In this document: positions 1 through 64,000 of the stretch, piece after piece | Layout of the letters: each line of letters begins with the position of its first letter | Position numbering within the stretch: position 1 is the first letter of the stretch | Assembly (NCBI GenBank): GCA_963707635.1 | Contig: OY970173.1 | Location: 32,001 to 96,000, forward strand | Length of the DNA stretch: 64,000 nt | Source: Candidatus Latescibacterota bacterium | GTDB lineage: Bacteria; Krumholzibacteriota; Krumholzibacteriia; WVZY01; JAKEHA01 | Reading direction: 5' to 3' | Translations under genes and position numbers: made by a program | The notes under the pieces: generated by a model | What the model was told of the DNA's origin: nothing | Seen by the model: the letters and a program-made list of their open reading frames with translations, nothing else | Databases searched by the model: none

Positions 1-60
1 AGGTGGGAGGTTAGCGCTCCCGGCCGGGCCGATTTTCGGGGACGGCGGGGAGGAAGCCTC

Positions 61-1089
61 TCAATTTGCGACGGAACGCGACGACTCCGCGTCGTCGATC
101 GGGACCACGTCGAAGTCGTGCCGGTGCCCGCCGTTGCGTAGCACCGTCACCGCGAGCGGCTCGCCGGGGGTCCAGCGCGCGAGCAACCGCTGCAGCTCGT
201 CGACGCTCGACATCCCGGCGCCTCCCATGGATACGATGATGTCGCGCTCGCGCAGCCCGGCGCGCGCCGCCGGTCCATTCTCCATGAGCGAAACGATCTC
301 CACCGCGCTGGCGACCGGGAGTTCGAAGCCGCGCTGCACGCGACGATTGACCGGCCGTGTCTGCGCGACGATCCCGAGGATCGTGCGCCGCACCCGCCCG
401 CGCGTCACCAGCTCGCCCACCACCCACTCCATCGTCGACGACGGGATCGCGAAGCACAGTCCCTGCGCCATGCGGATCATCGCGGTATTGACGCCGACCA
501 CGCGGCCGCCGCTGTCGACCAGCGGTCCCCCGGAGTTGCCGGGGTTGAGCGCGACGTCGGTCTGGATCACATTCTCGATCAACCGTCCGGAGCGGCCGCG
601 CAGGTTGCGCCCGAGCGCCGACACCACCCCGGTGGACACGGTGCTCTGGAAGCCGAGCGGGTTGCCGATCGCCACCACCAGTTGCCCGACCCGAAGCGCT
701 TCGGAGCGGCCGATTTCGACCGGAACCAGTCCCCCCTCGGCGACGCGCAAAAGCGCCAGGTCGGTCGCCGGGTCGACGCCGACCACCCGCGCGGAGAGTT
801 CGCGCCCGTCGGTGAATACCACGGTGACCCCGCGCGCATTCTCGACCACGTGATGGTTGGTGACCACGAACCCGTCCGGCGCCACCACGAATCCGGAGCC
901 GGCGCCCTCGCCGCCACCGCCGCGGCGCGCGTCGGTGACGACGCGGATACTGACCACCGACGGTGTGAGGTGCTCCACCACGTTGACCACGGCGTGGGAG
1001 TAGGCGTCGAGGAGCGCATGGTCGTCGACGGGCTCGGAGGACAAGCTGTGCTGGAGGTTGTCGTTGTGCGTCTTGATGAACTCACTCAC
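61..1089 (-). CDS. HtrA/DegP-family trypsin-like serine protease with one PDZ domain (no signal peptide evident)
   Basis: Motifs GSGFVV, TNHHVV (His), TDLALL (Asp), IQTDVALNPGNSGGPL (Ser) and a C-terminal PDZ-like region. Start placed at GTG 1089; the ORF-track extension to 1326 looks non-coding. Confidence 0.9.
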   Translation of the reverse strand: MSEFIKTHNDNLQHSLSSEPVDDHALLDAYSHAVVNVVEHLTPSVVSIRVVTDARRGGGGEGAGSGFVVAPDGFVVTNHHVVENARGVTVVFTDGRELSARVVGVDPATDLALLRVAEGGLVPVEIGRSEALRVGQLVVAIGNPLGFQSTVSTGVVSALGRNLRGRSGRLIENVIQTDVALNPGNSGGPLVDSGGRVVGVNTAMIRMAQGLCFAIPSSTMEWVVGELVTRGRVRRTILGIVAQTRPVNRRVQRGFELPVASAVEIVSLMENGPAARAGLRERDIIVSMGGAGMSSVDELQRLLARWTPGEPLAVTVLRNGGHRHDFDVVPIDDAESSRSVAN

Positions 1090-1172
1090 CTGGCTTTCAA
1101 CACCGCGGGTCCCGTCATCTCGCCACCCCGCGGGACTTCGCCCGCGGGGACCCCGCCTCGATGCCACCCGCG

Positions 1173-1321
1173 GCCTGGGCGATGCGCGTCGTGGAGGCCC
1201 TTCGCGCAGGAGCGAGCGAGGATCACCCGCCGGGTCTGGATCGGCATTGGTCCTCGGCTCACCACCGGCGGGAAGCCGAGCGAAGCGGGCGCAGGGCCGA
1301 CACGGCGCGCATCGGTCAGGC
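1173..1321. ncRNA. Candidate structured RNA: ~150-nt rod with central bubble (6S-like architecture or structured leader)
   Basis: Nested complementary blocks: 1173-77/1317-21, 1180-88/1306-14, 1190-93/1301-04, 1196-1201/1293-98, 1204-07/1289-92, a bubble, then 1226-33/1265-72. Confidence 0.4.
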
Positions 1322-1330
1322 GGCACGGGA

Positions 1331-1360
1331 AATATAGTGAGGGACGGCCACCGCGTGCAA
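1331..1360 (-). promoter_or_regulatory. sigma70-like promoter TTGCAC-N18-TATATT
   Basis: AT-rich hexamers in GC-rich DNA; the predicted start (~1324) coincides with the end of the rod structure. Confidence 0.45.
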
Positions 1361-1401
1361 CGGGGTGGAACCGGCGGGCACGGGGCGGGCGGGGGGACGG
1401 A

Positions 1402-2055
1402 TCAGTAGTTGTGGCGGAGGATCTCGCCCTCGACCATGAAGACGACGTCCTCGGCCACGTTGGTGGTCAGGTCGGCGATTCGTTCGAGGTGGCGGGTCGC
1501 GGAGATGGCGTTGATCGCGGGCTCGATGAACTTCGGATCCCGGCGCATCACCGCCTGCATATCGACGTACATCTGGCGGTGAATCCGGTCGACCTCGTCG
1601 TCGCGCATGCACACCGAGCGCGCGAGGTCAGCGTCGCGCTCGACCAGCGCGTTGAGGCAGTCGTGCACCATGCTCTGGACCACGGCGACGAGCTTGTCGA
1701 AGTCTTCCGGGAGCGGCAGCGGGTCGAGGTCCGCCAGCATCTCCGCGCGCTCGCCGATGCTGACCGCGTGGTCGCCGATGCGTTCGAGGTCGTTGTTCAC
1801 CTTGAGCGCCGTGATGATGAAGCGCAAGTCGGCCGCAACCGGCTGGTGCAGCGCGAGGATCTTGAGCGCGTTCTCTTCGATCAGATTCTCGCGGTCGTTG
1901 ATGGCGCCGTCGCCGTTGGTAACCTCGCGCGCGAGCGCGCGATCGCGGCGTACCAGCGCCGTGATAGCTCGATTGGTCGCTTCTTCCACCAGCCCACCCA
2001 TGGTGAGGAGCTCCTTCGCGAGCTGATCGAGGTCTCTTTGCAGGTGCTTCGCCAT
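1402..2055 (-). CDS. phoU: Phosphate signalling complex protein PhoU
   Basis: Two PhoU repeats (LHQPVAADLR...DLERIGDHA; DDEVDR...HLERIADL); located downstream of phoR. Confidence 0.96.
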   Translation of the reverse strand: MAKHLQRDLDQLAKELLTMGGLVEEATNRAITALVRRDRALAREVTNGDGAINDRENLIEENALKILALHQPVAADLRFIITALKVNNDLERIGDHAVSIGERAEMLADLDPLPLPEDFDKLVAVVQSMVHDCLNALVERDADLARSVCMRDDEVDRIHRQMYVDMQAVMRRDPKFIEPAINAISATRHLERIADLTTNVAEDVVFMVEGEILRHNY

Positions 2056-2106
2056 GACGGGTTTTCTTACGGGCTGGTCGAACATATCTTTATGTCAACT
2101 CCCCCG

Positions 2107-3939
2107 TCAATGAAGGTTCGGTGAAGGCGGGCCCGAGGGTCCGTTGGGGCCCGGACCGCGACGGAGCGGGATCTGGACCCGGAAGCTGCTCCCCCGGCCG
2201 GGCGCGCTCTTGAGCGAGACGTTGCCGCCGTGGGCCAGGGCGACGTGCTTGACGATCGAGAGTCCGAGGCCGGTCCCCCCCATCTGGCGCGAGCGGGCTT
2301 TGTCCACCCGGTAGAAGCGTTCGAACACCCTTCCCTGATCCTCGGGCGCGATCCCGATGCCGGTGTCGTCCACCGTGAGGACGGCGTGCGTCCCTTCCAC
2401 ACCGAGCCGCACGTCCACGTGGCCGCCCTCGGGCGTGTACTTGATGGCGTTGCTCACCAGGTTGTCGACCAGCTCGCGCAACGCCTCGCCGTCCCCGTCG
2501 ATCATGATGGGGTCGTTGGCGACCGCCGCCTTGATGGCGACGCGCTTGTCCTCGGCGACGTGCGCCTGCGCGCGGTACGACTCCGCCACCGCCTCGCGCA
2601 GGTCGATGGCTTCGAACTGGAGCCGGCCGGGGTCCGATTCCAGGCGCGAGAGAGTGAGCAGATCGGAGACGATGTTGCTCAGGCGCATGGACTGATCGCG
2701 GATCTTGGTGGTGAAGCGGCGCCTCGTGTCGGTATCCATGTCGCGGTCGTCCACCAGCGTCTCGACCAGACCGCGGATGGCGGCGAGCGGTGTCTTGAGC
2801 TCGTGCGAGATGTTGGCGACGAAATCCTGCCTGACGGCCTCGAGCGCGCGCAGGTTGCTCACGTCGTGGAGGACCAGCACCGCCCCCACCAGCTCGTCGC
2901 CCGCGTTCTTCAGCGGCGCCCCGATGAGCTGGATGACCTGGTCGCTCGAGCCCTTCGGGATGCGTGTCTCCGACACGCGAACCCGGTTCTCCTTCATCGC
3001 GTCGTTGAGCGCCTCCCCGACCTCCACCACCCGGGTCATTTCCCAGATGCGACGTCCCTTCGCATTCTTTGCGTCGATGCCGAGGATCACCTCCGCCGCA
3101 CTGTTGACGTGCACGACATAGTCCTCGCGGTCCACCGCCACCACCCCCTCGACCATGCTCGAGAGAATCGCCAGCGTGACGTTACGATCGGCGGTGATGG
3201 TTTCGATCTGGGACTTGAGCCGCTCGGTCATCGCGTTGAGCGCGTCGGCGAGGTCGCCGATCTCATCCTTGCGCCCGATACGCACGCGGTGGCTGTAGTC
3301 GCCGCTGGCCACGGCGCGCGCCGCGTCGGTCATCGTGAGCATGGGGCGGGAAAACCCGCGCGCGATGAGAAAGCCGAGCACCAGCGCGGCCAGCACGGGG
3401 AGAATCAGCCCGATTGCGACCGAACGCCGCGTCGCCGCGCGTCTCGCTTCCAGAATCTCGAGTGTCACCGACGTGCGCACGAAACCGGCCTCGTGGCCGT
3501 CCTTGATCACCGGAATCGCGACGTACATCGACGTCGCCCCGAGCGTGCGGCTGAAGCGCGTGGACACGCCGAACCCATTCGCCGCCGCCGCGATGACCTC
3601 GGGACGGTCGCGGTGGTTGTCCATGGCCGCGGGGTCCTCGCGCGAGTCGGCCAGCACCCGGCCGTCGGCGGCGATCACCGTATAGCGGGTGTCCGCGCGC
3701 GACCCGAGCGCCTGGATGCGAGCCTGGAAGGACGGGTCGACGGCGGTGTCGACGTAGGGCAGCGCGATGTCGCGCAGGAGGATGGCGTCGCTGTGCAGAG
3801 ACTCCTGCGTCCGCTCGACAAAACCGTGTTCGAAGTCCCGGACCACGAACCGGCCGATCATGAATGCGGTCACCAGGATCACGACCGCGTAACCGGTGTA
3901 CAGTTCCCAGAGCAGTCGCGAACGGAGGATTCGTCTCAC
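2107..3939 (-). CDS. phoR: Phosphate regulon sensor histidine kinase (2 TM, HAMP, PAS, HisKA, HATPase)
   Basis: DFVANISHELKTPL H-box, NLVSNAIKYT N-box, FERFYRVDKARSR...GGTGLGLSIVKH; adjacent to phoB and pst. Confidence 0.95.
   Translation of the reverse strand: MRRILRSRLLWELYTGYAVVILVTAFMIGRFVVRDFEHGFVERTQESLHSDAILLRDIALPYVDTAVDPSFQARIQALGSRADTRYTVIAADGRVLADSREDPAAMDNHRDRPEVIAAAANGFGVSTRFSRTLGATSMYVAIPVIKDGHEAGFVRTSVTLEILEARRAATRRSVAIGLILPVLAALVLGFLIARGFSRPMLTMTDAARAVASGDYSHRVRIGRKDEIGDLADALNAMTERLKSQIETITADRNVTLAILSSMVEGVVAVDREDYVVHVNSAAEVILGIDAKNAKGRRIWEMTRVVEVGEALNDAMKENRVRVSETRIPKGSSDQVIQLIGAPLKNAGDELVGAVLVLHDVSNLRALEAVRQDFVANISHELKTPLAAIRGLVETLVDDRDMDTDTRRRFTTKIRDQSMRLSNIVSDLLTLSRLESDPGRLQFEAIDLREAVAESYRAQAHVAEDKRVAIKAAVANDPIMIDGDGEALRELVDNLVSNAIKYTPEGGHVDVRLGVEGTHAVLTVDDTGIGIAPEDQGRVFERFYRVDKARSRQMGGTGLGLSIVKHVALAHGGNVSLKSAPGRGSSFRVQIPLRRGPGPNGPSGPPSPNLH
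2110..2126 (-). promoter_or_regulatory. Pho-box-like direct repeat (CTTCAC-N5-CTTCAT) upstream of phoU
   Basis: Two hexamers at 11-bp period matching the motif at five other promoters; no clear -10 at the usual spacing. Confidence 0.5.
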
Positions 3940-3940
3940 G

Positions 3941-4633
3941 TCAGTCTTTGAAGCGGTACCCGACGCCGCGGATCGTTTCGATCAAGTCGCGGTGGGCGCC
4001 GAGTTTCTTGCGAATCGAGCGCACGTGCACGTCGATATTGCGATCGATGACGATCGCGTCTTCGCCGATCACGCGCGTGAGCAGGTGGTCGCGCGTGAAC
4101 ACGCGGCCCGGGTGAGTCGCCAGGAAGTGAAGCAACCGGAACTCGGTGGCGGTCAATATCACGGATTCCCCGTCGATCTTGACGTCGTGCCGCTGCGGGT
4201 CGATGACGATTCCGTCGCGCACGACGCTCTCGCGCCGATCCACCTCGGTGCGCCCGCGCGAGCGACGCAACACCGCCCGCACCCGCGCCACCATTTCGCG
4301 CGGGCTGAACGGCTTGGTGATGTAGTCGTCGGCGCCGACGCCGAGCCCGAGCACGACGTCGCTTTCCTCCCCCTTGGCGGTCACCATGATCACGGGGATG
4401 GCCTGGGTCAGGGGGTCCGCCTTGAGCTTGCGGCACAACTCGATGCCGTCGATCTCGGGCAGCATGAGGTCGAGGATCACGAGCTGGGGGGCGTTGCGCT
4501 CGATCTTTTCGAGCCCGTCCTCACCGCTGGTGCTGGTGACGACGTCGTACCCCTCGCGCTTGAGGTTATACGCGATCACCTCGAGGATGTCATCCTCGTC
4601 TTCGATCACGACGATTCGTTCAGTCTTGGTCAA
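3941..4633 (-). CDS. phoB: Phosphate regulon response regulator (OmpR family)
   Basis: Receiver domain (VIEDE, LDLMLP, KPFS) and winged helix (DRNIDVHVRSIRKKL...TIRGVGYRF). Start TTG 4633, or in-frame ATG 4657. Confidence 0.93.
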   Translation of the reverse strand: MTKTERIVVIEDEDDILEVIAYNLKREGYDVVTSTSGEDGLEKIERNAPQLVILDLMLPEIDGIELCRKLKADPLTQAIPVIMVTAKGEESDVVLGLGVGADDYITKPFSPREMVARVRAVLRRSRGRTEVDRRESVVRDGIVIDPQRHDVKIDGESVILTATEFRLLHFLATHPGRVFTRDHLLTRVIGEDAIVIDRNIDVHVRSIRKKLGAHRDLIETIRGVGYRFKD

Positions 4634-4666
4634 GGCACGCTTCTTTTCGAGAATCATAGTGGAACG

Positions 4667-4710
4667 AAAGTACATGCGCCTTGCAAAGACGGCGTAAACA
4701 CCATGTAAAT
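4667..4710 (-). promoter_or_regulatory. Pho-box-like promoter of phoBR
   Basis: ATTTAC/GTTTAC/CTTTGC at 11-bp period (4705, 4694, 4683), then 10 nt, then -10 TACTTT. Confidence 0.75.
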
Positions 4711-4737
4711 CGTCCCCGAAACAACCGCATCCCTTTA

Positions 4738-5625
<888 letters not shown>

Positions 5626-5641
5626 GATTTTCTACTCGCTA

Positions 5642-5664
5642 CGCGGGTCCTGTCGGCCAACAGC
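5642..5664. repeat. 23-nt repeat copy 1 (CGCGGGTCCTGTCGGCCAACAGC) upstream of pstB
   Basis: Exact match to 9989-10011. Confidence 0.85.
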
Positions 5665-5694
5665 GTCTCGTTCCATTCGTCACGACTCATGCCA

Positions 5695-7425
5695 CTAGAA
5701 CGTACCACCGACGAATCGGCGCCGCAACCGGGTGCGAATCCACACCGCCGCGATGTTCAGCGTCGCGATCAGCGCAATGAGCAGCAACGTCGTGGTAAAC
5801 ACCATCGGTTTGGCCGCTTCGCTGTTCTGGCTCTGGAATCCCACGTCGTAGATGTGGAATCCGAGGTGCATGAAACTCCGATCCGGGTGCAGGTACGGCG
5901 CCACGTTGTCGATGGGCAGATCGGGCGCCAGCTTGACCGCACCCACCAGCATCAGCGGCGCCACCTCGCCCGCCCCGCGCGCCATCGCGAGAATGAACCC
6001 GGTCATGATACCGGGCATCGCGCGCGGCAGCACGATGCGACGGATCGTCTGCCACTTACTCGCACCGCACGCGTAGGAGCCTTCGCGCATCGACCGCGGC
6101 ACCGCCGCCAGCGCCTCCTCGGTGGCGACGACCACCACCGGGAGCGTCAGGAGCGCGAGTGTCAGCGAGGCCCAGATGATGCCGCCCTTGCCGTAGGTCG
6201 GATTGGGGAGCTTCGCGGAGAAGAACGCGCTGTCGATCGAACCTCCGACGATGTAGCAGAAGAAACCCAGCCCGAACACACCGAACACGATGCTCGGAAC
6301 CCCGGCCATGTTGTTGATGGCGATGCGCACCGCGCTCACCGCCAGGCCCGCCTTCGCGTACTCGCGCAGGTAGAGCGCGGCGAGCACGCCGAACGGCACC
6401 ACCAGCACGGACATCAGCAGCGTCATGATCACGGTGCCGATGATCGCCGGGTAGACGCCTCCCTCGCTGTTGGCCTCGCGCGGATCCGCGGAGAGAAACT
6501 CCCACCAGCGTGAGACGTACACTCCACCTCTGCTTCCAATTGAGAGCTGGTTCGCCGGGTAGCCGCGCACGATGTCGGCGAGCGCGATGGTGGCCGCCGA
6601 ACCGTCGGCGGTCTTGAGCACGAGCGCGTAGCGCGCGTTCTCTGCGTCCAGGAGCCGGATTTCTTCCTCCAGCGCGCGGCGTCGCGATTCGATCGCGACC
6701 GTCTCCCCCTCGGTGATCGCACGCGTGCGTTCGTACTCGGGCGAGTCCACGCCGTAGCGCGCCTCGACGCGGTGCAGCTCGAGGCGGGCCCGCTCCGCGC
6801 TCGCGTGGAGCTCGCCGAAGTCGCGCCGCTGCAGCCGGTAGCGACGCTCGAAGCGTTCGACGACGTCGCGATGGCGCGCGTCGAATTCGTGCCAGGCCGT
6901 TTCCGGGGTCGTACCAACGCTCCTGCCGTCGATCCGGAACTCGACGGGCACTCCATAGAAGCGACCCCACGCGCGGCGCTCGAGCACGACCGCCCACTCC
7001 GGGGTGGTCTCGGCCGCCACCGTGATGTCGTCGATCCATTCGAAGTGAGAGCCCGTGAGCTCGAAATTGCCCGTCCGCAGCAGTCGTCGCCGGTTGTCAC
7101 CGCCCGCCTGGTAGCGGCGGCGGGCTTCCTCCGGCCAGGCCGCGATCGCCTCCGGCGTCGGCTGGAACGCTTCGTCGCGCGTGACTTCGCCCAGCAGCAC
7201 CCGGCCGTTCATGAGCTTCACCTCGACCAGCGGCCGCGGCCAGAACGTCGTGGCCCCCTGGTACGCCACCAGTGTCAGCAGGCCGATGATCATCACGGAA
7301 CAGAGCACCAGCGCTCCCCCCGTAAGCCAGAGCATGTTCTCGCCGTGGGCCAAGAGCGACGTCCCGCCGCGCGAGCGCGCCGCCGGCCTCTCGACGCCAC
7401 CGTTCACCGGGCGCGACACGCTCAT
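5695..7425 (-). CDS. pstA: Phosphate ABC transporter permease PstA with large periplasmic coiled-coil insertion
   Basis: PREANSEGGVYPAIIGT, AINNMAGVPSIVFG, EEAL.AVP..REGSYACGA. ATG 7425 overlaps the pstC stop (ATGA). Confidence 0.93.
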   Translation of the reverse strand: MSVSRPVNGGVERPAARSRGGTSLLAHGENMLWLTGGALVLCSVMIIGLLTLVAYQGATTFWPRPLVEVKLMNGRVLLGEVTRDEAFQPTPEAIAAWPEEARRRYQAGGDNRRRLLRTGNFELTGSHFEWIDDITVAAETTPEWAVVLERRAWGRFYGVPVEFRIDGRSVGTTPETAWHEFDARHRDVVERFERRYRLQRRDFGELHASAERARLELHRVEARYGVDSPEYERTRAITEGETVAIESRRRALEEEIRLLDAENARYALVLKTADGSAATIALADIVRGYPANQLSIGSRGGVYVSRWWEFLSADPREANSEGGVYPAIIGTVIMTLLMSVLVVPFGVLAALYLREYAKAGLAVSAVRIAINNMAGVPSIVFGVFGLGFFCYIVGGSIDSAFFSAKLPNPTYGKGGIIWASLTLALLTLPVVVVATEEALAAVPRSMREGSYACGASKWQTIRRIVLPRAMPGIMTGFILAMARGAGEVAPLMLVGAVKLAPDLPIDNVAPYLHPDRSFMHLGFHIYDVGFQSQNSEAAKPMVFTTTLLLIALIATLNIAAVWIRTRLRRRFVGGTF

Positions 7426-9971
7426 AGCTGCGCCGACCTCTTGCGGAAACGGAGCCGGACGATTTCCGCCACGGTGTTGATCGCGAACGTCATGAGGAAG
7501 AGGATCAACGCGGCGAGAAACAGGGTCCGGTAATGGGTGCTGTTGCGAACGGCCTCGGGTAGCTCGACGGCGATGTTCGCCGAGAGGGTGCGGAATCCGT
7601 TGAAGATGTTCATCTCCAGCACGGGCGTGTTGCCCGCCGCCATCAACACGATCATGGTTTCGCCGACGGCGCGGCCCAGCCCGATCATGACCGCGGAGAA
7701 CAGTCCGCTCATCGCCGCCGGGAGCACGATGCGGTGCGCCGTCTGCCACGGAGTCGCGCCGGCGCCCAGCGATGCGGCGCGCAGGTGCTGCGGCACGGCC
7801 GAGAGCGCGTCCTCGGCGATGGTATAAATGATGGGGATGATCGCGAAGCCCATCACGAAGCCCACCACCAGCGCGTTGCGCTGCACGTAGGTGCCCATCA
7901 GGCCGCCGCGCGGGTCCGCGCCGGCCCCCGAGAGCAGACCCGCCGCCAGCGCCGCCAGCCCGACGGTGGCAACACCGCCGATGACGAAACGCGCCAGGTC
8001 CACCAGGGCGATCCGGGCCCGCGTCGATCGCGTCGCCAGGCTGCGGACCGGCTCCGCGGTGAGTCGCGCCACGACCACGATGACCGCAGCCGCGCTGAAC
8101 GGGAGCAGGAGCACGAGCCACCCGCCGAACGGGCCGCCCTGGCGCCCGGCGAGCCACGACATCATGTTGCCGCCGAAGAAGACGCGCTCCATCCACGGGC
8201 CCAGCGCGCCCGCGGCGCCGACGGCCACCGGAAGCACGGCGAGCAACAGCAGCAGGCGATAGCGCGACACACGGCGCGCAGCTTGCGAGGGCAGCAGCTG
8301 CGAGAGATACGCGCACCCGAGCAGCACCGTGGGAATGGTGATGAATCCCGCCATCACCGACGGCACCACGCGCTGCACGAAGGGAGCGATCACCAGCGCG
8401 GCCAAGAATCCGAGCACCACGCTCGGAAGGCTGGCCATCGATTCGATCAGCGTCTTGATCCGCGGGCGCATCGACGGCGAAACGAACTCACTGGTGAAGA
8501 TCGCGCCCAGGAGCGCCAGCGGAACCCCGAACAGCAGCGAATAGAACGTGGCCTTCAGCGTCCCGAAGACGAGGGGCCACAGGCCCAGCTTGGGCTCGAA
8601 GTCGTCGGTTCCCGCCGACGACTGCCACACGTGCTCCGCCCGCGGATAGCCTTCGTACTGCACCGGGCCGAAGAGCGAACGCAGCGTGGCCTCGGGGTGT
8701 TTGAGGTCGAGCGCGTACCCGTGCAAGCGCGAGTCCGTCAGCACGAGCAGGCCGTCGTTCTTGGGCGCAAACGCGACCGCCTCGATCGGCTCGTTCGCGA
8801 GGGTGAAATCGATCACCTTTTTTCCGCTCGTCGCCTGCAGGACGCGCACGCGCCCGCCGCGCTCCCCGGCGATGAAGACGCGCTGGCGTTTGGACGCCGC
8901 CACGGACACGATCGGCGAGCCGTCCCCGCGGTAGCGACGCGAGCAGGCCAGGGCGGAGGAGTCCGCACCCGCAAGCCCGTAGCGAAACCACGTGGCGACA
9001 CTCCCGTCCGAGGCCCCCACGATCACGGTGGACCGGCCGAGGAGCGGCGCCATGGCGGTCACGCGCGTCCCGGGCTCCACCAGTTCGGCTGTCGCGATCA
9101 CCCGCGGCGCCTGCAGATTGCGCACGTCGAGAACCGTCGCCGCCCCCGTGGCGGTCACCGCGTAGACGACCGTCCCACCTTCCGCCAGCAGCACGTGCTC
9201 GATTCGTTCTCCGGATGCGGAAAGCGAGACGGCGCTGCGCTCGACCGAGAGCGAGACCTCGCCGGTGAAGGCGTTCTCTTCGGTGCCGAGGCGCGAGAGT
9301 ATCAGCGAGTCGTTCTCGGCCACGACGGCGAGCACGTAGCTCGATTCGCCGCCGACCACGTCGAGAGCGCGCGCGGGCGAACTCGACAGCGCCGGGGCGA
9401 CTGCCGCGATCGACACCTCGAGGCGCTGGCGCCGGAACGACCCGTCGTCCGTGCGCTGCACGACGCCGTCGCCGTCGGTGAGTACGGCGCCGGTCTCGAG
9501 CGCGCGGGCCGCGTCGGGCAGCGATTCCACCGAGGGAAAGTCGGTCGCGAATCCGATGCGGGCGAGCAGCGCGGTGGCGTCGCGCCGCCCGACGGCGATG
9601 GTGCCGCTCTCGAGGTCGAACGCGGTGGCAGTGATGGAATCGACGGAGACGAGGGGGTGGGCGGCGACGACCTCGCCGGTATCGAGCCGGAACGCGCGCA
9701 CGACGCCGTCTGCCGAGAGGCTCCAGCCGGCGACGCGGTATTCGTCGACCCCGAAATGGAGCACGCGGGTTGCGGCCGGGTTCTCGATGGCCGCCACCGG
9801 CCTGGCGTCACCGGGCGCGAACAGCGGCACCACCACGCTGGCGAGGAACAGAAAAACGGCGGAGACAGCGAAAATGGTGCCGACTCCGCCGATGGCGATA
9901 CACGCCGCGGCGATGCGGTCCGCAGCGCGGACCGTCCATCGCGTTTTCATGCGTCGTGGCGTCTGGGGCAT
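7422..9971 (-). CDS. pstC: Phosphate ABC transporter permease PstC with periplasmic WD40-like domain
   Basis: VWQSS...FEPK, FGTLKAT, MASLPSVVLGF, GRAVGETMIVLMAAGN; GGAGG upstream of ATG 9971. Confidence 0.92.
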   Translation of the reverse strand: MPQTPRRMKTRWTVRAADRIAAACIAIGGVGTIFAVSAVFLFLASVVVPLFAPGDARPVAAIENPAATRVLHFGVDEYRVAGWSLSADGVVRAFRLDTGEVVAAHPLVSVDSITATAFDLESGTIAVGRRDATALLARIGFATDFPSVESLPDAARALETGAVLTDGDGVVQRTDDGSFRRQRLEVSIAAVAPALSSSPARALDVVGGESSYVLAVVAENDSLILSRLGTEENAFTGEVSLSVERSAVSLSASGERIEHVLLAEGGTVVYAVTATGAATVLDVRNLQAPRVIATAELVEPGTRVTAMAPLLGRSTVIVGASDGSVATWFRYGLAGADSSALACSRRYRGDGSPIVSVAASKRQRVFIAGERGGRVRVLQATSGKKVIDFTLANEPIEAVAFAPKNDGLLVLTDSRLHGYALDLKHPEATLRSLFGPVQYEGYPRAEHVWQSSAGTDDFEPKLGLWPLVFGTLKATFYSLLFGVPLALLGAIFTSEFVSPSMRPRIKTLIESMASLPSVVLGFLAALVIAPFVQRVVPSVMAGFITIPTVLLGCAYLSQLLPSQAARRVSRYRLLLLLAVLPVAVGAAGALGPWMERVFFGGNMMSWLAGRQGGPFGGWLVLLLPFSAAAVIVVVARLTAEPVRSLATRSTRARIALVDLARFVIGGVATVGLAALAAGLLSGAGADPRGGLMGTYVQRNALVVGFVMGFAIIPIIYTIAEDALSAVPQHLRAASLGAGATPWQTAHRIVLPAAMSGLFSAVMIGLGRAVGETMIVLMAAGNTPVLEMNIFNGFRTLSANIAVELPEAVRNSTHYRTLFLAALILFLMTFAINTVAEIVRLRFRKRSAQL

Positions 9972-9988
9972 CAGTGCCGAACTACCTC

Positions 9989-10011
9989 CGCGGGTCCTGT
10001 CGGCCAACAGC
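9989..10011. repeat. 23-nt repeat copy 2 upstream of pstC
   Basis: Exact match to 5642-5664. Confidence 0.85.
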
Positions 10012-10106
10012 CCACGGCGGGCTCGCCATTCGCGCCTCCGCACTCGGTGGCTCGCCCTTGTGGGCGCCCGTTGGCCGCCACCCGCGCCTCTGGCCGGGCC
10101 CGAAAG

Positions 10107-11114
10107 TCAATTGCGACTGACGTCCAACCCGAGCTTCGACAGCTCTTCTCCCGCGATCTTCGCGCTCACCGGGTAGTAGCCGTCCTTGATCACGCTCGCC
10201 TGTCCGTCCTGGCTGAAGACGAAGCGGAGGAATTCGCGCCGCAACGGATCGAGCTCCGTGCCCGGCTTCTGGTTCACGTAGATGTAGAGGTAGCGGGCGA
10301 GCGGGTACGTGCCCGTGTACGCGAATTGCGGCGTGGCGGCGACGGCTTCCCCGTCGGCGGTCGCCTTGACCGGCACTGCTCTCACGTCGGCGGTCATATA
10401 GCCGATACCGCTGTAGCCGACGCCGTAGCGATCGCTGGCCACACCCTGGACCACGGACGAGCTGCCGGGCTGCTCCTTGACCGAGTCTTTGTAGTCACCC
10501 TTGAAGAGGGCGTGTTCCTTGAAGTAGCCGTAGGTCCCCGACGCGGAGTTGCGGCCATAGAGACTGATGGGCTTGTCGGCCCATTCTCCCGTCAAGCCGA
10601 GCTGTCCCCAGGTGGTGATGTCTTCTTTGGACCCACCCTTGCGGGTCTTCGAGAAGATGGCGTCGATCTGCTGCAACGAGAGCGACGCGATCGGGTTGTC
10701 CTTGTGCACATACACGGCGAGCATGTCGATCGACGTGCGCAGCCCGAGCGGCTTGTACCCGTACTTGGCCTCGAACTGGTCGATCTCTTCGTTCTTCATC
10801 GTGCGGCTCATGGGGCCGAAGGTGGCGGTGCCCTCGATGAGCGCCGGAGGTGCGGTCGACGATCCCTTGCCCTCGATCTCGACCTGCACGTTGGGGTAGT
10901 GCTTGCGGAAGTCCTCCGCCCACAGCGTCATCAGATTGTTCATCGTGTCCGAGCCCACACTCTTGATGGTGCCCGACACGCCGGAGCTCGGTTTGTACGG
11001 CGGAATCTGTTCGCCGACCTGGACGCCGGCTGCCAAGGCCAGGCCGGCAAGGGTCACAAGTGCCAGCGCGCCGATCGCCAGCGCAGCGGTAAGAAGCAAG
11101 GGCTTACGATTCAT
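10107..11114 (-). CDS. pstS: Phosphate ABC transporter substrate-binding protein
   Basis: Signal peptide; SVGSDTM, GKGSSTA, PMSR, GRNSASGTY, YPLARYLY. Confidence 0.96.
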   Translation of the reverse strand: MNRKPLLLTAALAIGALALVTLAGLALAAGVQVGEQIPPYKPSSGVSGTIKSVGSDTMNNLMTLWAEDFRKHYPNVQVEIEGKGSSTAPPALIEGTATFGPMSRTMKNEEIDQFEAKYGYKPLGLRTSIDMLAVYVHKDNPIASLSLQQIDAIFSKTRKGGSKEDITTWGQLGLTGEWADKPISLYGRNSASGTYGYFKEHALFKGDYKDSVKEQPGSSSVVQGVASDRYGVGYSGIGYMTADVRAVPVKATADGEAVAATPQFAYTGTYPLARYLYIYVNQKPGTELDPLRREFLRFVFSQDGQASVIKDGYYPVSAKIAGEELSKLGLDVSRN

Positions 11115-11178
11115 GTAGAGAATCCCTCCTCAAACGGGACAACTTCGCTTGATCCGAACCATTTCAAGTGCCGGGCGA

Positions 11179-11222
11179 AGGATACGGAGGGTGCGTAAAG
11201 GTACCATAAAGGGTTGCTAAAG
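11179..11222 (-). promoter_or_regulatory. Pho-box-like promoter of pstSCAB
   Basis: CTTTAG/CTTTAT/CTTTAC at 11-bp period (11217, 11206, 11195), then 10 nt, then -10 TATCCT. Confidence 0.8.
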
Positions 11223-11283
11223 ATTCGTGCCGGCCACAATCTGGGCCACAACGTGAACTCCGATAACGAATTGCGTGGGCGAG

Positions 11284-12498
11284 CTAGGGGGTCGAGCGGG
11301 CAAGTTGCTGCGCCCGTCGGATCAGCACCTGGGCGCGTTCGGCGTACTCTTCATCGGCGGCGGCGATCGCGAGATGGGACAGCGCATCCCCGACTCGATT
11401 CAGCTCGAGAGCGCAGTAGCCCATCATCAGGTGGGGACGGGTCTGCCCCGGATCCAGGCGCGACGCTTCCTCGAACGCCTGATACGCCGGGTCGAACCGG
11501 TCCTCCATCACGTGCAGGTCTCCGAGCAGCGACCACAGCCGGAAGGTCGGCTCCCGCTTGATGCCGCGCTCGAGCACGTCGAGGGCCGCGTCGGGCTGAT
11601 ACGAGGCGAGATACGCGGACGCCATGCGCTCGATCTCGCGTGGCCCCGCCGTGTCCGACAACGCGGTGGCGTAGCAGTCGGCGGCCGCCGCCGGCGCCTC
11701 GATCGCCGAGTAGAGGTCACCGAGCTGGACCTCCTCTTGAGGCGTGAGCGGGCGCAGGTAACCGGTCATGGTCAGCGCCACCGCGGCCTGGTGGTAGTCG
11801 CTGACACTCGCATAGTACTGAAAGGCGAGGTACCAGGCGTCCGCCAGGGAAGAAAACCGATCCAGCATCGACGTGACCGCGCGCTGTCCGCGCTCCTTGT
11901 CCTCCGCCTGCAGGCACGCGCTCACCAGGCCCCGAAACCACTCGAATTTGGGCTCGCCGACCTTGCCACCCGTGAGATCTTCGAGCAGCGGCAGCGCGCC
12001 GGCGGCGTCGCCCGACTGGACCCGCGCAACCGCGGCGTAGTAGAGCACGTCGGGGCGCTTCTCATCCATGCGCTGGTAGCCGGTCTGCAGCGCCTCCGCC
12101 GCTCGCTTGTAATTGCCGAGCCCGTACGCCGTCTCTCCCACTCCGATCCAACCCGGCGCGTAGCGGGGCTCGAGCGCCACCGTCCGTTCGTACTGTGCCA
12201 GCGCTTCGTCGCGACGGTCCGCCTGCAGGAGAATTCCGGCCAGCTGGTAGTGCATGAGGTAACTGTCATCCTTCTTCTCGTGGTCGCGCACGTATTTCGC
12301 GACGTCGTCCACCGCCTTGTCGATCTCCCCTTTTTCGAGGTGTTGCTGCGCGTTGAACAACGCGAGGCGCGCGTCGCGCGGGAGCGTTTCCATGGTCTGC
12401 ATGGGCGGCTGCTCCTCGGCAGAGCGCGCCGGACCCGCGGCGAGCATCGCCGCCGACGCGAAGAGCACGAGCACGACTGTATTGAGCGGGTGTTTCAT
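11284..12498 (-). CDS. Exported TPR protein (TtpD-like position in the TonB2-type operon)
   Basis: Signal peptide and multiple TPR-like helical repeats; last gene of the TonB operon. Confidence 0.8.
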   Translation of the reverse strand: MKHPLNTVVLVLFASAAMLAAGPARSAEEQPPMQTMETLPRDARLALFNAQQHLEKGEIDKAVDDVAKYVRDHEKKDDSYLMHYQLAGILLQADRRDEALAQYERTVALEPRYAPGWIGVGETAYGLGNYKRAAEALQTGYQRMDEKRPDVLYYAAVARVQSGDAAGALPLLEDLTGGKVGEPKFEWFRGLVSACLQAEDKERGQRAVTSMLDRFSSLADAWYLAFQYYASVSDYHQAAVALTMTGYLRPLTPQEEVQLGDLYSAIEAPAAAADCYATALSDTAGPREIERMASAYLASYQPDAALDVLERGIKREPTFRLWSLLGDLHVMEDRFDPAYQAFEEASRLDPGQTRPHLMMGYCALELNRVGDALSHLAIAAADEEYAERAQVLIRRAQQLARSTP

Positions 12499-12499
12499 C

Positions 12500-13132
12500 T
12501 CAGTTCAACTTGAAGTGAAGGGCGGTGACCACCCACGATGCGACCTTCTTGCCCTGGATGACGCCCGGCTCGAACTTCCAATTGGGGACGGAGGCGAGGA
12601 CCGCCTCTTCGAAGGTGTCCTTGGGACGCGCGTCGATGATGAGCACTTCGCCCACGGTTCCATCCTCGCGCACCAGGATTTTCACCTGCACGACTCCCTC
12701 GACGCCCTGCTCGCGGGCCCGAAACGGGTACATCGGCGCGGTCTTCACGATCGCGCGCGCCGGCGTGTCGAGCTCAAACGTCTCCCACACCAATTCCTGC
12801 TTCAAGTCGGAGTTGGCGCCGCCGGAGAGGTCGATCGCGATGGCGCCCTCCCCACCGAGACCCCCGAGGTCGCCGCCGAAATCGGGTTGGAACAGGTCGG
12901 GGCCGAGATCGGGCTTGGCCTCTTCGCGCCTGGGCGGTTCCGGCTCGAGCGCCTTCTCTTCCGCCGGCGGCGCTTCCTGGGGGGCGCTCAGCACCACCAG
13001 CTGTGTCGGCGCTGTAATGTCCTGCTTCTTGCTCTCCGCCTCACTGGATAGCAGAACCGCGGCGGTAAGCAGCAGCGTGTTCGCGGCCAGGGCGAACGCA
13101 AACGCCGGGGGCAACCACTTCGGAAGCCGCAC
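12500..13132 (-). CDS. tonB: Energy transducer TonB
   Basis: N-terminal TM, Pro/Glu-rich linker, C-domain PMYPFRAREQGVEGVV...WKFEP. Confidence 0.92.
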   Translation of the reverse strand: MRLPKWLPPAFAFALAANTLLLTAAVLLSSEAESKKQDITAPTQLVVLSAPQEAPPAEEKALEPEPPRREEAKPDLGPDLFQPDFGGDLGGLGGEGAIAIDLSGGANSDLKQELVWETFELDTPARAIVKTAPMYPFRAREQGVEGVVQVKILVREDGTVGEVLIIDARPKDTFEEAVLASVPNWKFEPGVIQGKKVASWVVTALHFKLN

Positions 13133-13135
13133 GGT

Positions 13136-13552
13136 CTACGACTCCCACTCCCGCCGCGCGGCGAGGCTTACATTCTTCGCACCCGCGAGCCGGCACTGGT
13201 CCATCAGACGGACGACGTCGCTGGTCTTGCTGTCCTTGTCTGCGATCACCACCACGCCCGCCTTGGGGTCTTCAGCCAGCGCACGCTCGATGAGGCCGCG
13301 CACACGGCGCACGTCGACGCGCTTGCCATCGATGTAGATTTCCCCGTCGGCGGAAAGACCGATCATCATACTGCCGTGATCCTTGACCTCGGCGGTGGCG
13401 GCGGTGGAACGCTGCACGTCGACACCCGTCTCTTTCACGAACGAGGTGGTGGCCACGAAGAAGATCAGCAGCACCATCATGACGTCGACCAGGTTGATGA
13501 CGTCGATGTGGAACTGTTCATTCCCGCGTATGGTCCTGCGAACGTTGATCAT
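13136..13552 (-). CDS. exbD: Biopolymer transport protein ExbD
   Basis: NLVDVMMVLLIFFV TM with conserved Asp; IADKDS...VRLMD. Confidence 0.93.
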   Translation of the reverse strand: MINVRRTIRGNEQFHIDVINLVDVMMVLLIFFVATTSFVKETGVDVQRSTAATAEVKDHGSMMIGLSADGEIYIDGKRVDVRRVRGLIERALAEDPKAGVVVIADKDSKTSDVVRLMDQCRLAGAKNVSLAARREWES

Positions 13553-13570
13553 CGAGATTCCTTTCTGCGG

Positions 13571-14164
13571 TCAGCGAAGATGATGCTCGAGCAGCAGCGT
13601 GGTCTGGTCGAGCCGATGCACGATCTTGCTGGCGCGGCGCCCCAGCGCGACGCTCATCAGGAGCCCGGGGATCGCGACCAGGAGCCCGGCCTCGGTCGCC
13701 ACCAGCGCCTCGGAGATTCCCCCCGCCAGCGGTCGCGCGTTGCCGGTGCCCACTTCCGCGATCACCGTGAAGGTCGTGATCATCCCGCTCACGGTCCCCA
13801 GCAGTCCCAGCAGCGGGGCGATCGAACCCAGCACGGCGATCACGGCGAGGTTGCGCTCGATCATCGGCCGCAAGGTCATGGCACTCTCCCGCAGGATGCG
13901 CTTGTCCAGCGCCGCGTCGCCCGTGCGCTTGCGCACGAAGTTGCGCACCAGCGTGGCGCGGATTCCATCGCCGAAGTGGTTCACGGGCGCGCCCTCCACC
14001 GCGTGCAGCGCGTCCTGGATTTCCAGGTCACGGTTGGTCAGGCGGCGAAAGGTCATCAGTCGCTCGCCGATCAAGGTCCACATCAGGAGCGAGGTGGACG
14101 CGACCGGGATCATCACCCAGCCGCCCGTCTTCACGAATTCAAGCAGTCGCCACCCGAGATCCAC
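13571..14164 (-). CDS. exbB: MotA/TolQ/ExbB proton channel protein
   Basis: APLLGLLGTVSGMI and GISEALVATEAGL. Confidence 0.92.
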   Translation of the reverse strand: MDLGWRLLEFVKTGGWVMIPVASTSLLMWTLIGERLMTFRRLTNRDLEIQDALHAVEGAPVNHFGDGIRATLVRNFVRKRTGDAALDKRILRESAMTLRPMIERNLAVIAVLGSIAPLLGLLGTVSGMITTFTVIAEVGTGNARPLAGGISEALVATEAGLLVAIPGLLMSVALGRRASKIVHRLDQTTLLLEHHLR

Positions 14165-15548
14165 GACGCTGCTCCTTTTGAATGGTGTTGCTCAACGCGA
14201 CCGCCTTCTCTTCCATATCGCTCACGACATTGCTCACGCGCCGCGCGAGCAAAGTGTGAATCAGCATGGTCGGGACGGCGACGCACAGGCCCCACTTGGT
14301 CGCGATCAGGGCCTCGCTGATGCCGCTCGACATGAGCTTGGGGTCGCCGGTGCCGTAGAGCGTGATGACTTTGAAGGTGGTGATCATGCCCGTCACCGTT
14401 CCCAGCAGACCCAAAAGCGGCGCGATCGCGCCGAGGACCGCCATCACCGAGATCCCTCTCTCGAGGCGCGGCATTTCCTTCAAGATCGACTCCTGCAGGA
14501 CGCTCTCGAGCGTTTCGCGGTCGTCCCGGCGCGCGCCGATGCCGGCGCGCAGCACATTCACGACCGGCCAGTTGTGGGTCTTGTGCGAGCTCATCATCTC
14601 GTCGACGCCGGCCCAGTCGCCTTTCTCCGCCAGCGTGTTGACCCCCCCCATGATCACCGTCGTATCGCCGTGCACGCGCCGGAGATAGACGAGCTTGTAG
14701 GCGGTAAAGAAGATCACCACCAGGCCGACCAGGGCGATCGGAAACATGATGGGTCCCCCGCCGCGGAACTCATCGATCATGCTCAGGTGCTTCCCGACTT
14801 TAATGAGCGACTCGCCACTCGCGGGATCGAACGGCACGATGTCCGACTTGCCGTCGAAGTACTTCTTCATCGCCTTCGCCATCTTCCTGGGCGGCGGCGT
14901 GGTCAGCGCGAACAGCTTGCCGTTCGAGTAGGTCAGAAACCCGGTCTCTTTCCCCTCCCGGTACATGGCGGTGAATTTCCCCAGCGTGAGCAGGTCGCCT
15001 CTGTGGTTTTCGCCGTCGAGACCGACGTAGGCGCCCGGCTGGAGCACGACCTGACCCGAGCGCTTCATCTCGTCGAGCAGGATCGTGATCATTCCGCTGA
15101 TGTCGTCGATGTCCGCGAAGTACCCCTCCGACAGGATGGGCTCGATCTTCTCCAGCCGCTCCGGGTACAGCGCGGTGAGCTGCGACTGGTTCAGGAGCGC
15201 CTCGATGTCCTTGGCCGTGATCCGCACGTTGCCCGAGATCTCGCGGAACTCGACTTCCCGGGTCGTCCACTTGTCGTTGAGCACCTCGTGACGCGCGCGG
15301 CCGGTCTCCTTGCGCTGCAGCAGCGACTTGATGTCGACTTCGAGCTGCTTCTTCTGCGCCTCGAGTCCCTCGACCTGCGCCAGGAGCGCCGCGCGGTCGT
15401 TCATGATCTTGGATTCGACCTCCGCTGCCCGCTGCAGCGCGGCCTGCTGCTCGGCTTCCGCCTTGCGCGCCGCCTCGCGCATGTCCTGCGCGGCGGCGGT
15501 CATGGGAATCGTCAGTGCGAGCGCGACGGCCACCAACAGTTTCTTCAT
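14139..15548 (-). CDS. Long ExbB-family protein with periplasmic coiled-coil N-terminus (TtpC-like)
   Basis: Signal peptide MKKLLVAVAL, coiled coil, C-terminal APLLGLLGTVTGMI...GDPKLMSSGISEAL; ATG overlaps the upstream stop. Confidence 0.88.
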   Translation of the reverse strand: MKKLLVAVALALTIPMTAAAQDMREAARKAEAEQQAALQRAAEVESKIMNDRAALLAQVEGLEAQKKQLEVDIKSLLQRKETGRARHEVLNDKWTTREVEFREISGNVRITAKDIEALLNQSQLTALYPERLEKIEPILSEGYFADIDDISGMITILLDEMKRSGQVVLQPGAYVGLDGENHRGDLLTLGKFTAMYREGKETGFLTYSNGKLFALTTPPPRKMAKAMKKYFDGKSDIVPFDPASGESLIKVGKHLSMIDEFRGGGPIMFPIALVGLVVIFFTAYKLVYLRRVHGDTTVIMGGVNTLAEKGDWAGVDEMMSSHKTHNWPVVNVLRAGIGARRDDRETLESVLQESILKEMPRLERGISVMAVLGAIAPLLGLLGTVTGMITTFKVITLYGTGDPKLMSSGISEALIATKWGLCVAVPTMLIHTLLARRVSNVVSDMEEKAVALSNTIQKEQRRGSRVATA

Positions 15549-16321
15549 GGCTCGATCCTCCCCAGCGGCAGCAGAACGACTTCGGTGGAACGAAGCCGCA
15601 AGGCCATTTCGCGCGTCTCGTTGATGACCCGCACGTACTGCTCGCCCAGCGGGACCCACTGGTGTTGCGCGCGGTCGTACTCGCCGACCCGCTTGCCGTC
15701 GGGCGTGCGCCAGAAGACCGACAGGCGGCCGACCCGGACCATGTCGGCGTACACTTCCTCGTCGCCCACCGTGATCTTCTCCTGGTACACCTCCACCAGG
15801 TTTCCGTAGTTCGCCTCCACCTGGAGCGCCTCCAGCACGCGGCGGAGCTTTTCGGCGCCGGTGACGCCCGGTTTCGCGATCACTTCCTTGACGGAGGCGA
15901 TGCGCGCGTTCCGTTCTTCCATCAGGAACGGCAGGTCTTCGGCCACGAAGGCCTCCAGGCGTTCGACCACGGTCTGCAGAGTGTCCTCGAGCGAATCGTT
16001 GAGGCGCACCGACTCGACCATGCGCCGCTCCAGTTCCGCGATGCTCTGGTCGAGAGTCTGCACGTCCTCTTCCTCGATCGCCTTGCGCTTCTCGAGGTAG
16101 TCGACGTTCGCCTTCGCGGCCCGATAGCGAGCGGTGAGCTCCGTCTGCTCGCGGGCCCAGTCGTTCTGCTTCTTCTGAATGTCCTGATGCGTTCTCAATG
16201 TCTTGTCGACCGTTTCGCTGACCTGCTTCGCGTCCTGCGCTAGCGGCGCGGAAACGGAGATCGTGAGGACGATCACCGGCGCGAACGCGAAGAGCGCCGC
16301 GGTCCATTTCCTCATGGCCAT
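15545..16321 (-). CDS. DUF3450-family periplasmic protein (TtpB-like)
   Basis: Signal peptide, coiled coil, DLPFL..ER, AEKLRRVLEALQVEANYG, VRVGRL; AGGAG RBS. Confidence 0.85.
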   Translation of the reverse strand: MAMRKWTAALFAFAPVIVLTISVSAPLAQDAKQVSETVDKTLRTHQDIQKKQNDWAREQTELTARYRAAKANVDYLEKRKAIEEEDVQTLDQSIAELERRMVESVRLNDSLEDTLQTVVERLEAFVAEDLPFLMEERNARIASVKEVIAKPGVTGAEKLRRVLEALQVEANYGNLVEVYQEKITVGDEEVYADMVRVGRLSVFWRTPDGKRVGEYDRAQHQWVPLGEQYVRVINETREMALRLRSTEVVLLPLGRIEP

Positions 16322-16423
16322 GTTTCTCCTGTCGTGCGTACGAGGCAATCGATCGGTGGATTCGGCCGCACGGCCGCCCCACGGGGATGTGGAGCGTCGT
16401 AAGACCGAACCAGGGTCACGGTC

Positions 16424-16539
16424 AGATTAGGTTCGCGGGATAAAAACTCTATAAACGACTCGTGAATCCCCGGTGAAAGGACTCCCACGCCCATTTTTCA
16501 TTAGCGCTTCACGGCGGGTTCACACGCGCTCCCTACACT
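16424..16539. promoter_or_regulatory. Back-to-back Pho-box-like promoters (TonB operon on minus strand, receptor on plus strand)
   Basis: Minus: TTTCAC/ATTCAC/GTTTAT/TTTTAT (16473, 16462, 16451, 16440), 10 nt, TAATCT. Plus: TTTCAT/CTTCAC/GTTCAC (16496, 16507, 16518), 10 nt, TACACT. Confidence 0.8.
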
Positions 16540-16649
16540 TCCGGCGTCGTGCGTGGTGAAACCGGTTCACCGCATACGCACGCCGCGCTCGACACACCGT
16601 GGTTCGGCGGTGCCGGGCGGGACGATCAGGAGACACTTTTAGGAGGGAC

Positions 16650-19397
16650 ATGCCGTTGAAAGGGACCGCGAGGGGCATCGTGATCTCGTTCGTCCTCATG
16701 CTGGCCGCGGGTGCGGCGCGCGCGGGGACGATCGAGGGAACGGTCAAGGACAGCAAGACGGGAGAGGCGTTGATCGGTGCCGGCATCAAAGTGGTGGGGG
16801 CCAATCTCGGCGGCAGCACGGACCTGGACGGCAAGTTCTCGATCCGCAACGTGCCGGCGGGGACGTATTCGCTGCGCGTCCTCTACACCGGCTACACCCA
16901 GAAAATCATGACCGGGATCATCGTGCTCTCCGACGGCGTCACCCCGGCCGCCATCACCCTGGAGTCGGTCGCACAGGATCAGGGCGACGCTATGCGCATG
17001 GAAGACATCTACGTTACTGCCGAGCGCGTGACCAACACCAACGCTGCCATCCTCACCGAGCGTCTGCGCTCGGCGGTAATCGGAGACGGCATCAGCGCGG
17101 AGCAGATTCGGCTCTCCCCCGACGGTACCTCGAGCGACGCGCTCAAGCGCGTCACCGGTCTCTCGATCGTCGACGACAAATTCGTGTTCGTGCGCGGTGT
17201 CACCGACCGCTACAACTCCACCACCCTGAACGGGGTGTCGGTCACCGGCACCGATACCGATGCAGACAAGAAGAGCTTCTCGTTCGACCTGGTGCCGGCC
17301 TCGCTCATTTCGAACACCGTGGTCGCGAAGACCGCGACGCCGGACCTGCAGGGGGATTTCAGCGGTGGCCTCGTGCAGGTGAACACCCTCGATCTTCCGT
17401 CCGACTTCCTGCTCGCCGTCACCGCCGAAATGGGCCACGACGGCGTGAGCTCGCGCAAGGACGTCGTCGCGGATGCCGGCGGAAGCGACGACTGGAAGGC
17501 CAAGGACGACGGCTCGCGCGCGCTGCCCCAGGGGCTGGAGGGCGTCGAGCTGGCGAAGGCGCTCCCCAATACGTGGGGCACCTCCGACGACATCTCGCAC
17601 CGAAACGGCACCTACGGCGTTGCCCTCGGGGACCGCTACTCGCTCGGGGGCGGCGACATCGGTTTCATCGCCTCGGGGACGTACAAGCACGGCTTCAAGC
17701 TCGAGGATTATCAGCAGGCGCCCCTGGGGGGCGGAGAGGGCGGAGCCTACCCGCTCTTCTGGTTCGACGGAACCCGCTACCGGGAACGCGTGCTCATGGG
17801 CGCGCTCCTGAACGTGAGCTACCAGCCCACGCCGCTACACCGGATCAGTTTCGAGAACAACTACTCGCGCAGCGCCGAGGACAAGGTCACGCAGTCGGTG
17901 GGGTTCTTCGAGAGCTCCGGCGACACCAACCGCTTCCAGGTCATCGAATGGGATCAGCGCGATCTGTACCTGGGCCAGCTCGCCGGCGACCACCAGTTTC
18001 CCGTCGCGCGCGGCCTGAGGATCAACTGGCACGTCGCCTTCTCGGACTCCAAGGCGCAGGAACCGGATCGCAAGTACGCCGACTACGAGCGCGAGCCGCG
18101 CGGGAATTATCTGCTGAAGGAAAACTACCGCAGCTGGTCCGAGCTGGATGAAAACACGACCGTCTGGAACGTAGACGTCGAACTCCCGATCCGCGAAGGA
18201 AGGGTGAAGACCGGTTTCCTGCACTCGAGGCGCGAGCGGTCATTCGACATCGAAGCGTGGGTCACCGACACGTCGAAGCTCGACCGCCAGCACCGCGCCC
18301 TCGTCCTCGAACCAATCGGCGAGATATTCGACGCGGCCAACTACGGCCCGGGGATGTTCGGCTTCGTCCCGTACTCGCCGTTCACCGGCGTATACGACGG
18401 TTCCCACGACCTGAACGCGTATTACGGGATGGTTGACACGCCGTTTCACGTGGCCGGCGGCGCCTTCCGTTTTGCCGGTGGCGTCCGCGTCGAGGCCTCC
18501 AATCAGGTTGTCACCTCTCCCATCGCGGCCGACGACCCGACATTACAGACCGCGCAGATCGACGAAAGCGATCCGCTGCCGTCCGCGAATCTCACCTACC
18601 AGGTCACGAGCACCTCGAATCTCCGTCTGGGCTACTACAAGTCGGTGAACCGCCCGGAATTCCGCGAGCTGGCCAACGTCAGCTATCTCGACTTCGACGC
18701 CAACCAGATCGTGGTCGGCAACCCCAATCTCGATCGCGCGACGATCGACAACTTCGACGTCCGCGCCGAGTGGTTTCCACGCATCGGCGAGGTTCTCGCC
18801 GTGAGCTATTTCAACAAGCAGCTGACCGACGCCATCGAGGAGGAGCTGATTCCCGCGCCGGACCGGTACGTGCGCACGTGGTTCAATTCTCCCACGGGGA
18901 AGAACGTCGGCTTCGAGGTCGAGGCCCGCAAGAGCCTCGGATTCGCGTGGGGCCAGCTCGAGAACCTGGTGGTCCAGGGAAACTACACGCGCGTCGAATC
19001 CGAAGTCGAGTACACGGCGACGCACACGGACCCGCAGGGGAATGCAATCTTCGAGACCAAGACGCGCACCTTGCAGGGACAGGCGCCCTACACCATCAAC
19101 GCCGGGCTGGTCTATTCGATCCCCGATATCGGGTTGTCGTCGAGCCTTCTCTACAACCGGTTCGGCCGGCGGCTGGACGCGGTGGGCGACACCCGCGACG
19201 AGGACATCTTCGAGGAGCCCCGCGACGTGTTCGACCTGGCGCTCACCGAGCAGTTCACCGCGTGGATGCGGCTCAAGTTCACGATCCGGGACATCGCGGC
19301 GGACGACGTGGTCTACACGCTCGGAGACACCGAGTCCGCATGGGAGAGCATCAAGGTCGGGACGACGTATGCAATTTCTCTCTCTTTCAATCTATAG
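16650..19397 (+). CDS. TonB-dependent receptor with N-terminal carboxypeptidase-regulatory-like domain
   Basis: Signal peptide; GTIEGTVKD..TGE.LIGA domain; plug ALKRVTGLSIVDDKFVFVRG..DRY; barrel motifs RPEFREL, GNPNL; AGGAGG RBS. Confidence 0.93.
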   Translation: MPLKGTARGIVISFVLMLAAGAARAGTIEGTVKDSKTGEALIGAGIKVVGANLGGSTDLDGKFSIRNVPAGTYSLRVLYTGYTQKIMTGIIVLSDGVTPAAITLESVAQDQGDAMRMEDIYVTAERVTNTNAAILTERLRSAVIGDGISAEQIRLSPDGTSSDALKRVTGLSIVDDKFVFVRGVTDRYNSTTLNGVSVTGTDTDADKKSFSFDLVPASLISNTVVAKTATPDLQGDFSGGLVQVNTLDLPSDFLLAVTAEMGHDGVSSRKDVVADAGGSDDWKAKDDGSRALPQGLEGVELAKALPNTWGTSDDISHRNGTYGVALGDRYSLGGGDIGFIASGTYKHGFKLEDYQQAPLGGGEGGAYPLFWFDGTRYRERVLMGALLNVSYQPTPLHRISFENNYSRSAEDKVTQSVGFFESSGDTNRFQVIEWDQRDLYLGQLAGDHQFPVARGLRINWHVAFSDSKAQEPDRKYADYEREPRGNYLLKENYRSWSELDENTTVWNVDVELPIREGRVKTGFLHSRRERSFDIEAWVTDTSKLDRQHRALVLEPIGEIFDAANYGPGMFGFVPYSPFTGVYDGSHDLNAYYGMVDTPFHVAGGAFRFAGGVRVEASNQVVTSPIAADDPTLQTAQIDESDPLPSANLTYQVTSTSNLRLGYYKSVNRPEFRELANVSYLDFDANQIVVGNPNLDRATIDNFDVRAEWFPRIGEVLAVSYFNKQLTDAIEEELIPAPDRYVRTWFNSPTGKNVGFEVEARKSLGFAWGQLENLVVQGNYTRVESEVEYTATHTDPQGNAIFETKTRTLQGQAPYTINAGLVYSIPDIGLSSSLLYNRFGRRLDAVGDTRDEDIFEEPRDVFDLALTEQFTAWMRLKFTIRDIAADDVVYTLGDTESAWESIKVGTTYAISLSFNL

Positions 19398-19467
19398 GGG
19401 TGACACCTGACTCGACCAAGTCGATTGCGAGGGAGAGAACCTGCATACCGATGTCGCGAACGCATAT

Positions 19468-19501
19468 GGCCATCCCCGGAGGGCTAGCTCCGGGGATGGC
19501 C
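19468..19501. other. Perfect 14-bp intergenic hairpin with no U-tract
   Basis: GGCCATCCCCGGAG-GGCTAG-CTCCGGGGATGGCC. Confidence 0.75.
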
Positions 19502-19635
19502 GACCCAAGAAGAAGGAGGTCACACGGCATAACGGCGAGAACCCCCCTTTCAGGGTTTCGATCAGGGTAACGGACGCTAGAAGTCGGAATCAACCAGCAA
19601 CGAAAACGCAGTTTAAATCAGGAGGATATCATCTC

Positions 19636-21391
19636 ATGAAGCGCCTCATTATAGCCACGGCCCTGGCCGTCGCTGCTTTCGCGCCCCACGCGATGGCTGC
19701 CCTGCCGCAGAAGGTCATTGGGAAGGGCACCGCATTGCCCGCGAGGCAGCGCTACTGCCAGGACTTCAATCGTGTTCTTTCCGCGGACACGGTCTACGTG
19801 ATGACCGGACACTACTACGTTCCGTCGGGGAGAACGCTCACCATCGAACCCGGCACGATCATCCTGGGTCACAACGTGACGGGCGGCACGCTCATCGTAT
19901 CGAAGGGTGGCCAGATCTTCGCCCAGGGAACCCAGCAGCTCCCGATCGTGTTCACCAGCGACAAGGCCCCCGGCAGCCGGGCGCCCGGCGACTGGGGCGG
20001 CGTCATCATTCTCGGCGACGCGCCGGTCAACAAGGTCAACCCCGTCATCGAAGGCGGGTTCATCGCCGGTGATTGCACCGCGAGCGGCAACACCTACGGG
20101 GGTATCAACGCCGCCGACAACAGCGGCGTCTTGAGCTATCGTTCGCATCGAGTATCCCGGCTACCGGTTCCAGGCCAACAACGAGGTCAATGGCCTCACC
20201 ATGGGCGGCGTCGGTTCCGGCACCCAGATCGACCACATCCAGGTCTGCTACTCGGACGACGATTCGTACGAGTGGTTCGGCGGGACCGTGAACTGCTCCT
20301 ATCTGGTGGCGGCGTACGGCACCGACGATGAGTTCGACACCGACTTCGGTTACCAGGGTAAGGTGCAGTTCGGCTTCGGGCTGCGCGACCCGGACCAGTC
20401 GGACCCGACGGGCGAGTCGAACGGGTTCGAGTCCGACAACGACGGGTCCGCCACCTCGACGGACACGCCGTACACGCGGCCGATCTTCTGCAACATCACG
20501 CTGGTGGGTCCGGAGCGGACCAACGCGGATGTTCCGTTCCCGCTGGGTGAGAAGTTCCAGTTCGGCGCATTGCTGCGCCGCTCGACGGAAACCAGCATCT
20601 ACAACTCGTGCATCATGGGCTATCCGTGGGGCATCCGGTTGCGCGACGTGCACACGATCGAGTGGGCCCAGCAGGACACATTGCAGATCCGCAACACGAC
20701 CATGCAGGGAACGCTCGTCCCCAACGGTTCTTCGTCGGGCATCCACGACGAGGCGGCCGCCACGGGGTGGGCGGACGTCGACACCTGGTTCGCCACGGGC
20801 GGCTACGGCAACACCGGCAACGCGGTGCGTAATCCGGACGATATCCTGCTCAACGACCTGAGCGACCTCAACAATCCGGATGCGCGTCCGGCAACCGGTT
20901 CCGAGCTGATCGGCAGCGCCGACTTCTCCAACCCCCGTCTCTCCGGCCTGGTCACCACGTCGTACCGCGGCGCGTTCCCGCCGGTGCCGGGAGCTCTTGC
21001 TCCGAACAGTCCGCAGGACCCGGGCGATCCGACCGCGCTGTGGACCTACTACTGGACGAGCTGGGACCCGCAGAACATGGACTACGCCGACGGGCTTCCC
21101 ACCGGTGTGGGCGACGGCCCGTCGTATCGCAGGGCGGAGTTGTCGCAGAATTACCCGAATCCGTTCAACCCGCAGACGTCGATCGACTTCACCGTCCCCG
21201 CCACGGGCCAGGTGACGCTCGATATCTTCGACGTGCAGGGCGCGAAGGTGGCCACGCTGGTGAACACGGTGAAGGAGCGCGGCAGCTACACCGTGAACTT
21301 CAACGCCAACGGGCTCACCTCGGGCGTGTATTTCTATCGCCTGAAGGGGAACGGCTTCAACGTCATGAAGAAGATGGTGCTGCTGAAGTAA
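19636..21391 (+). CDS. Secreted beta-helix protein with T9SS-like CTD (one frameshift at ~20140)
   Basis: Signal peptide; LTIEPGT, PIVFTS, GDWGGVIILG.AP.N; removing one base at ~20140 gives LSYVRIEYPG..NEVNGLTMGGVG; DDSYEWFGG; ends QNYPNPFNP...SGVYFYRL...KKMVLLK. Confidence 0.85.
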
Positions 21392-21420
21392 CGCTTCGGC
21401 GAAGCAGCAGAGTGAGTATG

Positions 21421-21454
21421 GCAAGCGCCCCGGCCGAATGGCCGGGGCGCTTGC
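21421..21454. terminator. Hairpin between convergent genes
   Basis: GCAAGCGCCCCGGCC-GAAT-GGCCGGGGCGCTTGC, 15-bp perfect stem. Confidence 0.75.
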
Positions 21455-21459
21455 TCTTG

Positions 21460-22005
21460 CTAGCGCGTGGCCACGCGGAGATCACGCCGGCAGTACCATG
21501 CCCCGTCGCGTTTCTCGAGAGGCCGGATGCCGCGGTAAGCCACGTCGTCCCCCTCGAGTTCCTCGCGGTCGCGCTCGATCGCTGCGCGCGAAAGGTGGGG
21601 GTCCCCCTCGAACTCGAGGAGGAATGACTGCTCGGAAAAATTCGCGCCGGAGACGACGTAGTGCACATGGGCGGGAATGTCGCTGTTCGGATAACTGGCC
21701 GGCTTGATGGTGCGAAAACGGTAGCGACCGTCGGCGCCGGTTCGCATGAGCCCGCAGAGCCGGGCGGTCCCGTCGGAGTTGTCCTTCGAGTAGTAACCGC
21801 GGGCATCCGTGTGGTACACGTACACGATCGCGCCCTCGACCGGCTTTCCATCGGAGCCGGTCACGATTCCCTCGACAATGAGGCGCTCGCCGGGCTCATC
21901 CGACTCCGCGATCGTGATCTCCCATGACGTCGCCTCTTTCTGTGCACAGCTGCGCTGGGCGCCGCCGTTCGAGCCGACGACGAGCAATGCACACGCCGCC
22001 GCCAC
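21460..22005 (-). CDS. Intradiol ring-cleavage dioxygenase-fold protein, probably exported
   Basis: EPGERL.VEG, YHTDARGYY, GRYRFRTIKPASYP, PAHVH (putative Tyr/Tyr/His/His iron ligands). Start uncertain (GTG 22005). Confidence 0.75.
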   Translation of the reverse strand: MAAACALLVVGSNGGAQRSCAQKEATSWEITIAESDEPGERLIVEGIVTGSDGKPVEGAIVYVYHTDARGYYSKDNSDGTARLCGLMRTGADGRYRFRTIKPASYPNSDIPAHVHYVVSGANFSEQSFLLEFEGDPHLSRAAIERDREELEGDDVAYRGIRPLEKRDGAWYCRRDLRVATR

Positions 22006-22015
22006 GGCCTTCGTG

Positions 22016-22255
22016 CTAGCCGCCGAATAGGACGTCGATAATCGAGCCGACGTGCCGCTTGCCTTCCAGGATTTCAGGATTGTAGACCTCCGTGTACCCA
22101 CAGTGACCGCAGGACACCATGACGAACTGGTTGTGCTGGATGTCGAAAAGCTTCGATATCCCGCGGCCGGTGGTGGCGATGCGTTTGACGCGCGCCCCCG
22201 TCGACTGACACTTTGCGCACTTGAAACGGCTCGCAAACTGATCTTCCAGAGCCAC
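22016..22255 (-). CDS. Small zinc-ribbon protein (DUF2082-like)
   Basis: CAKC...SKLFDIQHNQF..VSCGHCGYTEVY; GGAGG upstream of GTG 22255. Confidence 0.85.
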   Translation of the reverse strand: MALEDQFASRFKCAKCQSTGARVKRIATTGRGISKLFDIQHNQFVMVSCGHCGYTEVYNPEILEGKRHVGSIIDVLFGG

Positions 22256-22350
22256 GTTCAACCTCCCGTAAGATGCCGGAACGCGCCGGAGGGTTCGAAA
22301 CGAACTCCGGCTGCCTCCACTACCCTGGGGTGGTCGGCCTATTCGGGCCT

Positions 22351-23543
22351 TCATCGCAAGACGAAGTCGGTCGAGCGCCGGTTGACCCACCGGCTGACGC
22401 GCGCCGGAGCCGCGCCCGCCAGGATGAACAGGGTTTCCAGCACCGGAGGAAACGCGGTCACATACTTCTGAATGGCGAACGACTTTCGCGTCAGGGCGGC
22501 AATTTCCAGCTCGCTGCGGCGCGTGTACGCATCCAACGCGGCGCGCGAGATATCGCCGCGCTCGAGGGCCTCGTGGGCGACGGCGGCGGCCGCCATCCCG
22601 CTCGCCACGGCATTATGAATGCCCTCCCCGGTCAGCGAATCGACGAAGCGGGCCGCGTCCCCGACCAGCATGGCGCCGTCGAAGGCTCGCGCCGCCGGTC
22701 GCGTGGTCGCGTACGGCAGCTGCCAGGTCGCCGCGTCGCGGACCCGCCAACCGGGCCGCAGGCGCCGGCGCAGATCGTTGCGACCCAGGAAGTCACTGAG
22801 CAATGTCTCCAGCGAAAATGCCGCGGCGCTTGAATCGATCCGTGCGCACGATCACGCCCACGTTGGCGGTATCCGCGTCCAATGGAAACACCCAGCCGTA
22901 ACCGGGCGCGTACGGTGGATAGAAATGGAACTCGACCGTGTCGGGGAGGGTCTCGATGCCGTCGACGTAGGCGCGAATCGCGACGCCGCGGTGCGACTCG
23001 GGCGCCTTCCCGGGCGCGAGCGCCCGCGCCACCGCCGAGGTCGCGCCGTCCGCACCGATCACGATGCGCGCCCCAATTTCCACTTCCCCGCCGTCGACGT
23101 CGGCACGCACACCGACCACGCGCCCGTCCTGCATAATCGGGGCGCGCACGGCGGCCCGTCGAAAGGCCGCGCCGCTGGAAATCGCGTGGCGAAGGATAAG
23201 ATCGTCCAGGCGCACGCGCGGAGCGATGTAGAACACGGCGCCGTCGAGGCGGGAGTCGAAGCGCGTGGACCACTCGCGCCCGTGCGCGGAGACGAGGCGT
23301 ATCCCGTGGATGGGCTGGAAGCCCGCGGCCCGCAGCGCGTCGGCCATCCCGAGTTCGTTCAAGATGGCGACGGTCCCGGGCGGGACGCCGTCTCCGCAGG
23401 GTTTGTCGCGCGGGAACTCGGCGCGGTCCAGGACGAGCACGCGGTGGCCGAAACGCGCGAGCGACGCCGCCGCGACGCTTCCCGCCGGCCCCGCTCCCGA
23501 CGACCAGGACGTCGGCTACGACTTCTGCTTCCGCTCCACCCAC
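22351..23543 (-). CDS. Geranylgeranyl-reductase-family FAD oxidoreductase (frameshifts at ~23497 and ~22816)
   Basis: Restored DVLVVGAGPAGS; FPRDKPCGDG, IGADGATS, GYGWVFP, LVGDAA...GEGI spread across three frames. Confidence 0.85.
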
Positions 23544-25270
23544 GACTTCACGTTCGCTTCGAGCACGCCCAGAGGAACCGCTCCGCTCCACAACACGATG
23601 TCGTGGAACTCGCGCACGTCGAACTTGCCGCCCAGCTCCTTCGTCGCGTACGCGCGCAGCTCGCGAATCTTGAGCTCGCCGATCTTGTAGGCGAGCGCCT
23701 GGCCGGGCCAGGCGATGTAGCGGTCGACTTCGGTGGTCACGTTGTGCATCGAGAGCGCACCGTTGGCGGCCATGTAGTCGATCGCCTGCTGGCGCGTCCA
23801 CCCGAAGTAGTGCATCCCGGTGTCGACCACCAGACGCATCGCGCGCCACATCTCGTAGGTCAAACGGCCGAAGTCGCTGTAGGGATCCTGGTAGAACCCG
23901 ACTTCCATCCCCAGGCGTTCGGAGTAGAGTCCCCAGCCCTCGACGAACGCGGTGAACCAGTCATAGCGGCGGAAGTTGGGAACGTCGGGCAGCTCCTGCA
24001 TGATCGCGATCTGGAGGTGGTGTCCGGGGACCGCTTCGTGAAACGAAAGCGCTTCCAGCTCGTAGCGCGGGCGGCTCTTCAGGTCGTACAGATTGATGTT
24101 GTAGAAGCCCGCGCGGGTGCCGTCGCCGTTGGGGTCGTCGTAGTACGCCGTCGTCGTCTTGGGCGCGATGAAGTCGGGGACCGGCTTGACGCCGTAGGGC
24201 ATGCGCGGCAGCGTCTTGAACAACGTCGGCAGCTGGCCGTCCATCTGCTTGCAGATGAACGACACTTCCCGGATCAGGGCGTCGGGTGTGTCGAAGTAGA
24301 ATCGGCTGTCCGTGCGCAGGAACGCGAGGAACTCCGCGAACGAGCCCTTGAATCCGGTGCGCACGATGACCGCGTCCATCTCGGCGCGGATGCGCTTGAC
24401 CTCGGCCAGGCCGGTGTCGTGCACCTGCTGCGGCGTGAGATCCAGGGTGGTGTAGTAGCGGACGCGGAATTCGTAGTACGCTTTCCCGTTGGGAAGATCG
24501 GAGGCGCCGATCGTCTCGCGGCTCGCCGGCACGTATTCCTTCTCCATGAACTCGTGCAGCGCCCGATAGGCGGGCACCACCGAGTCGGTGATTGCCTTCT
24601 TCCCGCGAGCCACCAGCGCCGCCCGTGCGCTCTCCGGCACGGTGTCGGGGAACTTCTCGAAGGGCGCGTATAACAGGCTCTTGGTCGGGTTGTCGACGAT
24701 GTGCGCGTCCACCGCTCCCTCCCAGCCCCCCAGCACGACCTTCGGCAGGACGTAGCCTTCCTTGATCCCTTCGCGCATCACCTCGATGTACTGCCCGAAG
24801 TAGCGGCGGCACGCCTCGAGCCGCGCGCAGTAGTTCTCGTAGTCCTTCGCCGTGAAGAGCGTGAGGCGGTCCGGCAGCTGCGGGAAATCGGTGTGGAAAC
24901 CTTCGCGGTTGGTAATGGGCATCAGGTAGCCCTTCAGGTCGTATTCCGTGAGGCGGTTGCGAAGCGAGCGGCCGAAAATGTCGTAGTTGAGCCGGTCGCC
25001 GTCGCCCAGCTTCGTCCGGTCGATCGCCTCCAACCGCTTCAGGTAACCGCGATCGGCCTGGTTGCGCCGGGCCTCGTCGGCGAGCGCGACCGATGGGAGC
25101 TGGTCGTCGAACCGATGGTCGCCCAGGCGCGTCGCGAACAGGGGGCTCTCGCGCATGCGCGCCTCCCACTCGTCGTCGAAGAGCTTCTTCAGGTCCTCGG
25201 CGGGGGTCGCCGCCAGGGCGTTCAACGGGATCAGGGAGGCCAGAAGTCCCAGCATGGCAAGTGTCCTCAC
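23516..25270 (-). CDS. DUF885-family exported protein (metallopeptidase-like)
   Basis: Signal peptide; HEAVPGHHLQ, AFVEGWGLYSE, RLVVDTGMH, EVDRYIAWPGQALAYKIG. Confidence 0.92.
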   Translation of the reverse strand: MRTLAMLGLLASLIPLNALAATPAEDLKKLFDDEWEARMRESPLFATRLGDHRFDDQLPSVALADEARRNQADRGYLKRLEAIDRTKLGDGDRLNYDIFGRSLRNRLTEYDLKGYLMPITNREGFHTDFPQLPDRLTLFTAKDYENYCARLEACRRYFGQYIEVMREGIKEGYVLPKVVLGGWEGAVDAHIVDNPTKSLLYAPFEKFPDTVPESARAALVARGKKAITDSVVPAYRALHEFMEKEYVPASRETIGASDLPNGKAYYEFRVRYYTTLDLTPQQVHDTGLAEVKRIRAEMDAVIVRTGFKGSFAEFLAFLRTDSRFYFDTPDALIREVSFICKQMDGQLPTLFKTLPRMPYGVKPVPDFIAPKTTTAYYDDPNGDGTRAGFYNINLYDLKSRPRYELEALSFHEAVPGHHLQIAIMQELPDVPNFRRYDWFTAFVEGWGLYSERLGMEVGFYQDPYSDFGRLTYEMWRAMRLVVDTGMHYFGWTRQQAIDYMAANGALSMHNVTTEVDRYIAWPGQALAYKIGELKIRELRAYATKELGGKFDVREFHDIVLWSGAVPLGVLEANVKSWVERKQKS

Positions 25271-25369
25271 GATCGGCTCCTTCGCGAAATGAGGCGAGAC
25301 TACACGATACGACCGCGCCGCGGCAATGTTGCCGAAGGCGAGATCGAGGCGCCGCGCATGAATACAAAC

Positions 25370-25393
25370 GGGCGCGGGGGTTCCCCCGCGCCC
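25370..25393. terminator. GC hairpin downstream of the porin gene
   Basis: GGGCGCGGGGG-TT-CCCCCGCGCCC inverted repeat; weak U-tract. Confidence 0.45.
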
Positions 25394-25420
25394 GCGGCAT
25401 CGACACACCCGAAGGACAGG

Positions 25421-26434
25421 TTAGAACTTGCAGGAGAAAGTCAAACGCGGGATCACATCCGTGTCCGGGGCCGGGCCGCCCGCTTCCGGTTCGTCGTACA
25501 CGACGACCTCCACGTTGGGGGAGAGGCTGACCATGTCGGCCAGTCGATAGTCCACCCCACCGAGAATGAAGGTATTGGCGGCAGTGGGATCGAACGGAAT
25601 GTAGGCGATGGCGTTACCATCGGGGTTCGGATCCAGGTTGCGATCGACGCGCGCAAATAGCCACAACTTGTCGTTGGCGGCGGCGGCAACGAAGCCGGAA
25701 ACGATCCGAAGCTCGGTATCCTCGCCGACGTCGTTGCGATTCTGTTGCACGTATTGCACGCCGGCCCGAAGCCGGTCCGCTTTGTAGCCCGCGAACCCAT
25801 GATAGGTCTGACGATCACCCGAATTGGTGCGGTCTTCGTAGTCACCATAGCCTTCGACCACGACCTGCTTCGTAATCCAGAAGCGAAGCGCCCCCATGAT
25901 CTTCTTCTTCGAGTCGGTTTCACCATTGAGCGCGCTCCCGTTGCCACCCATGACCTGGTACGTCACGCGCTTGCCCTCCCCGACGGCACCGTTGAATGAG
26001 ACTCCCATTTCCCGTGAGGAAGCCAGGCGCTGGAGCTCGGCGGGCACTTTTTCGATGGCGCGATATCCCCACACCTCTTCGACCGTGCTCAAGGTAGGTG
26101 TGGCCGAAAGCCCGGCAATGACCGCGTAGTTGCCGCTCTGATACTTGATCCAGAGGTCCTTCATGTACGTGGTCATGGTGGCGGTGCTGGTGAAATCTCC
26201 GGGGCTGGCCGCCTCGAAGCGCACTCGAGACGAGACCTTCTCGTCGAATTTGTAGTCATAGCTCAGATTCATGCGGCGCATCCAGGTCCCGTTCAAGTCC
26301 ACCAGGGCGGAGTCATGATTGTCGGCGACCCAGTAGACGTCGCCGAACACCTCCCCGCTGAACTTGCCTTCTCCCGCGAACGCGTATGCCGGCAGCAGAA
26401 GCGCCAGCGCGATCGCAAACCGCTTGAGATGCAT
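25421..26434 (-). CDS. Outer-membrane beta-barrel porin, candidate phosphate-selective (OprO/P-like)
   Basis: Signal peptide, amphipathic strands, C-terminal Phe, WMRRMNLSYD / SSREMGV motifs; Pho-box-like promoter. Confidence 0.7.
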   Translation of the reverse strand: MHLKRFAIALALLLPAYAFAGEGKFSGEVFGDVYWVADNHDSALVDLNGTWMRRMNLSYDYKFDEKVSSRVRFEAASPGDFTSTATMTTYMKDLWIKYQSGNYAVIAGLSATPTLSTVEEVWGYRAIEKVPAELQRLASSREMGVSFNGAVGEGKRVTYQVMGGNGSALNGETDSKKKIMGALRFWITKQVVVEGYGDYEDRTNSGDRQTYHGFAGYKADRLRAGVQYVQQNRNDVGEDTELRIVSGFVAAAANDKLWLFARVDRNLDPNPDGNAIAYIPFDPTAANTFILGGVDYRLADMVSLSPNVEVVVYDEPEAGGPAPDTDVIPRLTFSCKF

Positions 26435-26490
26435 TCCGAAGACTCCTTCGTTAGAGGAAGACCGAATTAAGAAACCATCAATCGGGGCGG

Positions 26491-26535
26491 AAGATACGAC
26501 AGGATTGGTAAAGACCGCATAAACGAAAAGTAAAT
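26491..26535 (-). promoter_or_regulatory. Pho-box-like promoter of the porin
   Basis: ATTTAC/GTTTAT/CTTTAC at 11-bp period (26530, 26519, 26508), then 11 nt, then TATCTT. Confidence 0.75.
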
Positions 26536-26596
26536 CTTCATACTGGCCGGGGCACCCTCGGCCGGCCTCACCGGCAATTATCATGCGCTCAGCGAG

Positions 26597-27025
26597 TTAA
26601 CGGTGCAGCCGGAGCCTCGTCGATGGCGAACCCTCGCTGCGGGCCAGGACGTCCAGCGTAAGAGAAGAGAACGTCGAGCGCAGGTGCTCGTCGACGCTGT
26701 TGAAGAGCTGGCCCACATGGTCGGGGGCCCCGGCGTCGAGGCGGCGGGTCGCCCCGACCGGGCGCGCGCTCGGCTCGAAGACATCGAGCACGTCGAGAAT
26801 TGTGATCTCCGATGGCGGGCGCGACAGCCGGTATCCCCCGTGCACCCCGCGTACCCCCACCGCCAGCCCCGAACGCACCAGCCGCTGGAGCACCTTGGCC
26901 AGCGCGGCCTCCGGGATCCCGTGGCGCCGCGCGACGAGCGCCACGGTCACCAGCCCGTTGTCCTTCGAACGGGCCATTTCGGTTGCGGCGAAGAGCGCGT
27001 GCCGGGCGGCCTTCGACAGCCTCAC
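26597..27025 (-). CDS. Rrf2-family transcriptional regulator lacking Fe-S cysteines (BadM-like)
   Basis: LAKVLQRLVRSGL..GVRGVHGGYRLSRPPSEITILDV; no Cys; GTG overlaps the GNAT stop; last gene of the bcr operon. Confidence 0.88.
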   Translation of the reverse strand: MRLSKAARHALFAATEMARSKDNGLVTVALVARRHGIPEAALAKVLQRLVRSGLAVGVRGVHGGYRLSRPPSEITILDVLDVFEPSARPVGATRRLDAGAPDHVGQLFNSVDEHLRSTFSSLTLDVLARSEGSPSTRLRLHR

Positions 27026-27510
27026 GCCGGCCCTGACTCCGGCCGCGGCAGGCTGACGTCGAAGTCCAGACACAGTCGCGGCGCAGGACGAAATCCCTCG
27101 TGGTGGAAGAAACCCAGCAGCGACTGATCGTCCCAGCTCACCTCCGTCTGCACGTGCGACACTCCCAACCCGAGGAGGTTGGTGCGAAGCTGGCGCAGCA
27201 GGGCCGCTCCGACTCCGTGGCCGCGGAAGTCGGGGTGGACGTCGATCGTGTCGAGCACGGCGATGGGCTCGGTTCGTCCAAATTCGCCATAGTAGACGCG
27301 GGCGAGCAGGAATCCGACAAAGGAGCCTTCCACATCGGCCGCGAGCGAGACCTTGATCCCGGTTTCGGCCAGATTCTGCTGGAGCTTGACGCGAAAGTAC
27401 TCTTCGCGACGCCGCCCGACGTTCTTCGCGTCCAGTGCCACCACTGCCTCCAGGTCGGACGGGCGCAGGTTGCGCACCACGATTTCATTCACACGAGCGG
27501 ACCGGTTCAT
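27022..27510 (-). CDS. GNAT acetyltransferase (BadL-like)
   Basis: VHPDFRGHGVGAALL acetyl-CoA motif; ARVYYGEFGR; bcr operon context. Confidence 0.85.
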   Translation of the reverse strand: MNRSARVNEIVVRNLRPSDLEAVVALDAKNVGRRREEYFRVKLQQNLAETGIKVSLAADVEGSFVGFLLARVYYGEFGRTEPIAVLDTIDVHPDFRGHGVGAALLRQLRTNLLGLGVSHVQTEVSWDDQSLLGFFHHEGFRPAPRLCLDFDVSLPRPESGPA

Positions 27511-27526
27511 ACTTGCCTCCACTTCC

Positions 27527-28273
27527 TCAGCCGATCAATTGCCCCCCGTCGACGCGCAGCACCTGCCCGGTCACGTGCCGCGCGAGCGGCGACGCCAGGA
27601 ACAGCGCCACGCGCGCCACGTCGTCCGGTTCGCCGAGCCGCCCGAGCACGCTTTCCTCGCGCGCGCGCTGCCGCACGTCCTCGGGAAGCCGACCGGTCAG
27701 GTCGGTTGCGATCATCCCGGGTGCGATCATGTTGACCCGGATTCCGAAGGCCCCGAGCTCACGTGCCGCGGTTCGCCCGAGGCCGATGAGTCCAGCCTTG
27801 CTGGCCGAATAGTTGGCCTGTCCGAATTTCCCCCGTTCTCCGTTGATGGACGTGACGAAGATGACCCCGGCGTCCGTGGCCGCGCGCATGAGCGGGACGG
27901 AACCGCGCAGCAGGTGAAACGCCGCATCGAGGTTGACCCGCATCACGTCCTGCCAGTCTTCCGGCGCCATTTTCCACACCACGGCGTCGCGCGTGATGCC
28001 GGCACAATGCACCAGCAGGTCCAGGCGCCCGAACCGCTTGCCGAGGCCTTCCACCAACGCGGCGATCGCCGCGGCGTCGGCGAGGTCGCACGGAATCGAC
28101 ACCGCGTGCTCTGGCGCCGCCCGGTCCGCGCGATCCACGCTCACCACCGTTGCTCCGGCTTGTTGAAAGCGCCGGACCACCGCCGACCCGATGCCGCCAC
28201 TACCTCCCGTGACGAGGGCAATGCGGTCGCGCAGAGAAAAAAGCGGGGCGAGGTCCCCAGGCGAAGGCGTCAT
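27527..28273 (-). CDS. Short-chain dehydrogenase (FabG/BadH-like hydroxyacyl-CoA dehydrogenase)
   Basis: TGGSGGIG, CAGITRD, YSASK, VTGQVLRVDGG. Confidence 0.88.
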   Translation of the reverse strand: MTPSPGDLAPLFSLRDRIALVTGGSGGIGSAVVRRFQQAGATVVSVDRADRAAPEHAVSIPCDLADAAAIAALVEGLGKRFGRLDLLVHCAGITRDAVVWKMAPEDWQDVMRVNLDAAFHLLRGSVPLMRAATDAGVIFVTSINGERGKFGQANYSASKAGLIGLGRTAARELGAFGIRVNMIAPGMIATDLTGRLPEDVRQRAREESVLGRLGEPDDVARVALFLASPLARHVTGQVLRVDGGQLIG

Positions 28274-29130
28274 GATTGAACCCCGGCTCCAAACGAAATC
28301 CCCCGCGCGGCAAGTTTGCGCGCGCGGAAGGCCCCCCACAGCGCGGCGCCCATGGCACCCGCGTAGGCCGAATCCGGATGCGCGCGGATCTCGAGCGCCG
28401 TCTTCTGCCCCGCCGCCGCTTCGGCGAGCGCCCTCACCAGCCCGATGTCGCCCGCCAGTCCGCCGGTCACGAGCGTCACCCCGCGCGCACCGGCCGACAC
28501 GAGCAGTCGCAGATAGCGCCCCGCCATCGACTGGTGAATGCCCTTGATGATGTTGGGCGCGGAGATGCCGCGCGATACCATGTTGATGACGTCGGTCTCC
28601 GCGAGCACGGCGCAAATGGAAGAGCACGGCTCCGGCTGGTCGGCGGTGAGCGAGAGGGGTCCGATTTCTTCGAGAGTGACGCCGAGATAGCGGCTGATGT
28701 TCTCCAGAAACTGGCCCGACCCGGACGCGCACTGGCTGGTCATTCGGTACCCGAGCACCTTCGCGCGTTCGTCGATGAGTACACCCCGGGTGTGCAGCGC
28801 GCCGATATCCAGCACCGCCCGCGCGTCCGGTTCGAGAAACAGGCCGCCGCGCGCGTGCGTCGTCATGCCATAAAAATGACCGGTGCGAAATGGCACGGAT
28901 TCGCCCTCGCCGGTGGTAGCCACGTAGGCGAGTTCATCCGCGCGCAGGCCCGCGCTCTCGACGCATTCGTGAAAGAGATCCGCGGTGATCTTGATCGGGT
29001 CGCGGCGGCGGATGCGCTCGCTGCCCTTCGCCAGCACCCGCGCGTCCCCCGTCCCGGCGTCCTCCATCACCGCAACTTTGATGGCAGAGGATCCCACGTC
29101 GATTCCAGCCACCCGCATCTCGGCGCTCAT
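28270..29130 (-). CDS. bcrD: Benzoyl-CoA reductase subunit D (in frame with bcrA as sequenced)
   Basis: GIDVGSS, TTGEGE, TTHARG, MTSQCASGSGQFLENI, SSICAVLAETDVINMVSRG; has its own purine-rich RBS and ATG at 29130. Confidence 0.9.
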   Translation of the reverse strand: MSAEMRVAGIDVGSSAIKVAVMEDAGTGDARVLAKGSERIRRRDPIKITADLFHECVESAGLRADELAYVATTGEGESVPFRTGHFYGMTTHARGGLFLEPDARAVLDIGALHTRGVLIDERAKVLGYRMTSQCASGSGQFLENISRYLGVTLEEIGPLSLTADQPEPCSSICAVLAETDVINMVSRGISAPNIIKGIHQSMAGRYLRLLVSAGARGVTLVTGGLAGDIGLVRALAEAAAGQKTALEIRAHPDSAYAGAMGAALWGAFRARKLAARGISFGAGVQS

Positions 29131-30447
29131 GCCGTCTTCCTTTCCTCGACGCCGGGTTCCAGCGGCCGGGCCGCGCAGCCCTTCGCGCCGCGCGAACAAC
29201 GCCGCCCCCAGCGCGCCGGTATAGATGGAATCGGGCGAGATGTTCATCTTGATGTCGCCGTAGTTTTCGCCGATGAGGGCCTGAAGAGCCCTCACGGCCG
29301 CGGGGTTCCTGGCCACGCCACCGGTGAACGTGAACTCGCTGCTCACGCCGCCCGAGCGGGCGAGCAGCGACATCGCGCGCAGAATGATGGCCCGATGGAG
29401 ACCCGCCAGGATGTCTTCCCGCTTTTCGCCCAGCGACAGGCGCTCGCGCAGCTCGGCGCCCGCGAACACGGTGCAGGTGGAGTTGATGCGCACCGGCCGC
29501 GACGACTGGCACGCCATCGGACCCAGCTCCTGCAGGCTCATGTTCATCTCGTCGGCGATGTAGCCGAGGTAACGCCCGCACCCCGCCGCGCACCGGTCGT
29601 TCATCTGAAACGACGTCACGATCCCGCGCTCGTCCACCTGAATCGCCTTCGTGTCCTGTCCTCCGATGTCGAGCACCGTCCGCGTGCCCGGAAACATCGC
29701 GTGCGCGCCCAGGCCGTGGCAGAGAATCTCGGAGCGAATCTGCTCCTTCGGGAACGGGAGGGTGGCGCGCCCGTACCCGGTGCCGACGCTGCACGTCACC
29801 TCGAGCGGCACCGCCGCCGCTTCCGCCACCGCGCCGCGCAGCGCGGGCGGGACCTCGGGAAGCGCCCCCAGAGCCGCGCCGACGTGGAGCCCGAAGTTCT
29901 CCGCCCCCGCGGGTCGGTTCTCGACGTCGAGGATCGCCTTGTCGAACAGGCCCACCAGGCGATCGAACGGCACGCCTTCGGAGCGCGCGAGCTCTTCGGC
30001 CAGCCGAAGGTAGATGCTGCCCGCGAGGTCGCGGAAGAAGTCGCTCTTGCGTTTCGCGCCGGGCTGGAACATCGCGCCGGCGTCGCGCTCCATGCGGGAG
30101 AGGATCTCGTCGACCACGCGGGCGACGCCGTTCGCGTCGCGCCTCGTGATGAAGGAGCGCAGCACCTCGGCGAGCATCGCCAGCTGCGCCAGGTACTGCT
30201 CCCGGCGGAAGGCGAGCTCGAGGCGGTCCATCTGATTCCACGTCGCTGCCGCGCCGGCGCGTTCGAGCGCCGCGGACAAGAGCGCAAAGCGCACGTTGAT
30301 CATCGCCTCGCACAACGCCACGTCGCACGCGACCTTGTAGTTGCTGCGGCTGTTGGTGATGCCGCGTCCGAGCACGTCGCCGGCCTCGCCGAGGATCAGC
30401 GCCTTGGTGGTGGTAGAGCCGAGATCGATGCCAACGTTGAGTTTCAT
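29127..30447 (-). CDS. bcrA: Benzoyl-CoA reductase subunit A
   Basis: GIDLGSTTTK, GITNSRSNY, GTGYGR, SEILCHGLG, MNDRCAAGCGRYL. About 439 codons before the bcrD ATG; its stop (TGA 29127-29) is reached only after a 1-nt correction. Confidence 0.9.
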
Positions 30448-31739
30448 GCCGCGCTCCCGGCGCGTTTTTGCTCGATCATCTGCAAGTACGATTCGAGGCG
30501 GTTCTTGATGTTGGCAGCGGAGAAATAGCGCGGATCAACCAGGTCGCTCTCGATGAAACCGCCGGGCCGCCCGGTGAGCCGCTCCACCTCGCGCAGCATC
30601 ATCAGCTGCCCCGCGCTGAATGAATTGCAGCTCTTGATCGAGTTGATCAGCAACCCATCGGCGTCGAACTCCCGAACGTAGCGGACCAGCATCTCCACGC
30701 GCCGCGGCAGGCTCAGGTTGGTGTAGCAGCCCATGCAGTACTCCGCCAGGCTCTCCAGCGGACGATCGGGGTCGTGGCGGAATCCGAGGTCGTAGACGCC
30801 GCCGACCTTGGTGTAGGTGGACGCGACCACCACCGCTCCCTCGTCGGCAAACATCTTCCAGAACTCGCGGAAGCTCGTCCAGTTGGGCGGCCCCTCCACC
30901 ACCAGGCGGAAACGTTCACGCGCCATGGGGCCGTCGGGCGTGATCGGGCCGAGCCCCTGGTGGGCCCGCTCCTCCACCTCGGCGCGCAGCATGCGATAGT
31001 AGTCGACCGCTTCCTCGGTCCCACGGAATGCGCTGAAGATGGGGCCGATGTAGTACACACCGCCAAAGTACGCGTCGATGGGCGACGGCCTCTGCCGGGC
31101 CGAATTGAGGACCGCTACCAGGTCGTCCTCGGCGCGAGCGGACCGCGCGAGCATCTCGTGCAGCCGATCTTCGTCGTAGCGCCGTCCCGACACGGCCTCC
31201 AGCGCGGGGATGACCTTGTCGCGGAGCTGGTCGACCACGTACCGGCGCATCGAGTCAGTGATCGTCCCGTCACCCTGATAGGGCACGTGCAGCATCACCA
31301 CCGGGCAGTCGTACTCCTCGCGCAGAATCTCGAACCACTTCATGAACGTGAAGCACCCCGTGTAGGACAGGAGCAGCAGGTCGGGTTTCGGCAGGCGCTC
31401 GCCGGTCGGGCCGACGTTGCCCGACTTCATCATCCCGAGGTCGCACTTCACGTACGTGCACACGTCCTCGGAGTGGCCGAGCTTCTCCGCGACCGCGATG
31501 TACTCGCGCGATTTGCCGCGCATGGCCGACTGCAGCGCGTTGATTTCGGGGAGCACGGGGAGGAGATCGAAGCTACGAATCAGCTCGGTGAGGTTGCCGG
31601 GCACGAAGGTGTACACGTTCTTGTCCCCGGTTTCCGGCGCGCGGGCGAGCCGTGAAAAATGCGCGGCAATCATGTTCTTCTGACGAACCTGGCTGTCTTC
31701 CTTGTGAACGCTCGCGGCGCTCGCGCTGACATCCGGCAT
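30444..31739 (-). CDS. bcrB: Benzoyl-CoA reductase subunit B
   Basis: TFVPGNL, GHSEDVCTYVK, SYTGCFTFMKWFE, GCYTN, NSIKSCNSFSAGQ. Confidence 0.93.
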   Translation of the reverse strand: MPDVSASAASVHKEDSQVRQKNMIAAHFSRLARAPETGDKNVYTFVPGNLTELIRSFDLLPVLPEINALQSAMRGKSREYIAVAEKLGHSEDVCTYVKCDLGMMKSGNVGPTGERLPKPDLLLLSYTGCFTFMKWFEILREEYDCPVVMLHVPYQGDGTITDSMRRYVVDQLRDKVIPALEAVSGRRYDEDRLHEMLARSARAEDDLVAVLNSARQRPSPIDAYFGGVYYIGPIFSAFRGTEEAVDYYRMLRAEVEERAHQGLGPITPDGPMARERFRLVVEGPPNWTSFREFWKMFADEGAVVVASTYTKVGGVYDLGFRHDPDRPLESLAEYCMGCYTNLSLPRRVEMLVRYVREFDADGLLINSIKSCNSFSAGQLMMLREVERLTGRPGGFIESDLVDPRYFSAANIKNRLESYLQMIEQKRAGSAA

Positions 31740-31742
31740 GGT

Positions 31743-32933
31743 CTACACCTCGCTCCAGAGCTTGATGGAATCGGCGAACGTTCCCGACTGTTCGCGGATG
31801 ACCTGGAACTGGCCGTTGTTCTCCGCGAACTTGAACGCGGTATATGGAATCCCCGCCCGTTCGAGGGCGCGGATGGTCATGGGCTGGTCGAGCAGGGCGG
31901 GGTCGCAGAAACTGGCGGAGCAGTACACCACGCCCTCGGCGCCGCACTGCCGCACGCGGTCCACCAGCGCCGCGCCCTTCTTCTCGTCGCCGATGTAGCG
32001 AATCGGGCTGGCGACTGCGTCGTGCAGAAATGCGCGCACCAGCGCATCGAGCGGGTCGCCATCGACGGCGATCTCTCCGCGCATGAAGCGGTGCACCTGG
32101 ACGAAGTCGTCCTCCACGATGTAGCACCCCGACCGCTCCAGCGTCTTGATCAACCCCAGCGGCGGTTGCTCGCAGAACGCGCCGGTGAGGAGCACGCGCG
32201 CTTGATCCATGGGCTGGCGCGCCGCATCGGCGGCGACCGCGTCGCGATACTCCGCCAGCATCGGGGTGAAGTCTTCGACCGGGATCACCTGGCCGGCGCG
32301 CAGCACGAGGTAGAGCTCGTGGGTAGGGACTTTCCACGGTTCGCGGCGGCGCAGGTCGAAGAGTTCCTCCACGACGCGCCGGTTCCGGTTGTAGGCCTCG
32401 ATCGACGCGCGCAGCCGGGCCGGCTCCAGCGCCCGGGCACCCCGCCGGGTCAGCTCTTCCGAAAGGCTCTCCAGCTCGCGCCGGTAGAAACTTCCCCCGA
32501 GCTCCGCGTCGAAGTTCTGCGGGACGTCGAAGTAGCGCGAGAGTCGATCGGGGAATTGCATCTGCCACATGCCGGAGAGATTGCGGATCACGTCGCACGT
32601 GGCCGGGAATATCATCCCGTCCAGACAGTCGAGCGAGCCGTTCAAGCCCATCTCGATCGTGCTGCGTGGAATGTGGCAAATATAAGATTGGTAGTAGGCG
32701 TCGCCGCGGATGATCTCCAGGTCGTCGCCACCACCCATGATCCCCACCGGCAACACGCCCTGCGCGTGCAACAGCTCGCGCGGAATGTAGACGGGCATGA
32801 AGCCGATGGCGAGCGACCCGGTGCGCTGCTTCCAGGCGCGCACCTCGCTCAAGGTCCGGTCCCGGTACAGGGACTCGGCGCGCTCGACGACGGCGCGGAC
32901 GCGTTCAGACGCAGGATCGACCGGCCGGTTCAT
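31743..32933 (-). CDS. bcrC: Benzoyl-CoA reductase subunit C
   Basis: GDAYYQSYICHIPRSTIE, CDVIRNLSGMW, FCEQPP, SFCDPALL, EQSGTFADSIKLWS. Confidence 0.93.
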   Translation of the reverse strand: MNRPVDPASERVRAVVERAESLYRDRTLSEVRAWKQRTGSLAIGFMPVYIPRELLHAQGVLPVGIMGGGDDLEIIRGDAYYQSYICHIPRSTIEMGLNGSLDCLDGMIFPATCDVIRNLSGMWQMQFPDRLSRYFDVPQNFDAELGGSFYRRELESLSEELTRRGARALEPARLRASIEAYNRNRRVVEELFDLRRREPWKVPTHELYLVLRAGQVIPVEDFTPMLAEYRDAVAADAARQPMDQARVLLTGAFCEQPPLGLIKTLERSGCYIVEDDFVQVHRFMRGEIAVDGDPLDALVRAFLHDAVASPIRYIGDEKKGAALVDRVRQCGAEGVVYCSASFCDPALLDQPMTIRALERAGIPYTAFKFAENNGQFQVIREQSGTFADSIKLWSEV

Positions 32934-33724
32934 CGGTTCTCCCAACGGGGTGGACGCTTCTCGAGAAACGCGTTGAGTCCCTCGACTGCATCCGCGCTGC
33001 CCATGAGGTCGCGCAGGTAAAAGGACTCGAGGTGATCGAGCTCGGTGAGAAAGCGCTGCGAAAAGGCCGCGCGCGCCGCGCGCACCGCAAAGCGCAAACT
33101 CGACGCGGAGCGCGGCACGAGGTGTGTGCGCACGTAGGTCAGCGCCGCGGCGGCCGGATCGGCGACACGGTCGTCGGCCAGCCGCAGTCGCAACGCCTCG
33201 GTCGAATCGATCGAGCGCCCCGACAAGAGCAGGTCCTCCGCCCCACCGCGTCCCATCCGCTCCGCCAGAGTCACCGACGCCACCGGCGCGAAAACTCCGA
33301 GGGTGATCTCGGGTTGCCCGAGGTGGGCGTCGTGCGACACGATCACGCGGTTGCAGAACGCGGCCAGCTCGAGGCCACCCCCCAGGCACTGGCCGCGCAC
33401 GACGGCCAGGGTCGGGACCGAGGCCGCGATCATGGCGCGAAACAGCCCGCGGAATGCGCGCAGCATCGCCTCGCACTGGTCCGGGAGGTGCTCCTGGACG
33501 CTGGCCCCGAACGAGAAATTCGCGCCCTCGCCCTCGAGCAGGATCGCCTTCACCCCCGCATCGCCCTGCGCCCGGACAAACTGCGCGGTCAGCGCGTCCA
33601 CCATCGCCCTGTCCAGGATATTTGCCTTCGGCCGCGACAGAAACAGACGCCACACCGCGCCGCCCTCGAGCACCTCGACGCGAACCGGAGAACCGCCGGA
33701 GCTGGATTGTGCGTCCACGATCAA
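32930..33724 (-). CDS. dch: Cyclohexa-1,5-diene-1-carbonyl-CoA hydratase
   Basis: Crotonase fold: RPKANILD, FSFGASVQEH, GQCLGGGLE, GQPEI.LGVFAP; operon context. Confidence 0.9.
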   Translation of the reverse strand: MIVDAQSSSGGSPVRVEVLEGGAVWRLFLSRPKANILDRAMVDALTAQFVRAQGDAGVKAILLEGEGANFSFGASVQEHLPDQCEAMLRAFRGLFRAMIAASVPTLAVVRGQCLGGGLELAAFCNRVIVSHDAHLGQPEITLGVFAPVASVTLAERMGRGGAEDLLLSGRSIDSTEALRLRLADDRVADPAAAALTYVRTHLVPRSASSLRFAVRAARAAFSQRFLTELDHLESFYLRDLMGSADAVEGLNAFLEKRPPRWENR

Positions 33725-34830
33725 GCCTTTCTGCTCGCGGCGCCGTCGGCGCGGGGCTGGATTTCATCCATGAGCGCGTCGTCCCAGCTTCGTCCTTCCG
33801 CGAGTCGCCGCCGCAACAGCAGGAAATCCACCTCGCGCCGGTCGCGGGGGCCGCTGTGGAACGCGCGGAAACCCGCCCGCCCCTCGGTCATCATGTTGAG
33901 ACCGAGCCACGCTCGGTTGGTCTCGCGATTCTTGTCCCAATGCTCGAGCTTGTGCTTGCGCACGCTCTCGATGGTCTTGGTGAGGCAACCGGGCATCGTC
34001 ATCGCGAGCGCATACACGAGCGCGTCCACCTCCGCGTCCAGCTTCGACAGGTCGATCTCACCACGCTTGAGCATCTCCTTGCCGCGATCGAACTCCGCAC
34101 CCTCCTTGCGCTCGCCGTGGATAATCCGCCCCATGTCGTCGAGATATCGATCCGTCACGACCAGGGGATTCGGGGTGAAGCGTCCGTCCACCTTGAGCGC
34201 CGGAACCATGCGCGTGAGCAGGCCCAGGCGAAGCGCCTTGTGCGCGCTCCACGGCTGACAGACGGTGCAGCTCTCCATCGCCGCTTCGACGTTCACGAAC
34301 AACGGCAGGAAATCGGTGCTGCCGCCATCCGGCGCCGACCCATGCCGCGGCCCTGCCTGCCCGAACAGCGCGAGGTCCTGGGCCAGCGAGAAGTCGCACG
34401 CCATGCCGATCTCCTGGCCGCCACCGATCCGCATGCCGTTGACGCGGCAGACGACGGGCTTGTCGCACGCGAGAATCGCACTCACCATGTCGTTGAACAG
34501 CCGCATGTACTGGCGATACTCCTCCGGCCGCCCGGCGTAGTACTCGGCGTACTCGGCCGTGTTTCCGCCGGTGCAGAACGCCCGGTTGCCAGTGCCCGTG
34601 AAGACGACCGCGACGCACGCACGGTCGTTGGACGCGCGGCGCATGCCGAGGATCACGCCTTTCACCATGTCGGTGGTGTACGAGTTCATCTGCTCCGGAT
34701 TGTCGAGCGTGATGCGAATCGCGTGCAGGCCTTCGACCTTGCCGCCGTCGGGAGTGCACACGGGCGTCTCGTCGTAGAGGATGCCGGGGGTCCGAGTCGT
34801 GGGAACGAGGTCGTGATTCTTGAGTTCCAT
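33721..34830 (-). CDS. oah: 6-oxocyclohex-1-ene-1-carbonyl-CoA hydrolase
   Basis: NSYTTDMVKGVIL, AFCTGGNT.EYAEYYAG.P.EYRQYMRLFNDMV, RVNGMRIGGGQEIGMACD. Confidence 0.95.
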   Translation of the reverse strand: MELKNHDLVPTTRTPGILYDETPVCTPDGGKVEGLHAIRITLDNPEQMNSYTTDMVKGVILGMRRASNDRACVAVVFTGTGNRAFCTGGNTAEYAEYYAGRPEEYRQYMRLFNDMVSAILACDKPVVCRVNGMRIGGGQEIGMACDFSLAQDLALFGQAGPRHGSAPDGGSTDFLPLFVNVEAAMESCTVCQPWSAHKALRLGLLTRMVPALKVDGRFTPNPLVVTDRYLDDMGRIIHGERKEGAEFDRGKEMLKRGEIDLSKLDAEVDALVYALAMTMPGCLTKTIESVRKHKLEHWDKNRETNRAWLGLNMMTEGRAGFRAFHSGPRDRREVDFLLLRRRLAEGRSWDDALMDEIQPRADGAASRKA

Positions 34831-34833
34831 GGG

Positions 34834-35907
34834 TCACCTTTCCGGAACGAGAACGACCCGGCCGCGGGCGCGCCGGTGGTGGACGTCTTCGAACGTCTCG
34901 TTGATAGACGAGAGGGGACGGCTCTCGATGAACGGCTCCAGCACCACTTTGCCGGACAGAATGAGATCGACGGCGGCCGGGTAGTGCTCCGGCAGGCACG
35001 CCCAGTTGCCCTGCGCGGTCGCGTCCTGTGCCATGAGGTTCGACAGCCGCACTTCCACTTTCTCTGCCGTGTAACCGACCACGCTCAAGTAACCGCCGGG
35101 GCCGAGCAGACCGAATGCGGTCGTTTGCCCCGCGGGCGTGCCCGAGGTTTCGAAGATCTTCTGCTTCCAGGTGGGAATGCCGCGCTCGTCGGCAAAGCGC
35201 TTGATCGCACCGCGCAGCGACTTGAAGTCCATCTGGTCGGCGCGGAGCGTGAGACCGGCGCCGTGCGCCGCGATCGCGTCCAGACGAACAGGGTCGACGT
35301 CGATGGCCACCGTCGCCGCACCGCGCGCGGCCGCGATCTGGATACCGAAGCCACCCACGCCGCCGGCGCCCACGAACACGGCCAGGTCCCCGCTGCCCAG
35401 ATGGCTCCGGTGGATGGCCTGGAACGGTGTCGCCACCGCGTCGGCAACGACCGACAGCGCGGCGAGGTCGAGTCCGGCGGGATTGAGCTTGGGATTGGAA
35501 AGATCGGGAACCGGGCACAGACCGCGCGCCGGGACGCGAACGTGGGTGGCGAAACCACCGTGCACGTCGCACCCGAGGAAGACCTGGCGCGGGCAGATCG
35601 CACCGCGGCCGTCGCGGCAGGCGGCGCATTCGCCGCACGGGATGACGGCGGGAACGACGACCGCGTGGCCGAGCCATTCCTCGGCGCCGGGACCGGTCGC
35701 CGTGACGGTGCCGCTGACTTCATGACCCAGGGTGAGCGGGAAGGGATGGCGCGTGGGCACCCCGTCGTAGAAGAAACCGAGGTCGGTATGGCAGACGCCG
35801 CACCCGGCCACCCGGACGAGGGCGTCTCCCGGAGAGAGGACCTCGTCGCGGTCCTCCCACCTCATCCGCTCCCCCACGCGGTGGGTAACCCAGCTCGCTA
35901 TCTTCAC
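34834..35907 (-). CDS. had: 6-hydroxycyclohex-1-ene-1-carbonyl-CoA dehydrogenase (Zn-ADH family)
   Basis: GCGVCHTDLGF, LGHEVSG, PAVIPCGEC..C, SVVADAV, RLSNLMA.DA...GNW.C. Confidence 0.93.
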   Translation of the reverse strand: MKIASWVTHRVGERMRWEDRDEVLSPGDALVRVAGCGVCHTDLGFFYDGVPTRHPFPLTLGHEVSGTVTATGPGAEEWLGHAVVVPAVIPCGECAACRDGRGAICPRQVFLGCDVHGGFATHVRVPARGLCPVPDLSNPKLNPAGLDLAALSVVADAVATPFQAIHRSHLGSGDLAVFVGAGGVGGFGIQIAAARGAATVAIDVDPVRLDAIAAHGAGLTLRADQMDFKSLRGAIKRFADERGIPTWKQKIFETSGTPAGQTTAFGLLGPGGYLSVVGYTAEKVEVRLSNLMAQDATAQGNWACLPEHYPAAVDLILSGKVVLEPFIESRPLSSINETFEDVHHRRARGRVVLVPER

Positions 35908-35974
35908 TTCCAGTCTCCGATCTGGCCCGAGGGACCCGCGAGCTCCTAAACAGGAAAATCGGATATCAAATACC

Positions 35975-36003
35975 TAAATACACCGAAAACGATCTTGTGT
36001 CAA
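35975..36003 (-). promoter_or_regulatory. sigma70 promoter of the had-oah-dch-bcr operon
   Basis: TTGACA-N17-TATTTA, followed by an AT-rich imperfect inverted repeat that could be an Rrf2 operator. Confidence 0.65.
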
Positions 36004-36053
36004 GGGGTCCACATGTTCAGGCGGGTCAGAATCGAACCCTGGATGGACACAAA

Positions 36054-39000
36054 TCAGGCCACTGCTTCGAGACTTTCCGAGCAGTCGGGTGTGGCTTCGG
36101 CTGGGGCCGGAGTGGGGTCGACCTGGGAATGAGACGCGTGTTCGGCGCTACGCTCGCGCCACTCGTCGCGCACCTTGTCCTCGCGGTAGCGCTTGAGGAA
36201 ATAGCCGATTGTCTCCACACGAATCTTGATCGAGCCGGCGGGCCGGTTTTCGTCCAGGTCCTTGAAGGAGAAGTACGGCGTCCCCGAGCACTCGATGATC
36301 TCTTCGACCACGCTGTAGATGGGGGCGTCGTGGCCGCACTTGAAGTTGGAAAGCTCCAGCGCGACCAGATTGGGGTGGCGCGCGGTGTACTTCGCCGCCC
36401 ATACCTTGCGGCTCGTGTTCTCGCTGTAGGCGTTCTTCCAGACGTCCATGATGTCCATCGGGCTCGAGATCTCGCCGGCGCGGACCTCGTCGCCGAAGAG
36501 ACGCTCCAGCATATCTGCGTCGATCGGGAGCGAGTCCTGCGTGAAGACCGGGTAGCCGAGCTTCTGGAACTCGACCAGGATCTCGTGGTTGATGCCGGGG
36601 TCGTTGTGGTACGGGCGACCGAGCACGACGATGCCGATCTTCTGCTCGGCTTCGAGCTGATCCAGGACCTCGCGCGCCTGGCGACGGATCGACACGGTGT
36701 ATTCGTCCAGCGCTTTGTAGCCCGCTTCGACCGCGCGCTGGTTTTCTTTGTCCGAGAGCCCGAGCACGTCCTTGAACGCGGCCATCATCTGGCGCGCGAA
36801 CAGGTGCGGCTGCGCCACGTTCACCAGCGGGCACAGATAGCGAATCCCCTTCTTCGCGAACAGGTCGCCCTCCTTGGTGAAGGCGGCTTTCACGGCCTCG
36901 GGCGTCGCGGTCACGGTCGGGCACGCGCGGCAGTCCTGGGTCTTCACCAGCTCGCTCGGAAGATCGTCGATCATCGGGAAGAAGATCACGTCCAGCGGCT
37001 TCTTCTCGTGCTGCTTGAAAATGAGGTTGTGGACGTGCGGGATACCGAGCTTGCTCGGGAAGCACGGGTCGATGGCGCCACGCTTGGCCCCTTCCTTGTA
37101 CAATTCTTCGTTGGTGTAGTCCGAGTACACGAGGTTCTGCGGGCGCACCCCGAGCGACTCGAAGTATCCGGAGAAAAGCGGGTTGGTCGAGTACTGGTTC
37201 AGCATCTTCGGTATGCCGATGCGGAAGCTCTCGCGCTGCTTCATCAACTCGACCCGCTGCTTCTGCGCGGACGTGAACGCGTGCTTCGGCGGCGCCTCGG
37301 CCACGCTCTCCGGCTTGAAGCTCTTGAACACGTCGCGCGCGCTCTTCTCGACGAAGTTCGGCGCCGCCTTGAGGCGGGCGTCGAGGTCCTTCTTGATCTC
37401 GCGCATCGACTCGACGTCCTCGACCAGCCCCTTTTCGCACGAGTTGTTGACGATCAACCGCCGCGCGCCGGCCATGAGCGGCACTTTCGACTTGCGCGCG
37501 CCGGCGGTGGCGCTGGCCGTGTCCACCTCGCCCTGGTCGCGCTTGACCACGCCGGAGGCTTCGACGTCGATGAAGGTGCGCAGGCACTCGTTCTTGCAGA
37601 AGTGGCAGCGCGTATCCTCCGAGGTCGTGGCGGTGTAGGCGATCATCTTGACCGCGTCCAGGCCGATGAATGTCGACACGCGCCCGTTTTCCCACAGCCG
37701 CGCCGCCTCGATTGCCGCGCCGATCGCACCGCTCTCGCCACAGTGGGTATGAATGATGATCTCCGGGTTGTCGCCATTGCAGCGAAATCTCGATTCGATG
37801 AAGTCGACCTGCGACTTGACGGCCGCGAGGTTGCGCTGGGTGCCGCCCTGGAGGACGAACTTCTTCCCCAGCTTGGCGAGATTCGGAATCTGCGCCACGT
37901 AGAGCCAGATGTTTTTTGGAAGCACCGCCGCCAGGCCGGCCATGATCTCGGCCGCTGTCCAGCCCTGACGCTGGAAATCGACGATGTCGGACTGCATGAA
38001 CACCGCGCAGCCGTAGCCGAAGGTCGGCATCTGCTCGGCCGCGAAGGCGGTGTCCGCGAACTGCTCGACCGGCACACCGAACTCGCCCGCCGTGCTCTGG
38101 AGGAAATAGCCATTCCCCGCCGAACACTGCGTGTTGAGCTTGAAGTCCTTCACACTCCCGCCGTTGAGCACCATGATCTTGATGTCCTGGCCGCCAACGT
38201 CGCAGATCACGTCGACGTCGTCGTAGAAATGGAGCGCCGATTCCGCGTGCGCGACGGTCTCGACGATGGCGGCATCCGCGCCGAGCACGTCGCGCAGCAC
38301 GTCCTTGGCGTAACCGGTGGTACCCACACCCAGGATCTCCAAGCGCGCGCCCTGGGACTCCACGTGGCGCTGGATGTCCCCGATCACTTCGATCGTGTCC
38401 TTGATGGGGTTGCCCTTGGAGAGCTGGTACGACTTGGCGAGTACTTCTCTCTCGGTGGAGAGCAGCACCGCCTTGGTGGACGTCGAGCCGCCGTCGAGGC
38501 CCACGAAGGCGCGGACGACTTCGCCCGCCGCAAACGCCGCCTGCACGAACGGCTCCGGCGTGTAGCGTTCCTTGAACGCGGCCAGGTCCGTCGCGTCCTT
38601 GCTCAAGCCCGCGCTCGCCTTGGCCTTGCTCTGCTTGCGGCCGACGGTGATGTACTCCTCGAGCACCGCCCATCCTTTGTATACGCCGACGCCTTCGTCC
38701 TCGTCCTTGCCGTACTCGATCGCGCCGATCGCCGCGTAGTACTGCGCGTTCTGCGGCACGACGATCAGCGACTTCGGGTCGACTCCCTCCGGGATCGCGA
38801 CCTCGCGTTCTTTCCACACGATCGGGATGTTGTGCTGCCAGGCTTCGCGCATGCCGCGGATGTAGGTGTTGGGACCGCCGAGCAGGATCACTTCCGGGCG
38901 CAGCGTATGCCCGCGCGTCAACACGGAGAGATTCTGGCCGATGATCGCCTCGAAGAGGCTCGCCATCAGTTCTTCGGTGGGGATGCCCTGCTTCTGGAGA

Positions 39001-39569
39001 CCGTTGATGTCGGTCTCGGCGAAGACGCCGCACTTGCCGGCGACGTGGTGGAGCTTGACCCCGTGGTAGCCCTGCTCGCAGAGCTCGTCGGGCGGGATGC
39101 GGAGCTTGGCGTTGATCTTGTCGATGACGGCTCCGGTGCCGCCGGCGCACTTGTCGTTCATCGACGGAATCTTTTTCTTGCGGCCGGTCTCGGGGTCTTC
39201 TTTGAAGACGATGATCTTCGCGTCCTGGCCGCCGAGCTCGATCACCGAGCCCGCCTTCGGGTGCTCCTTCTCCACCGCGAGGCAGACCGCGTTGACTTCC
39301 TGCACGAACTTGGCCCCGATGCGGGGGCTCATGTTCATGCCGCCGCTGCCGGTGATGAAGACGCGGACTTCCTGCGCGGTCACGGCGGCGACGAAACCGT
39401 CGACCTCGCCGTCGACGCGCTTCAGGAACTCGAGGACTTTTTCGGGCTGTTTGGTTTCGTGGCGCTGGTAGTCGTGCCAGAGGAGCCGGTCGGTGGCCGC
39501 GTCCACGACGACGGCCTTCACCGTGGTCGAGCCGACGTCCATACCGATCAGGAATCGGGTCGCGGCCAT
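36054..39569 (-). CDS. PlsA/Ger-like protein: two BcrAD/BadFG ATPase domains plus DUF2229/dehydratase-like domain
   Basis: Two ASKHA activase modules (GMDVGSTT...MNDKCAGGTG; GLDGGSTS...LNTQCSAGNG), C-terminal DPCFPSK, LGRPYH.DPGINH, SNFKCGHDA. The family call is firm; ether-lipid function is inferred. Confidence 0.8.
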   Translation of the reverse strand: MAATRFLIGMDVGSTTVKAVVVDAATDRLLWHDYQRHETKQPEKVLEFLKRVDGEVDGFVAAVTAQEVRVFITGSGGMNMSPRIGAKFVQEVNAVCLAVEKEHPKAGSVIELGGQDAKIIVFKEDPETGRKKKIPSMNDKCAGGTGAVIDKINAKLRIPPDELCEQGYHGVKLHHVAGKCGVFAETDINGLQKQGIPTEELMASLFEAIIGQNLSVLTRGHTLRPEVILLGGPNTYIRGMREAWQHNIPIVWKEREVAIPEGVDPKSLIVVPQNAQYYAAIGAIEYGKDEDEGVGVYKGWAVLEEYITVGRKQSKAKASAGLSKDATDLAAFKERYTPEPFVQAAFAAGEVVRAFVGLDGGSTSTKAVLLSTEREVLAKSYQLSKGNPIKDTIEVIGDIQRHVESQGARLEILGVGTTGYAKDVLRDVLGADAAIVETVAHAESALHFYDDVDVICDVGGQDIKIMVLNGGSVKDFKLNTQCSAGNGYFLQSTAGEFGVPVEQFADTAFAAEQMPTFGYGCAVFMQSDIVDFQRQGWTAAEIMAGLAAVLPKNIWLYVAQIPNLAKLGKKFVLQGGTQRNLAAVKSQVDFIESRFRCNGDNPEIIIHTHCGESGAIGAAIEAARLWENGRVSTFIGLDAVKMIAYTATTSEDTRCHFCKNECLRTFIDVEASGVVKRDQGEVDTASATAGARKSKVPLMAGARRLIVNNSCEKGLVEDVESMREIKKDLDARLKAAPNFVEKSARDVFKSFKPESVAEAPPKHAFTSAQKQRVELMKQRESFRIGIPKMLNQYSTNPLFSGYFESLGVRPQNLVYSDYTNEELYKEGAKRGAIDPCFPSKLGIPHVHNLIFKQHEKKPLDVIFFPMIDDLPSELVKTQDCRACPTVTATPEAVKAAFTKEGDLFAKKGIRYLCPLVNVAQPHLFARQMMAAFKDVLGLSDKENQRAVEAGYKALDEYTVSIRRQAREVLDQLEAEQKIGIVVLGRPYHNDPGINHEILVEFQKLGYPVFTQDSLPIDADMLERLFGDEVRAGEISSPMDIMDVWKNAYSENTSRKVWAAKYTARHPNLVALELSNFKCGHDAPIYSVVEEIIECSGTPYFSFKDLDENRPAGSIKIRVETIGYFLKRYREDKVRDEWRERSAEHASHSQVDPTPAPAEATPDCSESLEAVA

Positions 39570-39609
39570 GGCGGGAGTATGGACCAGGCGGCCGGGCGAG
39601 GGCAAACGG

Positions 39610-39634
39610 AATAGTGGAAGGGCCTTCCTTTATT
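39610..39634. promoter_or_regulatory. 25-bp palindromic operator candidate, copy 1
   Basis: AATAGTGGAAG-GGC-CTTCCTTTATT, 4 nt upstream of a minus-strand TTGCCC-N18-CATACT promoter. Confidence 0.65.
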
Positions 39635-39759
39635 GCGCGTCTCGATCGAGAGACCCGCGCGTGCCGGAGGCAAGAAGCGCTGTCGCGGCAGTTCTTGCCG
39701 GGCGCACCCCCGAGGTTACGCGGCGCCGCTGGAACAAGTCTTGCGGGTTGCCGGCCGCA

Positions 39760-41499
39760 ATGGCTCCCGTCGGTCCGGACGATCCCACTCTGCTGGAACG
39801 CGTTGAGCGCCTGGAGCGCGTGGTCGAAGGCCTGCTCGAACGCGACTCGAGCTCACGGGCTGCGCTCGCCGACGCTCGGCCCACGCCTCCGCCCGCTCTC
39901 GAATCGCGGGGCGGGCCGCCGCGCGCTGCAACGCCGTCTGCGCCGCCGCGTCCCGTCGCGCCGATGCCCGCGCATCGTTCCGCCCAGGTGGCAGCGATGG
40001 ATCTTCGCTCGGTGCTGCGCGTGGTCGGTATCGCGCTACTCTTGTTCGGCGTCGCGTTCCTGTTCAAGTACTCCCAGGACGAGTCGGAATGGCTCCGCAG
40101 CCTGCGCGTTCTGATTGGCATCGGGCTCGGAGTCAGCCTCACCATCGCCGGTCGCGTGCTGCTCGGACGTGACCGGCCGTTCGCACAGATTCTCACCGGC
40201 GGCGGCATTGCGACGTGGTTCATGTCGGGCTTCGCCGCGTACCAGCTCTTCGGTCTGATCGGGGCGGTTACCGGCTTCGCGTACATGGCGACGGTGACGA
40301 CCGCGGCCTTCGCGATCTCGGTTCGACAGAACTCGCTGGCCCTGACGATCGTCGCCACCATCGGGGGGCTGGCCACGCCGTTCCTGCTCTACGACCCGAC
40401 GCGAAGCGTGTGGGGCGTGTCGCTCTACGTGGTCACCGTCGCGTCGGCCGCGCTCGCGATTCATCGCCGGCGCGGCTGGTGGGCGCTCCTGTGGATCGCC
40501 GCTGCCGGATCCTGCTATGCCGTGTCCGCCACGGTCGTGTACTACTTCACGCCAACGACGCCGCACAGCGAACGCGTCGTGCTGCAAGGCGCGCTATTGT
40601 TCCTCTACGGCTTGTTCGCTCTCTCGACCGCTGCCGGATATGTTCGCGGGGTGCGCGCGGGCGAGTCCGGTGACGCGTACGATACCCGCCTGTTCCTGGT
40701 GACGCTGATCCCCGTCGGCACGGTCGCCCTGACGCACACGATCTGGAGGCTCGATCAGGAGCAGCTGGGCCAGTTGTGCCTCCTCTTCGCGTTGGTTTAT
40801 CTTGGTGCAACCGTCGTCCGTTTCCCACGCGACGAGCTGGGCCGGTTGATCAACGCCTATCTCTTGCTGGCGTCGGGATTCGCGACCGTCGGCGCGCTCG
40901 CGCTCGTAGACGGCGAGATGCAGCATCTTGCCGTTGCGACCGAGGCGTTGCTCCTGCGACGCCTCACACTTCGGTCGAAGCGCGTTTCCATCGCGAACGC
41001 GATCTCGCACGGGCTATTCGGGATATGCGCGCTGCTGGTGCTGCGCGACCTCGTGGTCGACCACTCGCCGAATGTTCCCCTGTTCAATCGAACCGGGGTC
41101 ACGACGCTGTGGTCGATCGTCGCGGCGACGATCGCGGCTCTCTCGCTGCCGCGCGAAAAAGGGCGGATTCGCCGCTTCTACCTGTACGCGGCGCACGTCC
41201 TGATTCTGGCGTGGATCCTCCGCGAGTTCGCCGCGGTTGCCAGCGGCCAAGCGATCGTGACGATCATCTGGGGTGGGTATGGGGTGACGCTGCTGATCGC
41301 AGGACTCCGACGCACCAGCCGGCCGATGCGCACCGTCGGGTTCTTGACCCTGCTCGCCGTTGTCACCAAGCTCTTCGCCGTCGACCTCGCGTCGGTGCGC
41401 GCGATCTGGCGCGTCCTTCTCTTCATTGGATTCGGTGGCGTTTTCCTGTCGCTCAGCTACTGGTTCCTCACCCTGGATCGCGGCGCGCGGAAGCAATAG
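39760..41499 (+). CDS. DUF2339-family multi-pass membrane protein
   Basis: LERVERLE coiled coil, Pro-rich linker, GIALLLFGVAFLFKYS, GGLATPFLL, KLFAVDLA....WRVLLFIGFG. Confidence 0.88.
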   Translation: MAPVGPDDPTLLERVERLERVVEGLLERDSSSRAALADARPTPPPALESRGGPPRAATPSAPPRPVAPMPAHRSAQVAAMDLRSVLRVVGIALLLFGVAFLFKYSQDESEWLRSLRVLIGIGLGVSLTIAGRVLLGRDRPFAQILTGGGIATWFMSGFAAYQLFGLIGAVTGFAYMATVTTAAFAISVRQNSLALTIVATIGGLATPFLLYDPTRSVWGVSLYVVTVASAALAIHRRRGWWALLWIAAAGSCYAVSATVVYYFTPTTPHSERVVLQGALLFLYGLFALSTAAGYVRGVRAGESGDAYDTRLFLVTLIPVGTVALTHTIWRLDQEQLGQLCLLFALVYLGATVVRFPRDELGRLINAYLLLASGFATVGALALVDGEMQHLAVATEALLLRRLTLRSKRVSIANAISHGLFGICALLVLRDLVVDHSPNVPLFNRTGVTTLWSIVAATIAALSLPREKGRIRRFYLYAAHVLILAWILREFAAVASGQAIVTIIWGGYGVTLLIAGLRRTSRPMRTVGFLTLLAVVTKLFAVDLASVRAIWRVLLFIGFGGVFLSLSYWFLTLDRGARKQ

Positions 41500-41505
41500 G
41501 GGCCT

Positions 41506-41876
41506 GCCATTCTTGGCCACGTCCTGCTGGTCGTAGGCACGGCGGGGGCAAACGGAATAGTGGAAGCGCGGTATTCCATTGCCGGCAGCGGCCCGGCTGC
41601 TCACGTCGGCTGGCGTCGGGCAGTAGCGTGCCGATATTGATTCATCAAGCCCTCGCCCAGGATTCTGTCTGCTTCGAGTTGATTGTGGCGCGCGCAGAGG
41701 AGCCGAAGATTGCTCGCGTGGCTTGTCCCGTCCCGCGCGACCGGCGTGATGTGATCGACCTGAAGAGTGCGCGTCTCACCGCCTGGCCGCTCCCCGCGAC
41801 ATACGTTCTCGCGCGCCTTCTGGTCCCAGAAATTGCGCATAGACGCGGAGGTGGATTCGGGGTCACGCGGCGGCAT
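41506..41876 (-). pseudogene. Relic methyltransferase 5' end interrupted by an HNH endonuclease fragment
   Basis: MPP...SMRNFWDQKAREN and RAYDQQD match the N-terminus of the 49789 gene; the ~255 bp between them encode LQVDHITPVARDGTSHASNLRLLCARHN. Confidence 0.7.
41546..41566 (+). repeat. 21-nt direct repeat GGGCAAACGGAATAGTGGAAG (other copy 39600-39620)
   Basis: Exact match; the two copies flank the DUF2339 gene. Confidence 0.85.
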
Positions 41877-41979
41877 GCCGCTATTTTTACCACGAGCACA
41901 ACGCGTTCACATCAGGGAGGGTTGCCGGACCCGGGGGCGGATGAGTCCGGCAACCCGGAGAACCCTGACTTCTCAGCAA

Positions 41980-44647
41980 CTACTTGAGCAACACCATCTT
42001 CCTCGTTTCGTTGAACTCTCCGGCGCGCATCCGGTAGAAGTACACACCCGACGCCACGCGCTGGCCGCGATCGTCGTCGCCGTTCCACTGCACCGACCAC
42101 GTGCCTGCGCTGCGATGCTCGTCGACCAGCTCGCGCACCATGCGACCCGCCACGTCGTAGATCGTGATGTTGACGTCTGCGCCGCCCTCTGGAATGTCGT
42201 ACGCGATCGTGGTGATCGGATTGAACGGGTTGGGCACGTTGGGATGTAGCGCGAACGACGTCGGGACAGGCGGAGCGCCGATCCCGGTGGGCGTCAGTGT
42301 CGCAATCACGAATGGCGACAGCGTCGCCACGTGGCCGCAGATCACGTTGTTCACCAGATCCCGCGTCGTCGTGACGTCCACCCACGCCGAACCGTCGTAG
42401 TGCGCGATGACGAGATTCCCCTCCGGGCCCGGGATGTTGTTCTCGTCGTAGAACAAGCACACGTCGACACCTCCCGTGTACGAGGCGTCTGTCGTCACAT
42501 CGAAGTAGATCGACGGATCGTTCGGGTTGCCGACCGTAAAGTTCGACGACACCGGCACAGGCGGCGTGAACGGGTTCACCACGAAGGTGTTGCCGGGGCT
42601 GCTTACGTCACCGTATGTCGCGCTTCCTCGAACGTTTCCATTTGCGTCCACGAGATCGACGAGAACACTCGAGCCTACAGGGGTGTTCTCGGAAAGAATG
42701 CAAAATGACAGCTCCGACGTACTGCCGCTCGCGTTGGTCGCGGTGGCCACGATGTAATTCGCAGGGGGAATCGGTTGCGCGGGTGTGAAGGTAAACGAAG
42801 CAGTCCCGCCCCCGTCCGTATTGACTACAATTTCCCCCATGTAGATTTCCGCGTTGCATGAGCTAAAGCTTTGCGGAGATCGGTAAAAATTGAGCGTGAT
42901 GGACTCGCTGAACCCCCCGTGCATGATCCCCGAGACCTGGTTGCCACTTGCCGCCGAGACATCGGGGAAGTTCTGCAAGTAGTTGGCTCCAAAATCGAAG
43001 TCAAGGAAGTCGTTGATCGTGATGCCGTCCTGGCCAAGGTCGATCCCTTGAGCGGCGATGTGGTGCATTGAATTGCCCACAATCCGATTGTCAACTGAGT
43101 AGGGGTCCGAGACTACGACCCCATAGTCGCCATACGCAATCACGTTGGCTTCTCCGGGGTTCGCGGAACCGATGTGGTTGGATTGCGCGCCGCCCAGGAG
43201 CATGACTCCGATGTCGTTCCCCAGGGATGTGGACGCATCTGCGCCGATTCCGATGTAATTGCCGTAGATCCCGACGCCGTCGGCCCCGTCCACTCGCACG
43301 CCGTAAACGCTCCACCCAATCACGTTGCGGCTGGCTGGCGCTGCACCCCCCACCACACACCCGTCGGATTCGATCAAGACACCGGTCAGGTTCCCGTTGC
43401 CGGTAATCCCCGACGCGTCCATGCCGATGTAGCTGCCCTCCACGACGACGCCGGGCGAGCTGACTCGGATTGCTGCTCCCGCCCACCCATGGGTCGAGAG
43501 TCCGCGTACCACTCCGGGCGACTGGAACACCAGGCCATCCGGGGAGCCCGCAAACGGCCCCCAAAGACTGACCTCTATTTGCGCGTCCAACGGTTCACCG
43601 ACGGGATTGGTGTTGGGCGATGCCCCGGGCTGAGTAAATCCATCAATGATCAGCTGATGGGTAATCACCGGCAGGGCCGACAAGAGCGTGATCATGTGCG
43701 GACCGGGACCGGGGATATCAAACGAAATGGCCCCCGCCTCTGGGGAAGAGCCATGGACAAGCATCGCCCGCCTCAAGGTGCCACTCGTGTTGGTGTCGGC
43801 GGTGCTGGTCACCTTGTAGATGTGCCCGACCGTGCGGCTTACGCAAACGTTGTCGATGAGGGGCGCGTGCGAATGGCACGCTCCGCCGGGGCCCCAGGTC
43901 CACGCCATGTCCTTGACACCGACTGCCACCTGCACGTCCGTGGCACCGCCCGGAATCGGGACGACGAACCCAGCAAGATTGTTTCGAAACCAGACCTTCG
44001 CCGCCGAATAGTAGGCGTAACCGTCGTCCATCCACGCAGTCGGCACGCCGGCGACCATGAAACGAACCTTCCAGACATAGAACACCAGGTTGGCCAGCGG
44101 CAGATCCATGTACGCATCAAACGTGAGTGTCAACTGATCGAACTCTGCCGGTACCGGCACACCGTCCTTGTCGTCCGCGAGCGGTATCCATTTGGACGCG
44201 ACCTCGTTATGGATGTAGTCGCTATAGGAATGCGACCCCGGATTGGTGGTCTTCGGAACCGCCAGCTGGCTCGGGTAGCCACCGCACCCGTAGTCATCCG
44301 GAGAGTTCTTGTAGAACGACCAGAAATGCCCGTCGTTGAAGTAAGCGGGGTCCTCCTGCACAACCGAGGCGCCCGACACCAGGTCTGCGTATAGTCCGAA
44401 GCCTGACGAGTCCACCGCCACCCATCCTTCCGTGGAGGGACCGCCGACGCCGTCTTCGAAGGTGTATTCCTTCAGTATGCGCCCGAGTGAGGCCGGGGGG
44501 ACCTCGCACGGCGGCAAGCCCGGGATCTGGGGGTTAGCAGCGCGTGAGGGACTCGGATCTGGATTGTACTTCGACCTGAAACGGTTCGAGCTGCTTTGAG
44601 AACGCGAGCACAGGGAGAATCAGAACCGCGAAGAACAAGGCCTTCAT
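41980..44647 (-). CDS. Secreted protein A: unique N-domain, right-handed beta-helix, beta-sandwich, FlgD/T9SS-like CTD (frameshift ~44580)
   Basis: Signal peptide MKALFFAVLIL at ATG 44647; [29 protein letters not shown] repeats, [16 protein letters not shown]...KMVLLK. Confidence 0.85.
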
Positions 44648-44757
44648 GGCGGACCCCCTTTGGGAGCCTGGCAGCGGCTGGCGCTGCGTGGTCGTAGGAA
44701 ATTGATGAGGAATCCAGGGGCCCGGACAGCGCCGACGCCGCCCGGGCGGAAGGACTC

Positions 44758-44793
44758 GATCTATTGGACGAAAACGCGGAGCCGAATCACACG
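44758..44793 (-). promoter_or_regulatory. Candidate ECF-sigma promoter of gene A
   Basis: CGTGT-N18-CGTCCAATAGATC. Confidence 0.65.
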
Positions 44794-44827
44794 CCCGAGA
44801 AGAGAAATTTCTTCAATCCGCCGGCAG

Positions 44828-45493
44828 CTATCGGATTCGAATGGATCCGGGTTCGGAGACCTCGATGGTGTCCCCCGCCTGGAGCGCATACACCCGCCAC
44901 ATGAGATCGAGGCTGGGTGGTAGGTCCGACGGCAACAGCGACCGATCGATCACGACCGACGTCTCCGCGACAGCGGGATGGCGGTAGATCTCCGTCAGGC
45001 CCGGGCCGTAGATGCGAACCTGGTACGCATCCGCGCCGGGAACAGGGGCCCAGGAAAGGTGAATGGATCCGTCGGAGCGTACCTCGGCGGGCGGAAGGGC
45101 CCCGGACTGTGTGGCCGATCCGCTGCGCAAGAGAATGCCTTCCGGTCCACGCGACTGCTGCCATACCACGACGGCGAAGACCGCAACCGCCCCGGCTGCA
45201 ATAAGCGGAGCTGGGCGCAGGAGCCCGCGCAACCGAATCGAAAAACTCGCAGATGACCGCCGCGACTCGGGCGGGCGCTTCTCGCCCACCTTCGAGGCAA
45301 TCAACGCATCCAGCGTCCGGCGCGCGGTCTCGGTGTCGAACCCGGCCACCGGTTCGGCGCGAAGAAACTCATGATAGGACCGCCAGAGGTTCCGACAACG
45401 AGGACAGTCCTCGACATGCCGCCGCATCGGGTGATCCGCCGCCAGTTCGGCAACTTCACCGATTGTCTCGCTCTCAATGCATCGAGTCTCCAA
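44828..45493 (-). CDS. Zinc-binding (ZAS) anti-sigma factor, single TM, periplasmic FN3-like domain
   Basis: HVEDCPRC (HxxxCxxC), TM PLIAAGAVAVFAVVVW, LSWAPVPGADAYQVRIY; directly downstream of the sigma gene. Confidence 0.85.
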   Translation of the reverse strand: METRCIESETIGEVAELAADHPMRRHVEDCPRCRNLWRSYHEFLRAEPVAGFDTETARRTLDALIASKVGEKRPPESRRSSASFSIRLRGLLRPAPLIAAGAVAVFAVVVWQQSRGPEGILLRSGSATQSGALPPAEVRSDGSIHLSWAPVPGADAYQVRIYGPGLTEIYRHPAVAETSVVIDRSLLPSDLPPSLDLMWRVYALQAGDTIEVSEPGSIRIR

Positions 45494-45508
45494 TTGAGTC
45501 TCCTTCCA

Positions 45509-46066
45509 TCAAATTCCGCGGTCGATGGCGGCGCGGAGCTTTCTGCGCGCGCGCTGGAGGACGGCCCGCGCGCCGGATGCGCCATCGATACTCAACATCG
45601 CCGTGATCGCTTCCAGGCCCATTCGTTCGAAACACCGCAGCCAGATGACATCCTGTTCCAGCGGCTCCAGTTCGGTCCGGATCATCTGAAGGAGGCGTTC
45701 CTCGTCTTCGTCCTGCTCCACCGTCACATCCGCGAGTGGCACCGGATCGGGGACATCATCCGGGACGTCTTCGTCCGCAAGGAGTTCAACCCGCCGGCCG
45801 GAGTCGATGCAGCGGTTCCGCGTGACGGTGAAGACCCACGAGGAGAACTTCGACCGTCCCTCGAACGAGCCGACCCGCTTCCACACGGTCAAGAGCACTT
45901 CCTGCGACAGATCCAAGGCGCGTTCCGGGTCGCGGGTGTAGCGCAGGCACCAAAAGTACACCGCGTCGCGGTAACGACGCAGGAGCTCCTCCACCGCTTC
46001 GCGCCGTCGCGCCTCGTCAGGGTCGTTTCGGGCGACCCGGAGCAGGTCGTCGTCCGGGCCCCTCAC
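45509..46066 (-). CDS. ECF RNA polymerase sigma factor
   Basis: Region 2 ALDLSQEVLL...FEGRSKFSSWVFTVTRNRCID and region 4 HTH. Start GTG 46066 (alternative ATG 46084). Confidence 0.92.
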   Translation of the reverse strand: MRGPDDDLLRVARNDPDEARRREAVEELLRRYRDAVYFWCLRYTRDPERALDLSQEVLLTVWKRVGSFEGRSKFSSWVFTVTRNRCIDSGRRVELLADEDVPDDVPDPVPLADVTVEQDEDEERLLQMIRTELEPLEQDVIWLRCFERMGLEAITAMLSIDGASGARAVLQRARRKLRAAIDRGI

Positions 46067-46069
46067 TTG

Positions 46070-46101
46070 ATTAGACGCAGCCATCTTCTCGGGTTCACAC
46101 G
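46070..46101 (-). promoter_or_regulatory. Candidate autoregulatory ECF promoter of the sigma gene
   Basis: CGTGT-N19-CGTCTAAT (also reads GAAC-N16-GTCTAA), 3 nt before the GTG start. Confidence 0.65.
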
Positions 46102-49014
46102 CGATTTGGGTCGGAATACAAGTTATCCACGCGACGTGGGCGCCGCCTCCGCACGACCGCCATGGTCGTGCCGGCAAGTGCCAGCGCCAGCAGGGCAAGA
46201 AGTGCCGGGCGGAGACGGGAAGCCCTTTCCACCCTTACCACCATCGAGCCATCCCCGACCACGGTGAAACCGGCCCAGTAGAATGGATGCGACACGGCCG
46301 CGGGTGCGCCGGGTGTCGAGCTGCGCAAGGCGGAGCGACGTCGCCACCGATTCGCCCTTCGCGAGGTGCTCATAGAAACAGCGCATCACCCGGGCCGTGG
46401 CGCGGTCGTCGATGGGCCAGAGGCTCGACACCACCACGGGGACTCCCGCGCTCATGAACGCGGCGGTGAGCCCGAGGACTCCCTCGCCGGTGGTGAGACG
46501 CCCACCCGCCGTCTCACAGCCGGCGAGCACGGTGAGCGTCATGGGGAGCGACAGCTTCGCGATCTGCCACGCGCGCACGAAGGGGTCGCCTCGAAACGCC
46601 CGCGCGACCAGTGCGGAATCGGCGGATGAGAGAATGGCCGTGGTATCGGCTGACGAACGGGTCGTTGTCGGGATCGATGCGATCCCGGAGTCCGCCGCTT
46701 CGGCGACTGCAACCAACCGCAGGCCGGACTGCCATGGGGACTGATCGACGATGAGCGCATGAGCGGCAACGTGAAGCACGTCGCACTCGGAGAGAACCAC
46801 CGCAAGCCCATCCGCGCCACCGACGAGTCCACGCACGCGGTGCACGCCGGCATAACGGGTCGAGAGCGCGCGAACCTCCGCGTCAGCGCCGGGCAGTCTC
46901 GATTCCGTCGATGCTTCGAGAGCGACAAGCCTCGCCGCACCGCCGCGCGATCGGGTTGGACGAGACCGCTGGAGTGAGAGCACGCTGGCGGATGGTATCT
47001 GCACGACGTCCTTCGTCTCCATGAGCAAGCGCGACGAGTCGCCAGGCATCAGCGTCCCGAACGGGATCGACGCGAAGAACCCGTCGGGCGCGACGAACAC
47101 ACGCTGCGCTTTCTCCACCAGGTCGACCACCTCGCCCATCACGGCCATGCCAATGTACTGCTGGATCGACGCCAGGCGCTCAGGCGGAAAATCCGCCTGC
47201 AAGGCCAGGTCGGCGCTTGCCATGGCGCGGTGGTAGAGGTCGATGCTCTCGGCGAGCGGCGAATCCGGCCCTGGGAGCTTGACGAGGCGCAGAGAGTCGG
47301 ACGTAACCGCCACCAGATACGATTCGGCGCTCCCGACGAATAGCTCGAGCAGCAACTCGCCGGGCCGGAGTACGCGGCCCTGCAGTTCATCGATCGTGGC
47401 AACTCGTTGGACGGTTGCCGGTTCCGTTTCGGTGCGCGGCTCGCTGATCCGGTCGAGAAGGCTTCGGGTCTTGAAGCGCTGCATGCAGTCGAAGAAAGCC
47501 CTCTCACGCACCGGCGTCGGGAGACCTTCCGGGTACTCGAGCAGCACTTGTCCGGCGTCCAGAACGTCGCGCGCATTGTCCTGGCCGAATGTTTCACGCC
47601 ATTCGGGCGTGTTGATTCCACGGCGTGCGGTTTCGAGGCTGTCGAGCCCGTCGACCAGCGACGCGTACGCCTCCGCCCTCCGACCCAGAGTGCGGTAGCA
47701 CACGCTCTCCCGCAGGCGGGCGGTCACGGCTACTCGTTGCGACGTCATGTTCTGCGCGCATTTGACCGCCCGGTGCGCGGATCGCAACGCCGCCTCCGGA
47801 TGGTTCGCCCGCTCGTGCAGACGCGACAGCAGCAGGTACGCAGCGGGTTCGGCCTCCGCGTAGACGTTCGCCCCGCTCGCTTCGAAGTTCTCAATTAGCA
47901 GCTCGATCGCCTGTGGAACACTGTCGTTGCTCGCGAGCACCCGGGCGAGCCCGATAACGGCCAGGTCCCTGTGCTGGGGTTCGAGCCGGTCTGTCACGGC
48001 CAGCAGCCGCCGATAGATGGTTCCGGCCGCATTGTACTTGCCCTCGGCGATTCGCAGATCGGCCAGGCTGACGTCCACCATGTTTGAGAACTCACCGCCT
48101 CCCCGCGTGCGGCACACGTCCTTCGCGTCGTTCAGAATCGCCTCCGCATGGGCGAAGTCGCCGAGCTCCTGGGCCCGCGCCGCCAGATTGAGGGCGGGAA
48201 TCACCATTCCGCGCGGAAAGCTGATCTCGCGCGCGATGTCGAGCGCCCTCTGAAAATACGCGGCGGCGCGGCCGGGATCACCGTTGGCCGACTCGAGGGT
48301 TCCGAGGTTGTTGACCGCCCACATCTCGTTCACGCGATCGCCGGCTTCGCAAGCGACGATCCATGCTTGCTGAAAGCAACGCTTCGCTTCCGCCTCGCTC
48401 CCGACTGCGTGCTCGACTCGACCCAGGCCGATCAGCGGTTCGACCGTCAGACGCGGGCTTCCACTTTGACGGAACAGTGTGATCGCGTGTCGGTACTCTG
48501 CTCCTGCCCTGGCGTTATCGCTGAGCAAGTGAGCACAGTAGGCGATAGCGCTCCGCGCCCATGCCTCGTCGATCGTGGAATGGACCTTCCTGGCTAGCAG
48601 CAAGCGCTTTTCAAAACAGCGCGTGGCATCGTCGTAGCGGGCCTCGCCCGTGTATACAAACCCCTTGTAGTGAACGGCCGGCATCCATCCGACGGTGTCG
48701 CGCGCCGCCTCCGCGATACGGATGGCGATGTCGATATCATGCTCGGCCTCGACTCGGCGACCGACCATGATGAGAACGCGGCCGCGCTGGGCGTACATGC
48801 GCCCCAGCAGGATCGAATCGCGCTCCGCTTCGGCGCGCTGGATGTATGCGGGGATCAGGCTGAGGATGGAATCATACCGGGAAGCGGTGAAGAGGTCATC
48901 GATACGGCGCCGGATTTCGGTCGTAGTGAGCCGTCCGGTTTCGCCCGCGGCAGGAACGGTGGGGGTTGCCAGAAGAACCAGGAGCACAGGGATTGCGGGA
49001 GGATGAATCCGCAT
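46095..49014 (-). CDS. TPR-CHAT (caspase-like) protease with signal peptide and C-terminal membrane anchor (frameshift ~46300)
   Basis: Hydrophobic N-terminus from ATG 49014; TPR repeats; VAPDG, VLHVAAHA (His), VLAGCETA (Cys), GEGVLGL, VSSLWPIDD; shifted frame gives HPFYWAGFTVVG, then a TM helix and RRRRPRR. Confidence 0.9.
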
Positions 49015-49019
49015 GATCG

Positions 49020-49789
49020 CTATGGCGAACTGGCCGTGATCCGACGTGCGAGCACCCAGGTGTACTGCGTCCCCTCTCCCAGGACGCGCTCGACCGCGCA
49101 TTCCTCCCGCCGCAGCGGCCGCGACCTGCGCGAGAGTCACGCGCGACCCCTGCCATGCCGGGTGTTCGAGGTCGCGCGGGCCGTTCGACACGGCGGCGGA
49201 GTGAACGATGTCGTGTCGACCCGAGCAACGTGCGTTTGAGTCGCCCGAGCGCCGCGCGCAGCGCCCCGAGTTGCGGCATCGTGTTCACCTGGAAATAGAA
49301 ACTCCCGCCGGGTCGCAGCACGCGCCCGGCGTCGCGGATGTACGTGAGCGTGACGTTTGCGTCTGGGATGTGCTGGAAGACGATATACGAGAACACGAAG
49401 TCGAAGCTCGCGTCGGGGTACGCCGAGAGGTCGACCCCGTTGCCGACGTCGAGGCGGACATTCGCGCAGGCATCGAGGTTCACTCTCGCCTGCCGGATCA
49501 TCTCTTCGGAAACATCGAGCCCGGTGACGTGGCCAAAGCGGCCGGCGAAGTACTTCGTCATGCGCCCGACGCCGCAGCCGATCTCGAGTAAACTTTCTTG
49601 CCCGGTGAACGGGAGGCCGGATTCGGTGAGGAACTTATCGGCGAGAATCCCGCCCCACTTCCAGAACTCGGCCGGATCCTGCTCGTCGTACGCGCGGTAC
49701 GACGAGATGTAGTACATCGCGTTCTCACGCGCCTTCTCGTCCCAGAAGGCGCGCATGGACGACGGGGGATCGGGGGCATGCGGCGGCAT
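49020..49789 (-). CDS. Class I SAM-dependent methyltransferase (frameshifts ~49215 and ~49095)
   Basis: LEIGCGVGR, GLDVSEEMI, FDFVFSYIVFQHIP, RVLRPGG; restored C-terminus ...GEGTQYTWVLARR...stop 49020. Confidence 0.88.
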
Positions 49790-49828
49790 GCCCCAAGATT
49801 AACACGGCGGAGAAACCGAGTCCTTACG

Positions 49829-52244
49829 TTACCGCGCGATCACCATCTTGCGCGTTGCTGTCTCCCCGCCCGCCGTGACCCGGCAGAAATAGACACCGCT
49901 GGCGAGAGGGCGGCCCCGATCGTCGTCCCCGGCGAGCGAGATGGTCCGCCAGCCCGCGGGCACATCGGCCAGGTTCATGCTACGCACCCGCCGACCCGCC
50001 GCGTCGAAGACGTCCAGGCGCAGGTCCGCCTTCGCGGGTAGCCCCACGGCGAACTCCGTGTGGCCGCGGAAGGGGTTCGGGTGGTTCTGCAGCACCGTGA
50101 GAGCAGAGGCAGGCGGCGTGCTGCCCACCCCCGTGGTCGCCCCCACGTTCGCCTCGTTCGACGGCGTGCTCTGGTTTCCGTGCACGTCGCTCGCGGTGAC
50201 GATGTAATAGAGCGCGCTCGCGGGTGCGCCGCTGTCCACCAGACACCGTGTCGCCGACGCTCGACAGGAAGTTGACGGGCACTGCCGTCACCCCCGAAGA
50301 AGTTGCCCGGTACACCACGTAGTTCTTCAGATCGCGTCACGCGCACGCGGTTCCACTTGAGCTGCACATCCGCGCCCGCGCGCTGCGCGGTCAAGAACAG
50401 CGGTGCGGTCGGTGCCAGGTTGTCCACCGAATGCCCGCTCATCACGTTCGACGGCCAGAATCGTATATCCATCGCTCGTCTCCGAAACTCACTATGAAGT
50501 GATGCTGCGCGAGGCCCTGAACCGTCGAGTCCGCGCGCGTCGACGTGCTGAAGCTGTAGGTCGGGAAATACTTGGCGTCCTGATTACCGACCCACTCCCA
50601 GTAATAGTCGGTCAGGGGCCCATGCTGGACCCAGAATGCTTGGCCCTGAAAATCGGCCGGGACACGCAAGGGTTCGGCACCGCCGTACGTAACTGCCTCT
50701 GCACTCTGCATCACCGCCGCGTCGGTTGCCCTCCATACCGAGTAGTGGCTGATCGTGCGCAGGTTCAATTGATCCCAATCACCCGCTTTCCAGTTCACCT
50801 TCACCTTGCCCCCCTGATCCCCCCGCACGTCAGCCACCGAGGTGATGATCGGTTCCGGGTGCCCCCAGTACCCGTATCGAAACTCCACCCGCTGCGCGTA
50901 GACGTCGTTCGTGCTGCCGCTTCGACGAGAGTCGTGCCACGTCACGATCGCCCCGCCCGAACCGTCCGAGACAATCGTGGGGTAGGACTGGTCGCCCGCC
51001 GCGGTGCACAGGGCCACTCCATCGCCCGTCCACTGCACTGCGCCCGAGGGGCTCACCCGCTGCGCGTAGACGTCGTACGTGCTGCCACTTCGAGAGTCGT
51101 ACCACGTCACGATCGCCCCGCCCGAACCGTCCGAGACAATCGTGGGGTAGGACTGGTCGCTCGCCGCGGTGCACAGGGCCACTCCATCGCCCGCCCACTG
51201 CACCGCACCCGAGGGGCTCACCCGCTGCGCATAGACGTCGTACGTGCTGCCGCTTCGCAAGTCGAGCCACGTCACGATCGCCCCGCCGGAACCGTCCGAG
51301 ACGAGCACGGGGGAGTCCTGGTGGTTCGCCGCGGTCGAGAGCGCCACTCCATTGCCCGTCCACTGCAGCGCCCCCGACGCGTTCACCCGCTGGGCGTAGA
51401 TGTCGGGGGTGCCGCTTCGCCAGTCGAACCACGTAACGATCGCCCCACCGGAACCGTCGGCAACGATCGTGGGAGCAAGTTGATCGTTCGCCGCGGTGCA
51501 AAGGGCCACCCCATTGACCGTCCACTGCACAGCCCCCAAGGCGCTCACCCGCTGCGCGTAGATGTCGAACTTGCCGGTTCGCAAGTGCTGCCACGTCACG
51601 ATCGCCCCGCCGGAACCGTCGGCGACGATCGTGGGAATAAGTTGATCGTTAATCGCGGTGCAAAGGGCCACCCCATTGACCGTCCAGTGCACAGCACCCG
51701 AGGGGCTCACCCGCTGCGCGTAGATGTCGGCATTGCCGCTTCGTACGTCTTGCCACGTCACGATCGCCCCACCGGCACTGTCCGAGACGATCGTCGGGAA
51801 AGCCTGCTGGTCCACCGCGGCACACAGGGCCACGCCGTTGGCCGTCCACTGTACCACCCCCGACGCGTTCACCCGCTGCGCGTAGATGTCGTAATTGCCG
51901 CTTCGCAAGTCCTGCCACGTCACAATAGCCCCACCCGAACCGTCCGAGACAATCTTGGGGACGGCCTGGTCGTTCACCGCAATGCACAGCGCCACGCCGT
52001 CGGCCGTCCACTGCACCGCACCCGAGGCGTTCACCCGCTGCGCGTAGATGTCGTAATCGCCATTTCGATTGTCCTGCCACGTCACGATCGCCCCCCCGGA
52101 ACCGTCCGAGACAATTGTGGGGTAGGACTGGCCGCCCGCCGCGGTCGTGAGGGCGGTGCCATCGGGTTGCCACTGCCCGAGCGCCGGAAGTGGGGCGAGA
52201 AGAAACACGAGAACCAGTAGAGAGAATGAGAAACAGGGTTTCAT
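49829..52244 (-). CDS. Secreted protein B: 8-repeat propeller-like domain, Ig/FN3-like modules, CTD (four frameshifts, 50240-50490)
   Basis: Signal peptide; 8 x ~60-aa repeat [38 protein letters not shown]-terminal half near-identical to gene C; CTD ends KMVIAR. Confidence 0.87.
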
Positions 52245-52317
52245 ACGCGGCCTCCGAATCAAGACGGTGCCGACGACAAGGCAGAGCGCGCGAGGAGCCG
52301 CGTCAGCCTCCGTCGTC

Positions 52318-54721
52318 CTACCGCGTGATCACCATCTTGCGTGTCACCGTCGAGCCCGCCGCCGTCACGCGATAGAAGTACACACCGCTCGCCAGCGGCT
52401 CGCCCTGGTCGTTCACACCCGAGAGCGACACCTTCTGCCGAACCCTTCATCCCCGCCTGCTGGACCTCCCGCACTCGCCGGCCCGCCACGTCGTACACCT
52501 CGATCGTGATTGCTTCCGCCGACGGTAACCCGATCTCAACCTCCGTCGTCCCCGCGAATGGATTCGGATAGTTCTGCAGCACCGTGAGAGCAGAGGCAGG
52601 CGGCGTCCTGCCTACCCCCGTGGTCGCCCCCACGTTCGCCTCGTTCGACGGCGTGCTCTGGTTTCCGTGCACGTCGCTCGCGGTGACGATGTAATAGAGC
52701 GCGCTCGCGGGTGCGCCGCTGTCCACCAACACCGTGTCGCCGACGCTCGACAGGAAGTTGACGGGCACTGCCGTCACCCCCGAAGAAGTTGCCCGGTACA
52801 CCACGTAGTTCTTCAGATCCGTCACGCGCACGCGGTTCCACTTGAGCTGCACATCCGCGCCCGCGCGCTGCGCGGTCAAGAACAGCGGTGCTGTCGGTGC
52901 CAGGTTGTCCACCGAATGCCCGCTCATCACGTTCGACGGCCAGAATGTATATCCATCGCTCGTCTCCGAAATCACTATGAAGTGATGCTGCGCGAGGCCC
53001 TGAACCGTCGAGTCCGCGCGCGTCGACGTGCTGAAGCTGTAGGTCGGGAAATACTTGGCGTCCTGATTACCGACCCACTCCCAGTAATAGTCGGTCAGGG
53101 GCCCATGCTGGACCCAGAATGCTTGGCCCTGAAAATCGGCCGGGACACGCAAGGGTTCGGCACCGCCGTACGTAACTGCCTCTGCACTCTGCATCACCGC
53201 CGCGTCAGTTGCCCTCCATACCGAGTAGTGGCTGATCGTGCGCAGGTTCAATTGATCCCAGTCACCCGCCTTCCAGTTCACCTTCACCTTGCCCCCCTGA
53301 TCCCCCCGCACGTCAGCCACCGAGGTGATCATCGGTTCCGGGTGCCCCCAGTACCCGTATCGAAATTCCACCCGCTGCGCGTAGACGTCGTACGTGCTGC
53401 CGCTTCGATAGTCGAGCCATGTCACGATCGCCCCGCCCGAACCGTCCGACACAATCGTGGGGTAGGACTGGCCGCCCGCCGCGGTGCACAGGGCCACTCC
53501 ATCGCCCGTCCACTGCACTGCGCCCGACGGGCTCACCCGCTGCGCGTAGACGTCGTACGTGCTGCCGCTTCGAGAGTCGTACCACGTCACGATCGCCCCG
53601 CCCGAACCGTCCGAGACAATCGTGGGGTAGGACTGGCCGCCCGCCGCGGTGCACAGGGCCACTCCGTCGGCCGTCCACTGCACCGCACCCGAGGCGTTCA
53701 CCCGCTGCGCGTAGATGTGGTAAGGACCGCTTCGATTGTCGTGCCACGTCACGACCGCACCGCCAACACCGTCCGAGACGATCTTCGGGGAGGTTTGGTT
53801 GTTCGCCGCGGTGCACAGGGCTATTCCGTTGCCCGTCCACTGCAGCGCCCCCGACGCGTTCACCCGCTGCGCGTAGATGTCGGGGGTGCCGCTTCGCCAG
53901 TCGAACCACGTCACGATCGCCCCGGTGGAACCATCCGAAGCGATCGTGGGGTCTTCCTGATAGTTCGCCGCGGTGCAGAGGGCCACTCCATCGCCCGCCC
54001 ACTGCACCGCACCCGAGGCGCTCACCCGCTGCGCGTAGATGTCGTAGTTGCCATTTCGATTGTCCTCCCACGTCACGATCGCCCCGCCGGAACCGTCCGA
54101 GACGATCATGGGAGTAAGTTGATCGTTCGTCGCGGTGCAAAGGGCCACCCCATTGGCCGTCCACTGCACCGCGCCCGACGCGTTCACCCGCTGCGCGTAG
54201 ATGTCGCCAACAACTCCGGGTCGAGCGTCTTGCCACGTCACGATCGCCCCGCCGGCACCGTCCGAGACGATCGTCGGGGAAACCTGCTGGTCCACCGCGG
54301 CACACAGGGCCACGCCGTTGGCCGTCCACTGTACCACCCCCGACGCGTTCACCCGCTGCGCGTAGATGTCGTAATCGCCATTTCGATTGTCCTGCCACGT
54401 CACGATCGCCCCCCCGGAACCGTCGGAGACGATCGTGGGGAAGGACTGGATGTTCGCCGCCGTGCATATGGCCATTCCATCGGCCGTCCACTGCACCGCA
54501 CCCGAGGCGTTCACCCGCTGCGCGTAGATGTCGGCGGTGCCGCTTCGATTGTCTTGCCACGTCACGATCGCCCCCCCGGAACCGTCCGAGATGATCGTGG
54601 GGGTATCCTGATTGCCCAAGGCGGTCGAGACCGCGGCACCATCCGGCTGCCACTGCGCTCGACTGATGCTCGGATGAACGAGAGTCGACAAAACGAAAAG
54701 GGATACCGAAAGCGTTTTCAT
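52318..54721 (-). CDS. Secreted protein C: 8-repeat propeller-like domain, Ig/FN3-like modules, CTD (frameshift ~52441)
   Basis: Signal peptide; 8 repeats; GYWGHPEP...DQGGKVKVNWKA; DNLAP.AP; QNYPNPF; restored end SGVYFYRV...KMVITR. Confidence 0.9.
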
Positions 54722-54741
54722 CTTTGGCCTCGTTTCGCGTT

Positions 54742-54903
54742 CTACTTCAGCAGCACCATCTTCTTGGTGTCGACGAACTCACCTGCGCTCATCCGGTAGA
54801 AGTACACACCGGACGCGACGCGACCCCGGCCGTTGTCATCCCCGTGCCACGTCACCGACCAGCGCCCGCCCGGCCGGTGTCGACGACCAGGTCGGAGCTC
54901 GCG
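54742..54903 (-). pseudogene. Orphan CTD remnant (type found in genes A and E)
   Basis: [35 protein letters not shown] with no upstream gene body. Confidence 0.75.
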
Positions 54904-54962
54904 ATACTCGGAGGGCTCTCGCGTTAAGGACAAGCTTATCACGAGCGCTGGGCCGACGCAAC

Positions 54963-57363
54963 CTACCGAGCGATGACCATCTTTTTGGTAACGGTTTGTC
55001 CGTTGGCCGTGACGCGATAGAAATACACCCCGCTCGCGAGAGGCTTTCCACCGTAGTCAACGCCCACGAATGCAATCGATCGCCAGCCCGCAGCGGCTTC
55101 GCCGACCGCGATGGCACGAACCCGCCGCCCCGACACGTCGAACACGTCGATCGAAATGTCCGACTTGGCCGGCAAGCCGACTTGGAAGTCCGTCCGACTG
55201 CTGAACGGGTTCGGATAATTTTGCAACACCGTGAGCGCCGTAATCGCGGGCGTGTTCCCCACGTTCGTCGTCGCCCCGACACTCGCCTCGTTCGAGGGCG
55301 CACTCTGGTTCTCGTGCACGTCGTAGGCAGTCACGATGTAGTAGAGCACCATCGGCGGTGCGTTGACGTCGACAGCCAGGGTGTCATCCGAGCTGGCAAG
55401 GAAGTTAACCGGCACCGGCGTCACTCCGTTCGCACTCGCGCGATACACCGAGTAGTCGCGTAGGTCCGGCGCCTTCGCTCGATTCCAGCGCAGCTGCACG
55501 TCGGCCCCGGCGCGCTGCGCGATGAGCATCAAGGGCGCCGGCGGCGCGAGATTGTCGACGGAGTGCCCGCTTATCACGTTGGAATCGAAGAACAAGAAGG
55601 CGTCGTTCGTTTGCGCACTGACGAAGAAGTGCTCCGTCGCTCCCCCCTGGCCCGTCGAGTCGGCGCGCGTCGGTGCGCTGTACGTGTACGCGGTGCGGTA
55701 GTGCGCGTCCTGATTGCCCACCCACTCCCAGTAGTAGTCACTCGTCGGCAGATGCTGGGTCCATACCGCTTTCCCCTGGAAATCCGCCTCGATGTCCGAT
55801 GGACTCTGGACTGTTGTTCTCTGGCTGGCCGCTTCCAGCGCCGCCGCCGCATCGGTCGCGCGCCAGATCGAGTAGTGTGTGATGACGTGGTTGTCGAACG
55901 CGTCCTGGTCGCTGGCCTTCCAGTTCACCTTGACCTTGCCGCCCTGATCGCCGCGAATGTCGGCGACGGAGGTGATCGTCGGCTCGGGGTGCCCCCAGTA
56001 CCCGCGTTCTTCGACTCGTTGCGCATAGATGTCGGAGTAGCCGTCACGATTATCGAGCCACGTAACGTATCGCCCCGCCGGCACCGTCCGGGGCGATCGT
56101 CGGGAAGGCCTGATCCCACGCAGCGGAACCCAGAACAACACCGTTCGACGCCCACGGCACTGCGCCCGTTGCCATCACGCGCTGCGCGTAGACATCGTAG
56201 TTGACGCCACTTCTACCGTCCCACCAGGTCACGATCGCTCCGTTGGCGCCGTCCGGAGCGATGGAGAGGTTGTGCACATCCCCGTCGCACAAAGCGACGC
56301 CATTCGCCGCCCATTGCATCCCACCGAATGAGGTCACGTGCTGCGCGTAGACGTCGGTAGGCCAACTTCGATTGTCCTCCCACGCGACAATCGCCCCACC
56401 CGCTCCATCCGAGACGATCGTGGGATTAAACTCCTGGTGCGTGGCATAGCAGACGAAAACTCCGTCCGCCGCCCACTGAACGGCCCCCGAGGCGTTCACC
56501 CACTGCGCAAAAATGTCGGAACCGCTGCCGCTTCGATTGTCCTGCCAGGTCACAATCGCTCCCGCGGCGCCGTCCGAGGCGATCGCGCAATTGATCTGGT
56601 TGTACCCCGCCGCGCCCAGGGCCACACCGTTTGCCGCCCATTGAACCGTCCCCGAGGCATTGACCCGCTGCCCATAGATGTCGAAATCGAGGCCGCGAAC
56701 GTCCTGCCAGGCGACGATCGCTCCGCCGACCCCATCCGAAACGATGGCGGGATTCTCCTGGGCGCCGGTCGCGGTACAGAGCGCGACGCCGTTGGCCACC
56801 CACTGGACCGTACCGGCGGCGTTGATCCGCTGCGCGAAGATATCGGTAAGAACGAGACTTCGCCGGTCCACCCAGGTCACGATCGCTCCACCCGCCCCAT
56901 CCGTGACGATGGTGGGGGCAAACTGGGGGCCCAAGGCAGCGCACAGCGCGACTCCGTTTGCTCCCCACTGCACCGCGCCCGCAGCATTGATCCGCTGTGC
57001 ATAGATGTCGTAGACGTCGTTTCGCGCGTCCTCCCAGGTCATGATCGCCCCACCCGCCCCGTCCGCAACGATCTGGGGCAGAGTCTGTTCGTTCGGGCTG
57101 GTGCACACAGCGACGCCATTGGCGCTCCACTGGACGGTACCCAACGGGCTCACTCGCTGGACATAGATGTCGTTGTCGCCATTTCGACTATCTTGCCACA
57201 CGACGATCGCCCCACCGGCGCCGTCCGAGACGATCGTCGGGTAGATCTGGCTATTCGCGGCCGTACACAGAGGGTTTCCGTCGAATACCCACTGGGCCCG
57301 GCTAATGGCGGGGACAGAAACCGTTGCGAAAACAAGAAGTGAAAACGCGACCCCGGTTTTCAT
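54963..57363 (-). CDS. Secreted protein D: 8-repeat propeller-like domain, Ig/FN3-like modules, CTD (frameshift ~56068)
   Basis: Signal peptide MKTGVAFSLL with AAGGAGG RBS; 8 repeats; same C-terminal modules as B and C but more diverged. Confidence 0.9.
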
Positions 57364-57388
57364 AGAGGCCTCCTTCCGGGCTTCTCTT

Positions 57389-60300
57389 CTACTTGAGCAG
57401 CACCATCTTCTTCGTGTCGACGAAACTCCCCGCGCGCATCCGGTAGAAGTACACGCTCGACGCAACGCGCTGGCCGTGATCGTCATCGCCGTTCCATTGC
57501 ACCGACCACGCACCCGGCGCGCGATGCTCGTTCGACGAGCTCGCGCACGAGACGACCGGCCACATCGTATATCGAGATGTTCACGTCGGCTCCGCCCGCC
57601 GGAACGTCGTACGGATGGTCGTGATCGGGTTGAACGGATTGGGAACGTTCGGGTGCAGCGCGAACGACTGCGGCGAGCGGCGTGTCATCCACACCCGTCG
57701 TCGTCACCGCGCCGATCACGAATGGGGAGCAAGGTCGTTACGTGACCGCATATCGTGTTGTTCACCAGGTCTCGCGATGTGGTCACGTTGACCCACATCG
57801 AGCCGTCGTAGTGCAGGAGCACCAGGTTCGCTTCCGGTCCCGGAATGTTGCTCTCGTCGTAGTTGAGGCAGACGTCGACGCCGCCGGTGTAGGATGCGTC
57901 GGTTGTGATGTTGTAGTAGATCTGCGGATCGTTGGGGTTACCGATCGAAAAACCCGAGACCGGCATTGGAGGCGTGAACGGGTTCGTGATGTAGGTGTTG
58001 CCTGCGGACGTCACGTTGGCGAATGTCGCCGTCCCGTACACGCTTCCACTTACGTTCATGAGGGTCACAGCCTGTGACGAGCCGGAGCCCGTGTTCTGGT
58101 AAGCGACAAAATACGACACTTCCGACGTGTTGCCGGCCATGTCGGTTGCCGTGGCGTTGATCGCAGCGGCGGGGGGAATTCGGCCCCGCGGGCGAAAATG
58201 TGAACGGCGCGGACCCGTTTCCGTCCAGCGTGACGAGCGCCCCACCGATGTAGTGCCCGGCATTCAGGCAGCAGTCCGGCGACCAGTAGAAGTGGAGATA
58301 CAGCGGCACATTCGGTGCTCCATCCATGGTACCGCTGATCTGACTCCCCGCGGCCGATGACAGAACGGGATAGTTTTGCGTTCGGTTCGGCCCTTCGTCG
58401 GCATCGAGCTGGTCGTTGTTGCTGTACCAGTCGTTGCCGAGATCGATCGACAACCCCGTGTTCCCGAGCATCGAGTTGCCGGCGACGAAGTTGTTGATGC
58501 TGCCGTCGTCCTGCACGACGACGCCCTTGTAGTTGTTCATGATCAGGTTGCCTTCAGCGGGGTTCAGGCTCGTTCCTATTGTGCTCGACCCGATGCGCGA
58601 TCCCGTGGCGTTATTGAAAACATGGATGCCAAACTGGTTAGCGATGTTTGTCACCCCGTCTGCACCGACGCCGATGTAGTTTCCGTACACCTCCGCATTC
58701 GTGGCACCGTAAATGTGGACTCCCGCGTCGAAGCTGTAACCGATCACGTTGCGCGCCGCGGGGCTCGATCCCCCGACGCGACAGTGATCGCCAAGGATGA
58801 CAATGCCGCTGTTCTGCATGAAAAGTGAGTTCTGCACCCCCGTGTGATCGGTGCCGATGTAGTTGCCCTCGATGACGACGTCGGACGCCTCGACGGAAAT
58901 ACAGGACGAGAAACCGCTGATCGCGACACCACGCACCGCGCCCGTGGCCTGGAAGTCCAAGCCCGTCTGGAAGAGCGGCCATCCCGCTATTTCGACCTGG
59001 ATCTGCGCGTTCGACGCGCTGCCGACCGGGTTCGTGTTGGGAGATGCTCCGGGCTGCGTGAACCCGTCGACGGTGAGCGCGTCGGTAATGACCGGAATCG
59101 CCGGAGCAAAAACTTCGATCATGTGTGGCCCGGAGCCCGGAATGTCAAAACGAATCGTCTGCTGGCCGGGAATCGCGTTGGCCTGCACGATGGCTTCCAT
59201 CAACGTACCGGTCACGAAATCGTCGGCAATGGAATTGACGGTGAAGGACGTGGCGTGACCGTTGCTCAACACGCGCTCCCCGTAGACATCGCGGTTGCCC
59301 GACCGCGGGTCATTCCACACGACCACGGCCCCACCGTACCCGTCCCCGGCGATGGCAGCATAGGACTGGTCGCCCAGCGCCGAGCACAGCACCACACCGT
59401 TCGCCGTCCATTGTGGAGCTCCCGTCGTGCTTACACGCTGAGAGTAGACATCGAACGTTGCACCGCGGCCATCCTCCCATGAAATGACGGCACCACCGGC
59501 TGCATCCGAAGCAATGGTGGGAAACTGCTGATCTCCCGTCGCCGTGCACACCGCGACGCCGTCAGCGACCCACTGCGCGACCCCGACGCCGTTCATGCGC
59601 TGCGCGTAGATGTCGAACCCGCCATTACGGGTGTCGTCCCAGGAAAGGATGGCCCCGCCGGAGCCGTCCGCGACGAGGCCGCCGATGAGCCCGTCCTGGG
59701 CCTCGAGGCCGGGTGCGGTGCAAACCGCGACGCCGTTGGCAGTCCAGCTAACAACCCCGAGGGCGCCAATTCGCTGCGCGTAGATGTCGTCGTAGTCCAT
59801 CTGCCAGGCGATGATGGCGCCGCCGGACCCGTCCGCGACGATCTCCGGGAATTGCTGGTCCCCGGGTCCCGCGCAGATCACCACGCCGGTCGATGCCCAC
59901 AGCACGCTCCCCACCGAATTCACGCGTTGCGCGTAGACGTCGTAACCGTTCGGCGCAGTGCGGTTGTCCATCCACGTGATGATGGCCCCACTGGCGCCGT
60001 CGGTGGCAATGTTGGCAAAATACTGCGTGCTCGGCAGGGCGTTGATCACAACCCCGTCAGCGGTCCAGAGCACGCTGCCCGCGGCACTGATCCGCTGCGC
60101 GTAAATGTCGGTGTTGGGAAAGCCGGCGCGATAGTCGGTCCAGGTCACGATGGCGCCGCCCCCTCCGTCTGGCGTGATGAAAGGGTAGATCTGGCTTCCC
60201 GAAGCGGTACAAAGGGCGACGCCGTTCGTCGTCCAGAGTACCGCGCCGCTGGAATTGATCCGCTGGGCGTAGACGTCGAAGGCACCGGACCGTTGGTCCT

Positions 60301-60631
60301 GCCAGACCACGATCGCGCCGCCGCTGCCGTCGGGAATGATGCGTGGGTCGAATTGGTCCTGCGTCGCGCTGCAGACGACCACACCGTCGGCGGCCCACTG
60401 GGGGGAACCACCAGCGTCCAGGTGCTGCACGTAGATATCGAAGTCGCCGGCCCGGTTATCGGCCCAGACGATCGTCGCGCCCCCCGCGTAGGAGATCACG
60501 CCGGGAGCGGCCTGGTCTCCCGTGGCCGTGCACACCGCGACGCCATCGATGGTCCATTGCGCCCGCGCTGGATGGGCGGCAAGGAGAACGAGCAGCGAAA
60601 GCGGACCGAATGAACGATGGAACGCTTTCAT
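57389..60631 (-). CDS. Secreted protein E: 8-repeat propeller-like domain, beta-helix, beta-sandwich, CTD (about five frameshifts, 57530-58180)
   Basis: Signal peptide MKAFHRSF with AGGAGG RBS; 8 repeats; C-terminal half paralogous to gene A ([47 protein letters not shown]). Confidence 0.87.
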
Positions 60632-60706
60632 GATGGGGCCTCCTGGTGAGGCGGATTCACTCCGTGGACTCGGCGTCGGCCACCGGGCCGGGCCTGATTG
60701 TCCGTT

Positions 60707-60742
60707 GATCAATAGGACGCATCCAACCGGCGAACCGACACG
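60707..60742 (-). promoter_or_regulatory. Candidate ECF-sigma promoter of the E-D-C-B array
   Basis: CGTGT-N18-CGTCCTATTGATC, immediately downstream of a terminator. Confidence 0.65.
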
Positions 60743-60753
60743 GCGCAGATGAC

Positions 60754-60784
60754 AAAAAAAAGGGCCGGCGGCGTCCGCCGGCCC
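60754..60784 (-). terminator. Intrinsic terminator
   Basis: GGGCCGGCGG-ACG-CCGCCGGCCC followed by T8 on the minus strand. Confidence 0.9.
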
Positions 60785-60808
60785 CATTGCAGAACCCCCT
60801 CGTTCGTC

Positions 60809-62560
60809 CTATGCGGCCGCTGCCGTCACCTTGGCGCGCAACCAGCCTTCTCTTTCCATCCGCTCGGCCACGTGCAGCACGAAGTTCGCCGCCTTGCCGA
60901 TCACGTCGTCGCGCTTGGGGACCACGTAGAGCGCTTTCTTCATCTCCGGGTGCTCGTCGACGTAGGCCTTGAGCTCCTCGAGGGTGCGGCCGGTTCTTGC
61001 CACGCACTCCGCGAATTCCTGCTTGGCCTTGATGCGCGCGTTGCCGAGCGCCATCTGCACGCGCGAGTGCGCGTTGATCTCGCCTTCGCCGGAGGTCTCG
61101 ATCGGGAGGTAGATCATGTCCTTGTAGTGCTCGGTCACCGCCGCCTGCGCGCCGTCCGACTGCGTGCTCGGCATGCACCCGAAGGGCTTGAGGGAAAGCA
61201 CCATGTGTGCGATGCCCTTGTTCGAGTAGTAGATGTTCTTCGCCACCTCGAGGTGCCCCTCGCCGCCGCCGGCGCGCGAGTTGTAGTACGGGTGCCCCAT
61301 GCGCTGGAGCTCGTACTGGCACACCAGCTCGTGGAGGATCCCGCCACCGAGCGCTTCCTGAAGTTTCGTGTACTCGCGCTGGAAGATCTTCTCGGCGAGC
61401 GTCATGCGCGCGTAGCGTTTGCGGAAGCGCGCCTCGACCGCAAGGCGGCGGTGCGGCTCGCGCGTCCATGCGGGCATCTCCGCCTTGTCCTCGATGCCCT
61501 TGCGATCGCGGAGCTTCTGTTTGAACTGGTGGATCATGTACATGATCCAGGTACCGATCGGCTCGACGATCACCTCGGCGCCCTCGCGCTCGAGGAAGCG
61601 GAACATGTTGTAGTTGCCGTCGCCCTCGGTGGTCTGGGCCCAGAACTCGCCCGTGATCTTGACGATCGGCTTCACGCGGAAGCGGTCGACGTCGATGTCG
61701 GCCAGCTGGTCCCGCACCTTGTGGAGCGCATCGGTGTAGTACGAGCTGGTGAGCTGGCGCGTGAACTTGACGGCGTAGTCGGCCTGGCTGTAGAGCCCGG
61801 CGCGGCGGAGGATCTTCTCCACGCCGTCGCCCACCCGTGCCTTTGGTTCTTTCTTGAGCGCCTCGGCCAGGTACTCGCGTCCCTCGTCGAGCACGTTGTT
61901 GGTACGGCCCTCCTCGGTCTCGAACGGCCGGATGAGGTAGCCGATTTCGTTGAGCATGTCGCCGATGTTCATCGAATTGAGCATGGCCAGGAAGAACTCC
62001 AGGTTCATCTCGAGGCCCGCGTTCACGTCCTCCTGCGAGAGACCCTTCGATTGCTGGAAGAGGATCACGCGGAAGTCCTCGAAGCCGGAGTTGCGCAGCG
62101 CCAGCCGGTACTCGGCCTCGTACATCCCGAAGCGGCACGGTCCGCACGCGCCCGCGGTAATGAACACGTAGTCGTTCGAAATCTGCTCGCGCGTGAGTCC
62201 CTTCGCCTCGAGGCCCTGGAGGTGTTGCACCAGATTCCCGACCGTGAAGTAGGTGGGATTGCACTGGCCGTTGTTGCCGTACTCCTTGCCGAGTTGAAAC
62301 GCTTTCACGTCGGGCGTGGCGACGACGTCGCACTTGTAGCCCAGCCCTTCCCACGCGCCCTTGATGAGACGCTCGTGGCTCCACGTGAGCCCGCCGAAGA
62401 GCACGGTCGTGTACGGTCGCTGGTCGCGCGTGAAGCCGCGTTCGACCGGGCGCTTGAAGTGCTGGATCGGCTTCTTGGTGCGGCTCGCGGCCGCCGATGC
62501 GGCGTGGTGTGACGGCGATGGGGCGGCGGGCTTCTGGAGCTGGGTCAGATCGGCGCTCAT
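60809..62560 (-). CDS. PlsR-like / 2-hydroxyacyl-CoA dehydratase D-component-family Fe-S protein
   Basis: GQCNPTYFTVG, AGACGPCRFGMY, ITGEFW...EGDGN, GGEGHL, LKPFGCMP; GGAGG RBS. Confidence 0.8.
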   Translation of the reverse strand: MSADLTQLQKPAAPSPSHHAASAAASRTKKPIQHFKRPVERGFTRDQRPYTTVLFGGLTWSHERLIKGAWEGLGYKCDVVATPDVKAFQLGKEYGNNGQCNPTYFTVGNLVQHLQGLEAKGLTREQISNDYVFITAGACGPCRFGMYEAEYRLALRNSGFEDFRVILFQQSKGLSQEDVNAGLEMNLEFFLAMLNSMNIGDMLNEIGYLIRPFETEEGRTNNVLDEGREYLAEALKKEPKARVGDGVEKILRRAGLYSQADYAVKFTRQLTSSYYTDALHKVRDQLADIDVDRFRVKPIVKITGEFWAQTTEGDGNYNMFRFLEREGAEVIVEPIGTWIMYMIHQFKQKLRDRKGIEDKAEMPAWTREPHRRLAVEARFRKRYARMTLAEKIFQREYTKLQEALGGGILHELVCQYELQRMGHPYYNSRAGGGEGHLEVAKNIYYSNKGIAHMVLSLKPFGCMPSTQSDGAQAAVTEHYKDMIYLPIETSGEGEINAHSRVQMALGNARIKAKQEFAECVARTGRTLEELKAYVDEHPEMKKALYVVPKRDDVIGKAANFVLHVAERMEREGWLRAKVTAAAA

Positions 62561-62626
62561 GACGACCTCCTGATCGCGGGGTGAATCCGGCGTCAGTATT
62601 ACCAATCGACCGGCGCGCTGCAATCA

Positions 62627-62651
62627 AATAGTGGACGGGGCTTCCACTATT
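62627..62651. promoter_or_regulatory. 25-bp palindromic operator candidate, copy 2
   Basis: AATAGTGGACG-GGG-CTTCCACTATT, 3 nt upstream of a minus-strand TTGCAG-N17-AATACT promoter. Confidence 0.65.
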
Positions 62652-63759
62652 GCGGGCCACCATATGATTGACCGGCGAGATGCATGTGGGACAACGAAAT
62701 GCGGCCCACCGAGGTCATGAGCAGGCTGCCGATGAAGAGATCGGACCCGACCTGGTTCACGCTGGTAGCCGCTCCATATGTCCCGGCCGCACCGTGAAAG
62801 CAGGCGCGCACGCTACCGGTGGTGTCCACCGCGATCACGCCCCAGTCGGAGGGACCGCCGTGGATCCAGGGCGACGGGTGAGGGATCTTTGCGCGCGGGA
62901 TGCGCGTCAACGCCTGCCGGAATCGTGGCCGCGACGCGTGCCGTTCGAAGTCCGCGTCGCGATTTCCTACCAGGGCGACCCAGAAGAGTCCGGCGCCGTT
63001 ATACGAGAGGTTGTCGACACACCCGGGCAGCCCGCTCAAGAATATTTCCCGCTCACCGGCGCGCGGACCAGTAATCCAGAGTCGCGTAATCCGGGCGGCG
63101 ATGGTTTCACACACCAGCACGTAGCGCTCTCCAGGCCCAAGCGCGACGCCGTTGGGATAGTGGAGCGAATCGGCGCGCACCACGGTTTCGCCGCTCGCCG
63201 GATCGAAGGTGAGCAGCCGCCCGGTGGCGCGTCCCTCCCAGAAATCCATGTGCATGTCGTCCGGGTAGCGCGTCGTCACATCTGAAAACCAGATCGTCCC
63301 GTCGGCGGCGATGTCGAGATCGTCGGCGAACCAGATCGGCTTCCTGTCGGCGACATCGGTCAGCACCGAGACTTCCCCCGCGAGGGTCACGCGCAAGAGT
63401 CCGCGTTTCGGGTCGGCGACGATCAGATCGCCGCCGGCATCGAAGCCGAGCCCCAGGGGCCGGCCGTCGGTTTGCGCGACGTCCTCAAGCCCGCCGCCGT
63501 CCGGCCGAAACCGGACGATGCGCCCGTCCTGAAGGCCCGTGTACAGAAACCCGTCGGGACCGAGCGCGACATCTTCCGGGCCGTGCCCCGTGTCTATCCG
63601 GTGCAAATCTTCGACGTGCAATTCGCCGGCGTATACACCCGTCCACCCGGGATTCGGAGCGGGGGTCCACGCCACGGGCTGCACCCACGTGGGCCAGAAC
63701 GCGAGGTACGCCCAGATCGCCACGACGAATCCGAACAGAGCCGCCACCCACGGTCGCAT
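62647..63759 (-). CDS. Strictosidine synthase / SMP-30-gluconolactonase family beta-propeller with N-terminal TM
   Basis: GPEDV, GRPLGL, FADDLDI, TGRLL.FDP, YPNGVAL, LPGCVDNL. Confidence 0.9.
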   Translation of the reverse strand: MRPWVAALFGFVVAIWAYLAFWPTWVQPVAWTPAPNPGWTGVYAGELHVEDLHRIDTGHGPEDVALGPDGFLYTGLQDGRIVRFRPDGGGLEDVAQTDGRPLGLGFDAGGDLIVADPKRGLLRVTLAGEVSVLTDVADRKPIWFADDLDIAADGTIWFSDVTTRYPDDMHMDFWEGRATGRLLTFDPASGETVVRADSLHYPNGVALGPGERYVLVCETIAARITRLWITGPRAGEREIFLSGLPGCVDNLSYNGAGLFWVALVGNRDADFERHASRPRFRQALTRIPRAKIPHPSPWIHGGPSDWGVIAVDTTGSVRACFHGAAGTYGAATSVNQVGSDLFIGSLLMTSVGRISLSHMHLAGQSYGGPQ

Positions 63760-63763
63760 GTTG

Positions 63764-64000
63764 CTAGGCTCGCACCTTCGAGTACACGATCTGGTCGATC
63801 AGCTTCCGGTCCTTCATCGCCGCCTTGCGCAGCACGCCCTCCCGCTCGAACCCGCACTTCTCGAGCACCCGCATCGACGCCGCGTTCCACTCGAAGACTT
63901 CCGCGTAGACTCTCGCCATGCCGAGCGTGGTGAACGCGTACTCGGTCACCGCCGCGAGCGCTTCGGTGGCGATCCCGCGCCCCCAGAATTCTTCGCCCAG
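63764..64000 (-). CDS. RimJ/RimL-family GNAT acetyltransferase (5' end outside the window)
   Basis: FWGRGIATEAL...VFEWNAASMRVLEKCGFEREGVLRK. Confidence 0.88.
   Translation of the reverse strand: MGEEFWGRGIATEALAAVTEYAFTTLGMARVYAEVFEWNAASMRVLEKCGFEREGVLRKAAMKDRKLIDQIVYSKVRA

Follow-up and report, generated by a model that had tools for sequence, protein, structure and literature searches.

What do three neighbouring genes in a Candidatus Latescibacterota bacterium do together? The window, a stretch of 64,000 nucleotides, carries on its minus strand, at 44828..49014, genes for a TPR-CHAT protease (46095..49014), an ECF sigma factor (45509..46084) and an anti-sigma (44828..45493). The first-pass annotation had read these as three contiguous genes, and Pfam, TIGR02937 and the zinc ligands of the anti-sigma bear out all three as real. 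On balance, and well short of certainty, we favour the reading that the trio is a signalling module in which an outward-facing CHAT protease cuts the anti-sigma after Arg123, RseP frees the sigma factor and genes for secreted proteins are transcribed.

The protease gene starts at ATG 49014 and encodes a leader, a TPR superhelix, a CHAT domain of the clan CD, separase-like type and a C-terminal anchor with a basic tail. Pfam CHAT (PF12770) matched residues 634-906 (E = 6.6e-40; 137.8 bits against a cut-off of 24), and TPR families were matched as well. Both members of the catalytic dyad that had been described as intact, His752 (VAAH; 46759..46761, minus strand, first base at 46761) and Cys833 (AGCE; 46516..46518, minus strand, first base at 46518), are conserved in 118/118 sequences. 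The structure predicted for the protease orthologue P0034 (pLDDT 90) found its best fold matches in separase, DdvA and Csx29. The TPR part spans approximately 500 residues, with closest solved relatives that include LGN/Pins and kinesin light chains, which are peptide binders.

As assembled, the protease frame stops at 46123 (963 aa). The shifted frame, with its stop at 46095, carries the end motif of the CHAT domain, a hydrophobic segment (~46208-46152) and an Arg run, the helix and Arg run together occupying 46140..46208 on the minus strand. Comparison with the unbroken closest homologue, L034, and with the contig of a near-identical strain placed a single extra base at ~46293, in keeping with the one frameshift, followed by a hydrophobic helix and basic tail, that the first-pass annotation had proposed. 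The strain's contig (95% identical) has one base fewer at 46293 and reads the protease in frame; its depth is 4.6, so this single contig is no proof of the extra base, which is probably an assembly error. Were the frameshift genuine, it would remove the anchor together with the final strand of the CHAT domain, and the window would hold a decaying copy of a trio type that is itself real. The break does fall within the end of the CHAT domain, and the predicted target gene after the trio is, like the protease, frameshifted as assembled. We nevertheless regard decay as improbable: the 95%-identical contig reads in frame, frame breaks hit many unrelated genes of the same single-contig assembly, a second trio among them, and every motif on either side of the break is intact.

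Signal peptides and membrane helices were assessed by hydrophobicity, charge and conservation. A C-terminal hydrophobic tail of the same type was present in 37/39 CHAT frames; among 108 full-length protease matches, 95 had the C-terminal anchor followed by at least two K/R and 88 had a hydrophobic N-terminus; many of the rest are database gene calls whose start falls within the leader. Leader, anchor and charge pattern agree on a predicted location outside the cytoplasm, at the outer face of the inner membrane. The proposed scheme hinges on the CHAT protein not being cytoplasmic, and by these measures it looks exported and anchored.

The sigma gene starts at ATG 46084 or, if leaderless from the promoter-like motif described below, at GTG 46066. 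Its product scored 91.7 bits against TIGR02937 (sigma70-ECF; cut-off 42.9) and contains sigma2 and sigma4 only, as in ECF sigma factors; none of the NCBIfam subfamilies was matched at or above its cut-off. The anti-sigma combines a CHCC zinc domain, one membrane helix, a disordered linker and an FN3-fold outer domain, much as the first-pass annotation had outlined. Its zinc ligands (C5, H26, C30 and C33 in the window protein) are kept across 123 representatives (C5 in 121, H26 in 109, C30 and C33 in all), marking the N-terminal CHCC domain as a putative zinc anti-sigma domain. In the structure predicted on the L034 orthologue, this domain forms three helices; a membrane helix is predicted at 96-114, and the best structural matches of the outer beta domain were FN3 domains (best E = 7.7e-4), with conserved positions of both surface and core type. 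By likeness to DdvA, the zinc domain may bind the sigma factor. Mean K/R counts were 2.7 before the helix and 1.2 after it; by hydrophobicity and the positive-inside rule, these charge counts, with the anchor and N-terminus of the protease, lead us to predict that the CHAT domain and the anti-sigma linker both face outwards, near the membrane.

The association of the three genes extends beyond the window. In Krumholzibacteria-type genomes, which are kin of one another, the full trio was found at 37/44 anti-sigma-like matches, and a CHAT gene at 36/40 held-out loci; at 3 of the other 4, the contig stops at the sigma gene. The neighbourhood survey suggested at first pass thus finds the trio conserved. 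The association is kept through three gene orders, including sigma/anti-sigma/CHAT (L044, L055, L059, L064 and L066). Protease and anti-sigma are encoded by separate genes in all trios, and a search for longer anti-sigma forms returned two unrelated proteins and no CHAT fusion, which counts as weak evidence. A single fusion of the CHAT-helix-helix-FN3 type (L068) has no zinc domain, and no cognate sigma was found in its 86%-complete genome (best identity 31-33%); we considered it as a Rosetta stone fusion and dropped it, as a lone case without a cognate sigma is more probably left over from a deletion. Tree-like agreement among the proteins of the trio (Spearman 0.83-0.85 across 69 trios, which shared their nearest neighbour in 37/69) is not counted as evidence of interaction because neighbouring genes are co-inherited.

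If the protease acts on its neighbour, where would it cut? The predicted P1 residue is Arg123 of the anti-sigma (ILLR↓SG; 45125..45127, minus strand), which is near-invariant. It is present in 56/56 anti-sigmas, as one of three invariant columns at a mean identity of 39%, and in 118/123 further representatives, the other five having an Arg a few columns away. It lies within the disordered linker, in a low-pLDDT segment (116-127) of the predicted model, and its distance from the helix is narrow (quartiles 10-12). The rule [LVIMY]R[GDSN] fits 109/127 family members, compared with 7/143 single-segment proteins of the genome and 0/5 other zinc-finger membrane proteins without a CHAT gene nearby. 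The xLR motif is absent from L070-L072, related helix-FN3 proteins without a zinc domain and without sigma or CHAT neighbours; two sigma/anti-sigma pairs, L069 and L093, retain the Arg without an adjoining CHAT gene. Separase cleaves after Arg within unstructured chains (PMC10317155), and HetF, the founding CHAT protease, cuts PatU3 between R117 and S118 and requires the Arg (PMC9457339). The protease thus likely cuts the anti-sigma between R123 and S124, and the ILLR↓SG site, a guess at first pass, gains support from the conservation of the Arg and from the Arg-Ser precedent of HetF.

A candidate S1 (Arg-binding) residue is Glu713 (46876..46878, minus strand; counted off from His752), which corresponds to E717 of P0034 in alignment A4 (n = 118) and is invariant (118/118). 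In the predicted model it falls in helix 712-724, which follows the first core strand and is the catalytic core's first helix; the literature puts the S1 acid of Arg-specific clan CD pockets (MALT1, gingipain) on helix alpha1, and we propose Glu713 from this helix position. A profile comparison of the protease family with bacterial C14 caspase-like proteins was uninformative (probability 0.2%, without an alignment). The Arg-binding Asp2070 of human separase aligns, in a weak alignment (E = 0.47), to Ala in the protease family, the column holding Ala in 84/118 and Glu in 5/118. Invariant Asp870 was ruled out as a separase-type S1 Asp, as it pairs with Asp2066 rather than Asp2070. A conserved site for self-cleavage was also ruled out: the variable loop that separates His from Cys has an Arg-type motif in 50/118 and a length of 11-48.

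That the separase Asp is not retained would suit an arrangement in which the protease acts as a shield bound to the anti-sigma, or is kept inactive by it, the Arg motif being a docking or pseudosubstrate element and another periplasmic protease cutting first once the shield lifts. The TPR-CHAT domain of DdvA blocks RseP, DdvA dyad mutants still repress, and the genome encodes several PDZ-containing proteins (weak TIGR00054 matches). A pure shield, however, would have no need of the His and Cys kept in 118/118, and pseudosubstrates such as securin substitute the P1 Arg instead of retaining it (PMC10317155); shielding therefore seems to us unlikely. The same conservation of the Arg and the catalytic residues would also be seen if the anti-sigma were cut constitutively and its fragments stayed together until a signal, acting on the complex or on its FN3 domain, admitted RseP, comparable to the self-cleaving anti-sigmas mentioned in PMC11506125. 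The FN3 domain, with its conserved surface-type and core positions, could be such a sensor, and the commonest gene order puts the protease upstream of the sigma promoter, so it would be made all the time. The approximately 500 TPR residues suggest instead that control is allosteric, as it is for separase and Csx29, and a constitutive cut is, in our estimate, improbable.

The predicted output of the module rests on a conserved promoter-like motif, GTGATT-N14-16-YGTCY, which precedes the sigma gene and neighbouring secreted-protein genes and is a predicted promoter. In the window, GTGAAC-N15-CGTCT (46073..46098, minus strand) lies before the sigma gene, overlaps the protease stop codon and is a predicted autoregulatory promoter, while GTGATT-N14-CGTCC (44766..44790, minus strand), directly after the trio, is a predicted target promoter. 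The predicted target gene (41980..44647, minus strand) encodes a secreted protein with a C-terminal FlgD_ig / T9SS-type sorting domain and has a signal-like start at 44647 and a frame break near 44540. The motif occurred in 15/40 downstream regions compared with 0.11 in shuffles, the pattern being derived from these same sequences, and a matrix built from the downstream sites scored at least 15 bits before the sigma start in 22/40 loci compared with 6/600 random windows. Its top three matches in the genome were at a distant gene, at the downstream site of the window and at the sigma site of the window; in three other genomes, an orthologue of the distant gene follows the trio. The motif was weaker in held-out loci (downstream in 5/20; before sigma in 9/20 and 5/20 in two subfamilies), and the second trio of the genome lacks a downstream site, while its sigma site scores 12.8 bits. 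The ECF11 promoter, GTGATC/CGTA, resembles the motif, whereas the anti-sigma here is not of the ChrR type.

The genes downstream of the trios encode large secreted proteins; for the downstream protein, Atlas matches were below 0.9 and give a beta-helix as a lead only. With such proteins encoded nearby, the protease might be a partner in processing or clearing the regulon's secreted proteins, or the signal, leaving the Arg to another protease or to structure. In the sigma/anti-sigma/CHAT order it would be co-induced like a target. Yet the downstream genes vary between loci and are often absent while the protease persists, and the L070-L072 proteins, without zinc domain or trio neighbours, also lack the xLR motif; we give such a partner role little credence.

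Under the favoured reading, a cue, probably a peptide, would act on the outward-facing protease at the inner membrane, and the CHAT protease would cut the anti-sigma after Arg123. RseP, whose gene is present in the genome above the TIGR00054 cut-off, would act after this cut, an order that we infer, and release the sigma factor, which would drive transcription of its own operon and of a few genes for secreted proteins from the predicted promoter.

Among known systems, DdvA/DdvS of Myxococcus xanthus comes closest (PMC11506125, PMC6061681; PDB 8rot, 8rw5), and DdvA gave the CHAT profile its best sequence match in the PDB (E = 1.3e-7). It too pairs an ECF sigma factor with a CHCC zinc anti-sigma domain, whose ligands (C6/H28/C32/C35) match the spacing seen here; its single membrane helix, flexible outer linker and periplasmic TPR-CHAT domain with His/Cys have predicted counterparts in the trio, and its local autoregulated promoters (GTAA-n16-CGT) compare with the predicted motif. 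In DdvA, however, the protease is fused to the anti-sigma, whereas here the two are separate proteins, the protease with its own leader and C-terminal anchor and the anti-sigma ending in an FN3 fold rather than a TPR scaffold. The fused form has been reported in Myxococcota and one Comamonas, while the split form occurs across the Krumholzibacteria-type phylum. For DdvA, site-1 cleavage by CHAT and then RseP action has been proposed but not shown; unstimulated cells showed no effect of a His or Cys mutation, nor was self-cleavage observed (PMC11506125, PMC6061681). The DdvA authors consider a CHAT site-1 mechanism unprecedented and open to validation only after the signal is found.

DdvA/DdvS targets CBASS/CRISPR, whereas the predicted targets here are secreted sorting-tail proteins. 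Control of a CBASS/CRISPR defence island was dropped as an explanation: the 96%-complete single-contig genome gave no Cas1 or RAMP matches and no CRISPR-like repeat run, as the first-pass annotation had held for Cas genes and arrays, and no link to a defence island was found among the neighbours. PADLOC, run on 147 neighbour proteins (of 154 picked), returned 11 matches, to ATPase-type models only, and all four of those checked were ABC transporter ATPases.

The first-pass interpretation, partly supported overall, had drawn its analogy from type III-E Craspase (Csx29, Csx30, CASP-sigma), in which a TPR-CHAT protease cleaves the inhibitor of an ECF-like sigma factor, which then turns on local genes (PMC10028731). 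The similar logic stands, as does the fold (Csx29 matches the predicted protease model), but Craspase is more distant than DdvA/DdvS, which that annotation had missed. It is cytoplasmic and triggered by Cas7-11 and target RNA; Csx30 is no zinc single-pass anti-sigma, and Csx29 cleaves after Met or Leu (PMC11506125) and lacks both invariant acids of the protease family. HetF of Anabaena PCC 7120 (PMC9457339) is a membrane-bound bacterial CHAT protease with TPRs, as proposed here, and cuts between Arg and a small residue, like the predicted site; unlike here, a helix separates its periplasmic TPRs from CHAT and its substrate is no anti-sigma. ECF54 sigma factors also have TPR-CHAT genes nearby and a proposed proteolytic regulation but are reported to be confined to Actinobacteria, to have no anti-sigma, to use a GTATCAG/CTCC promoter and to neighbour subtilase and carboxypeptidase-regulatory genes (PMC7826278, PMC8999054). 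The anti-sigma, the other promoter motif and the other lineage rule out the trio sigma as a member of the group so described. DegS is a PDZ serine protease, unlike the site-1 enzyme proposed here, which is a cysteine protease of clan CD, carries a TPR sensor and is encoded beside each sigma factor. In regulated intramembrane proteolysis of the DegS/RseA/RseP/RpoE type, a separate membrane-anchored sensor protease likewise cuts first and RseP second (PMC10028731, PMC11506125). Our literature search, which reached a minority of subscription papers, found no paper that describes a zinc anti-sigma together with an exported CHAT protease as a separate protein.

We raise more tentatively, as a possibility that we would sooner doubt than assert, that the trios form an undescribed and widespread trans-envelope class: each ECF sigma factor would have its own anchored caspase-clan receptor protease, whose TPRs read a peptide cue, possibly from the sigma-controlled sorting-tail proteins, and whose CHAT domain performs the Arg-specific site-1 cleavage, while paralogous trios within one genome act as insulated channels. 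The natural split into two proteins, together with the catalytic residues and with a scissile bond and promoter that are predicted, makes the step proposed for DdvA testable with separate soluble parts and a reporter. The signal may be dispensable for such a test, provided that the CHAT domain is active on its own, as that of HetF is (PMC9457339). If true, caspase-clan proteases would join the sensor proteases of envelope signalling, beyond phage defence, and this would be the first secreted-protein regulon for a phylum known here from metagenome assemblies only.

A TPR-CHAT protease, an ECF sigma factor and a zinc anti-sigma factor are encoded head to tail on the minus strand of the window. 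From its start at 49014, the protease has a short hydrophobic leader, along with matches to TPR families and to a CHAT domain (Pfam E 6.6e-40), and the three-gene layout and His/Cys dyad described in the first-pass annotation were borne out (His752 at 46761, Cys833 at 46518). The best structural matches of the protease model were separase, DdvA (the Myxococcus xanthus TPR-CHAT protein fused to an anti-sigma factor) and Csx29 (the TPR-CHAT protease of type III-E Craspase). Those of its homologues that carry names are from Candidatus Krumholzibacteria. Past residue 905 or so the assembled frame is junk, and the final strand of the CHAT domain, the hydrophobic helix and the run of Arg are encoded in a different frame that ends at 46095. 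Both the closest unbroken homologue and a public-run contig of 95% identity point to a single additional base near 46293; this contig is the only one, of low depth and not proof of the extra base. Both comparisons agree with the earlier single-frameshift correction and its C-terminal helix with a basic tail. Because frame breaks also occur in the gene after the trio, the second trio of the genome and several repeat genes, an assembly error is the likelier cause; that the window's own copy is broken seems improbable.

The window's sigma factor scored over the ECF superfamily cut-off, and its anti-sigma factor had no Pfam match. A model of the anti-sigma orthologue from L034 (pLDDT 84) predicts three N-terminal helices and then a helix of membrane length; beyond a disordered stretch at residues 116-127 it has a beta sandwich that matches FN3 domains best. 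Unrelated neighbours (36054-41499 and 48896-49789) are a CoA-activase-type ATPase (BcrAD_BadFG, DUF2229), a DUF2339 membrane protein and, immediately upstream of the protease, a SAM methyltransferase.

Using an anti-sigma profile, we found matches in 37 of 61 relatives, and a wider profile matched in 87 of 151 genomes from the phylum. In the first locus set (window included), 37 of the 44 anti-sigma-like matches adjoin a sigma gene as well as a CHAT gene; the exceptions were two contigs ending at the sigma gene, L069 (a true sigma/anti-sigma pair without a CHAT gene), the fusion L068 and three stand-alone helix-FN3 proteins. Among 40 held-out loci, comprising 20 strong and 20 weak matches of the wider search, all 40 had an adjacent sigma gene and 36 a CHAT gene, with three misses at contig ends and one real (L093). 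The trio is thus conserved in relatives, in CHAT-sigma-anti-sigma, sigma-anti-sigma-CHAT or divergent order and with varying other neighbours. That the protease instead acts on other substrates is an alternative that we regard as very unlikely. Atlas clusters of look-alike anti-sigmas, a lead only, were commonest in Krumholzibacteriota, Acidobacteriota and Aminicenantota.

Several loci depart from this layout. In L068 (7028-10363, minus strand), a single frame encodes TPR-CHAT, two hydrophobic segments, the Arg motif and an FN3 domain; the zinc domain is absent, as is a cognate sigma factor from that genome. The stand-alone proteins of L070, L071 and L072 (about 7900-8450) are kin of the anti-sigma's outer half and lack the zinc domain, xLR motif and sigma or CHAT neighbours. 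L101-L119 form a second trio subfamily with a TGTCAT-type -35 box and an MRG/LRG-type linker, divergent in two loci and without a C-terminal protease anchor in L111, L112, L114 and L118.

In the window's own genome, all three CHAT matches adjoin a sigma/anti-sigma pair. The second trio, of the same family (L002:6940-11060; G000:C1 about 917900-922100), has its CHAT gene spread over two frames and an anti-sigma frame overrunning the usual end, and the promoter motif was not found downstream of it. The third (L001:7317-11187; G000:C1 about 793300-797200) comprises an ECF sigma, a zf-HC2/helix/TPR anti-sigma and a TPR-CHAT protein with a leader and without a C-terminal anchor, a layout closer to a literally split DdvA. 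The first-pass annotation had noted the absence of Cas genes and array; the whole genome, a single 3.2-Mb contig (96% complete), likewise gave no match to Cas1 or RAMP, and a run of CRISPR-like repeats was not found. A PADLOC scan of 147 neighbour proteins (of 154 picked) gave 11 matches, to ATPase-type models only; all four of those checked are ABC transporter ATPases.

A hydrophobic segment ends 37 of 39 CHAT frames in the first loci, the exceptions being L001 and the window's frame as assembled. Among 108 full-length database matches, 95 have a C-terminal helix followed by at least two K/R and 88 a hydrophobic N-terminus, many of the misses being gene calls that start inside the leader; the protease appears to be exported and membrane-anchored rather than cytoplasmic. 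The most distant matches retain the leader and lack the anchor. Anti-sigmas average 2.7 K/R in the 12 residues before the helix versus 1.2 in the 8 after. The positive-inside rule predicts an outer-side location for both the CHAT domain and the linker of the anti-sigma, each roughly 10-12 residues from its own helix.

The first-pass annotation had named ILLR|SG as a speculative cut site in the anti-sigma. Across 56 anti-sigmas (39% mean identity) three columns are invariant, among them the predicted P1 residue, Arg123 (45125..45127), which is also kept in 118 of 123 further representatives, on par with structural Cys, Trp and Tyr positions; the other five have an Arg a few columns away. Surrounding columns are variable, except for the Leu just before it and a Gly after it. 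A simple motif rule holds for 109 of 127 members of the family, versus 7 of the genome's 143 single-segment proteins and 0 of 5 further zinc-finger membrane proteins that are not near CHAT genes; it fails on the anti-sigma of L001, and that of L002 was missed by the scan. HetF, the founding CHAT protease, is described as cutting PatU3 at R117|S118 with the Arg required (PMC9457339). Counting against Arg specificity, separase's P1-Arg-binding Asp (human Asp2070, as reported in PMC10317155) aligns, weakly, with Ala in this family. Conservation of the trio and the apparent export and anchoring of the protease favour the first-pass interpretation, and the conserved Arg and the HetF precedent favour the proposed cut site; the interpretation as a whole is partly upheld. 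Both the Arg and the Ala bear on the alternative that the protease is a shield, or the Arg motif a pseudosubstrate, which we consider unlikely. An invariant Glu (118 of 118 proteases), absent from Csx29, is placed by the model on the helix that follows the core's first strand, the element said to carry the S1 acid in MALT1 and gingipain (PMC4357240; PMC4626109); profile alignment did not confirm the equivalence. Arg specificity is a plausible candidate property of the family.

The best reading, and probably the correct one, is regulated intramembrane proteolysis in which the CHAT protein serves as a dedicated site-1 protease. At rest, the sigma factor would be held by the zinc domain, by analogy with DdvA, which has the same CHCC spacing. 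A cue would bring the dyad into alignment; it is probably a peptide bound by the TPRs, whose closest relatives of solved structure include LGN/Pins and kinesin light chains. A constitutive priming cut of the anti-sigma, set beside this cue-driven scheme, is quite unlikely. Under regulated proteolysis, a cut after Arg123 would remove the FN3 block and leave about 12 outer residues; RseP, whose gene is present in the genome, would then cut the helix, allowing the sigma factor to transcribe its own operon and secreted-protein genes.

The pattern GTGATT-N14-16-YGTCY, read off the same 40 regions after the trio, occurs in 15 of them versus a mean of 0.11 in 500 shuffles. A matrix from these sites reached at least 15 bits upstream of the sigma start in 22 of 40 regions, none used for training, and did so at an almost constant position; among random windows, 6 of 600 scored as high. 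In many loci a start codon lies a few bases past the -10 box, suggesting that sigma and anti-sigma share a leaderless transcript under autoregulation. In the window's own trio, the motif (46073-46098) shares bases with the stop codon of the protease gene, and the start would fall at GTG 46066. Rates in held-out loci were lower than in the first set (9/20 and 5/20 before the sigma gene, 5/20 downstream). A matrix trained without the window site gave 49 genome matches over 13 bits, led by a distant site, the window's downstream site and its sigma site. At G000:C1:1046185-1047060 (minus strand), the best match of the genome (26.7 bits) precedes the gene of a 259-aa secreted protein that is 57-73% identical to the gene after the trio in three genomes (L046, L040 and L050), a useful independent check of the motif.

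Genes behind the motif mostly encode secreted proteins with FlgD_ig or T9SS-type tails, FG-GAP repeats or beta helices. As 65 of 2639 called proteins end in the tail motif but sites are few, the predicted regulon looks small. In L055 (2138-14860), a gene for a 1370-aa FG-GAP/FlgD_ig protein lies between two trios, with a promoter-like motif after each. The window also holds a row of near-duplicate secreted proteins with about 65-aa repeats and FlgD-type tails (49829-56141, minus strand), several cut by frame breaks, and, directly beyond the predicted target gene, a short ORF (41601-41876, minus strand) with a motif we take to be HNH-like.

The nearest known system is DdvA/DdvS (PMC11506125; PMC6061681), described as working as proposed here but as one polypeptide controlling a defence island (PMC11506125). 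The window's locus, neither fused nor accompanied by defence genes, falls outside the DdvA type, although the trio likely works in a similar way. The same report's search for fused forms gave Myxococcota and one Comamonas, and self-cleavage of DdvA was not demonstrated there (PMC11506125). Craspase is presented as proof that a TPR-CHAT protein can release a sigma factor, but in the cytoplasm and under CRISPR control (PMC10028731), and ECF54 has CHAT neighbours and no anti-sigma (PMC7826278 supplement; PMC8999054). Our literature search, which covered few subscription journals, found no paper on separate protease and anti-sigma proteins. Since DdvA and Craspase supply the logic, the trio is not categorically new; what it provides is a set of parts that can be separated, together with a predicted scissile bond and promoter, for a proposed yet unproven step.
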